Assembly (NCBI GenBank): GCA_963850735.1
Contig: CAWKMK010000006.1
Coordinates: forward strand, 26,800-90,799
DNA length: 64,000 nt
Reading direction: 5' to 3'
Source of the DNA: an uncultured Actinomycetes bacterium
GTDB taxonomy: Bacteria; Actinomycetota; Thermoleophilia; Solirubrobacterales; 70-9
Shown here: one piece after another, positions 1 to 64,000 of the stretch
Position numbering within the stretch: the stretch's first letter is position 1
Layout of the letters: each line of letters begins with the position of its first letter
The notes under the pieces: model-generated
What the model was told of the DNA's origin: nothing
Databases searched by the model: none
Seen by the model: only the letters and a program-made list of their open reading frames with translations
Position numbers and translations under genes: made by a program

Positions 1-900
1 TTCCTCAACGTCACCTTCGGCAACGCCCCGGAGCTGATCATCGCCCTCTTCGCCCTTAGCCAGGGGCTGCAGGAGGTGGTCAAGGCTTCGATTGTCGGAT
101 CGATCCTCGGCAACATGCTGCTGGTCCTCGGCGCGGCGATGCTCGCCGGCGGCTTCCGCCGCGACAAGCAGACCTTCAACCGGACCAGCGCCAGCGTCCA
201 GATGACGATGCTGATGCTGGCCGCCGGCGCCCTGATCATGCCGGCGATCTTCGAGCTGGTCGAGGGCAAGGGCCTGCCGGCACCCGGCGCCGAGGCGATC
301 GACTACGGCGGCACCGTCGAGCATCTCTCGCTCGCCGTCGCGATCGTCCTCATGGCCACCTACGTGATCGGCCTCTTCTTCTCGATGAAGACCCACCGCT
401 CGCTGTTCAACCCCGAGTACGAGGAGGAGGACACCTGGGGCTGGTCGGTCCGCACCTCGGTGATCGCGCTGGCGATCGCCGGCGTCCTGGTCGGGGTGAT
501 GTCCGAGGTGCTGGTCGGCTCGATCACCGAGGCCTCGGAGTCGATCGGCCTCTCCGAGTTCTTCATCGGCGTGATCGTGGTGGCGATCGTCGGCAACGCC
601 GCCGAGCACTGGGTCGCGGTCCTGGTCGCGACCAAAGACAAGATGGACCTGGCGGTCAACATCGCGGTCGGCTCCAGCGCCCAGGTGGCGCTCTTCGTCG
701 CTCCGGTCCTGGTCCTCGCCTCATTCTTCCTCGGCCCGCACCCGCTGGCCCTGGTCTTCAACGGCTTCGAGCTGGGGGCGATCCTGCTCGCGATCATGGC
801 CGGCATGCACGTCACCGCCGACGGCGAGTCGAACTGGTTCGAGGGCGTCCAGCTCCTCGCCCTCTACTTCGTCTTCGGTCTAGCCTTCTACTTCGCCTGA
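1..900 (+). CDS. Ca2+/H+ antiporter (CaCA/CAX family), 5' end outside window
   Basis: Frame 1 is open from nt 1 (FLNVTFGNAPELIIALFAL...). The listed ORF is 76..900. It is a multi-pass hydrophobic protein with both CaCA alpha-repeat signatures: GNAPE (nt 19-33) and VGNAAEHWVAV. Stop is TGA at 898-900. Confidence 0.85.
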   Translation, partial: FLNVTFGNAPELIIALFALSQGLQEVVKASIVGSILGNMLLVLGAAMLAGGFRRDKQTFNRTSASVQMTMLMLAAGALIMPAIFELVEGKGLPAPGAEAIDYGGTVEHLSLAVAIVLMATYVIGLFFSMKTHRSLFNPEYEEEDTWGWSVRTSVIALAIAGVLVGVMSEVLVGSITEASESIGLSEFFIGVIVVAIVGNAAEHWVAVLVATKDKMDLAVNIAVGSSAQVALFVAPVLVLASFFLGPHPLALVFNGFELGAILLAIMAGMHVTADGESNWFEGVQLLALYFVFGLAFYFA

Positions 901-1901
901 TGGAAGCCCTGCTGCTCCTCTTCAGCTTTGCCGTCGTCCTCGCCGGGGCGCTGCTGTTCACCAACGCGGTCGAGTGGATCGGCCACAAAATGAACGTCGG
1001 CGAGGGCGCGGTCGGCAGCATTCTCGCCGCGGTCGGGACGGCGATGCCGGAGACGCTGATCGCGATCGTCGCCCTGCTGGGGGCGGCGGAGGGCTCCGAA
1101 GACGTCGCGATCGGGGCGATCGTCGGCGCCCCCTTCCTGCTCGGCACCCTGGCGATGGGCCTGGTCGGCCTCTTCGCCTACCTCTACCGCGACAAACGCG
1201 AGCAGGGGGTCGAGCTGCGCGCCCACAAGCCGACGCTGGAGCGCGACCTCGTCTTCTTCCTCGTCCTCTTCGCGATCGGCGGCCTGCTCGCCTGGGGCCC
1301 GCCGGCGCCGCTGCGGATCGCCGTCGGGATCGCCTTCATCCTCGCCTACTTCTTCTACATCGCCCTGACCCTGCGTGGCGGCGGCGAAGTCCAGGAAGAG
1401 GAGAGCCTCAACCCGCTGATCTTCGAGCGCCGCGGCGACCGGCGCGAAAACCCGGCCCTGGCCCTCTGCGTGATCCAGCTCCTGGTCGGGCTGGGGGCGA
1501 TGGTCGGCGGCGCCCACCTCTTCGTCGAGGAGCTGCTCCACATCGCCGAGAGCATCGGCGTCGAGGCGCTGGTGCTGGCGCTGATCCTGGCGCCGCTGGC
1601 GACCGAGCTGCCGGAGAAGGTCAACAGCTTCTTCTGGGTGCGGGAAGGCAAGGACGCGCTGGCGCTCGGCAACATCACCGGGGCGATGGTCTTCCAGTCG
1701 ATGATCCCGGTCGGGATCGGCCTGATCTTCACCGACTGGGACCTGACCTGGACCGCGGTCCTCTCGATCGGCCTCGGCATCGCCGGCGGCCTGCTCGCCT
1801 ACGAGAGCCTGCACCTCTCGGGCCGCTTCAAGCTGCCGGCCGTGGTCGGCTGGTTCGTCCTCTACGCGAGCTTCATCGCTGCGGTAGCGATCAGCGCGTA
1901 G
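900..1901 (+). CDS. Sodium/calcium exchanger family membrane protein (CaCA, YrbG-like)
   Basis: The ATG at 900 overlaps the upstream stop (ATGA). 333 aa, multi-pass, with two Na_Ca_ex-type motifs (GTAMPETLIAIVA and ATELPEKVNS). Confidence 0.8.
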   Translation: MEALLLLFSFAVVLAGALLFTNAVEWIGHKMNVGEGAVGSILAAVGTAMPETLIAIVALLGAAEGSEDVAIGAIVGAPFLLGTLAMGLVGLFAYLYRDKREQGVELRAHKPTLERDLVFFLVLFAIGGLLAWGPPAPLRIAVGIAFILAYFFYIALTLRGGGEVQEEESLNPLIFERRGDRRENPALALCVIQLLVGLGAMVGGAHLFVEELLHIAESIGVEALVLALILAPLATELPEKVNSFFWVREGKDALALGNITGAMVFQSMIPVGIGLIFTDWDLTWTAVLSIGLGIAGGLLAYESLHLSGRFKLPAVVGWFVLYASFIAAVAISA

Positions 1902-1906
1902 AACCG

Positions 1907-3136
1907 ATGAATCCCGCTGACCTGTGGAGACATGGTCGCAGCGGATCCAACGCCGGGAGAGGTTTTCATTTCCAGGATGCGGTGGCTGCCGAACTTTCCG
2001 TTCGTGTTCTTGCAGGGGAAATCGATGCCCAGCGGATCGTGCCAGAGGGTCTTGAGGACTTGTCGCTGGAACTGCAGGATCGCTGGCTGCATCTTCAGGT
2101 CAAGTCTCGCCGAGAGCATCGAGGTGAGTTTGCGATGGGGGAAGTTGATGATGGATGGCGGCATCTTGCCGAACGCCTTGCTCGGGACCCGTCGGCTCAC
2201 GCGGCGCTTGTCCTCGAGCGTCCTCTGATCGATGCGGCGCCCACTGGTCTCGAGGGGACGCTTGCCGACTGCGACGATCTCCAACTGAGGGATTCCGTCG
2301 CTTCGGCGGTGGGGGGACTGATCGACGAGAGGTCCTTCCTGTCTCGTGCCCACCTGCTGGTCTGTGAAGCTCCAGAGGAGGAGGGCATACGGCATCTCGA
2401 ACGGGAGATGGAGGTTCCCCAGGCAAGTTGCGTTGCTCATCTGGCGATCCTGCGAAGCACACTGGCCCGCCTCGCCGACGAAAACGGTGTGCGCAGCTTG
2501 GAGGATCCGGCGGAGCTGACGGTTGGTGGCTTGCGGCGCCTACTGGACGACGTCAACGAGGCAATCGACCCCTCAGCGCTGGAGCGGGCGATAAGGGATG
2601 GCGCTGTCGAGCTAGTCGACTTCTCGGCTCCGATGGTCGACGAGGAGTTCTACCGCGGCGTAGATGTCGTTCCGGGGCACGTCGTGGCGGGTCTGCCGGT
2701 CGAGCGCGAGGAGGTAGGCACCCTTAGGGAGTCGCTGCTGATCAACTCTGTCGCCTTGGTGGTGGGCCCCTCCGGGTGTGGCAAGTCGGCGTTGATATGG
2801 CTTGCGGCGCACGCTGATCGGCATCGGTATTGCTGGTACCGGATCAAGAGGCTGAGCATGGCCGATGCGCCCAACTTGGTGAGGCTCGTCAAGAGCTTCA
2901 AGGCCAGCCAGGTGCCGCTGGCCTTCGTTGTGGACGATCTCGGACGTGCAGATCGAGAGGGGTTCGATTGGCTAGTCGAAGAGCTGAGGGAATATCCAGC
3001 GGTGAAAGTGGTCGGGGCCTGTCGCGAGGAGGATTTGCTTCTGGTGGAGACTGGCTCCACGGCGACGATCGTGCGTCCGGAGTTGACCCCGGCTCTGGCG
3101 GAGACGATCTGGTCCGAGCTTCGCGCTCAGGGGTGA
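1907..3136 (+). CDS. Cap4/DUF4297-like PD-(D/E)xK nuclease domain fused to a P-loop NTPase. Probable N-terminal part of a frameshifted ~1280-aa STAND-like protein.
   Basis: The ATG at 1907 lies inside the listed 974..3136 ORF; the upstream part of that ORF overlaps the exchanger gene and is spurious. The N-terminus has GRGFHFQDAV, then EGLEDLSLE and LHLQVKSR (E-D...Q-V-K nuclease motif). Walker A is GPSGCGKS (nt 2764-2787) and Walker B-like is LAFVVDDLG (nt 2918-2941). A spot count gives 38/60 G+C at 3241-3300, against 46/60 in the flank at 1081-1140. Confidence 0.7.
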   Translation: MNPADLWRHGRSGSNAGRGFHFQDAVAAELSVRVLAGEIDAQRIVPEGLEDLSLELQDRWLHLQVKSRREHRGEFAMGEVDDGWRHLAERLARDPSAHAALVLERPLIDAAPTGLEGTLADCDDLQLRDSVASAVGGLIDERSFLSRAHLLVCEAPEEEGIRHLEREMEVPQASCVAHLAILRSTLARLADENGVRSLEDPAELTVGGLRRLLDDVNEAIDPSALERAIRDGAVELVDFSAPMVDEEFYRGVDVVPGHVVAGLPVEREEVGTLRESLLINSVALVVGPSGCGKSALIWLAAHADRHRYCWYRIKRLSMADAPNLVRLVKSFKASQVPLAFVVDDLGRADREGFDWLVEELREYPAVKVVGACREEDLLLVETGSTATIVRPELTPALAETIWSELRAQG

Positions 3137-3332
3137 GACGAGCCGTCCGGCATGGAAGGAGGACTTCGAACGCAGCTCAGGTCTGCTGCTCGAGTTTGGC
3201 CATCTGCTGACCCAAGGAGAGCGGCTAGGTAAGACCATCAACGCGCAGGTCGATCGGCGGATTCGTGAGAAGCGCGCAACCGAGCTGGAGCTCTTAGCAG
3301 TCGTCGCGACCGCCGATGTCTACGGGGCGGCG

Positions 3333-5747
3333 ATGCGGACCGATCGCCTCTTAGGCGCTGTCGAAGGGGAGCCCGGTGAGATTAAGAAGGCGATGGTCCG
3401 GCTCGTCGACGAGCATTTGATCATCGACCGCGGTGGGGTTTTGGCGGGATTGCATCAGCTGCGTTCACGGGCTCTGATGGAAGCCGTCCACCGCACGCCT
3501 CCTCCGGATTTCAGTGACACCGTGCGTCGCGTGGGCGAGCTCGTCGACCCTCTGGGCCTCCAGTCTCTCCTGACCGGGCTGCTCATGGATGGCGCGCTGG
3601 ACGACGAGGCTGTTGTTGACCTGGCTGTGCGGCGGGTGAGAGGCGCACCAGACCTCGCTTCGCTCGCATCGGCGCTTCACGCCCTTCGCCTCGCTGGTTT
3701 CCAGCGTATGACCGGATGCTGGAAGGAGGCCATCGCCGAGGCAGATGTGGCGCCGGAGCATGTCATCGTCATTTGTCACCTCGTTCTTCACGATGGGGAC
3801 GAGAGCATCTTTCCCGAGCGCATCCAAAAGGTCGTACGCCATTTGCGATCCCTTCCCGTTCCGGATCTGAGGAAAGAGTTCATTACCTATGTAGACATTG
3901 CCTCGGTCCTGGAGACTGCTGCCGATTCTCGCGATCAGTCGGCCGCCTTGGCTGCGCTTGCCGGTATCGAAGGGCCGCCGCTCTCCATCGACCCTCAGGT
4001 CGTCGCGCGAGTCGCGCAAGGTGCCCCGCTGGATGAGCTCCGCCTGCTTTTGGAGAGCGTGTACCTAGCTGACAACGACCTGGCGAGGAACGTCGTCGAA
4101 GCCCTCGGTGGCTCGAATCGCTTGCTGGAGAGACTGGAGCACGAGCAGCCCTGGGTGCGACGCGCGTGTTTGTCGACGCTGGAGGACGGCAGGCTTGCCG
4201 CAAGTGCCGACTATGCCTTTGTCGCCGAAAGGCAGCAGTCTCAACCGCATGACGAAGTCGTCGATCTATGCCGGTTCTTACTCGCGTTGGCCCCAGAGAG
4301 CGAGGTGGCCGTATGTCGAGCGGTCGATGCGACCGGGAATCTCGCGGGCATCGGCGTTCCGATTGCCAACAAGACGATTCCGCGTGAGAATCTTCCAAGC
4401 AAACCGGCAATAGCCTGGAATCGCGCCCGGACGCGCGCTGCGCTGCGCGCGGTGGCCGCGCCCAGCAAAACCGAATACCTGCTCGGGGCCTTAGCGATAG
4501 TTCGCATGGCCGCTGAGGTCAGCAAGCGAGCTGCGAATGTATGGGCTCGCGAAAAGCCACCCTCGGTGGCACTGAGCAATGAACTGGATGCTCTTCAGGA
4601 GGCTGTCCAGAGGCTTCAACCTCCACCAATGGGACGAGAGAGCAGTGGGGCGCTCGACGAAGGACATCTACCGGGCAACGATCCGGCAAGTCAGATGGGG
4701 ACCCTGGGCGTGAGCTTTCTCGTCGAGCTGCTTACCGAGAGTCCACATCCCTCTCGGCTCGAGGCAATCGTTGGCGACATCGACCAGCTTTCGGCCTTGA
4801 ACTGGGCGCTCATCGGCGAGGAGCCCGTCTCGGAGTTGGCGAGCATGCGCCAGACCTTCGGCGATCTATACGCCGTGCTCGTGGAGCTGAGCGAGGCGGA
4901 CCCTCCTGTTCGGGCGGCGCTTCAGGCGGCTAGGCGACGTGGATTCGGAGGCATGGCGCGAGTCGCGCGACAGTCGGCTTCAGAGCGTGCGCAAAAGCAG
5001 AGGGAAGAGATCGCCGGAATAGTCGGCGGACTAGGGCTCGAGGCGCAGGTGGCTTGCCCGGAGCCTGATTTGGGGGCTGCCTGGTCGGGCACGCGCTGGT
5101 TCATAGCGGTCGATGTCGCCGAGTTCTCCGTCTGGTTCCAACAACAGGAAGCTCTTGTCGGGGCACTGCGAAGTGTTCTCGACCAAGTGGGATTTTCAAT
5201 GGCTCCTCGGCGTGGGGGTCTCGTCGTGGGATCCCTTGCGATCCAGGTCTACTCGAACGTGCATCCGGATCCGTCTGCCGAAGGATGGGCCGAAACCGGA
5301 TTTCAACTGCTCAACGAACGGCTGGTGGGGCTGGTTCGGGACGTGCTGGCCAGCCTGTACGAGATGTCCGGGATCGTCGCATCGCTAACCGCCGGAGAAA
5401 TCCACCCCGATGAGAAACAGGCATTCGATGCTGCAAACGAGTCCGTCTTGGAGGGGATCGCAGGGATCGAGGGTTGCGGCGGATCGCCGGGCGACGATCT
5501 GCTGACCGAGATCCGCGGTTCGCTGGATGAACTTCAGGAACAGGTGCGCAATGAGGTGGAGGCGTGGAAGTCCGGAGCGCCCGTCGAGCAGGCCATAGCG
5601 GCTATCGCGATGGAAGGCTTACGAGGGAAGTCAAGTGACCTGAGAGATACAGAAGCCGGTCTTGTCCTCGCGGCAGCCGAGTTCGACATCGATCCTCGAG
5701 ATGCCTGGGATCGCGTCTTCGGAGATGATGCGTCAGGCGGTGGCTAG
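3333..5747 (+). CDS. Large Leu/Ala/Glu-rich (probably helical) protein. Probable C-terminal sensor-like part of the same nuclease-NTPase gene.
   Basis: 804-aa ORF on the same strand, with the same AT-richer composition. Its frame is already open from nt 3087, overlapping the end of the preceding ORF. The segment IKKAMVRLVDEHLIIDRGGVLAGLHQLRSRAL looks like the winged helix that follows STAND NTPase cores. I recognised no other domain. Confidence 0.6.
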   Translation: MRTDRLLGAVEGEPGEIKKAMVRLVDEHLIIDRGGVLAGLHQLRSRALMEAVHRTPPPDFSDTVRRVGELVDPLGLQSLLTGLLMDGALDDEAVVDLAVRRVRGAPDLASLASALHALRLAGFQRMTGCWKEAIAEADVAPEHVIVICHLVLHDGDESIFPERIQKVVRHLRSLPVPDLRKEFITYVDIASVLETAADSRDQSAALAALAGIEGPPLSIDPQVVARVAQGAPLDELRLLLESVYLADNDLARNVVEALGGSNRLLERLEHEQPWVRRACLSTLEDGRLAASADYAFVAERQQSQPHDEVVDLCRFLLALAPESEVAVCRAVDATGNLAGIGVPIANKTIPRENLPSKPAIAWNRARTRAALRAVAAPSKTEYLLGALAIVRMAAEVSKRAANVWAREKPPSVALSNELDALQEAVQRLQPPPMGRESSGALDEGHLPGNDPASQMGTLGVSFLVELLTESPHPSRLEAIVGDIDQLSALNWALIGEEPVSELASMRQTFGDLYAVLVELSEADPPVRAALQAARRRGFGGMARVARQSASERAQKQREEIAGIVGGLGLEAQVACPEPDLGAAWSGTRWFIAVDVAEFSVWFQQQEALVGALRSVLDQVGFSMAPRRGGLVVGSLAIQVYSNVHPDPSAEGWAETGFQLLNERLVGLVRDVLASLYEMSGIVASLTAGEIHPDEKQAFDAANESVLEGIAGIEGCGGSPGDDLLTEIRGSLDELQEQVRNEVEAWKSGAPVEQAIAAIAMEGLRGKSSDLRDTEAGLVLAAAEFDIDPRDAWDRVFGDDASGGG

Positions 5748-6203
5748 TTCTCCCAGCGCCTTCAGCACGAGGTCGTCGTGCTTTTTCGGCTGAACTTTGG
5801 GGAAGACGCGGGCGATCTTGCCCATGGCGTCGATGATGAAGGTCGCCCGCTGCACGCCCATGTACTTGTTGCCGTACATCGACTTCTCGACCCAGGTGCC
5901 GTATTTCTCGGCGACCGCGTGGTCGGCGTCGGCGAGGAGGGTGAAGTCGAGGTCGTATTTGCCGGCGAACTTGTCGACGTCCTTGACCTCGTCCGGCGAG
6001 ATCCCGATCACCCGGGCGCCGGCGGCGGCGTAGTCGGCCCTGTGGTCGCGAACGCCGCAGGCCTGGGTGGTGCATCCGGAGGTGTTCGCCTTCGGGTAGA
6101 AGTAGAGGACCACGGTCTCGCCGCGCAGGTCCTTCAGCTTGACTTTCTCGCCGTTCTGATCGGGCAGCGTGAAGGCGGGCGCCCTATCTCCTGCTTCGAG
6201 CAC
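5733..6203 (-). CDS. bcp: Thioredoxin-dependent thiol peroxidase (peroxiredoxin Bcp)
   Basis: 156 aa with the motif VVLYFYPKANTSGCTTQAC and overall Bcp/AhpC-TSA-like sequence. It converges on the 3333..5747 ORF with a 15-nt overlap. Confidence 0.9.
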   Translation of the reverse strand: MLEAGDRAPAFTLPDQNGEKVKLKDLRGETVVLYFYPKANTSGCTTQACGVRDHRADYAAAGARVIGISPDEVKDVDKFAGKYDLDFTLLADADHAVAEKYGTWVEKSMYGNKYMGVQRATFIIDAMGKIARVFPKVQPKKHDDLVLKALGELATA

Positions 6204-6209
6204 GGGCGG

Positions 6210-6437
6210 CTACTGGCGATGCGCCGGCTCGACTATGCGGAGCCTGTCGGCCGGCACCACGAGAATCCGATCGAGACCGAGGTCGGCGGGCAGGCTCGTG
6301 AACTCGACCATCGCCATGTCGCCCTCGAAGACGTCAAGCACTCCGCCCGTCGCGCCTGCGGGGGCGGTCTCGAAGTCCTCTCGCAGCTCGACCAAGTCGA
6401 ATTCGGCAGCAGGAGCCTTGTCTCCCTCGGCGAGCAC
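6210..6437 (-). CDS. Small hypothetical protein (DUF4926-like pattern)
   Basis: 75-aa ORF with a GTG start 3 nt after the stop of the upstream gene. It follows the pattern DLVELRED...GATGGVLDVFEGDMAMVEF...VPADRL. Confidence 0.5.
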   Translation of the reverse strand: MLAEGDKAPAAEFDLVELREDFETAPAGATGGVLDVFEGDMAMVEFTSLPADLGLDRILVVPADRLRIVEPAHRQ

Positions 6438-6439
6438 GG

Positions 6440-6772
6440 CTACTCCTCCGGCTCGGGATCGGCTTCCGGCCGCTCGTCGTCTTCTTCGAAGTCGTCGTCG
6501 CTCGCTTCCAGCGCGTCGGCGACCAGCGCGTCGCCCTGGTTGGTGGTCTCGAAGGTCTCCAGGGCGCGGTCGCGCCCGTCCTCGTCGACCGGGACGTCGT
6601 CGGAGACCCGGACCCAGTCGGCGCCTTCGATCCCCTCGAGGTTGTTGAAGACCTCCTGGTCGGGCGAGGCGGAGTCGTCGACGATGACGACGACCTCGGT
6701 CTGGGGATTGAAGTAGGTCCCCGGCTGGTTCAGCATCTCCTCTACCTCGTAGAGGTTCTCCTGGGGGGTCAT
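6440..6772 (-). CDS. Acidic hypothetical protein (110 aa)
   Basis: Starts at the internal ATG 6772-6770 of the listed 6440..7258 ORF (MTPQENLYEVEEMLNQPGTYF...). The start overlaps the upstream stop (ATGA). The C-terminus is very acidic. Confidence 0.6.
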   Translation of the reverse strand: MTPQENLYEVEEMLNQPGTYFNPQTEVVVIVDDSASPDQEVFNNLEGIEGADWVRVSDDVPVDEDGRDRALETFETTNQGDALVADALEASDDDFEEDDERPEADPEPEE

Positions 6773-7251
6773 CAGCCCGATCCTACGAAATCGGCGAGCT
6801 GCTTTTCGGTCTCGGCCTCGACGTCGAGCGGCTCTCGCCCTTCGCGCATCCGGCGTTCGTTGCGGGCGACGACCAGCTGGCGCACCTCGGCCCGCAGCTC
6901 GGCGTCGATCGCGTCGGTTCCGCGCGGACGCTCGGCGCTCGCCAGCAGGCGCTCGGCCTCGGCCTCGACGTCCAGCGGCTGCTCGCCGCGCTGTCGCTGC
7001 CGCTCGGCTTTGGCGGCCAGCATCTGCCGCACCTCGGCCGCCTGCATGGCGGGGTCGATCGGGGGCGGAGCGCCCCTCGGGCCTCGGCTTTCGGGGGGTG
7101 CTTCGAGGATCGCGAACGGTCCGCCGCCCATCGTCTCCCAGCCGCCGCCGACGCGCTTCAGCAGCAGGCCGACCAGGGGCGCCGCCACGCCGGTGAAGGC
7201 GAGCACCGCCGCGCCCTTCTGCAGGGCGCTCAGAGCCAGCGGCAAGTCCAT
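6772..7251 (-). CDS. Hypothetical protein with one N-terminal hydrophobic segment and a duplicated charged motif
   Basis: 159-aa ORF. The N-terminal segment is AAVLAFTGVAAPLVGLLL. Two related motifs are present: RQRGEQPLDVEAEAERLLA and RMREGREPLDVEAETEKQLA. Confidence 0.55.
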   Translation of the reverse strand: MDLPLALSALQKGAAVLAFTGVAAPLVGLLLKRVGGGWETMGGGPFAILEAPPESRGPRGAPPPIDPAMQAAEVRQMLAAKAERQRQRGEQPLDVEAEAERLLASAERPRGTDAIDAELRAEVRQLVVARNERRMREGREPLDVEAETEKQLADFVGSG

Positions 7252-7334
7252 GGATCAAGGGTAGAGGGCGTTTCCCGAACCGGCCTGTCGGCGAATTCGG
7301 CGCTCGGACACCGGCTCGTCCGCTAACCTTGTGG

Positions 7335-7360
7335 ACCGATTGACTGATCAGTCAATCGGT
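7335..7360. promoter_or_regulatory. Perfect 26-bp palindrome, candidate repressor operator upstream of the acyl-CoA dehydrogenase gene
   Basis: ACCGATTGACTGATCAGTCAATCGGT is identical to its own reverse complement. It sits about 70 nt upstream of the GTG at 7429. Confidence 0.6.
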
Positions 7361-7428
7361 GGAACGTCAGCCTCCCGGCGGCGCTCCCGCAGACTTCAGA
7401 GAAACGCGAAGAAAAGGAGCACCGACCG

Positions 7429-8655
7429 GTGGTCGACTTCACCCTTACCGATGAGCAGAAGGACCTGCGCGAGCTGGCACACAGCTTCGCCGAGAAAGAC
7501 ATGCGCAACGTCGCATGGGAGTACGACGTTGACGGCACCTGGCCCCAGGACGTGATCGAGAAGGCCTGGGAGGTTGGGTTGATGAACACCCACATCCCCG
7601 AGGCCTACGGCGGTCCCGGCCTCGACTACCTCTCCGGCTGCCTGATCGAGGAGGAGTTTGGCTGGGGCTGTTCCGGCATCGGCACCTCGCTGGCGGCCAA
7701 CGGCCTCGCCTCCGCCCCGATCACCCTCGGCGGCTCCGAGGAGACGAAGAAGAAGTACCTGGGGATGCTGACCGAAGCCCCCAAGCTCTGCTCCTTCGGC
7801 CTGACCGAGCCGGACGCCGGCTCCGACGTCAGCGGGATGAAGACCAAGGCCGTGAAGAAGGGCGACAAGTACGTCATCAGCGGCTCCAAGTGCTTCATCA
7901 CCAACGGCACCTATGCCGACTACTTCACGGTGTTCGCCAAGACCGACCCCGAGGCCGGTCACCGCGGCATCAGCGCCTTCGTCGTCGACGCCGACCTCCC
8001 CGGGGTCTCGGTCGACAAGAAGGAGGACAAGATGGGTCAGCGGGCCTCCAACACCGCGACCATCTCCTTCGACGAAGTCGAGATCCCGGCCGAGAACCTC
8101 CTGGCCGAGGAAAACAAGGGCTTCAAACTGGCGATGATGACCCTCGACCGGACCCGTCCCGGCGTCTCGGCGATGGCCGTCGGCATCGGCCGCGCCGCCC
8201 TCGAATACGCCACGGACTACTCGAAGGAACGGGTCCAGTTCGGCGTCCCGATCGCGATGCACCAGGCGATCCAGTTCATGATCGCCGACATGGCGACCAA
8301 GGTCGAGGCCGCCCGCCTGCTGGTCTGGAACTCCGCGTTCCTGCTCGACCAGGGCGTTCGCAACTCGAAGGTCTCCTCGATGGCCAAGCGCTTCGCCGCC
8401 GACTCGGCGATGGAGATCACCACCGACGCCGTCCAGGTTTACGGCGGCTACGGCTTCATCAAGGAGTACCCGGTCGAGAAACTGATGCGCGACGCGAAGA
8501 TCATGCAGCTGTACGAGGGGACCAGCCAGATCCAGCGCCTGGTCATCGCCAAAGAAGTGCTGCTGCCGCGCCCGGTCGAAGACGTGCCCGCCCCGGACGC
8601 CAAGGCCCAGGCCTCCGAGCAGAGCCAGTCCGACCAGGCAGCCGCCACGGTCTAG
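7429..8655 (+). CDS. Acyl-CoA dehydrogenase
   Basis: 408 aa, intact. Typical ACAD sequence throughout (FGLTEPDAGSDVSGMKT, ISGSKCFITNG, QVYGGYGFIKEYPVEKLMRDAKIMQLYEGTSQIQR). Confidence 0.93.
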   Translation: MVDFTLTDEQKDLRELAHSFAEKDMRNVAWEYDVDGTWPQDVIEKAWEVGLMNTHIPEAYGGPGLDYLSGCLIEEEFGWGCSGIGTSLAANGLASAPITLGGSEETKKKYLGMLTEAPKLCSFGLTEPDAGSDVSGMKTKAVKKGDKYVISGSKCFITNGTYADYFTVFAKTDPEAGHRGISAFVVDADLPGVSVDKKEDKMGQRASNTATISFDEVEIPAENLLAEENKGFKLAMMTLDRTRPGVSAMAVGIGRAALEYATDYSKERVQFGVPIAMHQAIQFMIADMATKVEAARLLVWNSAFLLDQGVRNSKVSSMAKRFAADSAMEITTDAVQVYGGYGFIKEYPVEKLMRDAKIMQLYEGTSQIQRLVIAKEVLLPRPVEDVPAPDAKAQASEQSQSDQAAATV

Positions 8656-8678
8656 CTCGAGCGCAGCGCCGTTTCGCC

Positions 8679-8711
8679 AAGCCGCCGGCCCTAGGGTCGG
8701 CGGCTTTTTTT
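8679..8711 (+). terminator. Rho-independent terminator after the acyl-CoA dehydrogenase gene
   Basis: GC-rich hairpin (GCCGCCGGCCC / GGGTCGGCGGC) followed by a run of 7 T. Confidence 0.7.
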
Positions 8712-9683
8712 GCTCTGAGCGGTGAATGTGCTCCAGGCGGGGGGCGAAACAGGGTGTGGTTGAGCTTTGGCGTGTCATGCACGCTGAAGCTCAACCACAC
8801 CCGAGGGGAGCGGGACGGCATCTGGGTCTGGCAGCGCTTGCGGATCGCCAGCATGGCGTCGTGTCGATTGGGCAGCTGAATCGGCTCGGGTATTCGAAGG
8901 ACCAGGTGCGTTGGGCCGTGAAGACGGGATGGCTGCATGCGATCGACCGCAGCGTCTATGCGGTGGGACATACGCGGCTTTCGGAGCACGGCAAATGCTT
9001 TGCCGCGGTTTTCGCCTGTGGTCCTGGTGCGGTGCTGAGTCATCACTCGGCTGCTTGGTTGCATGGCCTGGCGCGGTGGAGCCCAGCTCCGTTCCATGTC
9101 ACGGGGCCGGTGGCTCGCCGACCGCGTTTGCCGGTGCGGATTCATCGGGCGCGACGATTGGAGAGGGCAGATCGAGCGCTCGTCGAGAGGATCCCGGTGA
9201 CCGCCCTGTCGCGGACGCTGCTCGATCTGGCCGCGACCGTTCGCTTCGACTGGCTGGAGCGGATGGTCGAGCGCAGTGAAGAGCTGGAGCTATTCGATTT
9301 GCGTGCGGTCGAAGAGCTGCTCGCCCGCACGATCGGTCATCACGGCCACGGACGGTTGCGTCGCGCGATCGGCCTCTACAAGCCCTCCAGCTTCACCCGC
9401 TCGGGCTTGGAGAAGCGGTTCCTCGAACTGGTGCTGGAGGCCGGACTACCGCAGCCTCACACCAACTACGTCGAACTCGGCTTCGAGCTCGACTGCTATT
9501 GGCCCGAGCACCGCTTCGCGGTTGAACTCGACGTATTCGAGACGCACGGGACGCGGGCGGCGTTCGAGCGCGACCGCGAACGGCAGGAGGAGCTGTTGCT
9601 GGCGGGAATCGCAATGACGCGGGTCACCGGACCGCGCCTCGAACGCGAACCTCAGCAGGTGATCGAGCGCGTCGGGCGCCTGC

Positions 9684-11529
<1,846 letters not shown>

Positions 11530-11570
11530 CGGAGGTGGGGAGAGTAGGGAACGCCGTCTTCAGGCAAAAC

Positions 11571-11594
11571 GAAGCCCGCCTTGCGGCGGGCTTC
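11571..11594 (-). terminator. Hairpin terminator downstream of cspA
   Basis: GAAGCCCGCC-TTGC-GGCGGGCTTC. On the minus strand it is followed by GTTTTG. Confidence 0.6.
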
Positions 11595-11619
11595 GGGACT
11601 GCTTAAGCGTTCGGAAAAG

Positions 11620-11823
11620 CTAGGTCTGCTGAACGCTCGCTGCGGCCGGACCTTTCGGGCCTTCTTCGGACTCGTAGCTCACTTTCGCGCCCTCGGTGAG
11701 GGAACGGAAGCCCTCGCCCATGATCGCGCTGTGATGGACGAAGACGTCCTTCGAGCCGTCGTCGGGCGTGATGAACCCGTAGCCCTTGTCGTCGCTAAAC
11801 CACTTGACAGTTCCAGTCGGCAT
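11620..11823 (-). CDS. cspA: Cold-shock protein (CspA family)
   Basis: Starts at the internal ATG 11823 of ORF 11620..11895. 67 aa: [34 protein letters not shown] (RNP1/RNP2 motifs). Confidence 0.93.
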
Positions 11824-12066
11824 GCATTGCCTCCACTTCATGTGCTGCGAACGCGGAGGATGCGGTGAAGCAACGACTGCGAGCGCTACGCACAACTTTC
11901 GCCGGTACTTACCGGCCCTAACGGTGGGGACCGTAGCAGGATCGTCAGGCGACGCGGGGTTGAAACGGTGACCCGCGACATTCGGGTCCTGGGTTTAGGT
12001 TGGCTGCCGAATCGGCCGATACCGTGATGAGGATGTTCCGAGCCAGAGCTCTCTCGCCGCCGGGCG

Positions 12067-14402
12067 GTGTTGCTTTCCCTGCTTGCCGTCGCCTGCGCGT
12101 CGCCGGCGCCGGCCCTTGCCGGCCCGAGCCTGAAGAAGAGCGAGGGCCCGCTCTCGCCGACTCTGACCACTTTGGCCAAGCCGGCGGTCCGGGCGCTGCC
12201 CCCGGCCAGGCAGGCGAAGATCGCCGGGGTCGCGCCCAGCGGCCCTGGCAGCCTCATCCGCCATGGTGACCGCCTGCTCGTCGACTTCCGCTTCGACCAC
12301 GGGGCGATCGCGGCGCTACCGGCGCTGCGCGAAGCCGGAGCGCGGGTGATCGCCGCCAGCCGCCGCTACCAGCGGGTCACCGCCGGCGTGCCGCAGGCCG
12401 CGCTCTCGGGCCTCGCCGCCGTGCCCGGGGTCGCCGCCGTGACCCAGGTGCGCGCGCCGATCCTGCGCGCCTTCACCCCCTGCGAAGGCGGCTCGGTCGT
12501 CTCCGAGGGCGTCACCCAGCTGAACGCGCAGGAAGCGCGGGAAGACCTTCGGGGTCGACGGCGAAGGCGTCACCGTCGGCGTCCTCTCCGACTCCTTCGA
12601 CCAGGCCAACGAAGCCGTGACCGGCGGCCCGATCGCGACCAAACAGCCGCAGGACGTCCTCACCGAGCGACCTGCCGGGAAAAGCAACAACTGCCCCGGT
12701 CAGTCGACCGCGGTCGAAGACCTGCGGGACTACGAAGTCGAACCCGGCGAAGAAGAACCCTTCGACGAGGGCCGGGCGATGCTGCAGATCGTCCACGACA
12801 TGGCGCCGAGTGCCGAACTCGCCTTCGACAGCGCCTTCAACGGCGAACTCGCCTTCGCCGAAGGGATCGAAAACCTCGCCAAGCCGGTGGGGGAAGGCGG
12901 TGCCGGCGCGCAGGTGATCGTCGACGACGTCGGCTACTTCGAAGAGCCCTTCTTCCAGGACGGCCCGGTCGCCGCTGCGGTCAACAAGGTCACCGAAGAC
13001 GGCGCCACCTACCTCTCGGCCGCCGGCAACGACAACCTCTTCGACGCCGAAGGAAACGAAATCGCCTCCTGGGAAGCGCCGGAATACCGCGACTCGGGCG
13101 CCTGCCCGCCGGCAGTCGCCGCGTTCGCCGGACTCAACGCCAGCCACTGCATGGACTTCAACCCCGGAGCGGCGACCGACCGCACCTTCGGGATCAAGGT
13201 CGAACCGGAAGAAGTCCTCAGCGTCGACCTGCAGTGGGCCGAACCGTGGGAAGGCGTCGCAGACCGACCTCGACGCGCTCCTGCTCGACGCCGACGGGGA
13301 AGTGATCTGCCGCCTCGATCGAAGAACAACGTCACCGACACGCAGGAGCCGGTGGAGATCCTCCAGTGGGAAAACGAAGGCGAAGCGGAGCAGACGGTCC
13401 AGCTGGTGATCAACAGGTTCGAAGGCGACCGCCGACCCGCGGCTCAAGTTCATCTTCCTGCAGAACGGCGGCGGGGTCAGCGGCACCGAGTACCCCAAAT
13501 CCGGTGGCGGCGACGTGGTCGGACCGAGCGATCTACGGGCACGCCGGCGCCGCCGGCGCGATCGCGGTCGGCGGCCGTCCCCTTCGACGACAGCGGCGAA
13601 CCCGAGCCCTACTCCTCGCGCGGGCCGGTGACGCACTACTTCGGCCCGGTCGAAGGCACGGGCCCGGCCCCGCAGCTGCTGACGCCGGAAGAGCTCTCGA
13701 AGCCCGAGGTCGCCGCGACCGACTGCGGCGCGACCACCTTCTTCGCTCGGCAGCCGAAATCCGAACCCGGCGTCTGGCGCTTCTGCGGCACCTCCGCGGC
13801 CGCCCCGCACGCGGCCGGAGTCGCCGCCCTGATGCTGGAGGACGAACCGGGCGCCTCGCCCGAGGAAGTGCGCGAAGCGCTCGCCGTCAGCGCCGCCGCG
13901 GTCGGCTCCTTCGGCCCTTGCGCCGTCGGCGGCGGGCTGATCGAAGCGGTGGGGGCGCTGAAAGCGATCGAGGGCACGGCCTTCCCCGCCGCGGGGACGT
14001 GCGAACCGCCCGACGCCTCCGGCGCGGTCTTCGTCGCGCCCGGCAACTGGGGCTCGGAAGCTGCCGCCGATCAAACCGGTGCCGCCGCCGACTCCCCCGC
14101 AGCCGGTCCCGCCGACGCCGCAGCCCGAACCGCGCGCTCCGTCCACCTCTTTCGCCAGGCATCCGCCGGCCACGGTAAGGACCAGCGCCAGCAGTGCCCG
14201 GCTCGTCTTCCGCTTCCGCTCCGACCAGGCCGACGCGACCTTCCTCTGCAAGGTCGACAAGGCGGCATTCGCCTTCTGCGGGCCGAAGCTGGTCCGCCGC
14301 TTCTCGAGCGGACGTCACACCGTCAAGGTCAAGTCGCGCGGCGCCAGCGGGCTGGTCGACCCGACCCCGGCCACCTTCAGCTTCCGTGTCGTCGCCGGCT
14401 GA
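12067..14402 (+). CDS. Secreted S8 (subtilisin-family) serine peptidase, several frame changes
   Basis: Signal-like N-terminus LLSLLAVACASPAPALA. Catalytic Asp motif GVTVGVLSDSFD (~12555-12600), His region around MLQIVHDMAP, Ser motif GTSAAAPHAAG (~13790). The pieces lie in ORFs 12067.., 12617.. and 14079..14402. The start may be the ATG at 12027 if there is an indel near 12050. Confidence 0.75.
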
Positions 14403-14551
14403 TCCGGCGCCTAGGCGCCCACCTGTAGAGAGGGACACCCGTCCCTCCTAGCCACAGCGGTTGGAGATACAGCTGGTTCAGCGAGACCGCAGCGAGCGTC
14501 GTATAGCGACGCTTCTCGCGGACTCGCGAATCGCCGTCAGCCAGCTGTCCC

Positions 14552-15241
14552 TCAAGCCGAAGAGCGGCGCGCCTGCCACCGCATCACCCAGTGACCCGCC
14601 CCGAGCAGCGCCAGCAGCGCCAGGGCGCTGCCGAGCACCAGCGGGTCGGTCAGCGAGAGGCCTTCGAGCCGGGTCCCGAAGTAGACCGAGATCGCGGTGA
14701 TCGGCAGGTAGCCGACCAGGGTGGTCCAGACGAAGCGCCAGAGCGGCACCCGCGCCGCACCGGCGGCGTAGGAGACGATGCTGAAGGGGAGGATCGGGAT
14801 CAGGCGCATCGCGATCAGCAGGGTGGCCCCGCCGCGCTCGATCGCCAGCTCGGCCCGCTCGAAGCGCTCCTCGCCGAACCAGCGGTCGAGCAGCGGCCGC
14901 GCCACCCGCTGGCCGATCGCCCAGCAGACGAGGCCGTTGAGCAGCCAGCCGAACATCACCAGCGCCATCGCCGGGAAGAAGCCGTAGGCGTAGCCGGCCG
15001 CCGCGTCGACGATCTCGGCCGGGTAGAAGACGACGCTGTGGAGAAGGGCGAGGGCGAGGATCAGCAGCGGCCCGCCGACGCCGAGGCGGTCGATCTGGTT
15101 GCGGACCTCCTCGTGATCGCCCTGGATCAGGGCGCTGACCGCCTCGCGTAGCGGGTCGACGGCGACGACGATCGCCGCCAGCAGGGCGATCCCGGCCAGG
15201 GTGATCCCGATCTCGGCCCAGGGCAGACGCTTCCTCTCCAC
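14552..15241 (-). CDS. TVP38/TMEM64 (DedA-related) family membrane protein
   Basis: 229 aa, intact, multi-pass, with family-typical segments (RLIPILPFSIVSYAAGAARVPLWRF). Confidence 0.75.
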   Translation of the reverse strand: MERKRLPWAEIGITLAGIALLAAIVVAVDPLREAVSALIQGDHEEVRNQIDRLGVGGPLLILALALLHSVVFYPAEIVDAAAGYAYGFFPAMALVMFGWLLNGLVCWAIGQRVARPLLDRWFGEERFERAELAIERGGATLLIAMRLIPILPFSIVSYAAGAARVPLWRFVWTTLVGYLPITAISVYFGTRLEGLSLTDPLVLGSALALLALLGAGHWVMRWQARRSSA

Positions 15242-15261
15242 CCGCCTAGGCTAGATGGCGG

Positions 15262-17391
15262 TCAGCCGCGCAGGCGCTCGGCCAGGCCCGAGTGGCGGCC
15301 GCCGCTGTCGTCGCGGCTCACGGCGGAGGCGAGCGATATCTGGTCGCCGACCAGGACGCAGCTGTTGCGGGCGCGGGTGATCGCCGTGTAGAGGAGGGGG
15401 CGGGTCAGCATCCGCGAGTGCGAGCGCTGGCAGACGCCGACCACCACCGGCACCTCGCAGCCCTGTGCCTTGTGGACCGAGATCGCGTAGGCGAGGCGCA
15501 GCGTCGCGGTTTCGCCGTAGGGGATGACGAGGCTGCTGCCGTCGTCGGTGTCGACGACGATCGTCTCCTCTTCCGGGTCGTCGCCGCGGAGGAAGACGAT
15601 CGAGCCGTTCATCAGCCCCAGCTCGTGCGAGTTGCGGGTCTGGATCAGCCGGTCGCCGATCCGGAAGCGGTCGCCCAGGGCGCGCTTGCCGTCGGGGTTG
15701 AGCTCGGCCTGTAGCCGCTCGTTGAGGGCGTCGATCCCGACCGGCCCCCGGTACATCGGCGCCAGCACCTGGACCTCGCGGATCGGGTCGACGGCGAATT
15801 TCGCCGGCGCCCGCTCGGCGACCACCTCGACCACCGTCTCCAGCGCCCGCTCCGGCGTGCCCCGCTCGATGAAGAAGAAGTCGTGGTCCTGCTCGGGGCC
15901 GGGCTCGAGGTGGGGCGGGCGGCCGTGGTTGATCTCGTGGGCGGCGGTGGTGATCATCGAGCGCGCCGCCTGGCGGAAGATCTGGGTCAGCCGCACCACC
16001 GGCGCGGCGTCGGAGGCGATCAGGTCCTCGAACGGCTTGCCGGCCCCGATCGGCGGCAGCTGGTCGGCGTCGCCGACGAAGACGACGTGGGTCGACTCGG
16101 CCAAGCCGCCGAGCAGCACCTCGGCCAGGCGCAGGTTCAGCATCGAGGACTCGTCGACGATCACCAGGTCGACCGGCAGCGGCCGGCCGGGGCGGAATGC
16201 CGGCTCGCGCCCCGGCATCCACTCCAGCATCCGGTGGATCGTCTTCGCCTCGTGGCCGGTCGTCTCTTCCAGTCGCCGCGCGGCGCGCCCGGTCGGTGCG
16301 CAGAGGGCGATCGTCGCGTTCGCGGCTTCCGCCTCGGCGACGATCTCGCGGGTCGCTTCGGTCTTGCCGACGCCGGGGCCGCCGGTGAGGACCGAGACCC
16401 GCGCCGCGAATGCCGCCCGCACCGCCGCCCACTGCTCGTCGGTGAGTTTGCCGCGCGGCTCCTCCGCCGGCTCGTGGTCGAGGTGGGGAGGGGCTGATGA
16501 CCGCGCCGCCAGCGTCGCCGCGACCGCCAGCTCGCTGGCGTGGGTCCCCTGGCGATAGATCCGGCCCTCGTCTTCGACCAGGCCGGGGGCGGCGAGGAGC
16601 ACGTCGGGGTCGGGCGCGAGGCCGATCAGCCGCGCCGTGCGCCGGCCCAGCTCCTCGGCCGGCAGGTAGCTGTTGCCCTGCTGCTCGGCCTCGATCAGCG
16701 CGTAGAGCGCGGCGGCCTGGGCGCGGCGGTCGGACTCGGGCGGCACGTCGGCTGCGAGGGCGATCTTGTCGGCGCGGGCGAAGCCGACCCCCGACACCTC
16801 GGTCAGCCGGTAGGGGTCCTCGTGCAGGATCGCCATCGAGTTGTCGCCGTAGCGGGCGTGGATCGGCGCCGCCAGGTGGGCGAGCCCGTGCGGCGCCAGC
16901 TGCACGTGCAGGTCGCGGATCGCCCGGCTCGCGTACCAGGACTGGGTTGCGGCGGCGGCCTGGTCGGCGCTGACCCCGCGCAGCGAGCCGAAGACCGCTT
17001 CCGGGTTGGCAGCGATCGCCTGCAGCACCCCCTCGCCGTGCTCGTCGACCAGCCGCTCGGCCCGCTTCTGGCCGATGTGCTTCAGCGAGGTCAGGTAGGC
17101 GACCTGCCCCTCGCGGTCGGTCGGGTCGAGCGGCAGCGCACCCTGGGCGCGCAGTTGGCGCCCGTAGCGAGTGTGGGTCTGCCACTCGCCGCTGACTTCG
17201 GCCCGGTCGCCGGCATCGAGGTGGGCGACCGGGCCGACCAGGGCGAAGCCTTCGCCCGAGTCGGTCTCCTGCACCTCGAGCACCGCGTAGCCGTCGTCCT
17301 CGGCCTTGTAGATGACGCCGATCACCTCGACCGTCCCGCTGTAGGAGGCGGCGTCAGCGTCGAAGAGGGTCGCGGCTCGGGTCACGCACAA
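15262..17391 (-). CDS. recD2: ATP-dependent RecD-like DNA helicase (RecD2, SF1B)
   Basis: 709 aa, intact. Walker A is GGPGVGKT, with LCAPTGRAARRL, VIVDESSML and a C-terminal SVHKAQG motif. Confidence 0.9.
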   Translation of the reverse strand: MCVTRAATLFDADAASYSGTVEVIGVIYKAEDDGYAVLEVQETDSGEGFALVGPVAHLDAGDRAEVSGEWQTHTRYGRQLRAQGALPLDPTDREGQVAYLTSLKHIGQKRAERLVDEHGEGVLQAIAANPEAVFGSLRGVSADQAAAATQSWYASRAIRDLHVQLAPHGLAHLAAPIHARYGDNSMAILHEDPYRLTEVSGVGFARADKIALAADVPPESDRRAQAAALYALIEAEQQGNSYLPAEELGRRTARLIGLAPDPDVLLAAPGLVEDEGRIYRQGTHASELAVAATLAARSSAPPHLDHEPAEEPRGKLTDEQWAAVRAAFAARVSVLTGGPGVGKTEATREIVAEAEAANATIALCAPTGRAARRLEETTGHEAKTIHRMLEWMPGREPAFRPGRPLPVDLVIVDESSMLNLRLAEVLLGGLAESTHVVFVGDADQLPPIGAGKPFEDLIASDAAPVVRLTQIFRQAARSMITTAAHEINHGRPPHLEPGPEQDHDFFFIERGTPERALETVVEVVAERAPAKFAVDPIREVQVLAPMYRGPVGIDALNERLQAELNPDGKRALGDRFRIGDRLIQTRNSHELGLMNGSIVFLRGDDPEEETIVVDTDDGSSLVIPYGETATLRLAYAISVHKAQGCEVPVVVGVCQRSHSRMLTRPLLYTAITRARNSCVLVGDQISLASAVSRDDSGGRHSGLAERLRG

Positions 17392-17470
17392 AGGCTAGGC
17401 CCCGCGGGGGCGGGACCCGCCGGTCCCGAGGCCGCAGTTTCCGGCCGCGGCGATGCTCTAGGTTCGAGCG

Positions 17471-17671
17471 ATGGCGCCCCCGGGACCCCAGGCCGGCCTC
17501 TGCGACCGTTGTTGCCACCAGCGGCTGGTGCCGAACACGCGCGGTTCGGTCTTCTCGCTCTGCGAGCGCTCGCGCACCGAACCGGCCTACCCGCGCTACC
17601 CGCGGCTGCCGGTGCTCAGCTGCCCGGGCTTCGAGCCGGCTCCGGCTCCGGGTCCCGAGCGGCGCCGATAG
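17471..17671 (+). CDS. Small cysteine-rich conserved hypothetical protein
   Basis: 66 aa: CDRCCHQRLVPNTRGSVFSLCERS...YPRYPRLPVLSCPGFE. I recall this pattern from small actinobacterial proteins. It overlaps the convergent gene by ~55 nt. Confidence 0.45.
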   Translation: MAPPGPQAGLCDRCCHQRLVPNTRGSVFSLCERSRTEPAYPRYPRLPVLSCPGFEPAPAPGPERRR

Positions 17672-18515
17672 CGGCGCCGATCAAGCCGAGGCCGAAGACC
17701 ACCGCGGCGAGGCCGACGAGGAAGCCGAGGAAGGGGACGAGCGCGGCGACGCGCAGGATCGCCAGCCCGGCGAGGAAGGCCCAGAACTGGCTGTGGGGCT
17801 CGCCGACGACGCGGCGGCCGAGCGCGTAGCAGGCGACGACGTAGGCGACCGCCGCCAGCGGCAGCAGGGAGAGGCCGATGACGAAGGCCAGGGGGATCCC
17901 GACCAGGGTGACGAGGGCGATCGCCGCTGCCAGCGGCAGGCAGATCCCGATCGCGACGCCGATCGCGATCACCGGCCCGACCCGTTCGCGCGAGCGCGCT
18001 TGGAGCGCCTCGGCGGCGCGCGGGGCGATCAGCAGCAGCAGCACGCCGAGGAGCGCCATCGAGATCCCAGTCGCGAGCCAGAAGACGAAGGCGCCGAGGA
18101 AGGGGAGGAAGTCGACCGAGTCGCCCCAGTCCTCCTTGGTGACGTCGCCGCGGACGATCGCGGCGCCGGAGACGATCGGCCGCTCGTCGCCGTAGCGGAC
18201 GTCGCCGCTGACGTAGGCGCGGGGCAGGAGCCGGGCCTGGCCGCCGAAGGTGACCAGGTCGCCGTCGATCTTGCCGCTGACCGTGGCATCGCCGGCGGCA
18301 AGGACGACGTCGCCGTCGACGTTCCCCGCCAACCGCAGGTCGCCGCTGGCGATGTAGATGCCGTCGACCGTTTCCCCGCGGGGGACGGTCACGTCGCCGG
18401 AGATGACGACGATCGCGTCCTCCTCGTGATCCGAGGTTAGCGCCGCGGGGGCGACCGCCGGCAGGGCCAGCGCCGCAAGGACGATGAGGACGACTAGGGA
18501 CGAGACGCGTCGCAT
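17616..18515 (-). CDS. Bactofilin-like (polymer-forming cytoskeletal) repeat domain fused to a multi-pass membrane domain
   Basis: 299 aa with a signal/anchor. Repeated GDV/GDL beta-helix-like motifs (ISGDVTVP, ASGDLRLAGNVDGDVVLAAGDATVSGKIDGDLV) are followed by about 5 hydrophobic helices. Confidence 0.65.
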   Translation of the reverse strand: MRRVSSLVVLIVLAALALPAVAPAALTSDHEEDAIVVISGDVTVPRGETVDGIYIASGDLRLAGNVDGDVVLAAGDATVSGKIDGDLVTFGGQARLLPRAYVSGDVRYGDERPIVSGAAIVRGDVTKEDWGDSVDFLPFLGAFVFWLATGISMALLGVLLLLIAPRAAEALQARSRERVGPVIAIGVAIGICLPLAAAIALVTLVGIPLAFVIGLSLLPLAAVAYVVACYALGRRVVGEPHSQFWAFLAGLAILRVAALVPFLGFLVGLAAVVFGLGLIGAAIGAARDPEPEPARSPGS

Positions 18516-18539
18516 CGGGCCCCAGCCTATCCGCCCCTC

Positions 18540-18932
18540 CTACTGCGCCATCGGGTCCGGCTCGCCCAGCCGGCTGATCGGGGGTGCCTCGTAGACCGCT
18601 CCCGGCACGCCGCCGACGATCACCATCCGCATCCCCTCCGCGCCCGGCCAGACCTTGCGCTTGGTGCCCGAGGCGACACGGACCATGTGGTCGGGGTCGA
18701 GCGGGAAGCGCTCGCCCTCGATCTCGATCTCGCCGCCACCGCGGATCGCCATGAAGACCTCCTCCTGGCCGTCTTCGGCGTGGTCGTGCTCCGGGTAGTT
18801 CTCGAAGTCCGGCGGCAGGTCGATCACCTGCAGGCCGAACGATTCGACCCCCAGTTCCGCCCGCGCCCGTTTGAAGGCGCCGAGGTAGACCGCCTCCATC
18901 TCGTCGATCTTCTTCACCGCGTACTCGCCCAT
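18540..18932 (-). CDS. Cupin domain protein
   Basis: 130 aa with a metal-site-like motif YPEHDHAEDGQEEVF...G and a small beta-barrel size. Confidence 0.7.
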   Translation of the reverse strand: MGEYAVKKIDEMEAVYLGAFKRARAELGVESFGLQVIDLPPDFENYPEHDHAEDGQEEVFMAIRGGGEIEIEGERFPLDPDHMVRVASGTKRKVWPGAEGMRMVIVGGVPGAVYEAPPISRLGEPDPMAQ

Positions 18933-18977
18933 CTCTCCTCCTCCACCGCGTTCCCGCGGCCTTGCCGGGCTATCAAA

Positions 18978-18989
18978 ACGAACGTTCGT
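18978..18989. promoter_or_regulatory. 12-bp palindrome in the divergent cupin/TetR intergenic region (candidate TetR operator)
   Basis: ACGAACGTTCGT is self-complementary. It is flanked by A/T runs and lies 22 nt upstream of the TetR GTG. Confidence 0.45.
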
Positions 18990-19010
18990 GCTTTTTTATA
19001 TCCTACGTCT

Positions 19011-19583
19011 GTGACTCCCGTCACCCAGAAGGGCAGCGAGACCCGCGCCTCGATCCTCGACCGCGCCGTCGACCTGGCCTCGGTCGAGGGGCTGGAGGGA
19101 CTGACGATCGGCCGCCTCGCCGCCGAGCTGCGGATGAGCAAGAGTGGCCTCTTCGCCCACTTCGGCTCCAAGCAGGAGCTGCAGCTGGCGACGGTCGAGG
19201 CGGCGGCGCAGCGCTTCCGCGAAAAGGTGATCGTCCCCTCGCTCGACGCCCCCGAGGGCGCGCCGCGGATTCGGGCGATGGGGGAGCGCTACCTCGCCCA
19301 GCTCGACTCCTACTCGGGCGGCTGCTTCTGGGCGGCGACCTCGGCCGAGTACGACGATCGCCCCGGCCCCGTCCGCGACGCGATTGCCGCCGCGCTCGAT
19401 GCCTGGCTGGGGGAGCTGGAGCGCCAAGCGCGCCTCGCCGGCGTCGAGCGGCCCGAGCGCTTCGCCTTCGAGCTCTACGCGCTGGTGATGGGAGTCAACT
19501 CCCGCTACCGCCTCAGCGGCGACGAGCGCGTCTTCGAGTACGCCCGCGAAGCGCTGGACCGGCTGCTGGCCGATCTGCCCTGA
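19011..19583 (+). CDS. TetR/AcrR family transcriptional regulator
   Basis: GTG at 19011 within ORF 18687..19583. HTH segment ILDRAVDLASVEGLEGLTIGRLAAELRMSKSGLFAHFGSKQELQ. Confidence 0.85.
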   Translation: MTPVTQKGSETRASILDRAVDLASVEGLEGLTIGRLAAELRMSKSGLFAHFGSKQELQLATVEAAAQRFREKVIVPSLDAPEGAPRIRAMGERYLAQLDSYSGGCFWAATSAEYDDRPGPVRDAIAAALDAWLGELERQARLAGVERPERFAFELYALVMGVNSRYRLSGDERVFEYAREALDRLLADLP

Positions 19584-19598
19584 GCGCCTCAGACGCGG

Positions 19599-20486
19599 TC
19601 AGAGGATCGCGTACTCACGCACCATCTCGTAAAGGTCGCGGGTCTCGAACATCAGCGAGAGCAGGCCCTCGCGGATGTCTTCGCCGAGTTGTTTGGCGGT
19701 CCGGTAGGTATCCGAGTCGGCCCGCTTCTCGTGGGCGAGCGTTTCCAGCTCTGAGCGGGTCGTCTCGTCGTCGAGCATCGCCAGGAAGGAGTCATAGGCG
19801 AGCAGCGTTCTGACCCCCGAGTCCGCTCTGCCGTGCCGGAGGAAGCAGGCGGCGACCCTGTCCAGGGGCGGCGCGCGGAACTGCTCGGCCAGGAAGGGCG
19901 AGTAGTCCTGGCTGCGCAGCCGGCGGCATTCGAGCGCCGGCAGCAGGCCACTCGCGAACAGCAACGGGCGCGAGGTGCGCAGCTTCGCGTTTCGCAAGCC
20001 CCACTCCCTGCCGTAGCGGTCCCGGTGTTTGCGCTCGAAGTCGACGGCGATCGTCCGCCAGTACCTGAAGATGTCGTTGAGCAGGAAGCGGGGCGGGTGG
20101 TAGTCCAGGCTCAGATCCCGCAGGTAGCTGTCGATCAGCTCCTGCTTCACCTTCTCCGCGACCTGGTCTCCGGCCGCGGACTTCGACTCCAGAAGCAGCA
20201 GCATCCTGCGCGTGAGGTTCCTGTTTCCATCGTCGTCCAGTCCGATCTTGCGGAGATTGGAGGAGAACACCGGCACGCCGAAGATGTCCTCCTTTCCCGG
20301 TGCCTTCGCTGAGCTGCCCAGCGCCTTCCAGGCCGCCTCGATCGACGGCCGAACCTCGTCCTCCGGTCGCGGCTCCCCGTCGACCAGGCACATGAAGTCG
20401 TCGTCGCGGCCGCCGGTCACCTCCAGTCGACCCCACGACCCCATCAGGACGACGGCGACGTCATCGTCGCGCTCGACTGCCTGCAT
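19599..20486 (-). CDS. Nucleotidyltransferase (Pol-beta superfamily) with a helical C-terminal domain
   Basis: ATG at 20486 within ORF 19599..21314. NTase motif GSWGRLEVTGGRDDDFMCLV (G-S...D-x-D). The C-terminal part has FLLNDIFRYWRTIAVDFERK and WGLRNAKLRTSRPLLF. It looks AT-richer than the flanks. Confidence 0.7.
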   Translation of the reverse strand: MQAVERDDDVAVVLMGSWGRLEVTGGRDDDFMCLVDGEPRPEDEVRPSIEAAWKALGSSAKAPGKEDIFGVPVFSSNLRKIGLDDDGNRNLTRRMLLLLESKSAAGDQVAEKVKQELIDSYLRDLSLDYHPPRFLLNDIFRYWRTIAVDFERKHRDRYGREWGLRNAKLRTSRPLLFASGLLPALECRRLRSQDYSPFLAEQFRAPPLDRVAACFLRHGRADSGVRTLLAYDSFLAMLDDETTRSELETLAHEKRADSDTYRTAKQLGEDIREGLLSLMFETRDLYEMVREYAIL

Positions 20487-20578
20487 CGAGCGACGGCGCT
20501 CCTCAAGTCGTTCGAGCGTTCGCTCGCGCGCGGCGAGCAGGGCGGGGAACGTTGCCCCGCTGCTCGCTTCGAGGCGGC

Positions 20579-21275
20579 TCAGGCCGCCTGTTGCAGCCAG
20601 TGTGTCGGGCTCTCGGCCTCGAGTATCCAAGGGACGTCGCGGCAGCGGTCGAGGAGGGGCTGGAAGAGCGCATCGTGCTCGGGGAGCACCGGCACGTGCT
20701 TGCCGTTTTGCAGTGAGCTGAGGTGGACGTGTCGAAGGCGGCCGCTGAAGCGATCCAGCAGTTCGCCGCCTACCTCCATCGTCGGGTCGATTGACCACGC
20801 GTGGGCGATGTCGAAGCAGAAGCCGGCATCCGGCAGCTCCGCGAATACCGGTGCGCAGCTCATCGGCGGTGCGCCCGGCCTGCTTGCGGCTGTCCATGTT
20901 CTCGATCACCAAACGACTTCCGAGCGAGCGGTACAGCCGGGAGTCGTCGATGGTGTCGGGGTGGGCGACGATTGCGCTGACCTCTGGGGGTAGCGCCAGC
21001 AACCAGTCGACCATCTCGCCCTCCTCCACCTCGAGGTGCTTGACGGGCGCGTGGACGCTGAGATACCGGAAGGGAAGCGGGTCGGCATCGACGAGGAAGT
21101 TGCGAAGTCCCTCCAGCTCCGGCTCCGAGAGGGCCGCGAGCTCGGTGGCGAAGGTGGAGGTGTGCTCGACCGCGTCCACAAGTCCCTGCCAGTCGCCCCG
21201 CAAATGGGTCAGGTAACCGGTTGAGGCGCCGATCGGATGGTGCCTGGCCAGCGGGCTGTAGACGGTCGGAACCAT
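20579..21275 (-). CDS. Xylose-isomerase-like TIM-barrel (AP_endonuc_2 / sugar phosphate isomerase family) protein, one frameshift
   Basis: The N-terminal part runs from ATG 21275 (…LSVHAPVKHL…VIENMDSRKQAGRTADEL). It continues in ORF 20579..20863 (APVFAELPDAGFCFDIAHAW…RHVHLSS). A single frame change falls near 20850-20862. Confidence 0.6.
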
Positions 21276-21366
21276 GGCCACTGACACTAGAGGTGGCCGA
21301 GGCGGTAGGGCCACAGTGGCGGTTGGCTAGGGTGATTCCAAGTCCCAAATCAGGAAGTGAGGAGCC

Positions 21367-22212
21367 ATGGACATCGCGATCGGTCTTCCCAACGCAGTGC
21401 CGGGAACCACGGGTGAGCAGTTGACGGAGTGGGCGCGACGGGCCGAGGCCCGCGGCTTCTCCAGTCTCGGCACGATCGACCGCATCGCCTACCCCAACCT
21501 GGAGCCGCTGGTCGCGCTCGCCGCCGCCGCGGCGGTGACCGAGCGGATCGGCCTCGCGACCACGGTCCTGCTCGGGCCGCTGCGGCGCAACCCGGTGGCC
21601 TTGGCCAAGCAGGTCGCCAGCCTTCACGCGATCTCCGGCCAGCGGATGACGCTGGGTATCGGTCTCGGCGGCCGCGACGACGACTATGCGATTGCCGAAG
21701 TCGACACGGAGACGCGGGGCAAGGACCTCGACGCGATGCTGGAGCGCATCTGGGAGGTCTGGAAGGGGGATGAGATGGGGCCCGATACCGCCTCGTATCC
21801 GCGCGTCCTCGTCGGCGGCTCGGTCGAGGCCTCCTTCAAGCGCGCCGCCCGCTTCGCCGACGGCTGGATCGCCGCCGGGGCGCCCCCGCAGATGTTCGCC
21901 GAGTGGCGGGCGGACTTCGAGAAGGCGTGGTCGGAGTCGGACCGCAGCGAGGCTTCGCAGAATGCCGCCCTGGCCTACTTCTCGCTCGGCGACCGCGCCG
22001 AGGAGGACGCCAAGGCCTACCTGACCGACTACTACGCCTGGCTCGGCGAGGACGTCGCCAACTTCATCGCCGACTCGGCGGCCAAGGACGCCGAGGCCGT
22101 CCAGGGCGCGATCACCGCTTTCTCCGATGCCGGCTGCCAGGAGCTTTTCCTCTTCCCGAGCTCCAGCGACCCGGCGCAGGTCGATCTGCTGGCCGACGCC
22201 GCGGGGCTGTAG
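21367..22212 (+). CDS. LLM-class (luciferase-like) flavin/F420-dependent oxidoreductase
   Basis: 281 aa, intact, with family-typical sequence (GFSSLGTIDRIAYPNLEPLVALAAAAAVTERIGLATTVL, LGIGLGGR). Confidence 0.8.
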   Translation: MDIAIGLPNAVPGTTGEQLTEWARRAEARGFSSLGTIDRIAYPNLEPLVALAAAAAVTERIGLATTVLLGPLRRNPVALAKQVASLHAISGQRMTLGIGLGGRDDDYAIAEVDTETRGKDLDAMLERIWEVWKGDEMGPDTASYPRVLVGGSVEASFKRAARFADGWIAAGAPPQMFAEWRADFEKAWSESDRSEASQNAALAYFSLGDRAEEDAKAYLTDYYAWLGEDVANFIADSAAKDAEAVQGAITAFSDAGCQELFLFPSSSDPAQVDLLADAAGL

Positions 22213-22233
22213 CGCCATAGGCTCGGCCGCGAG

Positions 22234-22812
22234 ATGGCCGAGGAGCTGCCGATCCGACTCTTCGCCGACCCCGGCGAGCTGGAGGCCTGGCTGGAGGAGA
22301 GCCACGGCTCCTCCGCCGGCGTCTGGCTGAAGATCGCCAAGAAGGGATCGGGGGAGCGCAGCGTCACCTACGCCGAGGCGCTCGAGCTGGCGCTCTGCTT
22401 CGGCTGGATCGACAGCCAGAAGCGCGGCTTCGACGCGGCGTTCTTCCTGCAGCGGTTCACCCCGCGCCGGCCCCGCGGGCGCTGGTCGAAGATCAACCGC
22501 GAGAAGGCCGAAGCGCTGATCCAGGCCGAGCAGTTGCGCCCGGCCGGTCTGGCCGAGGTGGAGACGGCGAAAGCCGACGGCCGTTGGGAGGCTGCCTACG
22601 CGGGTCAGCGCACCGCCGAGGTGCCCGACGACCTGCAGCGCGAGCTCGACGCCAACCCGGCCGCCCGCGAGTTCTTCGAGCTTCTCGACGGCGCCAATCG
22701 CTACGCGATCCTCTATCGGCTGGACGAGGCGAAGAAGCCGGAGACGCGGGAGCGCCGCCTGCGGAAATTCGTCGCCATGTTGGAACGCGGGGAAAAGATC
22801 CACGGTCCCTAG
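22234..22812 (+). CDS. YdeI/OmpD-associated family protein
   Basis: 192 aa: FADPGELEAWLEESH...GVWLKIAKKGSG...SVTYAEALELALCFGWIDSQKR and a C-terminal YRLDEAKKPETRERR. Confidence 0.75.
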   Translation: MAEELPIRLFADPGELEAWLEESHGSSAGVWLKIAKKGSGERSVTYAEALELALCFGWIDSQKRGFDAAFFLQRFTPRRPRGRWSKINREKAEALIQAEQLRPAGLAEVETAKADGRWEAAYAGQRTAEVPDDLQRELDANPAAREFFELLDGANRYAILYRLDEAKKPETRERRLRKFVAMLERGEKIHGP

Positions 22813-22821
22813 ACTCGGACC

Positions 22822-23802
<981 letters not shown>

Positions 23803-23894
23803 ATCCGCAGAAGTCCCTATTCCGTCACGAAATCGGCCCAATAATTCTTCAATAGCGTCTTGTTCCGTCACAGACGAAACATTACGTTAGGATC

Positions 23895-24347
23895 ATGCCG
23901 ACGATGGAGATGGAGAGCAGATCGACCGACAAGAGGATCGATGACCTCAACGCTCGGATGTCGGAAGGCTTCCAGCGCGTCCACCGGGAGATCGACGGAC
24001 TCGACCAGCGGATGACCGAAGGCTTCAAACGGGTCGACGGCGAGATCCATCGCCTCGACAAGCGGGTGACCGAGGGCTTCAAGCGGGTGGACCGGGACAT
24101 TGCAGGACTCGACAAGCGGATGACCGAAGGCTTCAAGCGGGTGGACCGGGAGATCGACGGACTCGACCAGCGGATGACCGAAGGCTTCAAGCGGGTCGAC
24201 GGGGACATCCGCGAACTTCGTGGCGACATCAAATCGATCGACACCCGGTTCGATGCAATGCATCGGACGATGATGCGCGGCTTCTTCGCCATCGGTGGCA
24301 TCACCGTGACCCTCTTCCTCGCGCTGGCCGGGCTTCAGGGGCTCTAA
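23895..24347 (+). CDS. Tail-anchored coiled-coil-like repeat protein (18-aa repeats plus a C-terminal TM helix)
   Basis: 150 aa. Five 18-aa units of the form R-x-I-x-x-L-D-x-R-M-T-E-G-F-K-R-V-D, then FFAIGGITVTLFLALAGL. The region is AT-richer. Confidence 0.65.
   Translation: MPTMEMESRSTDKRIDDLNARMSEGFQRVHREIDGLDQRMTEGFKRVDGEIHRLDKRVTEGFKRVDRDIAGLDKRMTEGFKRVDREIDGLDQRMTEGFKRVDGDIRELRGDIKSIDTRFDAMHRTMMRGFFAIGGITVTLFLALAGLQGL
23931..24200 (+). repeat. Five tandem copies of a 54-bp coding repeat (a sixth degenerate copy reaches ~24254)
   Basis: Units start at 23931, 23985, 24039, 24093 and 24147. Units 2 and 5 differ by 1 nt (aaa/aag). Confidence 0.9.
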
Positions 24348-24395
24348 CTCACGGGTCTGACAGAAACTGGCCAGCCAGCCAGTTACGATGCCGGC

Positions 24396-25833
24396 ATGGC
24401 AACGGTCGACACCACGGCGCCCGTCGAGCGGCCGCCGGAGATGTCCGGCAACCCGGTCCGCCGGGTGGTCGAGGATCTCGTCGACGAGTGGCGGGGGAGG
24501 GGGAAGTTCCCACCGGGCGTGACCGACTTCAGCCTCGCCCGCACCCACCAGATCGCCCACGACCCGCTGCCGCTGCTGCTCGGCGCCTACGAAGAGTTCG
24601 GGCCGATCTTCAGCATGCGGCTGCTGCACACCCGGGTCATCTTCATGCTCGGCCCGGAGGCCAACAACTTCGTCACCGTCGCCCACCCGGAGAACTTCCA
24701 CTGGCGCGAGTCGAGCTTCGGCGACCTGATCCCGCTGCTCGGCGACGGCCTGCTCACCGTCGACGAGGACTACCACGACCGCGCCCGGGCGATCATGATG
24801 CCCGCCTTCCACCGCGAGCAGATCGTCGCCGCGACCGAGGCGATGACGATCGAGGCCGACGCGGCGATCGACGCCCTGCCGGTCGGCGAGGTGGTCGACG
24901 TCTACGAGTGGATGCGCAACCTGGCGATGCGGATCGCGATGCGGGCGCTGCTCGGCCTCGACCCCGACGAGGCCGGCAAGGGCGCCGCCGCGGCCGAGCA
25001 CTTCGAGCGCGCGCTCGGGTACTACGGGATCGACTTCGCCCTGCGCCTGCTGCGCGGCCCGGGCTCGCCCTGGCGCAAGATGAACCGCTCGCGCGAGGTC
25101 CTCGACGAGATCGTCTTCGGCGAGATCTCCCGCCGCCGCGCCCACCCGGACCCCGGCCGCAGCGACATCCTCAGCCTCCTGGTCGGCGCCCGCGGCGACG
25201 GCGGCGAGGAATTCAGCGACCGCGAGATCCGCGACCAGGTGATGACCCTGATGTTCGCCGGCCACGACACCTCGACCTCGACCCTGACCTTCATGCTGCA
25301 CGAGCTGGCGCGCCACCCCGAGGTGACCCGGCGCTTGCACGAGGAGCAGGACCGCGGTGCTGGGGAGCGGCGCCCCGAGCGCGATGCAGCTCGAAAAAGA
25401 GATGCCCTACCTCGACATGGTCCTGGACGAGGTCCTGCGCCTCTACCCGCCGGCCTGGATCGGCCCCCGCCGGGCCGTCCGCGAGTTCGAGTTCGGCGGC
25501 TACACGGTGCCGAAGGGCGCCTACGTCAACTACTGCTCCTGGGCCAGCCATCGGCTGCCGGAGGTCTTCCCCGAGCCCGAGGCCTTCATCCCCGAGCGCT
25601 TCACCCGCGAGCGCAAGGCGGCGCTGCCGCGCGGCGCCTACGTCCCCTTCGGCGGCGGCTCGCGGATCTGCATCGGCAAGCGCTTCGGCCAGACCGAGGT
25701 GAAGCTGGTGGCGACGAAGCTGCTGCAGCGCCTCCGCATCGACGCGCTGCCCGGCCGCACGGTGACGATCCGCCAGATGCCGACGCTCTCGCCGCGCGGC
25801 GGACTGCGGATGCGAGTCCTCCCCCGCCCTTAG
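24396..25833 (+). CDS. Cytochrome P450, one frame change near 25350
   Basis: ORF 24396.. has the I-helix motif MFAGHDTSTST. It continues in ORF 25357..25833 with the ExxR region (EVLRLYPP) and the heme-binding motif FGGGSRICIG. Confidence 0.88.
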
Positions 25834-26612
25834 CCGACTGCGGCGCGCTCAGCTGGCTGCCCACGCAGGTTTGCCGCCAGCTCCTTTCGCGTTTGCTCGT
25901 GGTTCGCCATCGCCCCGACAAGGGTTACGAAGGTGAATAGAAGAAGCAGCAGCGCGGCCGTTCCGCCCTTGGTCAGGTCATTCTCGAATATCAACCAAAC
26001 CAGCAGGGTGATCGCGCCGCTGGCGCCTGCGCCGCAGGCATCGATCCATTGTCGCCTGCGGTATTTGCGCACGGTCGGCCAAAGGGTGGGTGAATACATG
26101 TCCTCCCTGAGCCTGCTGGCGACCGAAGTAACCACACAGGCAGCGAGAACCTGCCATGAACCGAGGGCAAGGAACCAGTACTCGGGAACGGCCGCAGCCT
26201 TGGGTTTGGCGCCGGCCATCCCGATCACGACAAACTCGGCCACCGTCAATGCCATCGGCAGGAGAACATCAACGAGGTTGGTCCGAAGGTGCACCACGGT
26301 TTGCCCGACGAGGGCGCCGTTATAGGTGATCGCTATTGCGAGGAGCCCGACGGCGAAGAGCGGCAGTCGCTGCCACGGATAGCCCCCCGTGAGGCGGATC
26401 AGGGTGAGGCCCGCGGCCGCGAGGGTCACTCCCTTCATCACGTTGTAGAGGCCTGTGTAGTGATCCGCGCTGTGGTCTTTCAGGCGCTCCAGCGCGTCTT
26501 CACGATCGAAGCGCAATAGGAAATCGCGGCTCGAGGCCGAGCCGGCGCCGCCGATTTCCCCCTCCGGTGCCCCCTGTTGGCGGCGTCTCCAAAAGAGGAC
26601 GGAAACAGCCAC
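25830..26612 (-). CDS. Hypothetical multi-pass membrane protein in an AT-richer insert
   Basis: 3' part of listed ORF 25830..27089. I propose the GTG at 26612, which is the only start codon between the GS stop and this gene. There are about 6 hydrophobic segments. Its stop TAA shares two bases with the convergent P450 stop. Confidence 0.5.
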   Translation of the reverse strand: MAVSVLFWRRRQQGAPEGEIGGAGSASSRDFLLRFDREDALERLKDHSADHYTGLYNVMKGVTLAAAGLTLIRLTGGYPWQRLPLFAVGLLAIAITYNGALVGQTVVHLRTNLVDVLLPMALTVAEFVVIGMAGAKPKAAAVPEYWFLALGSWQVLAACVVTSVASRLREDMYSPTLWPTVRKYRRRQWIDACGAGASGAITLLVWLIFENDLTKGGTAALLLLLFTFVTLVGAMANHEQTRKELAANLRGQPAERAAVG

Positions 26613-26688
26613 CGCCAGCGTTAAGAGCCGGCTTGGTAGGCGGCGTTTTGAACCGGCGCCCGGCTCTTTCGGACCGGGCGCCGGCCAG

Positions 26689-28843
<2,155 letters not shown>

Positions 28844-28983
28844 CGCTTGGGTTGTCCCCCTAGGCGCGCGCTCGAGTCTCCCGGCGCGATTGGTTTGAAA
28901 GTCTTGGTCCCTCGAAAAGAGCACCACAGAGCCTAATAGGGCCTCCCAGATCGCGCTTTTGTACCGCCGTATAAAGCTTGGCC

Positions 28984-29757
28984 TCAGGCGCTTATCCCCA
29001 CTGTCGGCGCTCGCCTGAAGACGTGGAGGACGCCGCAGTGCTTGAAGCCGAGCTTCTCGTACAGCAGGCGCGGCCAGTCCTCGGCGTCGGCGACGATGAA
29101 GGTGACCTCGTGGCCCTCTTCGCGCGAGGCCACCAGGGCGGCGGAGATGACCGCTTTGGCGTAGCCGTTGCCGCGGGCCGAGGCCAGGGTGCCGACGTCC
29201 TCGACCTGTCCGATCCCCGGACCGCTGAGGAGGCAGCAGGCGGCGGCTGGTTGCTGCGCCGGCGCCACGAACCAGCGATCGCCGGCGGTACCGCTGAAGC
29301 GCCGGTTCATCTCCAGCAGCTGCGCGGCGGTCGCGTCGCGGTCCGGCATCTCGGGCGAGAACTCGCCGCGGATCAGCTCCCGGCGCAGGTCTTCGCACTC
29401 GGCCAAGGTGCACTCTCGGACGTCGCCGCCGGGGACGATCTCGGTCTCGCGCCAGACCATGTAGAGGTTCGTCTCCGTCTCCCAACCGGGGATGGCGGTG
29501 ATCTCCGGCGCCAGCCGCTCCCCGTCGGCTTCGTCCTTGATCGCGGCGGCGCGGTGCTCGTATCCCGCCAGGCTCTCGTCGGCCGCCGCGGCGACCTCCG
29601 CCGCGCTCATGCCCGGCCGCTCGATCAGCGCCCAGTTCGCATCCCAGGCCAGGGGCAAGGTGGGGGAGAGGAAGGCCCGTCCCCACTCGTACTCGATGAC
29701 CTCCTCGTTCGCCCGCTCGTCGATTGCGAGCTCGAAGTCCAGCAGTCGGTCGCGCAT
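28984..29757 (-). CDS. GNAT family N-acetyltransferase
   Basis: 257 aa, intact. The acetyl-CoA-binding region is VEDVGTLASARGNGYAKAVISAAL, within a C-terminal GNAT fold pattern. Confidence 0.75.
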   Translation of the reverse strand: MRDRLLDFELAIDERANEEVIEYEWGRAFLSPTLPLAWDANWALIERPGMSAAEVAAAADESLAGYEHRAAAIKDEADGERLAPEITAIPGWETETNLYMVWRETEIVPGGDVRECTLAECEDLRRELIRGEFSPEMPDRDATAAQLLEMNRRFSGTAGDRWFVAPAQQPAAACCLLSGPGIGQVEDVGTLASARGNGYAKAVISAALVASREEGHEVTFIVADAEDWPRLLYEKLGFKHCGVLHVFRRAPTVGISA

Positions 29758-29789
29758 CGCGCGAGCCTAGAGGACAGTCGGCAGCGGAG

Positions 29790-30323
29790 CTAAGCGAGCG
29801 GCGTCGTGCTGAAGAGGCCGAGCGGGTGGCGCAGGCGGAAGCCGCCGGTGGGGCGCATCGCTTCGCTCCAGCCGGGGCCGGTGCGGTCGCCGTCTTCGCT
29901 GTAGGAGGTGTCCCAGCGCAGGCCGGCGATCACCGCGAAGACGTGTTCCTTGTTGGCGTAGATGCGGACCCAGCTGCCGGCGCCGCCGCCTCCCCAGCGC
30001 ATGAAGCCGGTCGAGTCGAGCGGCCATTCGAGCAGGCCGGCGGCGTGCATCACGTAGCTGACCGAGCCCGAGCAGTCGTAGCCGCGCGAGTTCCAGCTGC
30101 GGTGGCCGCCGCCCCAGACGTAGGGCCGGTGGCGGATCCGGTTGGCGGCTTCGATCATCGCCTTCACCGCCGGCGGGGCCGAGGGCGGGGCGACGGCGCG
30201 GCCGTCGCGCAGCAGGGTCGCCTGCGGCACCTCAGCCGAGGCCGGCGCAGCGAAACCGGCGAGCGCGCCGCAGCAGAGGAGCGCGCAGACGAGCGTCGTG
30301 AACAGCATCCCCTGCCTTCGCAT
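29790..30323 (-). CDS. Secreted NlpC/P60-like (C40 peptidase-like) protein
   Basis: ATG at 30323 within ORF 29790..30482. Signal peptide MRRQGMLFTTLVCALLCCGALAGFAAPASA. Motif YVWGGGHRSWNSRGYDCSGSVSYVMH. Confidence 0.7.
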   Translation of the reverse strand: MRRQGMLFTTLVCALLCCGALAGFAAPASAEVPQATLLRDGRAVAPPSAPPAVKAMIEAANRIRHRPYVWGGGHRSWNSRGYDCSGSVSYVMHAAGLLEWPLDSTGFMRWGGGGAGSWVRIYANKEHVFAVIAGLRWDTSYSEDGDRTGPGWSEAMRPTGGFRLRHPLGLFSTTPLA

Positions 30324-30357
30324 GAAGGAGCTGTATCGGCAGGCTCGCTCAGGGGAC

Positions 30358-30958
30358 TTAAGGCAGGTCCGGCGGCGTCCGGTGGCGATCAGGGCGCCCA
30401 TCAGCACCCCGAGCAGCAGGTCGCGCAGCTCCTCGCGCTCGATGTCGCGGTGCTCGATCCAGTTGAGGCAGGCGCCGTCCATGAACCAGAGCCAGCCGCT
30501 GACCGCCGTCCGCGCCTTCGGCGGCGCGCCGCCCGGGTAGAGCGCCGTCGAGGATCCGCTGCGCCGTCACCCGCCGCACCTCTTCGATCAGGTCGCGGAT
30601 CTGCCGGGACGCCGGTGGCGCTGCTGCATCAGGTTGCGGTAGGCGACGGCGTTCTCCTCGACCAGGGAGAGGAATGCGTCGAGGCTCTTGGTCAGCTGCT
30701 CGACCGGCGCCAACTCGGGATCGGGCTCGGTTCGCTCCCGTAGTCTGCTCCGCCCAGGCGCTCAGAGTCGCCTCGAAGAAGGCCTGCTTGCTGGGGAAGT
30801 AGTGGTAGAGCAGCGCCTTCGAGATCCCCACCTCGGCCGGCGATCTTGCTCATCGAGAGCTCGTCGTAGGGGTGGGCGGTGAACAGCTCGGCGCCCCGCT
30901 CGAGCAGCTGTTGACGGCGCTCGTCGACGTCGAGGCGGCGGTAGGCGGGACGGCTCAC
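30358..30958 (-). CDS. TetR family transcriptional regulator, frameshifted
   Basis: The N-terminus is in ORF 30692..30958 (RRQQLLERGAELFTAHPYDELSMSKIA). The HTH continues in 30358..30831 (GISKALLYHYFPSKQAFFEA). The C-terminal part is in a third frame (WIEHRDIEREELRDLLLGVL). The 3' end is uncertain. Confidence 0.7.
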
Positions 30959-31050
30959 GCACCCGATTGTAGCGGCTTATTGACCGAAGGTTGACAAGAT
31001 TGCTACGGTATCTGACCGACGGTCAACAAGCAATATGGGGAGTGATCTGA

Positions 31051-32777
31051 ATGAACGACGAGACGAAGTACGTGCCACCCGCCTGTCGGCATGAGCCCGA
31101 GTGGGACCCGGATGAGCCGCCGCCCTCCTACAACCCGATGTCGAGAATCGAGTTCGAGCGCCTCTTCGGCGGTCGCGTGCTCGCCTGGATCGGCGGCCTC
31201 GCGACCCTGCTCGGCATCGTCTTCTTGCTGCGCAGCGCGGTCGACAGCAGCTGGTTCACGGAGGAGATCCGCACCCTGCTGGCCGCCTTCGGCTCCCTGG
31301 TGCTGCTTCGTCGTCGGCGTCTGGCTGCACGAAAGGAAGGGGCACCTCGAGGCCGCCCGCGTGGCGGTCGCCATCGCGATCCCCGGCTTATATGCGACCG
31401 ACGGTCGTCGCCACCCAGGTCTATGAGCTGATCTCGCCCGTCCTCGGACTCGAGGCGGCGGCGCTGATCGGCGTCGTCGGGGTGGTCATCGCCGTGCGCT
31501 GGTCCTCGATGCTCGTCGGCAGCGTCGGCATGCTCGGGGCGCTGGCGGCGCCGATGCTGGTCGGCACGGCGAACCGACGGCGGCTACGATCGCCTTCGTC
31601 GCCCTGGCGCTCGCCGCCAGCGTCGGCGTTCTGCTCTGGCAGCGCTGGAACTGGCTGGCGCTCGGCGCCTTCGCCGTCTCGGCGCCCCAGTTGTTCTCCT
31701 GGATCTGGGACGGCGGGATCTTCATCACCTATCGAGGGGGTGAGCCGATCCCAGCGAGCCCGCCCTGCTCGTCTCGCGGTTCTGGTCGGGTTCTGGGTCC
31801 TCTATGCCGCTGCGGCCTTCGGCTACGAGCTGCGAAGGCGGGGCGAGGAGAAGCTTCCGGTGTCTTCCTGGCTGCTGCTTCTCTGCAGCAGCGTGTTCGT
31901 GGTCGGCACCGGCTGCATCGTCCTCGGCGGCGATTCAACGCTCGCCCTGAACGCCTGGATCTTCGGCTTCGCCGCCGCCCATCTTCTGCTCGGCGCCGCC
32001 GCGATCCGCTTCGGCATCCACCGCGAAATCGGCTCGCTGCTGATCGGCGGCGGGATCGGCCTCGGCAGCTTCGGTCTGGCCAATGCCTTCGATGGGCCCA
32101 CCTTGGTGGCCGTCTGGTCGGGCATGGCCGCAGCGCTGGCCTACATGGCGACGCGCGTGGACCGCGGTCCCGCGCCGGCCCTCTCCGATGCCCAGCGGCT
32201 GCTGATCGGGGCATTCGGGTTCCTCGGCCTCGCGATCCTGCACATGCTGGTCGTCGAGGCGCCGCCGATCGCGATCGCCGAGGGCGTCGACGATCTCGGT
32301 AGCTCGTTGGTTGCGATCGTCTGTTGCGCGGGCGCCGCGCTCGCCTGCTGGTACTGGGGCCGGGAGATCGAGCCGAAGACCGCGACGGTGGCCGGCTTCA
32401 TCGGCGCCGCCGGATTCGTCTACCTCGGCTCGGTCTCGATCATCGACGTGATCGGCGCCAACGGCAGCGGCGAAGCCCGCGAGATCGGCCAGGCCTGGCT
32501 CTCCGCCTTCTGGGCGGCGACGGGCCTCGGTGCGGTCGTCTGGGGCATGGTGCGCCACTCGCCGAAAGCCCGCCTCGGCGGCCTGGCGCTGCTGGCGGTC
32601 GCGATCGCCAAGGTCTGGACCTACGACCTCGCCGAGCTGGAAGAGCTCGCCCGAGCCCTCTCCTTCGTCGCCCTCGGCCTCCTGCTGCTGGCCGGCGCCT
32701 TCGCCTACCAGCGGTTCAAGCCGGACGAGAAGGAAGAAAGGGAGGTCGAGGCGCGGGAGCCGCAGGCCTCCGTCTAG
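31051..32777 (+). CDS. DUF2339-type multi-pass membrane protein, frameshifted
   Basis: N-terminus FERLFGGRVLAWIGGLATLLGIVFLL in ORF 31051..31431, continuing in 31392..32777. Many repeated hydrophobic helices. Confidence 0.65.
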
Positions 32778-32870
32778 GCCGAAGAGCGGGAGCCGCAGGC
32801 ATCTGTATAGCCTGCGGTTCCGCGGCCCGCGCCGCACTGTCAAGCCGAAAACCGGAGGAAACCTCAGCCA

Positions 32871-34883
32871 ATGTTCGTCTCCAAGGCCGCCGTCGTCGGC
32901 GGCGGCACCATGGGCGGCGAGATCGCGCAGGCGATCGCCGCCGCCGACATCCCGGTCGTCGTCAAGGACATCGACCAGAAGTTCGTCGACGCCGCGCTCG
33001 AGAAGGCCCGCGCGCGTCACCGAGGGCCAGCTCGCCCGCCTGGTCAAGAAGGAGAAGCTGACCCAGGAGCAGGCCGACGCCCGGCTCGCCGAGGTGATGG
33101 GCAACGTCACCGGCACCACCTCGCTACGAGGAGTTCGGCGACGTCGACTTCGTGATCGAGGCGGTGCCGGAGAAGATGGCGATCAAGCAGGCGGTCTTCC
33201 GCGAGCTCGACGCCGCCACCCCCGGCCACGCGATCCTCTCCTCCAACACCTCCTCGCTCTCGATCACCGAGATCGGCGAGGCGACGCTGCGCGCCCGACA
33301 AGGTCGTCGGCTTCCACTTCTTCTACCCGGCCTCGATCATGCCGCTGGTCGAGGTGATCGTCGGCGAGGACACCTCGCAGGAGACCGCGACCGCCGCCTA
33401 CAACTTCGCCCAGGCGATCAAGAAGCAGCCGATCGTCTGCGGCGAGGTCCCCGGCTTCGTCGTCAACCAAAGTCCTGATGGCGACGATGGGGGAGATCTG
33501 GCGCGCCCAGGAGGAGCAGGGGCTCTCGCTGAAGGCGATCGACGAGGCGATCGCGGGGGCGAAGCTGGCGCCGATGGGGCCGTTCTTCCTCACCGACCTG
33601 CTCGGCCTCGACACCGTGCTGCCACGTCGCCGAGCACCTCAACGACTCCTACGGCGAGAGCTTCTACGTCCACAAGGGCCTGCAGGGCCTGGTCGCCGAC
33701 GGCAAGCTCGGCGTCAAGAGCGGCGGCGAGGGCTTCTTCAAGGACGGCGAGCAGAACATCCCCGGCGACGCCGAGCCCGACGCCGAGGAGCTGGTGGCGA
33801 TGTTCAGCTGCCGCGCGCTGATCGAGGCCTGCCTGCTGGTCGAGGAAGGCGTCTGCTCGGTCCGCGACATCGACCTCGGGATGATGACCGGCGCCGGGCT
33901 CGACCCGCGCAAAGGCCTGCTGCCGCCGTTCTGGAAAGCCGACGTCGAGGGCCTCGACAAGGTGCTGGAGACGATGGAGCAGCTGGAGGAGAAGCACGGC
34001 GAGCGCTTCGCGCCGCCGGTCACCCTCAAGCGGCTCGTCGCCCAGGGTCGCCTCGGGCTCGCCACCGGCCAGGGCTTCTACCCCTACCCGCAGCCCGACG
34101 AGGGCGAGCAGGCCGAGACGGTGAAGCTGGAGACCCGCGGCGACGTCGCGATCGCCTGGCTCGCCAACCTGCCGATGAACGCGGTCTCGCCCGCAGGTGA
34201 TCCGGGACCTGGAGACGGTCTGGGAGCGGGTCAAGGCGGACGACGGCGTCGGGGCGATGGTGATCGCCTCCTCGGTCCCGATCGTCTTCTCGGCCGGCGC
34301 CGACATCAAGGCCTTCACGCACGATGGACGAGGCGAGCGGCGAGGAGCTGATCAACACGCGCCCACGCGCTGTTCGCGCGACTTCGGCGAGGCACGCGTG
34401 GTCGACGATCGCCGCGGTCAACTCGATCGCCTTCGGCGGCGGCTGCGAGCTGGCGATGGCCTGCGACGTGCGGATCGCCGCCGAGGCGGCGGTCTTCGGC
34501 CAGCCCGAGATCAAGCTGGGGATCATCCCCGGCTTCGGCGGCACCCAGCGCCTGCCGCGCCTGGTCGGTCAGAACAAGGCGCTGGAGATGAACCTGGTCG
34601 GCGACGCGATCCTCTCCGAGGAGGCGCTGGAACTGGGCCTCGTCAACCGCGTCGTCCCCGACCACGAGCTGTTCGAGACGGCGCTGATGTGGGGCCGCAA
34701 GCTGGCCGGCCAGGCGCCGGTCGCGGTCGAGCAGATCAAGTCGGTCTCCGCACAAGGGCGACCTCGACGAGGGCATCGAGGCCGAGAAGCAGGGCTTCGC
34801 CGCCGCCTTCGGCAGCGAGGACGCGAAGGAGGGCATCGGCGCCTTCCTCGGCAAGCGCACGCCCGAAGTGGAGCGGCAAGTAG
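32871..34883 (+). CDS. Bifunctional 3-hydroxyacyl-CoA dehydrogenase / enoyl-CoA hydratase (FadB-like), many frame changes
   Basis: NAD site AVVGGGTMGGEIAQ (32871..). Also ILSSNTSSLSITEI, and FHFFYPASIMPLVEVI (33339..). The crotonase part has VFSAGADIKAF and AVNSIAFGGGCELAMACDVRIA (34324..). The pieces lie in at least six listed ORFs. Confidence 0.85.
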
Positions 34884-35636
34884 CGACGCGCGAGGTGGCG
34901 CGACTGGCCGAGCTGCTCGGCCGAGTCGCGCCGCGCCGTCGCCCTGACCGGGGCCGGGGTCTCGGTGCCCTCCGGGATCCCCGACTTCCGCACCCCGGAG
35001 ACGGGGCTGTGGGCGAACGTCGACCCGATGGAGGTCGCCCACATCGACGTCTTCGAACGCGACCCGGCGCGCTTCTGGTCCTACTACCGGCCGCGCTTCC
35101 AGTCGCTCGGCGACAAACGAGCCGAACCGCGGCCCACGAGGCGCTGGCCGAGCTCGAGCGGCGCGGGCTGATCGAGGGCGTGATCACCCAGAACATCGAC
35201 CGCCTGCACCGGGCGGCGGGCTCGCGAGAACGTGATCGAGGTGCACGGCTCGATCGAGACCTCGTCCTGCACTCGCTGCGCAGCCGGCTTCGAGCTCGAC
35301 GAGGTCGACGAGCTCTTCGACGAGCGACGGGGTGGCGATCTGCACCGCCTGCGGCGGCCCCGTCAAACCCGACGTCGTCCTCTTCGGCGAGATGCTGCCG
35401 CTGAGCGGCGATCGCGCGGGCGACCGAACTGGCCGAGGGGGCCGAGCTGATGCTCTGCGTCGGCTCCTCGCTGGCCGTCCACCCGGTGGCCGGGCTGCCG
35501 CAGCTGACCCTCGAAGCGCGGCGGCCGGCTGGCGATCGTCACCAAGGGCGCGACGCCCTACGACGACGACGCCGAGCTGAAGCTGGACGGCGAGGTCGAC
35601 GAGGAGCTGGCGGCGCTCGTCGACGCCTTGGGCTGA
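34868..35636 (+). CDS. cobB: NAD-dependent protein deacylase (sirtuin, CobB type), frameshifted
   Basis: ALTGAGVSVPSGIPDFRTPETGLW (34965..), ITQNIDRLH, Zn ribbon CTRC...CTACGG, LMLCVGSSLAVHP. Stop is TGA at 35634-35636. GTG 34868 is a tentative start. Confidence 0.8.
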
Positions 35637-35660
35637 GCGGCTCCTCGCCCGGGCCTGCGC

Positions 35661-35888
35661 CTAGAACTTGACGCCCTGCGTCCTGCAGTCGGCGACGATC
35701 GTTTCGGCCCGGGCGCCCTCGAAGCCCGCTGCGTGGGTGCAGACCTCAACCGCTTCCTGACCGCAGGCGCTGATGGTTTCCGCGCCGACGATCCCGGCGA
35801 CCTGCGAGCGGATGCAGCCTTGGGCCGGACCCGGGTTGCTGTCGCCGACCGTGAAGAGGACGACTGCGAGCATCGCGACCAGGGTCAC
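35661..35888 (-). CDS. Small hypothetical secreted/anchored cysteine-containing protein
   Basis: 75-aa ORF with a hydrophobic N-terminus (LVAMLAVVLFTV) and 4 Cys. It lies in an intergenic gap with no competing gene. Confidence 0.35.
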   Translation of the reverse strand: MTLVAMLAVVLFTVGDSNPGPAQGCIRSQVAGIVGAETISACGQEAVEVCTHAAGFEGARAETIVADCRTQGVKF

Positions 35889-36146
35889 GACCAGGTGCCC
35901 GAAGGCAGCCCTTCGATCTCGCGCGGGCTGAGCCTGTAGAGCGGGGTCGTCTGCCGCTCGTAATGTCCTTCCAGTGGCATCGCGGGGCCACCATATCGAC
36001 TCCCGTCGAGCCGGATCTACGCCATCCGGGCGAAGCCTGGCCGTCGATCTTTGGACAGTTGTACGTATGTGCCTTACAGGCGACGCGGCGACGAGGGTGG
36101 GGCGGTCCGGAGCTCTAGGGCTAGAAAGAAAGGAAGCACCAGTTCA

Positions 36147-37519
36147 ATGGAATAGTCTGAGCGAAGGCGCCAACTCATGGCAGATGACCGCCGCGACCCT
36201 GGTGGGCCTGATGAGCATCCCGGGGTTGGTCGTTCTCTACGGCGGCGTTATGCAGAAACGCTGGTCGGTGAACTCGATGATGATGGCGTTCGTCGCCTTC
36301 GCGATCGTGCTCGTCCTCTGGGTCCTGGTCGGCTTCAAGATGGCCTTCGGCGATCCGATCCACATCTTCGGCGACACCAGCGGCTTCTTCGGCAACATGT
36401 GGGGCAAGCCAGGGTCGATCCTGAACAGCCACAGCCTGCTGGAACAGGCGCACATCGGCGGAGCTCGCCGGAAGAAGAATTCCTCTTCCCGAAGTCGACG
36501 CTGGCGTACTTCCAGATCGTCTTCGCGGCGATCACGCCGATCCTGATGCTCGGCTCGGTGCTCGGGCCGCTTCAACTTCAAGGCCTGGATCCCGTTCGTC
36601 GCCCTCTGGACCCTGCTCGTCTACACGATCAACGCCTTCATGATCTGGGGCGGCGGCTTCTTCGCCCAGCAGGGCGCCATCGACTACTCCGGTGGCTACG
36701 TGATCCACCTCGCCGCCGGAGTCTCGGGCTTCGTCGCCGCGGCGGTGATCGGGCCGCGGCTGCAGCGTGACCGCGAGGTCGACGCCCCGAACAACCTGGC
36801 GATGGTCGCGGTCGGCGCCGGGCTGCTGTGGATGGGCTGGAACGGCTTCAACGGCGGTGACTGGTACAGCGCCGGCGAACATCGCCTCGGCCTCGGTGCT
36901 CAACACCAACCTCTGCACCGCGGTCGCCTTCCTGGTCTGGGTCGCGCTGGACTACGCTGACCGGCCGCAAGCCGAGCCTGATCGGCAGCGTCAACGGGAT
37001 GATCGTCGGCCTCGTCGCGATCACCCCCGGCGCCGGCTTCGTCAACGGCTGGGCCGCGATCATCATCGGCGTCGTCGCCTCGATCGCTCGTCTACCTGGC
37101 GCTCAACTACCTGAGCCGGGTGCGGCCGTTCCGCAACGTCGACGACACCCTCGGCGTGGTCTACACCCACGGGTTCGCCGGCGTCGCCGGTGGCCTCCTG
37201 GTCGGCATCTTCGCCAACAACCTGATGGCGGGCGAACACGAAGGCCTGATCTCCGGCGGCGGGCTGCACCTGCTCTGGGTGCCAGGCCTACACGGCCGCC
37301 TGGGTGATCGTCTTCTCGGCGATCGGCACGTTCATCCTCCTCAAGCTGGTCGGCCTGGTGGTGCCGCTGCGGATGACCGAGGAGGACATGGAGACCGGCG
37401 ACATCGCCGTCCACGGGCACGAGGTGTACCCGTCGGACGTGCCGTCTCTCGGCTACCCCGACGGCGTTCCCTCGGGGCAGGCCGCCGGCCCGCCCGCACC
37501 GGCCGGAGGTACCGCGTAG
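36147..37519 (+). CDS. amt: Ammonium transporter (Amt family), copy 1, many frame changes; start uncertain
   Basis: [24 protein letters not shown] (35974.. frame), [36 protein letters not shown] (36640..), [24 protein letters not shown] (37120..). It ends at 37519. The ATG at 36147 follows a GGAAG RBS but needs an indel to join the frame. The alternatives are 36067 and 36184. Confidence 0.8.
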
Positions 37520-37540
37520 CAGCCGGATGCCATATGTGTA

Positions 37541-37571
37541 CCGGAACCGCCCCCTCTCCTGGCGGTTCCGG
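37541..37571 (+). terminator. Hairpin downstream of amt copy 1
   Basis: CCGGAACCGCC-(9 nt)-GGCGGTTCCGG, an 11-bp perfect stem with no strong T-run. Confidence 0.45.
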
Positions 37572-37620
37572 TCTGCAACTCTGGCCTGACCCTTGTTCGA
37601 CCCCTCGGAGGCAGCCCTAA

Positions 37621-38304
37621 ATGTCACTGAAGATCATCGTTTCCTACGACGACACCGACAACGATCGCGACGCGCTGGCGCTTGGCCGTCTCCTCGCCTC
37701 CTCGGGGGCCGAGCTCTCACTCGCCTACGTCCGCCACTCCTTCGGCGAATCCCTGGAGCAGGAGCAGGCCGAGCAGCTGCTGGCGCGCGGCGCCGCCTCG
37801 GTCGGCACTCCGGAGATGCCGAAGCACGTGGTGGTGAATCCCGCCACCAGCGTCGGGCTCACCGAACTGGCCGAGCAGGAGCAGGCCGACGTGATCGTCT
37901 TCGGCTCCGAATACCGGACCGCTGCGGGCTTGGTCAAGCCGGGGATCTCGGCCCACAAACTGCTCCTGGGCGGCCCGGCGGCGATCGCCGTGGCGCCGGC
38001 CGGCTTCCACGCCGATCCCGCGCCCGGCGTCAACGTCGTCGGAGTCATCGACGAGGGCGACTCGGCCGCCCGGGGCACCGCCAACAGCCTCGCCGGCGCG
38101 CTGGGCGCCGAGGTCGCCGACCATGGCCCGGGCCGAGTCGACCTGCTGGTCGTCGGTTCTCGTCCCGAGGCACCGGACGGCAGGGTCGTCCTCAGCGCCG
38201 CCAGCGACTACGCGGTCGAGGCCGCCAACTACCCGGTGCTGGTGATTCCCCGCGGCGTGGCAGCTCGACTTCGGCTCTACGCCCCAGCCTGCCGGCTGGA
38301 CTGA
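37621..38304 (+). CDS. Universal stress protein family (tandem-Usp-like)
   Basis: 227 aa, intact. KIIVSYDDTDNDRDALALG...ADVIVFGS and a second half with LLVVGSR...PVLVIP. Confidence 0.7.
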   Translation: MSLKIIVSYDDTDNDRDALALGRLLASSGAELSLAYVRHSFGESLEQEQAEQLLARGAASVGTPEMPKHVVVNPATSVGLTELAEQEQADVIVFGSEYRTAAGLVKPGISAHKLLLGGPAAIAVAPAGFHADPAPGVNVVGVIDEGDSAARGTANSLAGALGAEVADHGPGRVDLLVVGSRPEAPDGRVVLSAASDYAVEAANYPVLVIPRGVAARLRLYAPACRLD

Positions 38305-38746
38305 CCGACGGATCACGGCCGCGACCTCGGGGTCGCGGCCGTCGATCCGCTCGCCGAGGCTCTGCAGGTCGACGCTTCGTGCCCCGTGGGTGGAGGCGAG
38401 CTCGGCCACGCGTCTTCACCGCGGAGTCGGTTTCGATCACCAGGGCGGCTGGGCCGGGCGCCGAGCCGCGGGCGTCCTGCGCCGCCCCGAGGACCCGCCG
38501 GGTGACGTCGTCGGACGCCCGCTCCGCGTTCGCCCAGCCCTGTCCGAAGGAGAGGTCGGGATTGCTCATCATCGGCCCCTCGAGGATTCGCAGATCGCAC
38601 TCCTCGGGGTCCCACTTGCGGTCGCCCAGCTCGAAGGATCGCCGCGAGAGCCACGGCTCGAGCACGGCCGCTCGCAGCTCCTCGTCGCCGAGGTTGAAGG
38701 CGCGGGCGCGCTGGAGACCGGAGCTGACCTCGACGTGGAAGGGCAT
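38192..38746 (-). CDS. Hypothetical protein (only the first ~110 aa look genuine; 3' part frameshifted)
   Basis: ORF begins MPFHVEVSSGLQRARAFNLGDEELRAAVLEPWLSRRSFELGDRKWDPEECDLRILEGP. After ~38410 the plausible continuation (AELASTHGARSVDLQSLGERIDGRDPE) is in ORF 37717..38409. I recognised no family. Confidence 0.4.
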   Translation of the reverse strand: MPFHVEVSSGLQRARAFNLGDEELRAAVLEPWLSRRSFELGDRKWDPEECDLRILEGPMMSNPDLSFGQGWANAERASDDVTRRVLGAAQDARGSAPGPAALVIETDSAVKTRGRARLHPRGTKRRPAEPRRADRRPRPRGRGRDPSVSPAGRLGRRAEVELPRRGESPAPGSWRPRPRSRWRR

Positions 38747-38784
38747 CCCCGCGACGCTAACGGTTCGGCGAATCGATAGCTGGG

Positions 38785-39453
38785 ATGATCCCGCCGATGC
38801 CCACCGCCCTGCCCGCCGCCGTCGTCTTCGACAACGACGGCCTGCTGCTGGACACCGAGTCGGTCTGGACCCGGGCTGAGGAAGACCTCTTCGAGCGCCG
38901 CGGGCTGGAGTTCACCCCCGCCGACAAGCGCGAGCTGGTCGGCACCTCGGCCGAGATCGCGGGCGGCATCCTCGAGCGGCGCCTGGGCGAGCCGGGCCGG
39001 GCGGCCGAGCTGATCGAGGAGCTGAATGTGCTCGTGGTCGCCGAGCTCGAGCATGGGGTGGAGGCGATGGTGGGTGCACGCGAGCTCCTTGAGCGCCTGC
39101 GCGAGCGCGGCACCCCGATCGGCCTCGTCTCCAACTCCCCACTGCGCTTCGTCCAGCGCTCGATCGAGATCGTCGGCCTCGAGTCCCACTTCGACGTCAT
39201 CCTCAGCGCCCACGAAGTGGCAGCCCCGAAGCCGGCCCCGGACCCCTACCTGGAGGCGTGCCGGCGGCTCGGCGTGGAGGCCGGGCCGTCCGTCGTCGCC
39301 CTCGAGGATTCCCCGACGGGAGTAGCCGCCGCCCGCGCCGCCGGCCTCACCGTGATCGGCGTCCCCTCGGTCGAGGGAATAGCCCTCGAGGAAGCCCACC
39401 ACCTGGCCGAGTCGCTACTCGACGCCGTGGTGGCCAAACACCTCTCCTTCTAA
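38785..39453 (+). CDS. HAD-superfamily hydrolase, subfamily IA (beta-phosphoglucomutase-like)
   Basis: 222 aa, intact. Motif I VVFDNDGLLLDTE, motif II GLVSNS, motif III/IV KPAPDPY...ALEDSPTGVAAARAAG. Confidence 0.85.
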   Translation: MIPPMPTALPAAVVFDNDGLLLDTESVWTRAEEDLFERRGLEFTPADKRELVGTSAEIAGGILERRLGEPGRAAELIEELNVLVVAELEHGVEAMVGARELLERLRERGTPIGLVSNSPLRFVQRSIEIVGLESHFDVILSAHEVAAPKPAPDPYLEACRRLGVEAGPSVVALEDSPTGVAAARAAGLTVIGVPSVEGIALEEAHHLAESLLDAVVAKHLSF

Positions 39454-39668
39454 GCGAGAAACGACAGCCTCGCCTGTGCATGCGGCGCTCCAATGGAGAC
39501 GCGCGCCAAGCCGTTCAACGAGATTTGCAGCGATTTCTGCTTTTCGAATCGAGCAATCCGATCCAATTTTGCCGTCATGCTCCAACTTCCTTGATCAGTT
39601 CGATTCTTCCCACTAGGAATCGTTCTCGGAAACAACTCCGGCAAATTGCCGGATCAAGGAGGAAAGAA

Positions 39669-40259
39669 ATGAGGTACGTCAAGATTTTCGGTCTGCTCGC
39701 GGTTGCCGCAGCAGCCCTAATGGCGTTCGCCGGTAGCGCGTCGGCAACGACACTCACATCGCCGCTAGGCACTACGTACACAGGCGAAATCCACGCCGAC
39801 AACGAGAACGGGCACGTCAAACTCGAAAACCCGATCGCCAAAATCGAATGCGCCTCGACAGTATCGGGCCATATCGAAAGGCACGGGACTGGGGTGACAG
39901 TCGGGGGTAAAATCACAACACTCGACTTCACCGGGTGCACAAACAGCTGGCACGTAACATCGATTGCCAATGGCGAACTCGAACTCCATTACGTCAGCGC
40001 TGGTGTCGGGACACTGACATCTACCGGCGCGAAGGTGGATACGACACGCCTCGGCGTTACATGCGTGTACCAGACGAACGAAACCCACATCGGCACGGCT
40101 ACAGATAGCAGTATCACTAAAGGAACAGCGACATTGCATGTTTCAGCAGAAATCCCGATCAACTCCACGGAAAGCAGTGGGCTCTGTGGCTCCGGGAAAG
40201 CGAAATGGGAAGGCGCCTACACGGTGACAACCCCGATGGAACTGTGGATCGACCCTTGA
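39669..40259 (+). CDS. Small secreted protein, paralog A (unknown family)
   Basis: ATG at 39669 follows AAGGAGGAAAG, within ORF 39258..40259. Signal peptide MRYVKIFGLLAVAAAALMAFAGSASA. The mature part is Thr/Gly-rich with 4 Cys. It is clearly paralogous to 47634..48206. Confidence 0.75.
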   Translation: MRYVKIFGLLAVAAAALMAFAGSASATTLTSPLGTTYTGEIHADNENGHVKLENPIAKIECASTVSGHIERHGTGVTVGGKITTLDFTGCTNSWHVTSIANGELELHYVSAGVGTLTSTGAKVDTTRLGVTCVYQTNETHIGTATDSSITKGTATLHVSAEIPINSTESSGLCGSGKAKWEGAYTVTTPMELWIDP

Positions 40260-40288
40260 TCCGAACTCCATAGCGGAGAAAGTATCGA

Positions 40289-40324
40289 GCTGAATGCGGT
40301 CGGCTGTGGTCGGCCGCGTTCAGC
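40289..40324 (+). terminator. 16-bp stem hairpin after paralog A
   Basis: GCTGAATGCGGTCGGC-TGTG-GTCGGCCGCGTTCAGC (3 G-U pairs), with no T-run. Confidence 0.45.
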
Positions 40325-40345
40325 TACTAAGTAACGGCACGTTCC

Positions 40346-40374
40346 TTGACAAAACCAGCGTTGGTGCATATGTT
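40346..40374 (+). promoter_or_regulatory. Near-consensus sigma-70-type promoter for the 1342-aa gene
   Basis: TTGACA (40346-40351), a 17-nt spacer, then TATGTT (40369-40374), about 60 nt upstream of the ATG at 40435. Confidence 0.55.
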
Positions 40375-40434
40375 GGATCTGCTTGTCAAGGCAAGTCAAG
40401 GGACATTGGGATAGAAAGCGGGGGCTGAGCGAGG

Positions 40435-43400
40435 ATGAATACCTCAGGGTTCAGGGGTTCGGTAGTTGTAATGGGATTGATCCTTGCCATGGTCGCGCCG
40501 CATGCGAGTCGTGCCGCTGAAGCGCCCCTCTTCGAATCAGATCCCACCCTTTCGCTCATAGGCAACTGCACCACCCTCGCAGTCGACCCGTTGCCAGATC
40601 CTGGCTGTAGCGGAAAACCATTGGCCTACCCACCGCCGCCTGGAGGACCCACCGGTCAGTTCGCTGAACCACGCGCAGTCGCTATCGACCGCGCCGGTAA
40701 CCAGTATGTCACGAGTTTTGCCGGTGGCGACGACGCGAAAGGGCGAGTTGACGTCTTCGACGATGAAGGGGAGTTCATCACCGAGTTCGCCGCGCCCGAC
40801 ATTCAGACGGCGGCGGTCGACAGTGAAGGAAATTTCTATGCCTTCAGGAACGACGGCGCGGTAATCCGCTACGAGCCATTGGAATACGAACCCGAAGAGG
40901 GGAAAATCGAATACGGGGACGCACCGGTGACGATTTCCACCGGTCTCTTCGTGGGCTCTGTCGCGGTCGATTCCGACGCAGCTCACCTCGATCAGGTACT
41001 GGTCGCGAGGCCAAACGAAATCACCCGCTACAAATCCGCTGCAAACGGCAACGAACTGATTGAAGGCTTTAAACCAGCCAGCCTGGGCCCTTGGCCGGAA
41101 GCGATGATTATAGATTCACAGCGCAGGCGGGTCTTCGTCGTCGCCTGCAACAGCGGGGCGGTTGAATGTGGGGTAATGGTGGTCGAAGCAGATGCTCCGC
41201 ACGCTGTCCTGAAAGTCGTGGATGGCTCGACCACTCCTGCTGGCAAATTCGCCGCTTTTTCTGGGCAGCTCCCGCTCGCCGTCGATGAAGTGACGGGTGA
41301 TCTATTTGTCGCCGAATCGTTGGCTAAAGCTATCTATCGCTTCAACGTGAGTTATGAATTCCTCTCGCAGCTTCCTTTCAGTGAACTTGAAACGGGATCG
41401 CAGATCGCCATAGGCAATGGAACGCGATCGCCTACGGCTGAACCGTGTAAACACCCGAGCCAGCCCCCCCCGCCCGCCGGCGACGCCTGCAACCGCCACT
41501 ACCTCTTCGTCACCGTCTTCAAGGGCAAAGGACGCTTAGCCGCCTTTCACCCCCCGAACCAGAAGGCGCCCGTGCTCGACGAAGTCTCGACGCAAAGCGT
41601 CGGTGGGGGAGAAGCAGAGCTTGCGGCAACGATCTTCCCCGGAGGCCTTGAAACGACCTACCACTTCGAAATCACCACTCAGGCCAACTTTGAAGCCAAC
41701 GAATGGTTGGGCGCCACCAGCCTTGGCGAAGGGACGATCTCAGCCGCGAGTCTGGCCACCCAGGTCAGTGCCTTTGCCACCGGCCTAGCCTCCGGGCAGA
41801 CCTACCGCTTCCGCGTCGTCGCCGAAAACAAACTCGGCCCCGCAGAAGGCCAGAGCGAAGCCATCTTCACTACCTACAGCGACACCCCGATCTCACCCGG
41901 CTGCCCCAACGAAGCTCTGCGGATCGGCCCCTCGGCGCTTTTGCCTGACTGTCGCGCCTATGAGCTGGTCACGCCGGCCGATACCAACGGGCGTCCCCCG
42001 AGAGGTACCGGTTTCCTCGGCAGTCTCTTCTCGACCCTGCAGAGCACTCCTTCTGGAGGCGCGGTCTCCTTTAAGATCGACGGCGGCGCTCTGCCGGGCA
42101 CCCCGGGGGTGGGCAGCTTCGAGGGAGATCCCTACGTCTCCCGGCGCACTTCCTCAGGCTGGAGCACTGCGCTCGCCGGTCCCACCGGCTCAGAAGCGCC
42201 GGTCTCGGTTCCGGCCAGCTTCTCGCCTGACCAGGGCTACTCGTTCTGGACCGCCCGCGTAGAAGGACCTTTGGTGATCGAAGGTCGCTCGACCGAATAT
42301 CTGCGCTACCCCGACGGGCACTCGGAGCTGGTCGGTCGCGGCAGCGAAGGCACCGACCCGATCGCGCTCGGCAAACTCATTACCGAGGATGGCTCCCATG
42401 TCATCTTCCAGACGTTCAACCTTGCGCCCACGGTGGCGGTCAAGCTGGAGCCCGACGCGCCGCCGACCGGCACCGAAGCGGTCTATGACCGCACCATCGG
42501 GCCCGCAGGTGAAGAGCAGACCCACACGGTCTCCCTGCTGCCCAACGACGTCACCCCCGCGGCGGGTGAAAACGCCAGCTATCTGGGTGCCTCCAAAGAC
42601 GGCGAGGGCATCGCCTTTTCAATCGGCGGCAAACTCTACCTCCGCCTCCACAACGAAACCAGCTACGCAATCGGCAAAGGAGAAGTCGAATTCGCCGGCG
42701 TCTCCGAAGGCGGCCAGCGCATCTTCTACGTCGAAAAAGGAGACCTCGAGGCCTTCGACACCTCAAGCGAAGAAGTGATCGACTTCGCCGCCACCGGCGA
42801 CGCGATCCCGGTAAACGTCGCCGAAGGCGGCACCCGCGCCTACTTCGTCTCCCCGAGCGTGCTCCCCAGCCCCGGCTCTCCGGCTGAAAATCCCCAGGGC
42901 GACACCCCCGTCCCCCCGGCAAGCGGCCAGGGCACCCTGGGGGCCAAAGGCACCGGCACCCTCTCGGCGGCAAAAGGCGAAGGCACCCTGGAAGCCGAAT
43001 CTAAAAAAGTCACCGGCGTCACGACCAGCGAAGGCACCTTCGAAAAAGGCATGCAGATCACCGGCACCGGCATCCCTGTGGGCACTACGATCAAAAAAGT
43101 CGGTGCAGGCACCCTGACGCTCTCCAAGCTCGCCACCAAAGGGGGCGCCACCCCCCTCGCCGCCGGCTCCACCCTGATCACCGGCGTCTCGACCGGCGCG
43201 GGGGAATTCCAGGCCGGGATGAAAATCACCGGCTCTGGTATCCCCGCAGGCACGACCATCAAAACCGTGGCGGGCAGCACCCTGACCCTCTCCCAGGCCG
43301 CCACCAAACCGGGCGTAGGCGTCGCCCTCACCGCCGGCTCGACCCTCATCACCGGCGTCACCACCGGCAGCGGGACCTTCCAGGTCGGGATGAACGTCAC

Positions 43401-44463
43401 CGCCACCGGCATCCCCGCCGGGACGATCATCACCGCGATCGACGAAGGCGCCCAGACCCTGACCCTCTCCAGAGAAGCCGCGGCCTCCTCAGGTTCACAG
43501 CCGCTCTCGGCCTACGCCCAGAACCTCTACCTCTCCGAAGAAGGTCAGATCTCCTTCCTCGCCACGGTCACCGGCCGCGATGTGGAAGGGGAACCCGAAC
43601 CGCTCGGCACCTCCCGCTTCGACGGTCTCGGACTCTGGACCCAGCAAGTCGGCAACCAGCCTGCTCGCGACCCCTCGCGCACCAACCCCGACGGCTCGGT
43701 CCTCCTTTTCCAGTCGCGCGCCGAGATCACCGGTTACCCGGAGACCGCATTCCCCCAGATCTACCGCTACGACGCAACCGCCGGCGATCTGCAGTGCATC
43801 TCCTGCATTCCCACCGGCGTGCCGGCGACCGGGGGAGCGGCCCTGGAGAGCTACGGATTCGACTCTTTCTCGCCGCGGCCCTTCAGCCCCAATGGCTACG
43901 TTCCAAATCTCACCCCCGACGGCGGGCGGATCTTCTTCGACTCCACTGAAGCGCTCGTCTCCACCGACACCGATGAGGTCACCGACGTCTACGAGTGGGA
44001 GGCGAATGGAATCGGCAGCTGCACCCGACCGGCGGGCTGCCTTTACCTGATCTCCTCCGGTCAGAGCGATCGCGACAACTATCTCTACGCCCACTCGACC
44101 AGCGGCGACGACGTCTTCTTCACCAGCGGCGACAGGCTGACCGGTTCCGATAGCGGCGAAGGGTCGACCTCGATCTACGACGCCAAGGTGGGTGGTGGGT
44201 TCCCTGAATTTGATGGCGGAGGGGTGTGTACCGCCGGAACCTGTCCGCAAACGGACCATGTGCCCGTGGTTCCGGCTGTGCAGAGTTCCGCTCAAGGAAG
44301 AAGCGGCAATATTGCGAACCAGAAGCCCAAAACCTGCCCGAAAGGCAAGCGCAAGGTCAAGCAGAACGGCAAGGTCCGCTGCGTCAAGAAGCACAAGAAA
44401 CACAAAGGCAAGAGCGGCAAAGCCAAGAAGCGAGCCGGCGCCAACCGGGAGGCGGGCAAGTGA
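40435..44463 (+). CDS. Giant secreted multi-domain protein: NHL-like and TolB/PD40-like beta-propeller regions, FN3-like domain, three ~56-aa repeats, Lys-rich C-terminal tail
   Basis: 1342-aa intact ORF. Signal [21 protein letters not shown]. NHL-like [15 protein letters not shown]...[16 protein letters not shown]. FN3-like [17 protein letters not shown]. Propeller-type [28 protein letters not shown]. Tail [36 protein letters not shown]. Confidence 0.8.
   Translation: [1342 protein letters not shown]
43009..43515 (+). repeat. Three tandem ~168-171-bp coding repeats inside the 1342-aa gene
   Basis: Units start at 43009, 43177 and 43348. Consensus: (V/I)TGV(T/S)TG-G-F--GM-(I/V)[17 protein letters not shown]. 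Confidence 0.85.
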
Positions 44464-47147
44464 GCGCCCGCGCGATCAAGGCCGTCGGCTTGCTGTCCTG
44501 CCTAGCGCTCTGCCTGGCGACGAGCGCCAACTCGGCCAGCGCCGACAAAAACTACGCCGAATACGCGATCGAATCAGTCTCGGCGCAACTGTCCACCAAA
44601 CAAGCCGGCGCCCACGCTGACCTGACGACCAGCTTCGAGCTGAACGCGACCGAAGAAACGCCGCCCAAGCCCTTTGCCTTCACCCGCGACATCGTCTTCC
44701 ACCTGCCTCCCGGCGTGATCGGCAACCCGCAGCATTTCCAGCGCTGCACCCTGGGCGAGCTGGGCGCAGAACCCGAAGAAAGCGAATGCCCCCAGGACGC
44801 CCAGGTCGGCGTCACGGAAGTGCGCCTCGCCGGCTCGATCAACTCGACCTTGGTCGAGCCGATCTACAACATGGTCTCCCCGGGCGGGGAGATCGTCGCC
44901 CGCTTCGGCTTCTTCGCCGGTCCCTACCCGACGGTGGCGAACGTGCGGGTCAACCCGATCGACTACTCGCTGGAAGCCGCGGTCGAAGGCGCCTCGGCTG
45001 TGGCTGAAGTGATCGCCGCCGACACCACGATTTGGGGAGTCCCTGCCTCGCCGCTCCACGACGACCTGCGCCTCACCCCCCAGGAAGCAGTTGAAGAAAA
45101 ACTGCCCCCCGAAGGCCGCGAATCAGGCCAACCGGAAATCCCCTTCCTCTCCAACCCGACCGACTGCACGCTGCAGCGCCAGATCTCGGTGACCGCGATC
45201 AGCTACCAGCAGCCCGACGTGGAAGTGAGCAAAAGTGCTCCCTTCCCGGCGATCGGCGGCTGCGACAAACTGGTCTTCAAACCGAGCTTCACCGCGACCC
45301 CGACCAACCCCGAAGCTTTTGCCCCGACGGGCCTGGACGCCGTCCTGACGATCCCCCAAGACGAAACGCCCCAGGGCCTTGCCACCTCGATGATGAGGCG
45401 GGCGGTCGTCACCCTGCCGCAGGGGATGAGCGTCAATCCCGCCGCCGGCGACGGCCTCGAGGCCTGCTCGGCGGAGCAGGTGGGCTTCGGCACCACGAAT
45501 CAGTCCCACTGCCCCAACGCTTCCAAGCTCGGCTCCTTGGAAGCAGACATCCCGGCTCTGGAACGGACTCTGAACGGCTCGGTCTACCAGCGCACCCCGG
45601 AACCCGGCAACCTCTTCCGCCTCTGGTTCGTCACCGACGAACTCGGCGTGCACCTGAAGCTGCCGGCCGAAATCCAGGCCAACCCCCTGACCGGGCAGCT
45701 GACGAACCTGGTTGCCGGCATCCCGGCCCTGGACGGCATCCCCCAGGCGCCTTTCTCCCAGCTGCGCCTGCACGTCTTCGGCGGTCCCAGGGCGCCACTG
45801 GCGACGCCGGGATGCGGCAACTACGCCACGCACTACGAATTCATCCCCTGGTCGGGTAGGCCGGCGGCGGTCGGCGATGCGCCGATGCAGATCACTACGG
45901 GCTGCAACAAGGGTGGGTTTGCGCCGCAGTTTCAGGCAGGGACGACGAACTCGGTCGCGGGAGGGTTCGCGAGCTTCGTCTCCACCCTCACCCGCCAGGA
46001 CGGCGAAGCCAACCCCCAGACCCTCTCGGTCCACCTGCCCCAGGGCCTGATCGCGAAGATCGCCGGCGTCCCCCTCTGCCCCGAGCCCGGCGCCTCGGCT
46101 GGAGAATGCCCGGCAGGCTCCAGGGTCGGCTCGGTCGCCGCCGCCTCAGGCGTCGGCAGCGCCCCCCTCTGGATCCCCCAGCCAGGCAAGGCCCCCACCG
46201 CGATCTACCTGGCCGGCCCCTACAAGTCCGCCCCCTACAGCCTGGTGATCCGCGTCCCCGCCCAGGCCGGTCCCTTCGACCTCGGCACCGTTGTGACCCG
46301 AGCTGAGATCAACGTCGACCCGAATAGTGCAACCGCCACCGTCTCCACCGACCCGCTACCCCAGATCCTCGAAGGGGTGCCGATCGCCTACCGGGCGATC
46401 GCCGCGGTAGTCGATCGCGATCAGTTCATCTTGAACCCCACCGATTGCGACGAAAAGAAGATCGAGGCCACGGTGGTGGCCACCAACGGCGCCACCGCCA
46501 CCCCCTCGGCCTCCTACCAGGCCACCAACTGCGCCCGCCTCCCCTACACCCCCAAGCTGAAGCTGACCCTCAAAGGCCCGACCAGGAGAAGCGGCCACCC
46601 GGCCCTGAAAGCGGTCCTCACCCAGAAGCCCAACCAGGCCAACAACGCCAAGGTCTCCGTCCAGCTGCCGACCAGCCAGTTCATCGACCAGGACCACATC
46701 AACAACCCCTGCACCCGGGTCCAGTTCAACGCCGACGCCTGCCCACCGCTCTCGATCCTCGGCAGCGCCAGGGCGATAACCCCGCTGCTCGACCAGCCCC
46801 TAGAAGGGCCGGTCATCTTCAGGTCAAACGGCGGTGAACGCGAACTACCCGACATCGTCGCCGATCTCAAAGGTGGCGGCCTCAGAGTGATCCAGGTCGG
46901 CTTCGTCGACTCGGTCCCGGTCAAGGGCACCGAACTCGCCCGCCTCAGAACCCGCTTCCTCTCGGTCCCCGACGCCCCGGTCTCGAAGATCACGATCAGC
47001 CTCTACGGCGGCAAGAAACGCGGCCTCCTGGAAAACAGCCGCAACCTCTGCAAGACCAACCGCCTGGCCAAGGTCTCCTTCACCGGCCAGAACGGCGCCA
47101 CCCAGAACGGGAACCTGAAGATCGGGACCGGGTGCGGGGGGAAGTAG
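44460..47147 (+). CDS. Large secreted protein of unknown family (895 aa)
   Basis: GTG at 44460 overlaps the upstream stop (GTGA), within ORF 44226..47147. Signal AVGLLSCLALCLATSANSASA. Intact. Contains two NPTDC motifs and many paired Cys. Confidence 0.75.
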   Translation: MSARAIKAVGLLSCLALCLATSANSASADKNYAEYAIESVSAQLSTKQAGAHADLTTSFELNATEETPPKPFAFTRDIVFHLPPGVIGNPQHFQRCTLGELGAEPEESECPQDAQVGVTEVRLAGSINSTLVEPIYNMVSPGGEIVARFGFFAGPYPTVANVRVNPIDYSLEAAVEGASAVAEVIAADTTIWGVPASPLHDDLRLTPQEAVEEKLPPEGRESGQPEIPFLSNPTDCTLQRQISVTAISYQQPDVEVSKSAPFPAIGGCDKLVFKPSFTATPTNPEAFAPTGLDAVLTIPQDETPQGLATSMMRRAVVTLPQGMSVNPAAGDGLEACSAEQVGFGTTNQSHCPNASKLGSLEADIPALERTLNGSVYQRTPEPGNLFRLWFVTDELGVHLKLPAEIQANPLTGQLTNLVAGIPALDGIPQAPFSQLRLHVFGGPRAPLATPGCGNYATHYEFIPWSGRPAAVGDAPMQITTGCNKGGFAPQFQAGTTNSVAGGFASFVSTLTRQDGEANPQTLSVHLPQGLIAKIAGVPLCPEPGASAGECPAGSRVGSVAAASGVGSAPLWIPQPGKAPTAIYLAGPYKSAPYSLVIRVPAQAGPFDLGTVVTRAEINVDPNSATATVSTDPLPQILEGVPIAYRAIAAVVDRDQFILNPTDCDEKKIEATVVATNGATATPSASYQATNCARLPYTPKLKLTLKGPTRRSGHPALKAVLTQKPNQANNAKVSVQLPTSQFIDQDHINNPCTRVQFNADACPPLSILGSARAITPLLDQPLEGPVIFRSNGGERELPDIVADLKGGGLRVIQVGFVDSVPVKGTELARLRTRFLSVPDAPVSKITISLYGGKKRGLLENSRNLCKTNRLAKVSFTGQNGATQNGNLKIGTGCGGK

Positions 47148-47176
47148 TAGCGGCTCCCAGCTCCATACTCAGCTGT

Positions 47177-47420
47177 GATCGAGATGGTTGGCTTCGAGGC
47201 CCACTTCGGCCGCGTCTTCAGCGCCCATGAAGTGGCGGTCCCGAAGCCGACCCTGACCCCTACCCGGAGGCCTGCAGGCGTCTCGGTGTTGAGGCCGCCG
47301 CCCGTACCGCAAGCCTCCCGGTTATCGGTGTTCCTCAATCGAAGGGAATAGCCCCTGTGAAGCGCACCACTTCGCCGAGTCACTCCTAGATGCGGTGGTG
47401 GCAATGAGCCTTGTCTCTAG
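47177..47420 (+). pseudogene. Decayed duplicate of the 3' end of the HAD hydrolase gene
   Basis: Aligns by eye with 39162-39453 (for example GATCGAGATGGTTGGCTTCGAGGCCCACTTCG vs GATCGAGATCGTCGGCCTCGAGTCCCACTTCG, and ...CCCGAAGCCGACCCTGACCCCTACC... vs ...CCCGAAGCCGGCCCCGGACCCCTACC...). It contains in-frame stops and a deletion. Confidence 0.8.
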
Positions 47421-47633
47421 GCGATAGCTATCTCCTCGCGAGTGACAGCACCGCCTCAATGCGGGCGCGCGCCAGTTCGTTCATCGAGATTTCCAGCGAA
47501 CTTCGCCAAGCCGGTTTTGACTTTAAGGTCAAGGCAGGCTTTTCACCTCAGGCTTCTTGATAGTTTGCATATTTCGACTAGAACTCTCCTTGGAATCAAT
47601 TCCGGCCCAGATTTGGATCAAGGAGGAATACGC

Positions 47634-48206
47634 ATGAAGTACGTCAAGATTCTTTGCTTGCTGGCGGTTGGGGCCGCGGCCATGACGGCATTCGCCGCAA
47701 GTGCCTCGGCGGACACATGGACAACAACAACCCCCTCTGGCACGGTGGAGACACCAACGGTTCACTGGGTCAACGAGGGCGGTCACGTCACGCTCGCGAA
47801 CCCAATCGCCAACATCTCATGCTCTTTGACAATTGAAAAAACCGTCACAACCCATGAAAAAGGCAAACCGGTGGTAGCCCACCTCAACGCCCTGATTCCC
47901 AATGGCTGTACAAACAGCTGGCACGTGACAACGATCACCGCCGGTACGGTCTCGGCTGAGGCCAGCAACGGTGAAGTGAAATCAAGCGGGGCCAAGGTTG
48001 ACACGACACGGCTCGGCGTTACATGCGTGTACGAAACCAGCAACACCAAAATCGGCACCATCACAGGCGGCAGCCCGGCGACACTGCACATCGAAGCCAG
48101 CATTCCGATCAACACCGGGGAAAGCAGTGGCCTCTGCGGGACCGGCAATGCCAAATGGGAAGGCGACTTGGTCTCGACAACACCTCTTCATACTGATGAC
48201 AACTAG
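47634..48206 (+). CDS. Small secreted protein, paralog B
   Basis: ATG at 47634 follows AAGGAGGAA, within ORF 47442..48206. Signal MKYVKILCLLAVGAAAMTAFAASASA. Shares GCTNSWHVT, GAKVDTTRLGVTCVY, IPIN, ESSGLCG and AKWEG with paralog A. Confidence 0.75.
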   Translation: MKYVKILCLLAVGAAAMTAFAASASADTWTTTTPSGTVETPTVHWVNEGGHVTLANPIANISCSLTIEKTVTTHEKGKPVVAHLNALIPNGCTNSWHVTTITAGTVSAEASNGEVKSSGAKVDTTRLGVTCVYETSNTKIGTITGGSPATLHIEASIPINTGESSGLCGTGNAKWEGDLVSTTPLHTDDN

Positions 48207-48240
48207 CTGATGCCAGCTCGTCGACGAGTTGACGCATTAC

Positions 48241-48264
48241 GCGGCCGTCCTTCGGGACGGCCGC
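48241..48264. terminator. Hairpin between convergent genes
   Basis: GCGGCCGTCC-TTCG-GGACGGCCGC, a perfect 10-bp stem. Confidence 0.5.
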
Positions 48265-48329
48265 GCCGTCTAGCATCAAATGGTAGGTGCTAGGTAGCTG
48301 GTCAACACATCGGCGTTGTGCGTCGCTAT

Positions 48330-49210
48330 CTAGCCCCGAAGCACGCGCCGGCGTCGCAGGACCCGCTCGCAAATTCGCAGCAGGTCCTCAACGCCGGCGC
48401 GCTGTTCGGCGCTCAGACCGCCCTGCAGAGCCGCGTTGGCGGCTGAACCGGCCTCGGCTTTGCGCTCGGTGAGGGTGCCCATGTCCTCCTCGTGGCCCGG
48501 GTCGCTGAGGGCGCCCTTCAGCTCGACCAGCAGCGCCTCGAGGCCGACCCGCAGCTGCAGCGCCGCCTCGCGGTCGCGGCCGGCGTCGAGGTCGGCGCGG
48601 GCGCGCAGCAGCAGGGTCTCGCAGGCGTCGAGCTGCTCGCGGCCGCCGAGCACCGCGGCGACCCGTTCCTGCGGGCGCAGCTCCTCCTCGCGCCGGCGGC
48701 GGCGCGAGGCGCCGCTGGCCCGGACGTCGACCTCGCGGGCGGCGCGTGAAGCGGCCGGCGGCGACCTCCTCGCCGCTGCCGTAGCCGATCCGGACCGCGT
48801 CGGCCGCCTCGGCCGCGAGCTCGCTTGGCCCGTGGGGTCGGCGGCGGCGACCGCCTGGGCGTGCAGGGCGCGGTTGAGCAGCGCGAGCCCCTCGTCGACG
48901 AGGACGTCGACGGTGTCCTCGGCCTCGCAGGCCTCGTCCAGCCAGCGCGCCGCCTCGCCCTCGTCGGCGAAGGGGGCGAAGGCGCGGATCGCGGTCGCCC
49001 GGGTCAGGGGCAGGGCGGCCGGCTCGGCCTCGGCTCCGACCCGGCGCGGCCGCCGCCGGCGCCGGCCGGCGGCCGGCGGCGCGCCGCCAGCGTCTGCAGG
49101 ACCAGCACGCTCTCCGCCCCCTCGAGCCCATCGGCGCGCGCCAGGTAGCGGCCGTCGGCCAGCGGCAGCGTGCCGGCGAAGTCGAACTGCGACGAATCCG
49201 AAGAGCTTGG
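48330..49210 (-). CDS. Hypothetical protein, frameshifted; 5' boundary uncertain
   Basis: The C-terminal ~110 aa of ORF 48330..49307 look coding (LDACETLLLRARADLDAGRDREAALQLRVGLEALLVELKGALSDPGHEEDMGTL...). Upstream pieces are in other frames (FDFAGTLPLADGRYLARADGLEGAESVLVLQ; ELAAEAADAVRIGYGSGEEVAAGRF). Confidence 0.35.
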
Positions 49211-49299
49211 TCAGGGGCCGGATTCTCCCGCTCAGCGGCGATCTGCGCCGTGGCGGAGTGCAGTCGCCGCCGCCGGCGGCGAGCCCGCCGTCGGTCGTG

Positions 49300-51595
49300 T
49301 CCGGCACCGAGTACTTGCGAGGGGCTGATCGGCACCTTCGGGTTTTCGATCTCGCCGAGGCGGTCGATCAGGCGCTGCCACTGGTCGGTTTCAGCAGCGC
49401 CGCGAACTGGGCTTCGAGCGGGCCGCCTTCGAGCGGGTGGTAGCCGACGTGGACGTGGTCGTAGTGGTCGGCCAGCGCGAAGCTGGTTTCGCCGGGCAGG
49501 TCCTCGAGCGAGATCACCTGGTGGGGGTGCATCGTCCCCTGCAGCTGCAGCACGGTCGTGGATCAGCTCGTCGGTGAGCGTGCCCGGGCCCTGGTGGCCG
49601 GTGACCGGGACGCCGTTGATCACGGCGATGTCGACCGCGTCGCCGGTGGAGTGCTCGGAGACGTTGCCCGAGGTGGTCAGGCAGCCGTGGCCGCACTCGA
49701 GCGAGGTGATCGTCAGCGTCGAAGCCCTTCGACGCGCAGGTACTCGAGCATCGCCAGGATGCGGCGGTCGATCTGGCCGGCTGGCGATGTCTTCGCGGCC
49801 GCATTCGTAGATTTCGAGGCCTCTTGTCGGCGAGGACCCGCTTCTGCAGCGCCTCCTTGGAGAGCAGCAGGACGCCGGCGCCGCTGAGCTTGGCGGCGAA
49901 CGGGTTCTTGCCCTTGGCGCGGTAGATCGCCGTCGCCTCGAGCAGCTTCCAGCCGTCGAGGATCGGCTTCGGGTCGATCCGCGGCGCGCCTTTGCCGGCC
50001 GGGCGGATCGAGAAGTTGATGTGGGGGTCGATGCCCTCTGTCGCCCGCGCCGACCCGGGCCAGGACGGTGCCGGCGATCACCTTCGAGCCCGACCTTGAG
50101 GGATGCCGTCGGCGCTCGGCGGCGACCGCGGCTGTCGACCGCGTCGTTCGGCGGTCTGCGCCGCTCGCTGTCGGTCCGCTCCGGCAGCGCGCGCAGGCGC
50201 GGCCGCAGGTTCTGGCTTTCGACCGGGACCCGCTTCTCCTTGCCGGTCGGCATCACCACCAGCCGGTGCTCGCGGACGATCTTGCCGAGCTCGGCGTAGG
50301 TGTAGCGGTTGCCGTAGGTGTCTTCGAGGACGACGAAGTTGCCGAGCTTGTCGGAGTGCCCGAGCTTGCGGATCACCCCGTCGTTGACGGCGACGACCGG
50401 CGCGCCCTCGTCGGCGAAGATGTTGATCCCGCGCCGGGTCGGCGAGGAGGAGATGACTTCGGCGGCGTTGCCGTAGTCTCGCGGCGCTCGGTGTCGCCCT
50501 TCTTCAGCGCCTCCCGGGCCGAGATGTCGTCGGCGTAGCGGGCGTCGGCGGCGATCGGGAAGTGGGCGCCCTCGGTCAGCCCGGTCAGCGAGCCGACCAG
50601 GTCGGAGGGCAGCTTGCCGTAGGCGCGGGCGTAGAGGAGCACCTCCTGCACGTACCAGTCGGCGTGGTTGTAGGCGAAGATCGCGTCGTAGAGGTCCTTG
50701 TCGCCGCCGGCGAGCTTCAGGTAGTGGGCGGCGGCGCAGATCGCGTCGACCGGGTTGTAGGGGTCTTTGCGGCCGTCGCCGTTGGCGTCGAGCCCGTACG
50801 CTTCCCAGCTCGAGGGCAGGAACTGCATCCAGCCGACGGCGCCGGCGCTGGAGACGTTGAGGTTGGTGCCGAAGCCGGTCTCGATTTTGTTGATCGAGGC
50901 GAGCACCTCCCAGGGGATCCCGTATTCGGTGCCGCAGGCCTGGTAGATCGGCAGCAGGAAGGGCGGGATCTCGAAGGAGTCGATGACGAAGTTGGGGACG
51001 CCGATCGGCGCCGGGCCGAAGGGCGCGATCGTCGTCGTCGGGTTGGCCGCGGTCGGGGCGCCGCCGGCGTCGAACTGCGAGCCGCCGTCGGCGCCCTTCG
51101 GCCAGGGGCTGGTCGCCGCCGCCGGTTGCGCTCGGCGCCGTGCACCGCCGCCGTGCCGCTGCCGCCGCTGGCGTCGCCGAGGCCGTCGTTGCTGGTGACG
51201 CCGCCTTGCTTGGCCGGCCGGTGTCGCTGCCGTCGATCGCTGCTGCCCTGCTTGACGCCGCCCTGCTTGGCGGGGGCCGATGCGGGGGCGGCGCCGGGCT
51301 CGGTACCGGCGCTGATTCGCTCGGCGCGGAGGCGCGGCGGGGTCGGCGCCTCGCTGGTGTCCGTCCGGGTATTCGCAGTCGGGTCTTCGAGGTCGACCAG
51401 GCCGTCGCCGTCGTCGTCGACGCCGTTGGCGCAGGCGGGGGCCTGCAGCGAGGGGATGGCGGTGGTCGTGGTCGCGGCGGGATCGACCGCCGAGCCTTCC
51501 GAAGCGGCTCGGCGCCGGCGAAGGCAGCGCCCAGCGCAGTGACCGCCAGGAAGCTGGCGCAAGCGAGCAGTAGTCAGTGCGAACTTGGTTCTCAT
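49300..51595 (-). CDS. Multi-domain secreted peptidoglycan hydrolase: lytic transglycosylase + M23 peptidase + M15/VanY-like zinc hydrolase domains, many frame changes
   Basis: ATG at 51595 (MRTKFALT...). SLT-type YGIPWEVLASINKIETGFGTNLNVSSAGAVGWMQFLPSSW (~50800-50950). M23-type DKLGNFVVLEDTYGNRYTYAELG (~50300) and HINFSIRPAG. M15-like SGNVSEHSTGDAVDI and HYDHVHVGY (~49440-49700). The 3' end is uncertain. Confidence 0.65.
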
Positions 51596-51754
51596 CCCAG
51601 AAGCGTCCCTGCCCACGCTCGGATACCCCTCCCTGGGCAGTGGTCTGGAAGCTACCCACTCGTACGTGCGTCCGCAACGGCAATCGGGCGCCCCCAACAT
51701 GGCCTTAATCAACGTCTGCAACATCCTGTAACGGCAGAGTTTCAGCCGAGCCGG

Positions 51755-52129
51755 ATGCGCTCGTTAAGCTGCTGTCAGACTTTGAGCCTCGAGCGACTGA
51801 CGAGCAGGACGGGCTGCGGGCGCGCAGCCGAGCAGGCGATCGGCGAGCTGGCGCAGGCGCTGGTCGACAACCCGACCCTGCACAACGCCGATCGCCGCCG
51901 CCTTCGGCGCCCGCGAGAAGGCGATCGAGGCCCAGCAGGCGGCGATGAGCGCCCTCAACCTGCCCTCGGCGACCGACGTCGAACGGCTCGAGCGCCGCTG
52001 CGCTCGTTCTCGCAGCGCCTGGAGGACGTCGAGGAGCAGATCGACGACCTCAGCCGCGAGCTCGGGTCGCTGCGGCGCGAGAACGCCGCGAAGGCCGCTA
52101 AGAAAGCGCCGAAGAAAAGCAAAGCCTAA
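51755..52129 (+). CDS. Coiled-coil protein (phasin-like pattern), frameshifted
   Basis: Pieces in ORFs 51140..52129 and 51945..52148: MSALNLPSATDVERLERR then LRSFSQRLEDVEEQIDDLSRELGSLRRENAAKAAKKAPKKSKA. Confidence 0.45.
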   Translation: MRSLSCCQTLSLERLTSRTGCGRAAEQAIGELAQALVDNPTLHNADRRRLRRPREGDRGPAGGDERPQPALGDRRRTARAPLRSFSQRLEDVEEQIDDLSRELGSLRRENAAKAAKKAPKKSKA

Positions 52130-52806
52130 CCCTCGACTTGAGGGTTAGAGTACGGCCTGACGGCAGCTGTTCCGGCCCGTTTCGCCGCTTCCTCCAGCTC
52201 CTCGTCCCGCAGCTGGCCCGGTCGCTGCGTCTCGGCGACGATCAGGACCGCCGCCGCGGCGAGTCCGAGCTCGGCCGCCGCGCCGAGCAGCGCCGCGGTC
52301 TGCATGTCGGCGGCCTCGGCCCGGCGCGACTGGGTCGCTCGCGCTCGGCGGTCGTGCAGGGTGTCGAGGCTGGCGACCGCGACCGCCGAGCCGTCGCCTA
52401 GCGTCGCGCGCAGGGCTCGGCTCAGCGCGCGTCGGTCAGCTCCCGGTCGCGGCCGCGCGGCGCGCCGCCGCCAGGCGTGCGCCGCCTCGGCAGACGACCA
52501 GCAGCCGGCCCAGCTCGCAGCTCGCCGAGCGCAGCGCAGGTGCCGACCCGGATCGCCCGCCGCACGCCCAGCTCGGCCAGGTCGGCGAGGACCACCGCGG
52601 CGCTGGGCCCGCCCATCCCGGTCGACTGGATCGTCAGCTCGCTGCCCGTCCGGGGTCTGGCCGGAGTAGCCCCAGAGCCCGCGCGCGTGGTTGCTCATCT
52701 TCGGCTGCTCGAGCAGCTCCTGGGCCAGCAGCAGCGCCCGGCCGGGGTCGCCGACGAGGATCGCGTCGGCGGCGATCGGGGCGGTGGGGCGGAGGCGGGC
52801 CGGCAT
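52126..52806 (-). CDS. Nucleoside phosphorylase (PNP_UDP_1 family), frameshifted
   Basis: ATG at 52806: MPARLRPTAPIAADAILVGDPGRALLLAQELLEQPKMSNHARGLWGYSG. It continues in ORF 52422..52616 (MGGPSAAVVLADLAELGVRRAIRVGTCAAL). The C-terminus ADMQTAALLGAAAELGLAAAAVLIV is in 52126..53103. Confidence 0.7.
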   Translation of the reverse strand: MPARLRPTAPIAADAILVGDPGRALLLAQELLEQPKMSNHARGLWGYSGQTPDGQRADDPVDRDGRAQRRGGPRRPGRAGRAAGDPGRHLRCARRAASWAGCWSSAEAAHAWRRRAARPRPGADRRALSRALRATLGDGSAVAVASLDTLHDRRARATQSRRAEAADMQTAALLGAAAELGLAAAAVLIVAETQRPGQLRDEELEEAAKRAGTAAVRPYSNPQVEG

Positions 52807-52983
52807 CGTGCGCCGGAACCTAGCCGCCGCAGGCACGGCGCCGACATCGGGAGAAACGCGTCCCTGCCGGATTTGCTCCAGCCGTCGACAAAGAGCCTTT
52901 GGCCGCCCGTCCATAGCTTGGCATCGAGCTATCCAAACCGCGACCGCCGGGGCAGTGAACTCCGGCGGGCAAGGAGGAATCGA

Positions 52984-54483
52984 ATGAAAAAGAGGCTGAT
53001 GATCGCCGGCTCCGGTGGCCGCGATCGCCTCGCTGGTGCTGCCGGGGGTGGCCTTCGGCGCCGAAGCGACGCCGATCCTGGAAACCCCGGAGGCCAGCAT
53101 CAACGCGATGTGGGTGATCGTCGCCGGCGTGCCTGGTGATGTTCATGCAGGCCGGCTTCCTGCTCTTGGAGGTCGGCTTCTCCGGGCCAAGAACGCCGGC
53201 GCCGGCGTCGCCAAGGTCCTCGTCAACTTCTCGATCGCCTCGCTCTGTTACTGGGCGGTGCGGCTTCGCGCTCGCCTTCGGCGGGCTCGGCGAGATCGCC
53301 GGCGACGCACGGGTTCTTCCTCGACGTCGGCTCCTCGATCGAAGAAGCCGGGCAAGAGCATCCCGTTCGTCGAAACGTATTCGATCAGCCCCGCCGCGTT
53401 CATGTTCTTCCAGTTCGTGTTCTGCGCGGTCTCGCTGGCGATCGTCTGGGGCGCGACCCTGGAGCGGATCAAGTTCGGCGCCTACATCATCTACGCGATC
53501 ATCTTCAGCGCCGTGCTCTACCCGATCCTCAGCCACTGGATCTTCGGCGGCGGCTGGCTGCAGGTGAACGTCGGCATGCAGGACTTCGCCGGCTCCACGG
53601 TGGTCCACCTGATCGGCGCGACCGGTGCCTTCGCGGCGCTGCTGCTGCTCGGCCCGCGGATCGGCAAGTACACGAAAGACGGCAAGCCGCGGGCGATCCC
53701 CGGGCACTCGATGCCGCTGGTCGGCCTCGGCGTGCTGATCCTCTGGCTCGGCTGGTTCGGGTTCAACCCCGGCTCGACCCTGGGCGCGATCGGCGGCCGC
53801 TTCGCCGAAGTCGTCGTCGTCACCAACCTCGCCGCCGCGGCCGGTGTGGTCGCCGCGGTCGCGGTCATGTGGCTGAAGACGAAGACGATCGACATCGGCA
53901 TGGCCGGCAACGGCGCGATCGCCGGTCTCGTCGCGATCACCGCCCCGTCCGGCTACGTCGAGTACTGGGCGGCGCCGATCATCGGCGCGATCGCCGGCGT
54001 GATCGTCGTCTTCGGCGTGCTCGCGATCGAGAAGTTCATCGACGACCCGGTCGGCGCCACTCTCGGCTCACGGCCTCGCCGGTATCTGGGGCACCCTCGC
54101 GTGCGGGATCTTCACCTCGCCGCGCCTGGCCGAATTCAACGAAGTCGGCGATCCGGGCCTCTGGTACAGCGGCTCGTTCCACCAGCTCGGCGCCCAGGCG
54201 CTGGGCGTCGGGGTCGCCTTCGCCTGTGTGTTCGTCGTCTCCTACGCGATCTTCTTCGTGATCAAGAAGACGATCGGGCTGCGGGTCACGCGCCGAGGAG
54301 GAGGACGCCGGCCTCGACATCTCCGAGCACGGGATGTACGGGTACCCGGAGCAGTTCATCCCGCAGCCGGAGTACTCGACCGGGCTGCCGCTCGGTGGCA
54401 CGCCGCCGACCGCGGCGTCGCCGCGCCCGGCTGTCGCCAGCCCGATGACCACGACCGAGTCCATAGGAGGCATGAACGCATGA
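52984..54483 (+). CDS. amt: Ammonium transporter (Amt family), copy 2, several frame changes
   Basis: ATG at 52984 (MKKRLMIAG). MFMQAGFLLLEVGF (53136..). The core is in ORF 53015..54448 (FQFVFCAVSLAIVWGA, DFAGSTVVHLIGATGAFAA, ILWLGWFGFNPGS). SAHGLAGIWGTLACGIF is in another frame. Stop is TGA at 54481-54483. Confidence 0.85.
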
Positions 54484-54848
54484 AGAAGATAGAGGCGTTC
54501 ATCCGCCACGAGGCGTTCGAGCCGATCCGGGCCGAGCTGCTCGACAAGGGATTCCCCTCCCTGTCGATCATCGAGGCCAAGGGCTCGGGCCGCCAGAAGG
54601 GCATCGTCGAGCGGTACCGCGGCTCGACCCTCACCGTCAACGTCCGGCCGAAGATCAAGCTGGAGGTCGTGGTCGAGGACAAAGACAAGGACGTGGTCGT
54701 CGAGACGATCCTCAAACACGCCCGCACGGGCGAGGTCGGCGACGGCAAGATCTTCGTCCTGCCGGTCGAGGAGGCGATTCGCATCCGCACCGGCGAGGAC
54801 GGGGAGCCGGTCCTCCAGCTGCACGAGGAGTCGGAGATCCCGGCCTAG
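54480..54848 (+). CDS. glnK: Nitrogen regulatory protein P-II (GlnK/GlnB)
   Basis: The ATG at 54480 overlaps the amt stop (ATGA). 122 aa: MKKIEAFIRHEAFEPIRAELLDKGFPSLSIIEAKGSGRQKG...GDGKIFVLPVEEAIRIRTGE. It lies directly downstream of amt. Confidence 0.9.
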   Translation: MKKIEAFIRHEAFEPIRAELLDKGFPSLSIIEAKGSGRQKGIVERYRGSTLTVNVRPKIKLEVVVEDKDKDVVVETILKHARTGEVGDGKIFVLPVEEAIRIRTGEDGEPVLQLHEESEIPA

Positions 54849-54927
54849 GACGGCTGCGGGCGCGGCAGGGGTCCTCCGAACGCGCCGGCGCGAGGCAGGC
54901 CCACGGCGCCCGCGCTTCCGGCTCCCT

Positions 54928-54951
54928 CCTCCTCCGAGCCTTCGGAGGAGG
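54928..54951 (+). terminator. Hairpin after glnK
   Basis: CCTCCTCCGA-GCCT-TCGGAGGAGG, a perfect 10-bp stem with no T-run. Confidence 0.45.
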
Positions 54952-54981
54952 TCTCACCCCTCCGCGGCTAGCCTCGCGCGC

Positions 54982-56183
54982 ATGGCCGACGAGCGGATCT
55001 CCCTGAGCGAGGCCGCGCGGCGCTCGGGCGTTCCGGCCAGCACCCTGAAACGCTGGGCCGAGGAGAAGATCGTGCCGGTGCGGCGCGGCCGCTGGACGGC
55101 GGCCGCCGCGGCGCAGGCGCGGGTGGTGGCGCGGATGCGCGAGCGCGGCTACTCGCTGGAGGACCTGAAGCGAGGCCGGGCGCGAGGGCCGGCTCGCCTT
55201 CGGCTTCGCCGAGGAGCTCTTCACCGAGCGCCGACGAGGCGAGGTCACGGTCGAGCGAGGTCGCCGCGGAGACCGGCCTGGAGCCGGAGCTGATCGAGCG
55301 GATCCTGGTCATCCTCGGCACCCCGATCGGGCGCGAGCGCCAGCTCAGCCCCGAGGACGTCGCGGCGCTGCGCCACTGCGCCCGCGTGCTCGCCGCCGGC
55401 TTCCCGCTCGTCGCCTTCCTGCAGCTGGTCCGCGTCTACGTGCAGTCGATGCGGCGGATCGCCGACGCCGAGGTCCGCCTCTTCCACCTCTACGTGCACG
55501 AACCGCTGATCCGCGACGGCGTGCCGGAGCTGGAGATGGCGGAGGAGATGGGCGACCTGGCCGCCGACATCCTGCCGCTGGCGGCGCCGCTGACCGAGTA
55601 CCTGCACACCCGCTACCTGCGCTTCTTCCTCGAGCAGGACGTGGTCGGCCACATGGAGGCCGAGCCGGCGACGCGACACCGCCGAAATCGAGCTCGGCCA
55701 GGTCCACGTCACCCTCTGCTTCATCGACCTCACCGGCTTCACCCGCTACACCGAGGAGGAGGGCGACATCGAGGCGCTCGACGTGGTCGAGAACTTCGTC
55801 GAGACGGTCGAGGCGACGCTGCCGCGCGAGGCGACGATCGTGAAGACGATCGGCGACGAGGTGATGGTCGTCTCGCCCGACGCCGCCTCGCTGACCGAGT
55901 GGGCGGTCGGCTTCCTCGGCCGCTTCCCGCAGCGCCCGCAGCCGCGGGTCGGGATCCACTGCGGCGACGCCGTCTACCGCGACGGCGACTACTTCGGCAG
56001 CCAGGTCAACCTCGCCCACCGCGTCGTCAACCGCGCCCTGGCCGGCGAGGTGCTGGTCACCGACCGCGGTCGCCGAGGCGATCGCCGGCAGCGAGCGGCT
56101 CGAGCTTCGAGCCGATCGGCGAGGTCAGCCTCAAGGGCTTCCCGGTGCCGACCGAGCTCTTCGTCGTCCGCGCCGCCGGCTGA
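54982..56183 (+). CDS. MerR-type HTH domain fused to a class III adenylate/guanylate cyclase catalytic domain, frameshifted
   Basis: MerR HTH ISLSEAARRSGVPASTLKRWAEEKIVP...RERGYSLEDL (54982..). Linker in 55386... Cyclase core VTLCFIDLTGFTRYTEEEGD...IVKTIGDEVMVV...RVGIHCGDAVYRDGDYFGSQVNLAHR (55783..), and FEPIGEVSLKGFPVPTELF at the end. Confidence 0.75.
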
Positions 56184-56210
56184 GCGAGCCTGACGCGCCG
56201 GACGCCGAGC

Positions 56211-57144
56211 ATGCTCGAGCGGGTCGCGCGCCGGCGGCCTGCTGGCCGCCCGGCGCCGGTGGTGGCGATGCTCTCCGGCGGGCGCGACTCGGTCTGCATG
56301 CTCGACCTCGCCGTCCGCGCCGCTCGGCGCCGGAGGCGGTCACCGCGCTGCACGTCAACTACGGGCTGCGCGACGACTCCGACGAGGACGAGCGCCACTG
56401 CGCCGAGCTCTGCGAGCGGCTCGGGGTCGAGCTCGAGGTCGAGCGGCCGCGCCGGCCCGAGGGCCCCGGCAACCTGCAGGCCTGGGCGCGCGACGCCCGC
56501 TACGCGGCGGCGGCGCGGCTGGCGCGAGGCGCGCGGGGCGACGATCGTCACCGGCCACACCGCCGACGACCAGGTCGAGACGATCCTCTACCGGCTCGCC
56601 TCCTCGCCCAGCCGCCGGGCCCTGCTGGGGATGCGGCCGCGCGACGGCAGCCTGGCGCGGCCGCTGCTCGGCATCACCCGGGCGGAGACCACCGCCTACT
56701 GCGAGGAGCGCGGCCTCGCCTGGCGCGACGACCCGACCAACGCCGAGGCCGGCCTACGCCCGCAACCGCGTCCGCCACGGGCTGCTGCCGGCGCTGGCGA
56801 AGATCCACCCGGCCGCGGCCGCGCAACGTCCTGCGCACGGCGGCGCTGCTGCGCGACGAGGCCGAGGTGCTCGACGCGCTGGTCGACGCCGAGCTCGACG
56901 GCTCCGGCGAGGCGCCGCGCGGCACGATCGCGCTGCGAGCGCTTCGCCGAGCTGCCGCCGGCGCTGCGCCGCCTCGTCGTGCAGCGGCTCGCCGACGCGC
57001 GCCGCCGGCCGCCCGGTGGCCGGCGCCGCCCGCTTCGCCGAGCAGGTCGCGGGCCTGCGCCGCAGCGGCACCGCGATGCTCGACCTCGGCGGCGGCGTCC
57101 GCGCCGTCGTCGAGCGCGGCGTCCTCCGCGCCGAGCGCGACTGA
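56211..57144 (+). CDS. tilS: tRNA(Ile)-lysidine synthetase TilS, frameshifted
   Basis: PP-loop VAMLSGGRDSVCML. Also HVNYGLR, TGHTADDQVETILYRL, RPLLGITRAETTAYC. The pieces are in several frames. Stop is TGA at 57142-57144. Confidence 0.8.
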
Positions 57145-57176
57145 CGTCAGCCGCCCATCTATCTAGACTGCGGCGC

Positions 57177-57704
57177 GTGACCGACCCCGCGATCGGCGAG
57201 ACCCTCGTCTCCAGAGAGGACCTGCAGCGCCGCGTCGCCGAGCTGGGCGCGGAGATCAGCCGCGACTACGCGGGCCGCGACCTGGTCATGGTCGGGGTGC
57301 TGAAGGGCGCCGTCCTCTTCCTCGCCGACCTGATGCGCCACATCGACGTCCCCTGCGAGATCGACTTCATGGCGGTCTCCAGCTACGGCTCGCAGACCGA
57401 CTCCTCCGGCGTGGTCCGCATCCTCAAGGACCTCGACGCCCCGATCGAGGGCCGCCACGTGCTGATCGTCGAGGACATCATCGACTCCGGCCTCACCCTC
57501 CAGTACCTGATGCGCAACCTCAGCGCCCGCGACCCCGCCTCGCTCGAGGTCTGCGCGCTGCTGACCAAGCCGGAGCGCCTGCGCGTCGACCTCTCGCCGC
57601 GCTACGTCGGCTTCGAGATCCCCAACCGGTTCGCGATCGGCTACGGCCTCGACCACGCGCAGCGCTACCGCAACCTCGATTACGTCGCCGCGCTGGCCGA
57701 CTAG
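57177..57704 (+). CDS. hpt: Hypoxanthine phosphoribosyltransferase
   Basis: GTG at 57177 within ORF 56211..57704. PRPP motif VLIVEDIIDSGLTL. Also GVLKGAVLFLADL and FAIGYGLDHAQRYRNL. Confidence 0.9.
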   Translation: MTDPAIGETLVSREDLQRRVAELGAEISRDYAGRDLVMVGVLKGAVLFLADLMRHIDVPCEIDFMAVSSYGSQTDSSGVVRILKDLDAPIEGRHVLIVEDIIDSGLTLQYLMRNLSARDPASLEVCALLTKPERLRVDLSPRYVGFEIPNRFAIGYGLDHAQRYRNLDYVAALAD

Positions 57705-57742
57705 AGCCGCGAAAAACCGCCCTGGTACGCTGATTTTCTCCC

Positions 57743-59706
<1,964 letters not shown>

Positions 59707-59710
<4 letters not shown>

Positions 59711-60492
59711 CCCAGCTGATGGGGGTGGTCAACGTCACCCCCGACTCGTTCTCCGACGGAGGGCTCTACTTCGATCCCGAGGCGGCGATCGCGCACGGGC
59801 GCGAGCTGGCTGCGGCCGGGGCGGCGATCCTCGACGTCGGCGGCGAATCGACCCGGCCCGGGGCCGAGGTCGTGCCCGAGGACGAGGAGCTGCGGCGGGT
59901 TGTGCCTGTGATCGAGGGATTGGTCGCCACGGACGGACAGGTCTCGGTCGACACCTCGAAGGCGGCGGTTGCCGCGGCGGCGCTCGATGCCGGCGCCGCG
60001 ATCGTCAACGACGTCACCGCCCTGCGCGGCGACCCCGAGATGGCGGCGCTCTGCGCCGAGCGCGGTGCCACCGTCGTCCTCATGCACATGCGTGGCGAGC
60101 CGCGGACGATGCAGGACGACCCGCGCTACGACGACGTCGTCGCCGAGGTCAAGGCCTTCCTCGCCGAGCGCCTGGGAGCGGCTGTCGCCGCCGGCATCGC
60201 CGAGGAGGATGTCTGGCTCGACCCCGGGATCGGCTTCGGCAAGACCGCCGCCCACAACCTGGAGCTGCTGCGCCGGCTCGGCGAGCTCCGCGAGCTCGGC
60301 CGGCCGCTGGTGATCGGCACCTCGCGCAAGAGCTTCATCGGCAGGGTCGACGGCTCGGCCGCCGGCGAGCGGCTCGGCGGCACGATCGCCTCCTCGGTGC
60401 TCGCCGCCGCCGAGGGCGCCGAGGTGCTGCGCGTCCACGACGTCGCCGAGGTGCGCCAGGCGCTGGCGGTGGCGACGGCGATCCTCGGGTAG
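59707..60492 (+). CDS. folP: Dihydropteroate synthase
   Basis: 261 aa, intact. [42 protein letters not shown]. Confidence 0.92.
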
Positions 60493-60501
60493 GTTCAGCC
60501 C

Positions 60502-60918
60502 ATGGAGAGCCACGGGAACGGGATCGAGTCGAGCGCCGAAATCGATCTGCGCGGGCTCTCGATCTACACCCACCACGGCGTCTCCGAGGCCGAGCAGGAG
60601 GTCGGGCAGCGGCTCGAGTTCGACATCTCCTTCGACGTCCCCGACTGCGACGCGGTGCTGACCGATCGCCTCGAGGACACCGTCGACTACGCCCAGGTCT
60701 GCGACATCGTCACCCTCGCCGCCACCGAGCGCAGCTACAGGACGCTGGAGCGCCTGGCGCAGGTAGTCGGCGAGCGACTGATGGAGCGCTACGGCTCCGA
60801 GACGGTCCGCGTCCGCGCCGCCAAGCCGGAGCCGCCGCTGCCGCTGGCGATCCAGGAGGTGGCGGTCGAGGTGACCCAGGAGCGCACGGTCGAAGGAGAC
60901 GAAGAAGGCGAGGGCTAG
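60502..60918 (+). CDS. folB: Dihydroneopterin aldolase
   Basis: 138 aa. GLSIYTHHGVSEAEQEVGQRLEFDISF, TVDYAQVCDIV. Its position between folP and folK supports the call. Confidence 0.85.
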   Translation: MESHGNGIESSAEIDLRGLSIYTHHGVSEAEQEVGQRLEFDISFDVPDCDAVLTDRLEDTVDYAQVCDIVTLAATERSYRTLERLAQVVGERLMERYGSETVRVRAAKPEPPLPLAIQEVAVEVTQERTVEGDEEGEG

Positions 60919-60922
60919 CCGC

Positions 60923-61426
60923 TTGGCCGCCGAGCAGCGGATCGGCTACCTCGGCCTCGGCTCCAACGTCGGCGACCCGGCCGGACACCTGCGCGCCGCG
61001 GTCGAGCTGCTGGAAGCGGAGGGAATCGCGGTCGAGGCCGTCTCCTCCGCCTACGTCACCGAGCCGGTCGGCGAGGTCCTCGACCAGCCCGACTTCCTCA
61101 ACGCCGCGGTCCGCATCCGCACCGCGCTGGAGCCCGAGCAGCTGCTCGACGCCTGCAAGGGGGTCGAGGCCGAGCGCGGCCGCTCCTTCGACGCCCCCCG
61201 CCACAGCCCGCGACCGCTCGACGTCGACCTGCTCCTGCTCGGCGAGCTGGAGCTCAGCACCGACCGCCTCACCCTGCCCCACCGCGAGGTGACCAGCCGG
61301 CGCTTCGTCCTCGTCCCGCTGCTCGAGCTCGACCCCGAGCTGACGCTGCCGGACGGGACCCGGCTCGCCGCGGCGCTGGCGGCGCTGCCCGCGGGGCAGC
61401 GGGTGGAGCGCCCGCCCGCCCGCTGA
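60923..61426 (+). CDS. folK: 2-amino-4-hydroxy-6-hydroxymethyldihydropteridine pyrophosphokinase
   Basis: 167 aa. YLGLGSNVGD, FLNAAVRIRT, RPLDVDLLL, LPHREVTSRRFVLVPL. Confidence 0.9.
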   Translation: MAAEQRIGYLGLGSNVGDPAGHLRAAVELLEAEGIAVEAVSSAYVTEPVGEVLDQPDFLNAAVRIRTALEPEQLLDACKGVEAERGRSFDAPRHSPRPLDVDLLLLGELELSTDRLTLPHREVTSRRFVLVPLLELDPELTLPDGTRLAAALAALPAGQRVERPPAR

Positions 61427-61432
61427 GGCCGG

Positions 61433-64000
61433 CTACTTGACCCGGACCTGCTGCGCGGTGCTGCAGCTGAGCGGGTAGCGACGGTTGCGCGGGTCGCCGG
61501 AGTAGCCGACGCTGAGGCGGTAGATCCCCGGCTTGGTCGCCAGGTATCGGGCCAGCGAGAAGGTGCCGTTTCGCTTCACCGTGACTTTGCCGCCGAACTT
61601 CGGCTTGCGGCGGCAGCTCTTGTCGCCCGGCCCGTAGAGGCGGAAGCTGATCGAGCCAGAAGGGGAGACGCTGCCGGAGAGGTGGGCGCGGATCGAGATC
61701 TGCCTGCCGACGAGGACGGCGCGCGGCTTCACGCTGGGGGATCGCTTCAGCACCTGGACCACCTGGCTGGGCGAGTCGCAGGGCTCGGAGGCACCCTGGT
61801 TCTCGGCATCGCCCGAGTAGCTGACCGCGAAGCTGTAGCGGCCGGGCCGCAGGGCGACGAAGGGGTCCGAGTTGACGGTGCCGTTGCCCTTGACCCCGAC
61901 GATGTTGACGAAGGCGGGCCCGGTGCAGCCGCTGGCGACCGGGCCGTAGATGCGGAAAGTGACCGTTCCGTTCGGGGCGAAGCCGCCTTTCAGGGTCGCC
62001 GCGTCGCTGAAGGGGGTGCCGACGGTGATCTGCTGCGGGACCACGCCGGCGATCGAGGGCTTGGCCTGGGAGATCGACGAAGCCGCTTTCCCGCAGGCGA
62101 CCGAGGCGGGGTCGTGGTTGGCGTCGCCCGAGTAGGCGACGGTCCAGCGGAAGGTGCCGACCCGGTTGGGCTCGAAGGCGTCAGAGCGGTAGCTGCCGTT
62201 GCCCGCGACTTTGACGGTCGAGCTGAACACCGGGGCGCCGGAGCAGGCGGTGTCGTTGGGCGGGAAAGCAGTGAAGACGAGTTGCCCCGTCGGGGTCGCG
62301 CCTTCGGAGATGATCGCGGTGGCGGCGACGGAAGCCCCGACCGTGCCCCCGGCGGCGCCGGCCGTCAGGGTCACGGCGATCGTCCCCACAGCGGAGTTTT
62401 GCCCGCTCGCGTTGCAGGCCAGCCCGGCCGTCTCGTTGTTGCCGTCGCCTTCGTATTCGGCCGTCCACCGATACACCCCCGGTCCCGGGGCAAAGCCGGC
62501 GGGGGAGTAGGAGCCGTTGCCTTTGTTGACGGCAACCGTGGCTTCGTAGGCGGGGGTCGTCCCGCAGGTCGCATCGCCCGGGCCGTAGGCGCGGAAGGCA
62601 ATCTGCCCCCCGGGCGAGAAGCCGCCGCTGAGGCTCACCTGGTCGGTGATCGTGCCGCCGACGACCACGGTCGAGGTCGCCGACCCCGTCAGACCGGGCG
62701 ATGCCTTGGCGACGGTCGAGGTCTGGTTGGCGGAGTTGCACGGCAGTTCGGCCGCTTCGTTGTCGGCGTCGCCCGGGTAGCTCGCTTTCCAGCGGAATTC
62801 GCCGGCCTGGGTCGAGGCGAAATCGCCTGAGGTCGCTTTGCCGCCGGAGATCGGCACGGTGGTCGTTTCCAGGACCGTCGTACAGGTCGTGTCTTCGGGC
62901 GCGTAGACGCGGAAGGTCACTTCGCCGCTCGGCGAGGAGCCTCCCGTCACCGTCACCGTGTCGTGGATGTCGGCGCCGACCACGCCTGAGCTGGCGCCGC
63001 CGGTCAGCCCGGGGGTCGCTTTGGTGACGGTGGAGCTCTGCCCGCCGGCGTTGCACGCCAGGCCGACCGTCTCGTTGTTGCCGTCGCCTTCGTATTCGGC
63101 CGTCCACCGATACACCCCCGGTCCCGGGGCAAAGCCGGCGGGGGAGTAGGAGCCGTTGCCTTTGTTGACGGCGACCGTGGCTTCGTAGGCGGGGGTCGTC
63201 CCGCAGGTCGCATCGCCCGGGCCGTAGGCGCGGAAGGCAATCTGCCCCCCGGGCGAGAAGCCGCCGCTGAGGCTCACCTGGTCGGTGATCGTGCCGCCGA
63301 CGACCACGGTCGAGGTCGCAGCCCCCGTCATACCCGGCGAGGCTTTGGCGACGGTGGAGGTCTGCCCGCCGGCTTCGCAGCCGAGCAGGAACGGTTCGTT
63401 GTCGGCGTCGCCTTCGTAGCCGGCCGACCAGCGGAATTCCCCGGCCCCCTGCGGAGTGAAGTCTTCGGAGACGGCTTCGTCGCCGGCGACCGTCGCGGTG
63501 CTCGTGTCCAGCGGCGTTTCGCAGGCGGTGTCGTTCGGTCCGTAGACCGAGAAGACCACTTCGCCACCGGGGGAGAAGCCGCCGCTCAGCGTCACTTCGT
63601 CGTGGATGGTTTCGCCGAGGGTGCCTGAGCTGGCGCTGCCGGTCATTTCCGGGCTCGCCTTGGCGACGTCGGAGGTGGCGCCGCAGACCGCTTCGGCCGG
63701 TTCGTTTCCGTTTTCGTCGCCCGAGTAGCGCGCCGTCCAGTAGTAAGGGCCGGCGGTGGGCGGTTCGAAGTCTTCGGAGAGGTACTGGCCTTCGCCGTTG
63801 ACCGCGGCCGAGCTCTGCGCCAGCGCCGTCCCGGTGCAGGTCGGGTCGTCGGCCCCGAAGACTTCGAAGCTGATTTCTCCTTCGGCGCCCGGGCTTTCGG
63901 AGAGTTCCGCAGTTGCGTGGATGGTCCCGCCGATTTCCGCGTCGCTGCCTTCGACGACGAGGTTCGGTGGGGCGGCCGGGGCGCTGACGGAGATGAGGAG
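61433..64000 (-). CDS. Very large Ig-like-domain repeat protein, 5' end outside window
   Basis: The minus-strand frame is open from the window edge (64000) to the stop at 61433; the listed ORF 61433..63646 only starts at an internal Met. It contains at least 9 tandem repeat units, each with C...Y-R-W-x-A-x-Y-x-G-D-x-N....C. Confidence 0.8.
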   Translation of the reverse strand, partial: LLISVSAPAAPPNLVVEGSDAEIGGTIHATAELSESPGAEGEISFEVFGADDPTCTGTALAQSSAAVNGEGQYLSEDFEPPTAGPYYWTARYSGDENGNEPAEAVCGATSDVAKASPEMTGSASSGTLGETIHDEVTLSGGFSPGGEVVFSVYGPNDTACETPLDTSTATVAGDEAVSEDFTPQGAGEFRWSAGYEGDADNEPFLLGCEAGGQTSTVAKASPGMTGAATSTVVVGGTITDQVSLSGGFSPGGQIAFRAYGPGDATCGTTPAYEATVAVNKGNGSYSPAGFAPGPGVYRWTAEYEGDGNNETVGLACNAGGQSSTVTKATPGLTGGASSGVVGADIHDTVTVTGGSSPSGEVTFRVYAPEDTTCTTVLETTTVPISGGKATSGDFASTQAGEFRWKASYPGDADNEAAELPCNSANQTSTVAKASPGLTGSATSTVVVGGTITDQVSLSGGFSPGGQIAFRAYGPGDATCGTTPAYEATVAVNKGNGSYSPAGFAPGPGVYRWTAEYEGDGNNETAGLACNASGQNSAVGTIAVTLTAGAAGGTVGASVAATAIISEGATPTGQLVFTAFPPNDTACSGAPVFSSTVKVAGNGSYRSDAFEPNRVGTFRWTVAYSGDANHDPASVACGKAASSISQAKPSIAGVVPQQITVGTPFSDAATLKGGFAPNGTVTFRIYGPVASGCTGPAFVNIVGVKGNGTVNSDPFVALRPGRYSFAVSYSGDAENQGASEPCDSPSQVVQVLKRSPSVKPRAVLVGRQISIRAHLSGSVSPSGSISFRLYGPGDKSCRRKPKFGGKVTVKRNGTFSLARYLATKPGIYRLSVGYSGDPRNRRYPLSCSTAQQVRVK
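62428..62680. repeat. 253-bp near-identical direct repeat, copy 1 (inside the Ig-repeat gene)
   Basis: Identical to 63067-63319 except one base (62534 A vs G). The offset is exactly 639 bp (213 codons). Confidence 0.9.
63067..63319. repeat. 253-bp near-identical direct repeat, copy 2
   Basis: See copy 1 at 62428-62680. Confidence 0.9.

Follow-up and report, generated by a model that had tools for sequence, protein, structure and literature searches.

The window, by which we mean the whole 64,000-nucleotide stretch of DNA analysed here, carries a disrupted gene for a large STAND-type protein between an antiporter operon and a convergent bcp gene. The antiporter stop codon TAG (1899-1901) is followed by the spacer AACCG and by an ATG at 1907, and the gene ends with TAG at 5745-5747 in a 15-nt overlap with the bcp ORF (5733-6203, minus strand), which bears out the spacings of 5 nt and -15 nt given in the earlier note. 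The predicted features are listed below, with amino acids numbered in the protein after repair of a frameshift.

1898..5732, no strand: inserted DNA relative to close relatives, ~3.83 kb, without flanking sequence of its own (empty-site comparison)
1907..5747, plus strand: whole disrupted gene; after repair, a putative 1,279-aa STAND defence protein (ORF and frame analysis, homolog lengths)
1907..2236, plus strand: PD-(D/E)xK nuclease core of the Cap4/DUF4297 type, aa 1-110 (motifs, profile and fold matches)
2237..2602, plus strand: helical part of the effector module, aa 111-232 (effector-swap boundary at its end)
2603..3130, plus strand: nucleotide-binding domain (NBD), aa 233-408 (invariant residues, nSTAND5, fold matches)
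2765-2788, plus strand: Walker A, GPSGCGKS, aa 287
2924-2944, plus strand: Walker B (hhhhDD), FVVDDLG, aa 340
3017-3034, plus strand: sensor-1-like R373 in ACREED, invariant in the family
3130..3136, plus strand: frameshift site, GGGG then in-frame TGA, one base more than the family frame (sequence, three-frame translation)
3132..3497, plus strand: helical and winged-helix domains of the NOD module, aa 409-530 (invariant residues, models)
3498..5744, plus strand: family-specific sensor, aa 531-1279 (AlphaFold model, database negatives)
4143..4457, plus strand: alpha/beta module 1 of the sensor, aa 746-850 (conservation), with AWNRAR at 4413-4430
5028..5297, plus strand: alpha/beta module 2 of the sensor, aa 1041-1130 (modelled as strands and helices); poorly conserved, 25-29% mean identity
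5733..5747, plus strand: last five codons, S-G-G-G-stop; host DNA read antisense to the bcp 3' end

The AT-richer insert described in the earlier note was reproduced in both of its local G+C counts (38/60 at 3241-3300 versus 46/60 at 1081-1140), and the gene as a whole agrees, with 62.5% G+C against 67-68% in the flanks and a GC3 of 0.68-0.70 against 0.944 ± 0.017 in ten host genes; this contrast with the host DNA is far beyond chance. In five related contigs (L014, and L015 with three similar contigs) the site is empty and the antiporter stop codon touches the bcp stop codon. Nucleotide homology to an empty-site relative stops at window position 1897 and restarts at 5733, where the minus-strand bcp gene has its stop codon, and the terminal S-G-G-G residues have no counterpart in the homologs of the family alignment. 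Neither a target-site duplication nor terminal repeats were found at the insert, nor was a promoter belonging to the inserted DNA, and no mobile-element genes lie beside this chromosomal copy. As judged from the empty site in the five contigs and from the GC3 difference (0.69 versus 0.94), the gene was acquired horizontally and placed precisely between the antiporter operon and bcp.

The reading frame that opens at 1907 closes at the TGA at 3134-3136, and removal of one G from the preceding GGGG (3130-3133) gives the 1,279-aa ORF; the "conceptually repaired" translation of the earlier note covers this real one-base lesion. More than 200 homologs are unbroken polypeptides of ~1,280 aa that align without a gap over the break position. 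Because the extra G interrupts the protein at the junction of NBD and helical domain, the copy in this genome is probably inactive, unless that G is an artefact of sequencing. Such an error of sequencing or assembly in the four-G homopolymer, with an intact and functional gene in the genome itself, is a possibility that we regard as real but rather doubtful. The lesion is a single base inside a G run in an otherwise clean ORF, all family-invariant residues are kept, and of 123 highly conserved positions the copy departs from the family at 5, where intact close homologs do so at 0-6. Against an error, four bases make a short homopolymer for a mistake of this type on most platforms, no damage is seen in the syntenic host genes that were compared with relatives, and recent inactivation is common among defence genes. 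The only public protein record for the locus is a 784-aa ORF call from 3393 (P0138, 100% identical), and the break is thus present in the deposited assembly too; since that assembly is the same data, the shared break neither confirms nor excludes an error. An error here would change the state of the gene only, not its identity.

Two further readings take the break to be functional. Both pieces are long open frames and gene callers did call the 784-aa product, as would suit a split system made of a 408-aa nuclease-NBD protein and a separate sensor protein starting at 3333 or 3393. The downstream frame, however, is open from about 3087 and contains no ATG, GTG or TTG before 3333, so that ~250 nt without a start codon encode conserved residues (LLLEFGHLLT); the break falls inside the NOD module, a product from 3333 would lack the entire helical domain, and none of the full-length homologs is split, all of which makes a split system very improbable. 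Programmed +1 ribosomal frameshifting, producing a low level of full-length protein as a throttle on a toxic gene, seems more improbable still. If the P-site tRNA-Gly slipped from GGG to GGU ahead of the in-frame UGA, the product would be exactly the repaired protein, and the slippery codon followed by a hungry stop codon presumably resembles the prfB site. Yet no homolog is interrupted at this point, showing that the GGG-UGA site is not conserved, and a one-base insertion into a GGG run is the simplest reading.

The N-terminal module had been proposed to be a Cap4/DUF4297-like nuclease. The similarity is weak in the single copy (Pfam Cap4_nuclease, E=0.15, 12.6 bits, below the cut-off of 26.2) and clear from family profiles and fold matches. 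The motifs GRGFHFQ, EGLEDLSLE and LHLQVKSR, which start at aa 17, 47 and 61, were all located in the translated protein, as were GPSGCGKS and FVVDDLG; the predicted core comprises GRGFxFQ (17-23), P46-E47-G48-x-x-D51, Q64-x-K66-S-R68 and E104, invariant or nearly so in the family, and GRGFxYQ, PEGxxD and QxKSR are invariant in the family alignment. Among the 37 family members over which profile counts were taken, 21 matched Cap4_nuclease (best E=1e-6), 21 the PADLOC LmuA models and up to 9 HamA, and the family profile aligned with LmuA and HamA/AbpA in the PDB on the same motifs (E=0.002-0.004). A model with pLDDT 93 gives the core an alpha-beta-beta-beta-alpha-beta topology, and Foldseek matched the model to HamA (2e-6), HerA-associated DUF4297 (2e-6 and 6e-4) and LmuA (8e-5), the structures being 8zue_A, 9c1m_G, 9hr5 and 8zit. 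A truncated plasmid copy is labelled "dsDNA nuclease domain-containing protein" by PGAP. Motifs, profiles and models together show a Cap4/DUF4297-type PD-(D/E)xK nuclease, predicted to serve as the effector. The helical part that follows it (aa 111-232) is the least conserved N-terminal segment, with 36% mean identity.

The P-loop STAND NTPase claimed in the earlier note was likewise recovered. Only one curated model recognised it, Pfam nSTAND_NTPase5 (PF25199), which matched the window copy at aa 247-376 (E=3.8e-6, 27 bits versus a curated cut-off of 34) and 29/37 members (best E=3e-10), and which is also precomputed on many homologs. The NBD, modelled as a parallel sheet of five strands, keeps the invariant residues G287, S289, G290, G292, K293, S294, D343, G346, R373 and E375. 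Behind it lie an invariant LLLE(Y/F)xHLLT and a GLHxLRS motif with invariant H516 and R519 (3447-3467), and both models give the winged-helix-like stretch, noticed earlier after the Walker motifs, as helices with a beta-hairpin wing at aa 506-513; HTH_24, MarR_2 and GntR matched this region weakly in some members. For the N-terminal 604 aa SAMD9 was the top structural match (E=1e-9, TMq 0.42), with Avs5 at 1e-4, and the NTPase also matched the folds of CED-4, RPP1, ZAR1, NRC3/4, NLRP3 and Dark. It does not cluster with a housekeeping ATPase. On this evidence from sequence and models, aa 233-530 show an NBD-HD-WHD switch of the nSTAND5 or SAMD9-like type.

The C-terminal region, previously described as ~800 aa and helical, is ~750 aa long and mostly helical but not purely so, because two alpha/beta modules are embedded in it. 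The AlphaFold model covering it (pLDDT 92, pTM 0.90) places helical repeats first, then module 1, long helices, module 2 and a terminal helical bundle. In module 1, W749, Q777, H781, K822, R826 and W837-N838-R839 are invariant or nearly so, and its mean identity (45-49%) is on a par with that of the catalytic domains, whereas the rest of the sensor reaches only 24-31% compared with 46-51% for the nuclease and NTPase. The sensor, as the family alignment has it, evolves faster than these two. Avs sensors are mostly TPR-like, and a strongly conserved alpha/beta module is unusual among them. Module 1 matched nothing in Pfam or the PDB by sequence (best E=0.07), and hhalign showed no relation of it to module 2, the nuclease or the NBD. 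The sensor had no match in Pfam, PADLOC, NCBIfam or BFVD, and the C-terminal half gave a single marginal match in the PDB, to terminase-bound Avs3 (8dgc_B, E=1.9e-4, TM 0.12); its comparison with SAMD9 (E=0.31), which we count as a non-match, gives no evidence for a TPR plus OB sensor. The earlier impression of a region without known counterpart thus holds, as judged by sequence and model: the sensor is specific to the family and "undescribed" relative to Pfam, PADLOC v2, NCBIfam, the PDB and BFVD, a comparison that does not extend to the 684 clusters of sensors in Lee et al. 2026 (PMC13581612).

Homologs of ~1,280 aa align over 99% of the repaired protein with 45-49% identity, and all of them are one polypeptide, in keeping with the single-gene architecture proposed before. 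Neither PADLOC v2 nor NCBIfam includes this uncharacterised family; no member matched the PADLOC Avs/AVAST models or those of NCBIfam. The same NTPase and sensor also occur with other effectors in place of the nuclease, namely SIR2 (P0182, 2e-21), TIR (P0205, 6e-25) and a metallophosphoesterase (P0234, 5e-10; PADLOC CBASS effector, 2e-23), and in all three variants homology begins at 'CExVDF...FYxGVDVxPGH', just after aa 111-232. Nine homolog neighbourhoods were examined. One holds GmrSD and McrBC, another a CBASS cyclase, an MmeI RM system and Abi_2 together; RE_XcyI and AbiEi/AbiEii occur among the further neighbours, and mobile elements contribute integrases, transposases and a TrwC relaxase. 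Two of the nine (P0047, P0009) are mostly housekeeping. The contexts thus vary and abound in genes of defence and of mobile elements, unlike a conserved non-defence operon. A match occurs in 13 plasmid records, of which 7 are conjugative, and no homolog was present among 50,697 phage records, so we see no link to prophages.

The swapped effectors, the settings in defence islands, beside mobile-element genes and on conjugative plasmids, and the empty site with its GC3 contrast support a role in defence. We put the probability at roughly 0.78 that we are dealing with a single-gene antiviral STAND NTPase gained by horizontal transfer, an Avs-like receptor of the bacterial NLR type from an uncharacterised family; each element of the earlier reading as a stand-alone defence NTPase of the Avs architectural class survived testing. 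The many copies on conjugative plasmids or by integrases, relaxases and transposases would also fit a family that is not primarily anti-phage, the same nuclease-STAND chassis acting in mobile-element conflict or addiction or as another cell-death switch; such a module could stabilise a plasmid or ICE or serve in competition between elements. We consider this unlikely, because proven anti-phage systems are just as typically carried by mobile elements, the neighbours include restriction, CBASS and Abi genes, the SIR2, TIR and CBASS-type phosphoesterase effectors are those of anti-phage systems, and the window copy lies in a chromosome, with no mobile-element genes next to it.

An antiviral receptor of this kind has its closest likeness in Avs7 (SeAvs7) and the Cap4-bearing Avs3 (PMC13581612; 8dgc), which combine a Cap4-type nuclease, a STAND NTPase (NBD, HD, WHD) and a large sensor on one polypeptide in the same order; Avs3 is also the one protein to which the C-terminal half had a significant match by structure. 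The present family differs from them in lacking a sequence match to any PADLOC AVAST model, in its nSTAND5-type NTPase, in a sensor that matches Avs3 only marginally and in the two alpha/beta modules which that sensor has, rather than TPR-like repeats only; the sequences of Avs7-21 lay outside our direct comparisons. With SAMD9/SAMD9L and their bacterial likenesses Avs5, Avs6 and Avs9 (Legrand et al. 2025, PMC12680541; Avs5 filament 9nc9) it shares the match of its N-terminal 604 aa to SAMD9 and Avs5, weak matches to Pfam nSTAND3, the Avs5 NTPase type, in some members, and a SIR2-bearing variant, whereas its effector is a Cap4-type DNase and not AlbA_2, SIR2 or PNP. CBASS Cap4, Lamassu LmuA, Hachiman HamA and DUF4297-HerA have the nuclease fold and the GF-YQ, PE-xD and QxK motifs in common with it but work with separate partners (cyclic-nucleotide sensing SAVED, LmuB SMC, HamB helicase and HerA, respectively), while the nuclease of the present family shares one chain with a STAND switch and a sensor of its own. 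As no SMC, HerA or helicase gene adjoins the locus, we reject an identity as Lamassu or DUF4297-HerA, in agreement with the earlier note. PF25199 is a domain model only and defines no system, and no description of nSTAND5 was found in the literature searched.

In Avs7 and Avs3, binding of a phage protein leads to ATP-dependent tetramerisation and DNA cleavage (PMC13581612). By analogy with Avs3, Avs4 and Avs7, the sensor and NTPase of an intact family member would keep the nuclease inactive at rest; a ligand from the phage, most probably one of its conserved proteins, would bind the sensor and open the NTPase, ATP binding would drive oligomerisation, and the clustered nuclease domains would cleave dsDNA indiscriminately and so abort the infection. 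A catalogue of 2026 lists at least 90 such families, and the family described here adds to a well-known class of bacterial immune sensors, a sound but unsurprising addition.

The gene under study breaks in the middle of its reading frame. When the window was translated in three frames, the frame opened at ATG 1907 stopped at TGA 3134-3136, and the downstream frame, open from ~3087, had its first start codon only at 3333, with family-conserved residues encoded before that. Deleting one G of GGGG 3130-3133 conceptually repairs the gene and gives a protein of 1,279 aa (hereafter the repaired protein). The frameshift site is bridged without a gap in an alignment of 39 sequences, which identifies the lesion as the insertion of one base into a gene for a single polypeptide. 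We conclude that the gene is a real, well-delimited and frameshifted member of an uncharacterised family resembling the antiviral STAND NTPases (Avs), whose parts follow each other in one polypeptide:

Domains of the repaired protein (window 1907-5747, plus strand) and mean pairwise identity in the family
aa 1-232: effector, a Cap4/DUF4297-type nuclease; identity of the nuclease core 0.46
aa 233-530: NOD module, consisting of a nucleotide-binding domain (NBD; identity 0.51), a helical domain (HD) and a winged-helix domain (WHD) (HD-WHD; identity 0.49)
aa 531-1279: sensor; identity outside its module 1 0.24-0.31
aa ~746-850: alpha/beta module 1 of the sensor; identity 0.45
aa ~1041-1130: alpha/beta module 2 of the sensor

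Searched against 5.8 billion clustered proteins, the repaired protein gave 238 matches, and dozens of homologs of ~1,280 aa cover 99% of its sequence at 45-49% identity. With the sensor as the only query (aa 541-1279), 261 relatives, counted as cluster representatives at 50% identity, were found among 1.84 billion representatives, and in nearly all full-length relatives the sensor begins at residue ~540-630 of a protein of 1,220-1,350 aa. The family is spread over Solirubrobacterales, alpha- and gamma-proteobacteria and conjugative plasmids including Agrobacterium tumefaciens pAt; 13 plasmid records had a match, seven of them conjugative. Among the homologs are WP_038496253.1, an intact one from pAt of A. 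tumefaciens Ach5, WP_306120703.1 and WP_255612203.1. A tblastn search of 50,697 phage records with the C-terminal 871 aa (HD-WHD and sensor) gave no match, and no mention of the five family-member accessions searched was found in the literature covered. Two AlphaFold models were built on deep alignments, one of aa 1-604 (pLDDT 93.0, pTM 0.88) and the other of aa 409-1279 (pLDDT 92.3, pTM 0.90).

The nuclease shows an alpha-beta-beta-beta-alpha-beta core in the model. The motifs GRGFHFQ (aa 17), EGLEDLSLE (aa 47) and LHLQVKSR (aa 61), from which the earlier note had proposed a Cap4/DUF4297-type nuclease, are present, and the corresponding GRGFxYQ, P46-E47-G48-x-x-D51 and Q64-x-K66-S-R68, together with E104, are invariant or nearly so in the family. 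The features that define Cap4/DUF4297, a G-F-x-[YF]-Q helix and an E/D ... Q-x-K core, thus lie on the expected fold. The window copy itself matches Pfam Cap4_nuclease (PF14130) at E=0.15 and 12.6 bits (gathering score 26.2), correctly placed, and 21 of the 37 members profiled match it at E<=0.01, the best of them at 1.2e-6; PF14130 is among the precomputed annotations of several homologs, and the PADLOC LmuA models were also matched by 21/37 members. Against the PDB, the family profile aligned on the same nuclease motifs with LmuA (E=0.002) and HamA/AbpA (E=0.004), and Foldseek with the model of aa 1-604 returned HamA (2e-6), HerA-associated DUF4297 (2e-6 and 6e-4) and LmuA (8e-5), so that the proposed nuclease is borne out by both sequence and fold.

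The P-loop NTPase and the winged-helix-like stretch that the same note had seen are likewise real. Walker A (GPSGCGKS, aa 287-294) and Walker B (FVVDD, aa 340-344, within the quoted FVVDDLG) lie in an NBD that is five-stranded in the model (pLDDT 93), after which come the helices of 395-471 and a winged helix whose hairpin spans 506-513. In the 39 sequences G287, S289, G290, G292, K293, S294 and D343 are invariant, as are a sensor-1-like R373 (ACREED), LLLE(Y/F)xHLLT in the HD and GLHxLRS (H516, R519) in the WHD. The protein therefore has a P-loop with Walker A and B and the NBD, HD, WHD order with a conserved histidine by which STAND proteins are defined. Pfam nSTAND_NTPase5, the sole curated model that recognises this NTPase, matches the window copy at E=3.8e-6 and 27.2 bits, below its cut-off of 34, and 29/37 members at E<=0.01 (best 3e-10); no description of nSTAND5 was found in the literature searched. 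Foldseek, which had been suggested as a check, placed the module beside human SAMD9 (E=1e-9, TMq 0.42) and the archaeal ATPase Sso1545, and its STAND neighbours at E=1e-9 to 6e-4 were CED-4, RPP1, ZAR1, NRC3/4, NLRP3, Dark, SAMD9 and the Avs5 filament.

The C-terminal region, in which no domain had been recognised, matches nothing in Pfam, PADLOC or NCBIfam. In the model, helical repeats are followed by module 1, long helices, module 2 and a terminal helical bundle. Only one PDB entry matched the sensor-side model at E<=0.001, Avs3 with a phage terminase (1.9e-4, TM only 0.12), and the remaining PDB matches of the C-terminal model are alpha-solenoid noise; nothing at E<=0.001 was found in BFVD. 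The identities by region are those expected for a conserved engine and a fast-evolving sensor, with module 1 as the one exception. In this module W749, Q777, H781, K822, R826 and W837-N838-R839 are invariant or nearly invariant, and module 1 searched alone against Pfam and the PDB gave noise (uL18 E=0.07, HEAT 0.04). An internal duplication giving rise to modules 1 and 2, or a descent of either from the nuclease or the NBD, was rejected, with hhalign probabilities of <=3%. One speculative reading, which we regard as improbable, is that module 1 serves specifically to bind an invariant ligand, such as a nucleotide or nucleic-acid signal, or a host factor recruited as EF-Tu is by Avs7, while the variable helices read the phage. 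What could point to such a site is the sequence of the module: its conservation equals that of the catalytic domains, the polar residues H781, K822, R826, N838 and R839 are invariant, and it matches no known family. If this were true, the family would be STAND proteins that sense in two parts or sense something other than a protein, a logic so far undescribed, and the sensor would not be a plain repeat-type protein clamp.

The sensor-only query also found three relatives that lack the nuclease motifs and in which the shared NTPase and sensor follow a different effector:

Domains in the place of the nuclease
P0182: SIR2, E=1.8e-21
P0205: TIR, E=5.6e-25
P0234: calcineurin-like phosphoesterase (Metallophos), E=5e-10

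In PADLOC, the swapped domains matched ThsA/Dsr-type SIR2, TIR effectors, and a CBASS effector and PDC-S60. The boundary of the swap lies just upstream of a conserved CExVDF...FYxGVDVxPGH segment. A survey of homolog neighbourhoods, another check suggested earlier, covered nine loci, as a sample with no background comparison. In seven of them, genes of defence or of mobile elements lie no more than 10 kb away; the remaining two are mostly housekeeping and offer just an EC042_2821-domain gene or a PIN/MazE pair.

Genes beside the homologs in seven neighbourhoods
integrase, TrwC relaxase, HTH regulators
GmrSD, McrBC, transposases; a weak HerA_C ORF ~9 kb off
CBASS cyclase, MmeI-type RM, integrase, Abi_2
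XcyI restriction enzyme
transposases, integrase, PIN gene, SMC-like ATPase
AbiEi/AbiEii, IS110 (Ruegeria plasmid)
integrase, VapB, SMEK-domain protein (A. tumefaciens pAt)

Downstream of the distant A. vitis homolog, and overlapping it by 14 nt, lies a 1,459-aa gene (L005 13926-18305) with Pfam PF22726 (NCAB2). As a conserved partner it was rejected: neither A. tumefaciens pAt nor the actinobacterial loci nor the window has it, and it is not part of the system. Because of its absence from pAt and the actinobacterial loci, it may mark a two-gene sub-branch.

Our analysis thus establishes what the domains are, that the residues for catalysis and nucleotide binding are conserved, that all parts lie in one polypeptide, that the effector is modular and that the family occurs in mobile and defence contexts. 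The domains, effector swaps and defence or mobile contexts support the earlier proposal of a stand-alone defence NTPase of the Avs class. The C-terminal sensor (aa 531-1279) has the length of at least 400 aa that is characteristic of this class, and in its tripartite polypeptide, effector swapping and defence context the family shows the traits that define the STAND superfamily and the Avs class; its function would by analogy be anti-phage. The window protein probably works like the Cap4-bearing Avs proteins Avs3 and Avs7. It would rest as an autoinhibited monomer, as judged from Avs3, Avs4 and Avs7 (PMC13581612, PDB 8dgc); a phage component would bind the sensor, nucleotide exchange would follow, and oligomerisation would bring the Cap4 domains together into an active DNase, with abortive infection as the predicted outcome.

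Known systems that share one of these parts differ in the others. Lamassu combines LmuA with a separate SMC-like ATPase, LmuB, whereas here nuclease and ATPase share one polypeptide, and the ATPase is of the STAND and not the SMC type. DUF4297-HerA and Hachiman have a separate gene for a HerA ATPase or a HamB helicase, and neither is present in the window, where the neighbours are the antiporter gene and bcp, or directly adjacent to the homologs examined. Since the partner genes are missing, membership in Lamassu, Hachiman and DUF4297-HerA fails, in agreement with the earlier note, which had set the gene apart from Lamassu and DUF4297-HerA. Within the Avs class, the window protein showed no match at E<=1 in PADLOC-DB v2.0.0 and hence no sequence match to Avs1-Avs5 (AVAST types I-V), and no Avs/AVAST model was among the 25 most often matched PADLOC families listed for the 37 members. 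The SAMD9-like Avs5, Avs6 and Avs9 carry a TPR and OB sensor and a SIR2, PNP or AlbA_2 effector, which are not those found here, and the likeness to SAMD9 is confined to the NTPase region (C-terminal model against SAMD9, E=0.31). No chains of Avs7-21 were returned in the solved-structure searches. Lee et al. 2026 (PMC13581612) describe 684 sensor clusters, and the family may well lie within that catalogue, unnamed there.

The gene was recently inserted between the antiporter gene and bcp. It has 62.5% G+C against 67-68% in its flanks, and its GC3 is 0.68-0.70 versus 0.944 +/- 0.017 in ten host genes; a recount returned the 38/60 (3241-3300) and 46/60 (1081-1140) G+C from which an AT-richer insert had been described. 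The spacing is also as tight as reported, since the antiporter stop TAG 1899-1901 is followed by AACCG (5 nt) and ATG 1907, and the stop codon at 5745-5747 ends 15 nt within the convergent bcp ORF (5733-6203, minus), a spacing of -15 nt. In an empty-site relative (L014), the stop codons of the antiporter gene and bcp adjoin with nothing in between; its nucleotide identity to the window is 93% in the upstream flank and 83-89% in the downstream flank. A second lineage of four contigs has the two genes arranged likewise without the insert, which is thus placed at about 1898-5732. The inserted DNA has no promoter, terminator, repeats or native stop codon of its own. No target-site duplications, terminal repeats, promoter or terminator signals above chance were found around it, no repeats, integrase or tRNA near the insertion, and no tRNA genes or Rfam families in the 64-kb window. 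The foreign DNA stops short of the gene's native stop codon, so that bcp, read in antisense, supplies the five final codons (SGGG-stop). The insertion is unusually exact (window 1898-1906, 5728-5747), with the foreign DNA beginning 0-5 nt from the antiporter stop. At the empty site (L014 8975-9030), the stop codons of the two converging genes meet in a perfect palindrome of 14 nt, CGCCTGA/TCAGGCG.

The frameshift is the sole visible damage to the window copy. All family-invariant residues are kept, and the copy departs at 5 of 123 highly conserved positions, where intact close homologs depart at 0-6. The break separates the NBD from the HD, and the downstream piece could begin only at 3333, within the NOD module; we therefore take the window copy to have lost its function, provided that the extra G is genuine. 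An erroneous G, which would mean that the gene is intact, seems to us rather unlikely. The sole record for the gene in the public protein collection (P0138, 100% identical) is a 784-aa ORF call from 3393, so that the deposited assembly carries the same break, be it a real mutation or a sequencing error. The frameshift yields GGG-UGA (window 3125-3140), at which a +1 slip of tRNA-Gly would give the exact full-length protein; because this site is kept in no homolog, the possibility of a slip is probably a coincidence of the sequence. In the copy on Sphingopyxis indica plasmid pMC4 (L011 7983-12307), an IS21 element (istA and istB) cuts the gene after the WHD, so that, with the frameshift in the window, two members of the family have been inactivated independently. 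The homolog H8 had the appearance of a sensor swap, as had the homolog H9; for H8 this was ruled out, because it is a copy truncated by IS21 insertion.

A second island of low G+C lies at window 39000-48500, where the G+C of 1 kb falls to 0.545 (39501-40500). Its two very large ORFs share 238 nt, read in different frames, and have no match in Pfam or PADLOC; the island may represent another foreign gene, perhaps frameshifted too, for a surface protein. Other ORFs lie closer to the insert:

Further ORFs of the window
6210-6437, minus strand, 75-aa small ORF call
6772-7251, minus strand, 159-aa small ORF call
8726-9733, plus strand, 335-aa ORF with an AbiEi_4 antitoxin-like N-terminus and a REase_MTES_1575 (DUF559-like) C-terminus
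40435-44463, plus strand, 1,342-aa ORF with weak titin-like (Ig/Fn3 repeat) PDB similarity only
44226-47147, plus strand, 973-aa ORF

The small ORFs without a Pfam match, between bcp and the acyl-CoA dehydrogenase gene (6210-7258, minus), appear to correspond by position to 111-aa and 156/157-aa genes in both relatives. The ORF at 8726-9733 has a GC3 of 0.74, also under the host level, and L014 has a 197-aa MTES_1575 ORF at the corresponding place.

The architecture will be no surprise to the specialist, and understanding of this class of systems is unchanged. The locus is a clean natural case of a lone defence gene that landed exactly between two host genes and was later disabled by a single base. 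The family, with very confident AlphaFold models, clear effector swaps and a sensor that has no solved counterpart, adds an uncharacterised member to the bacterial NLR-like (Avs) repertoire. The conserved alpha/beta module in the sensor and the phage trigger are worth following. An intact homolog occurs in an Agrobacterium strain that is in culture and open to genetic work, which makes the family a practical starting point in the search for a new phage trigger.
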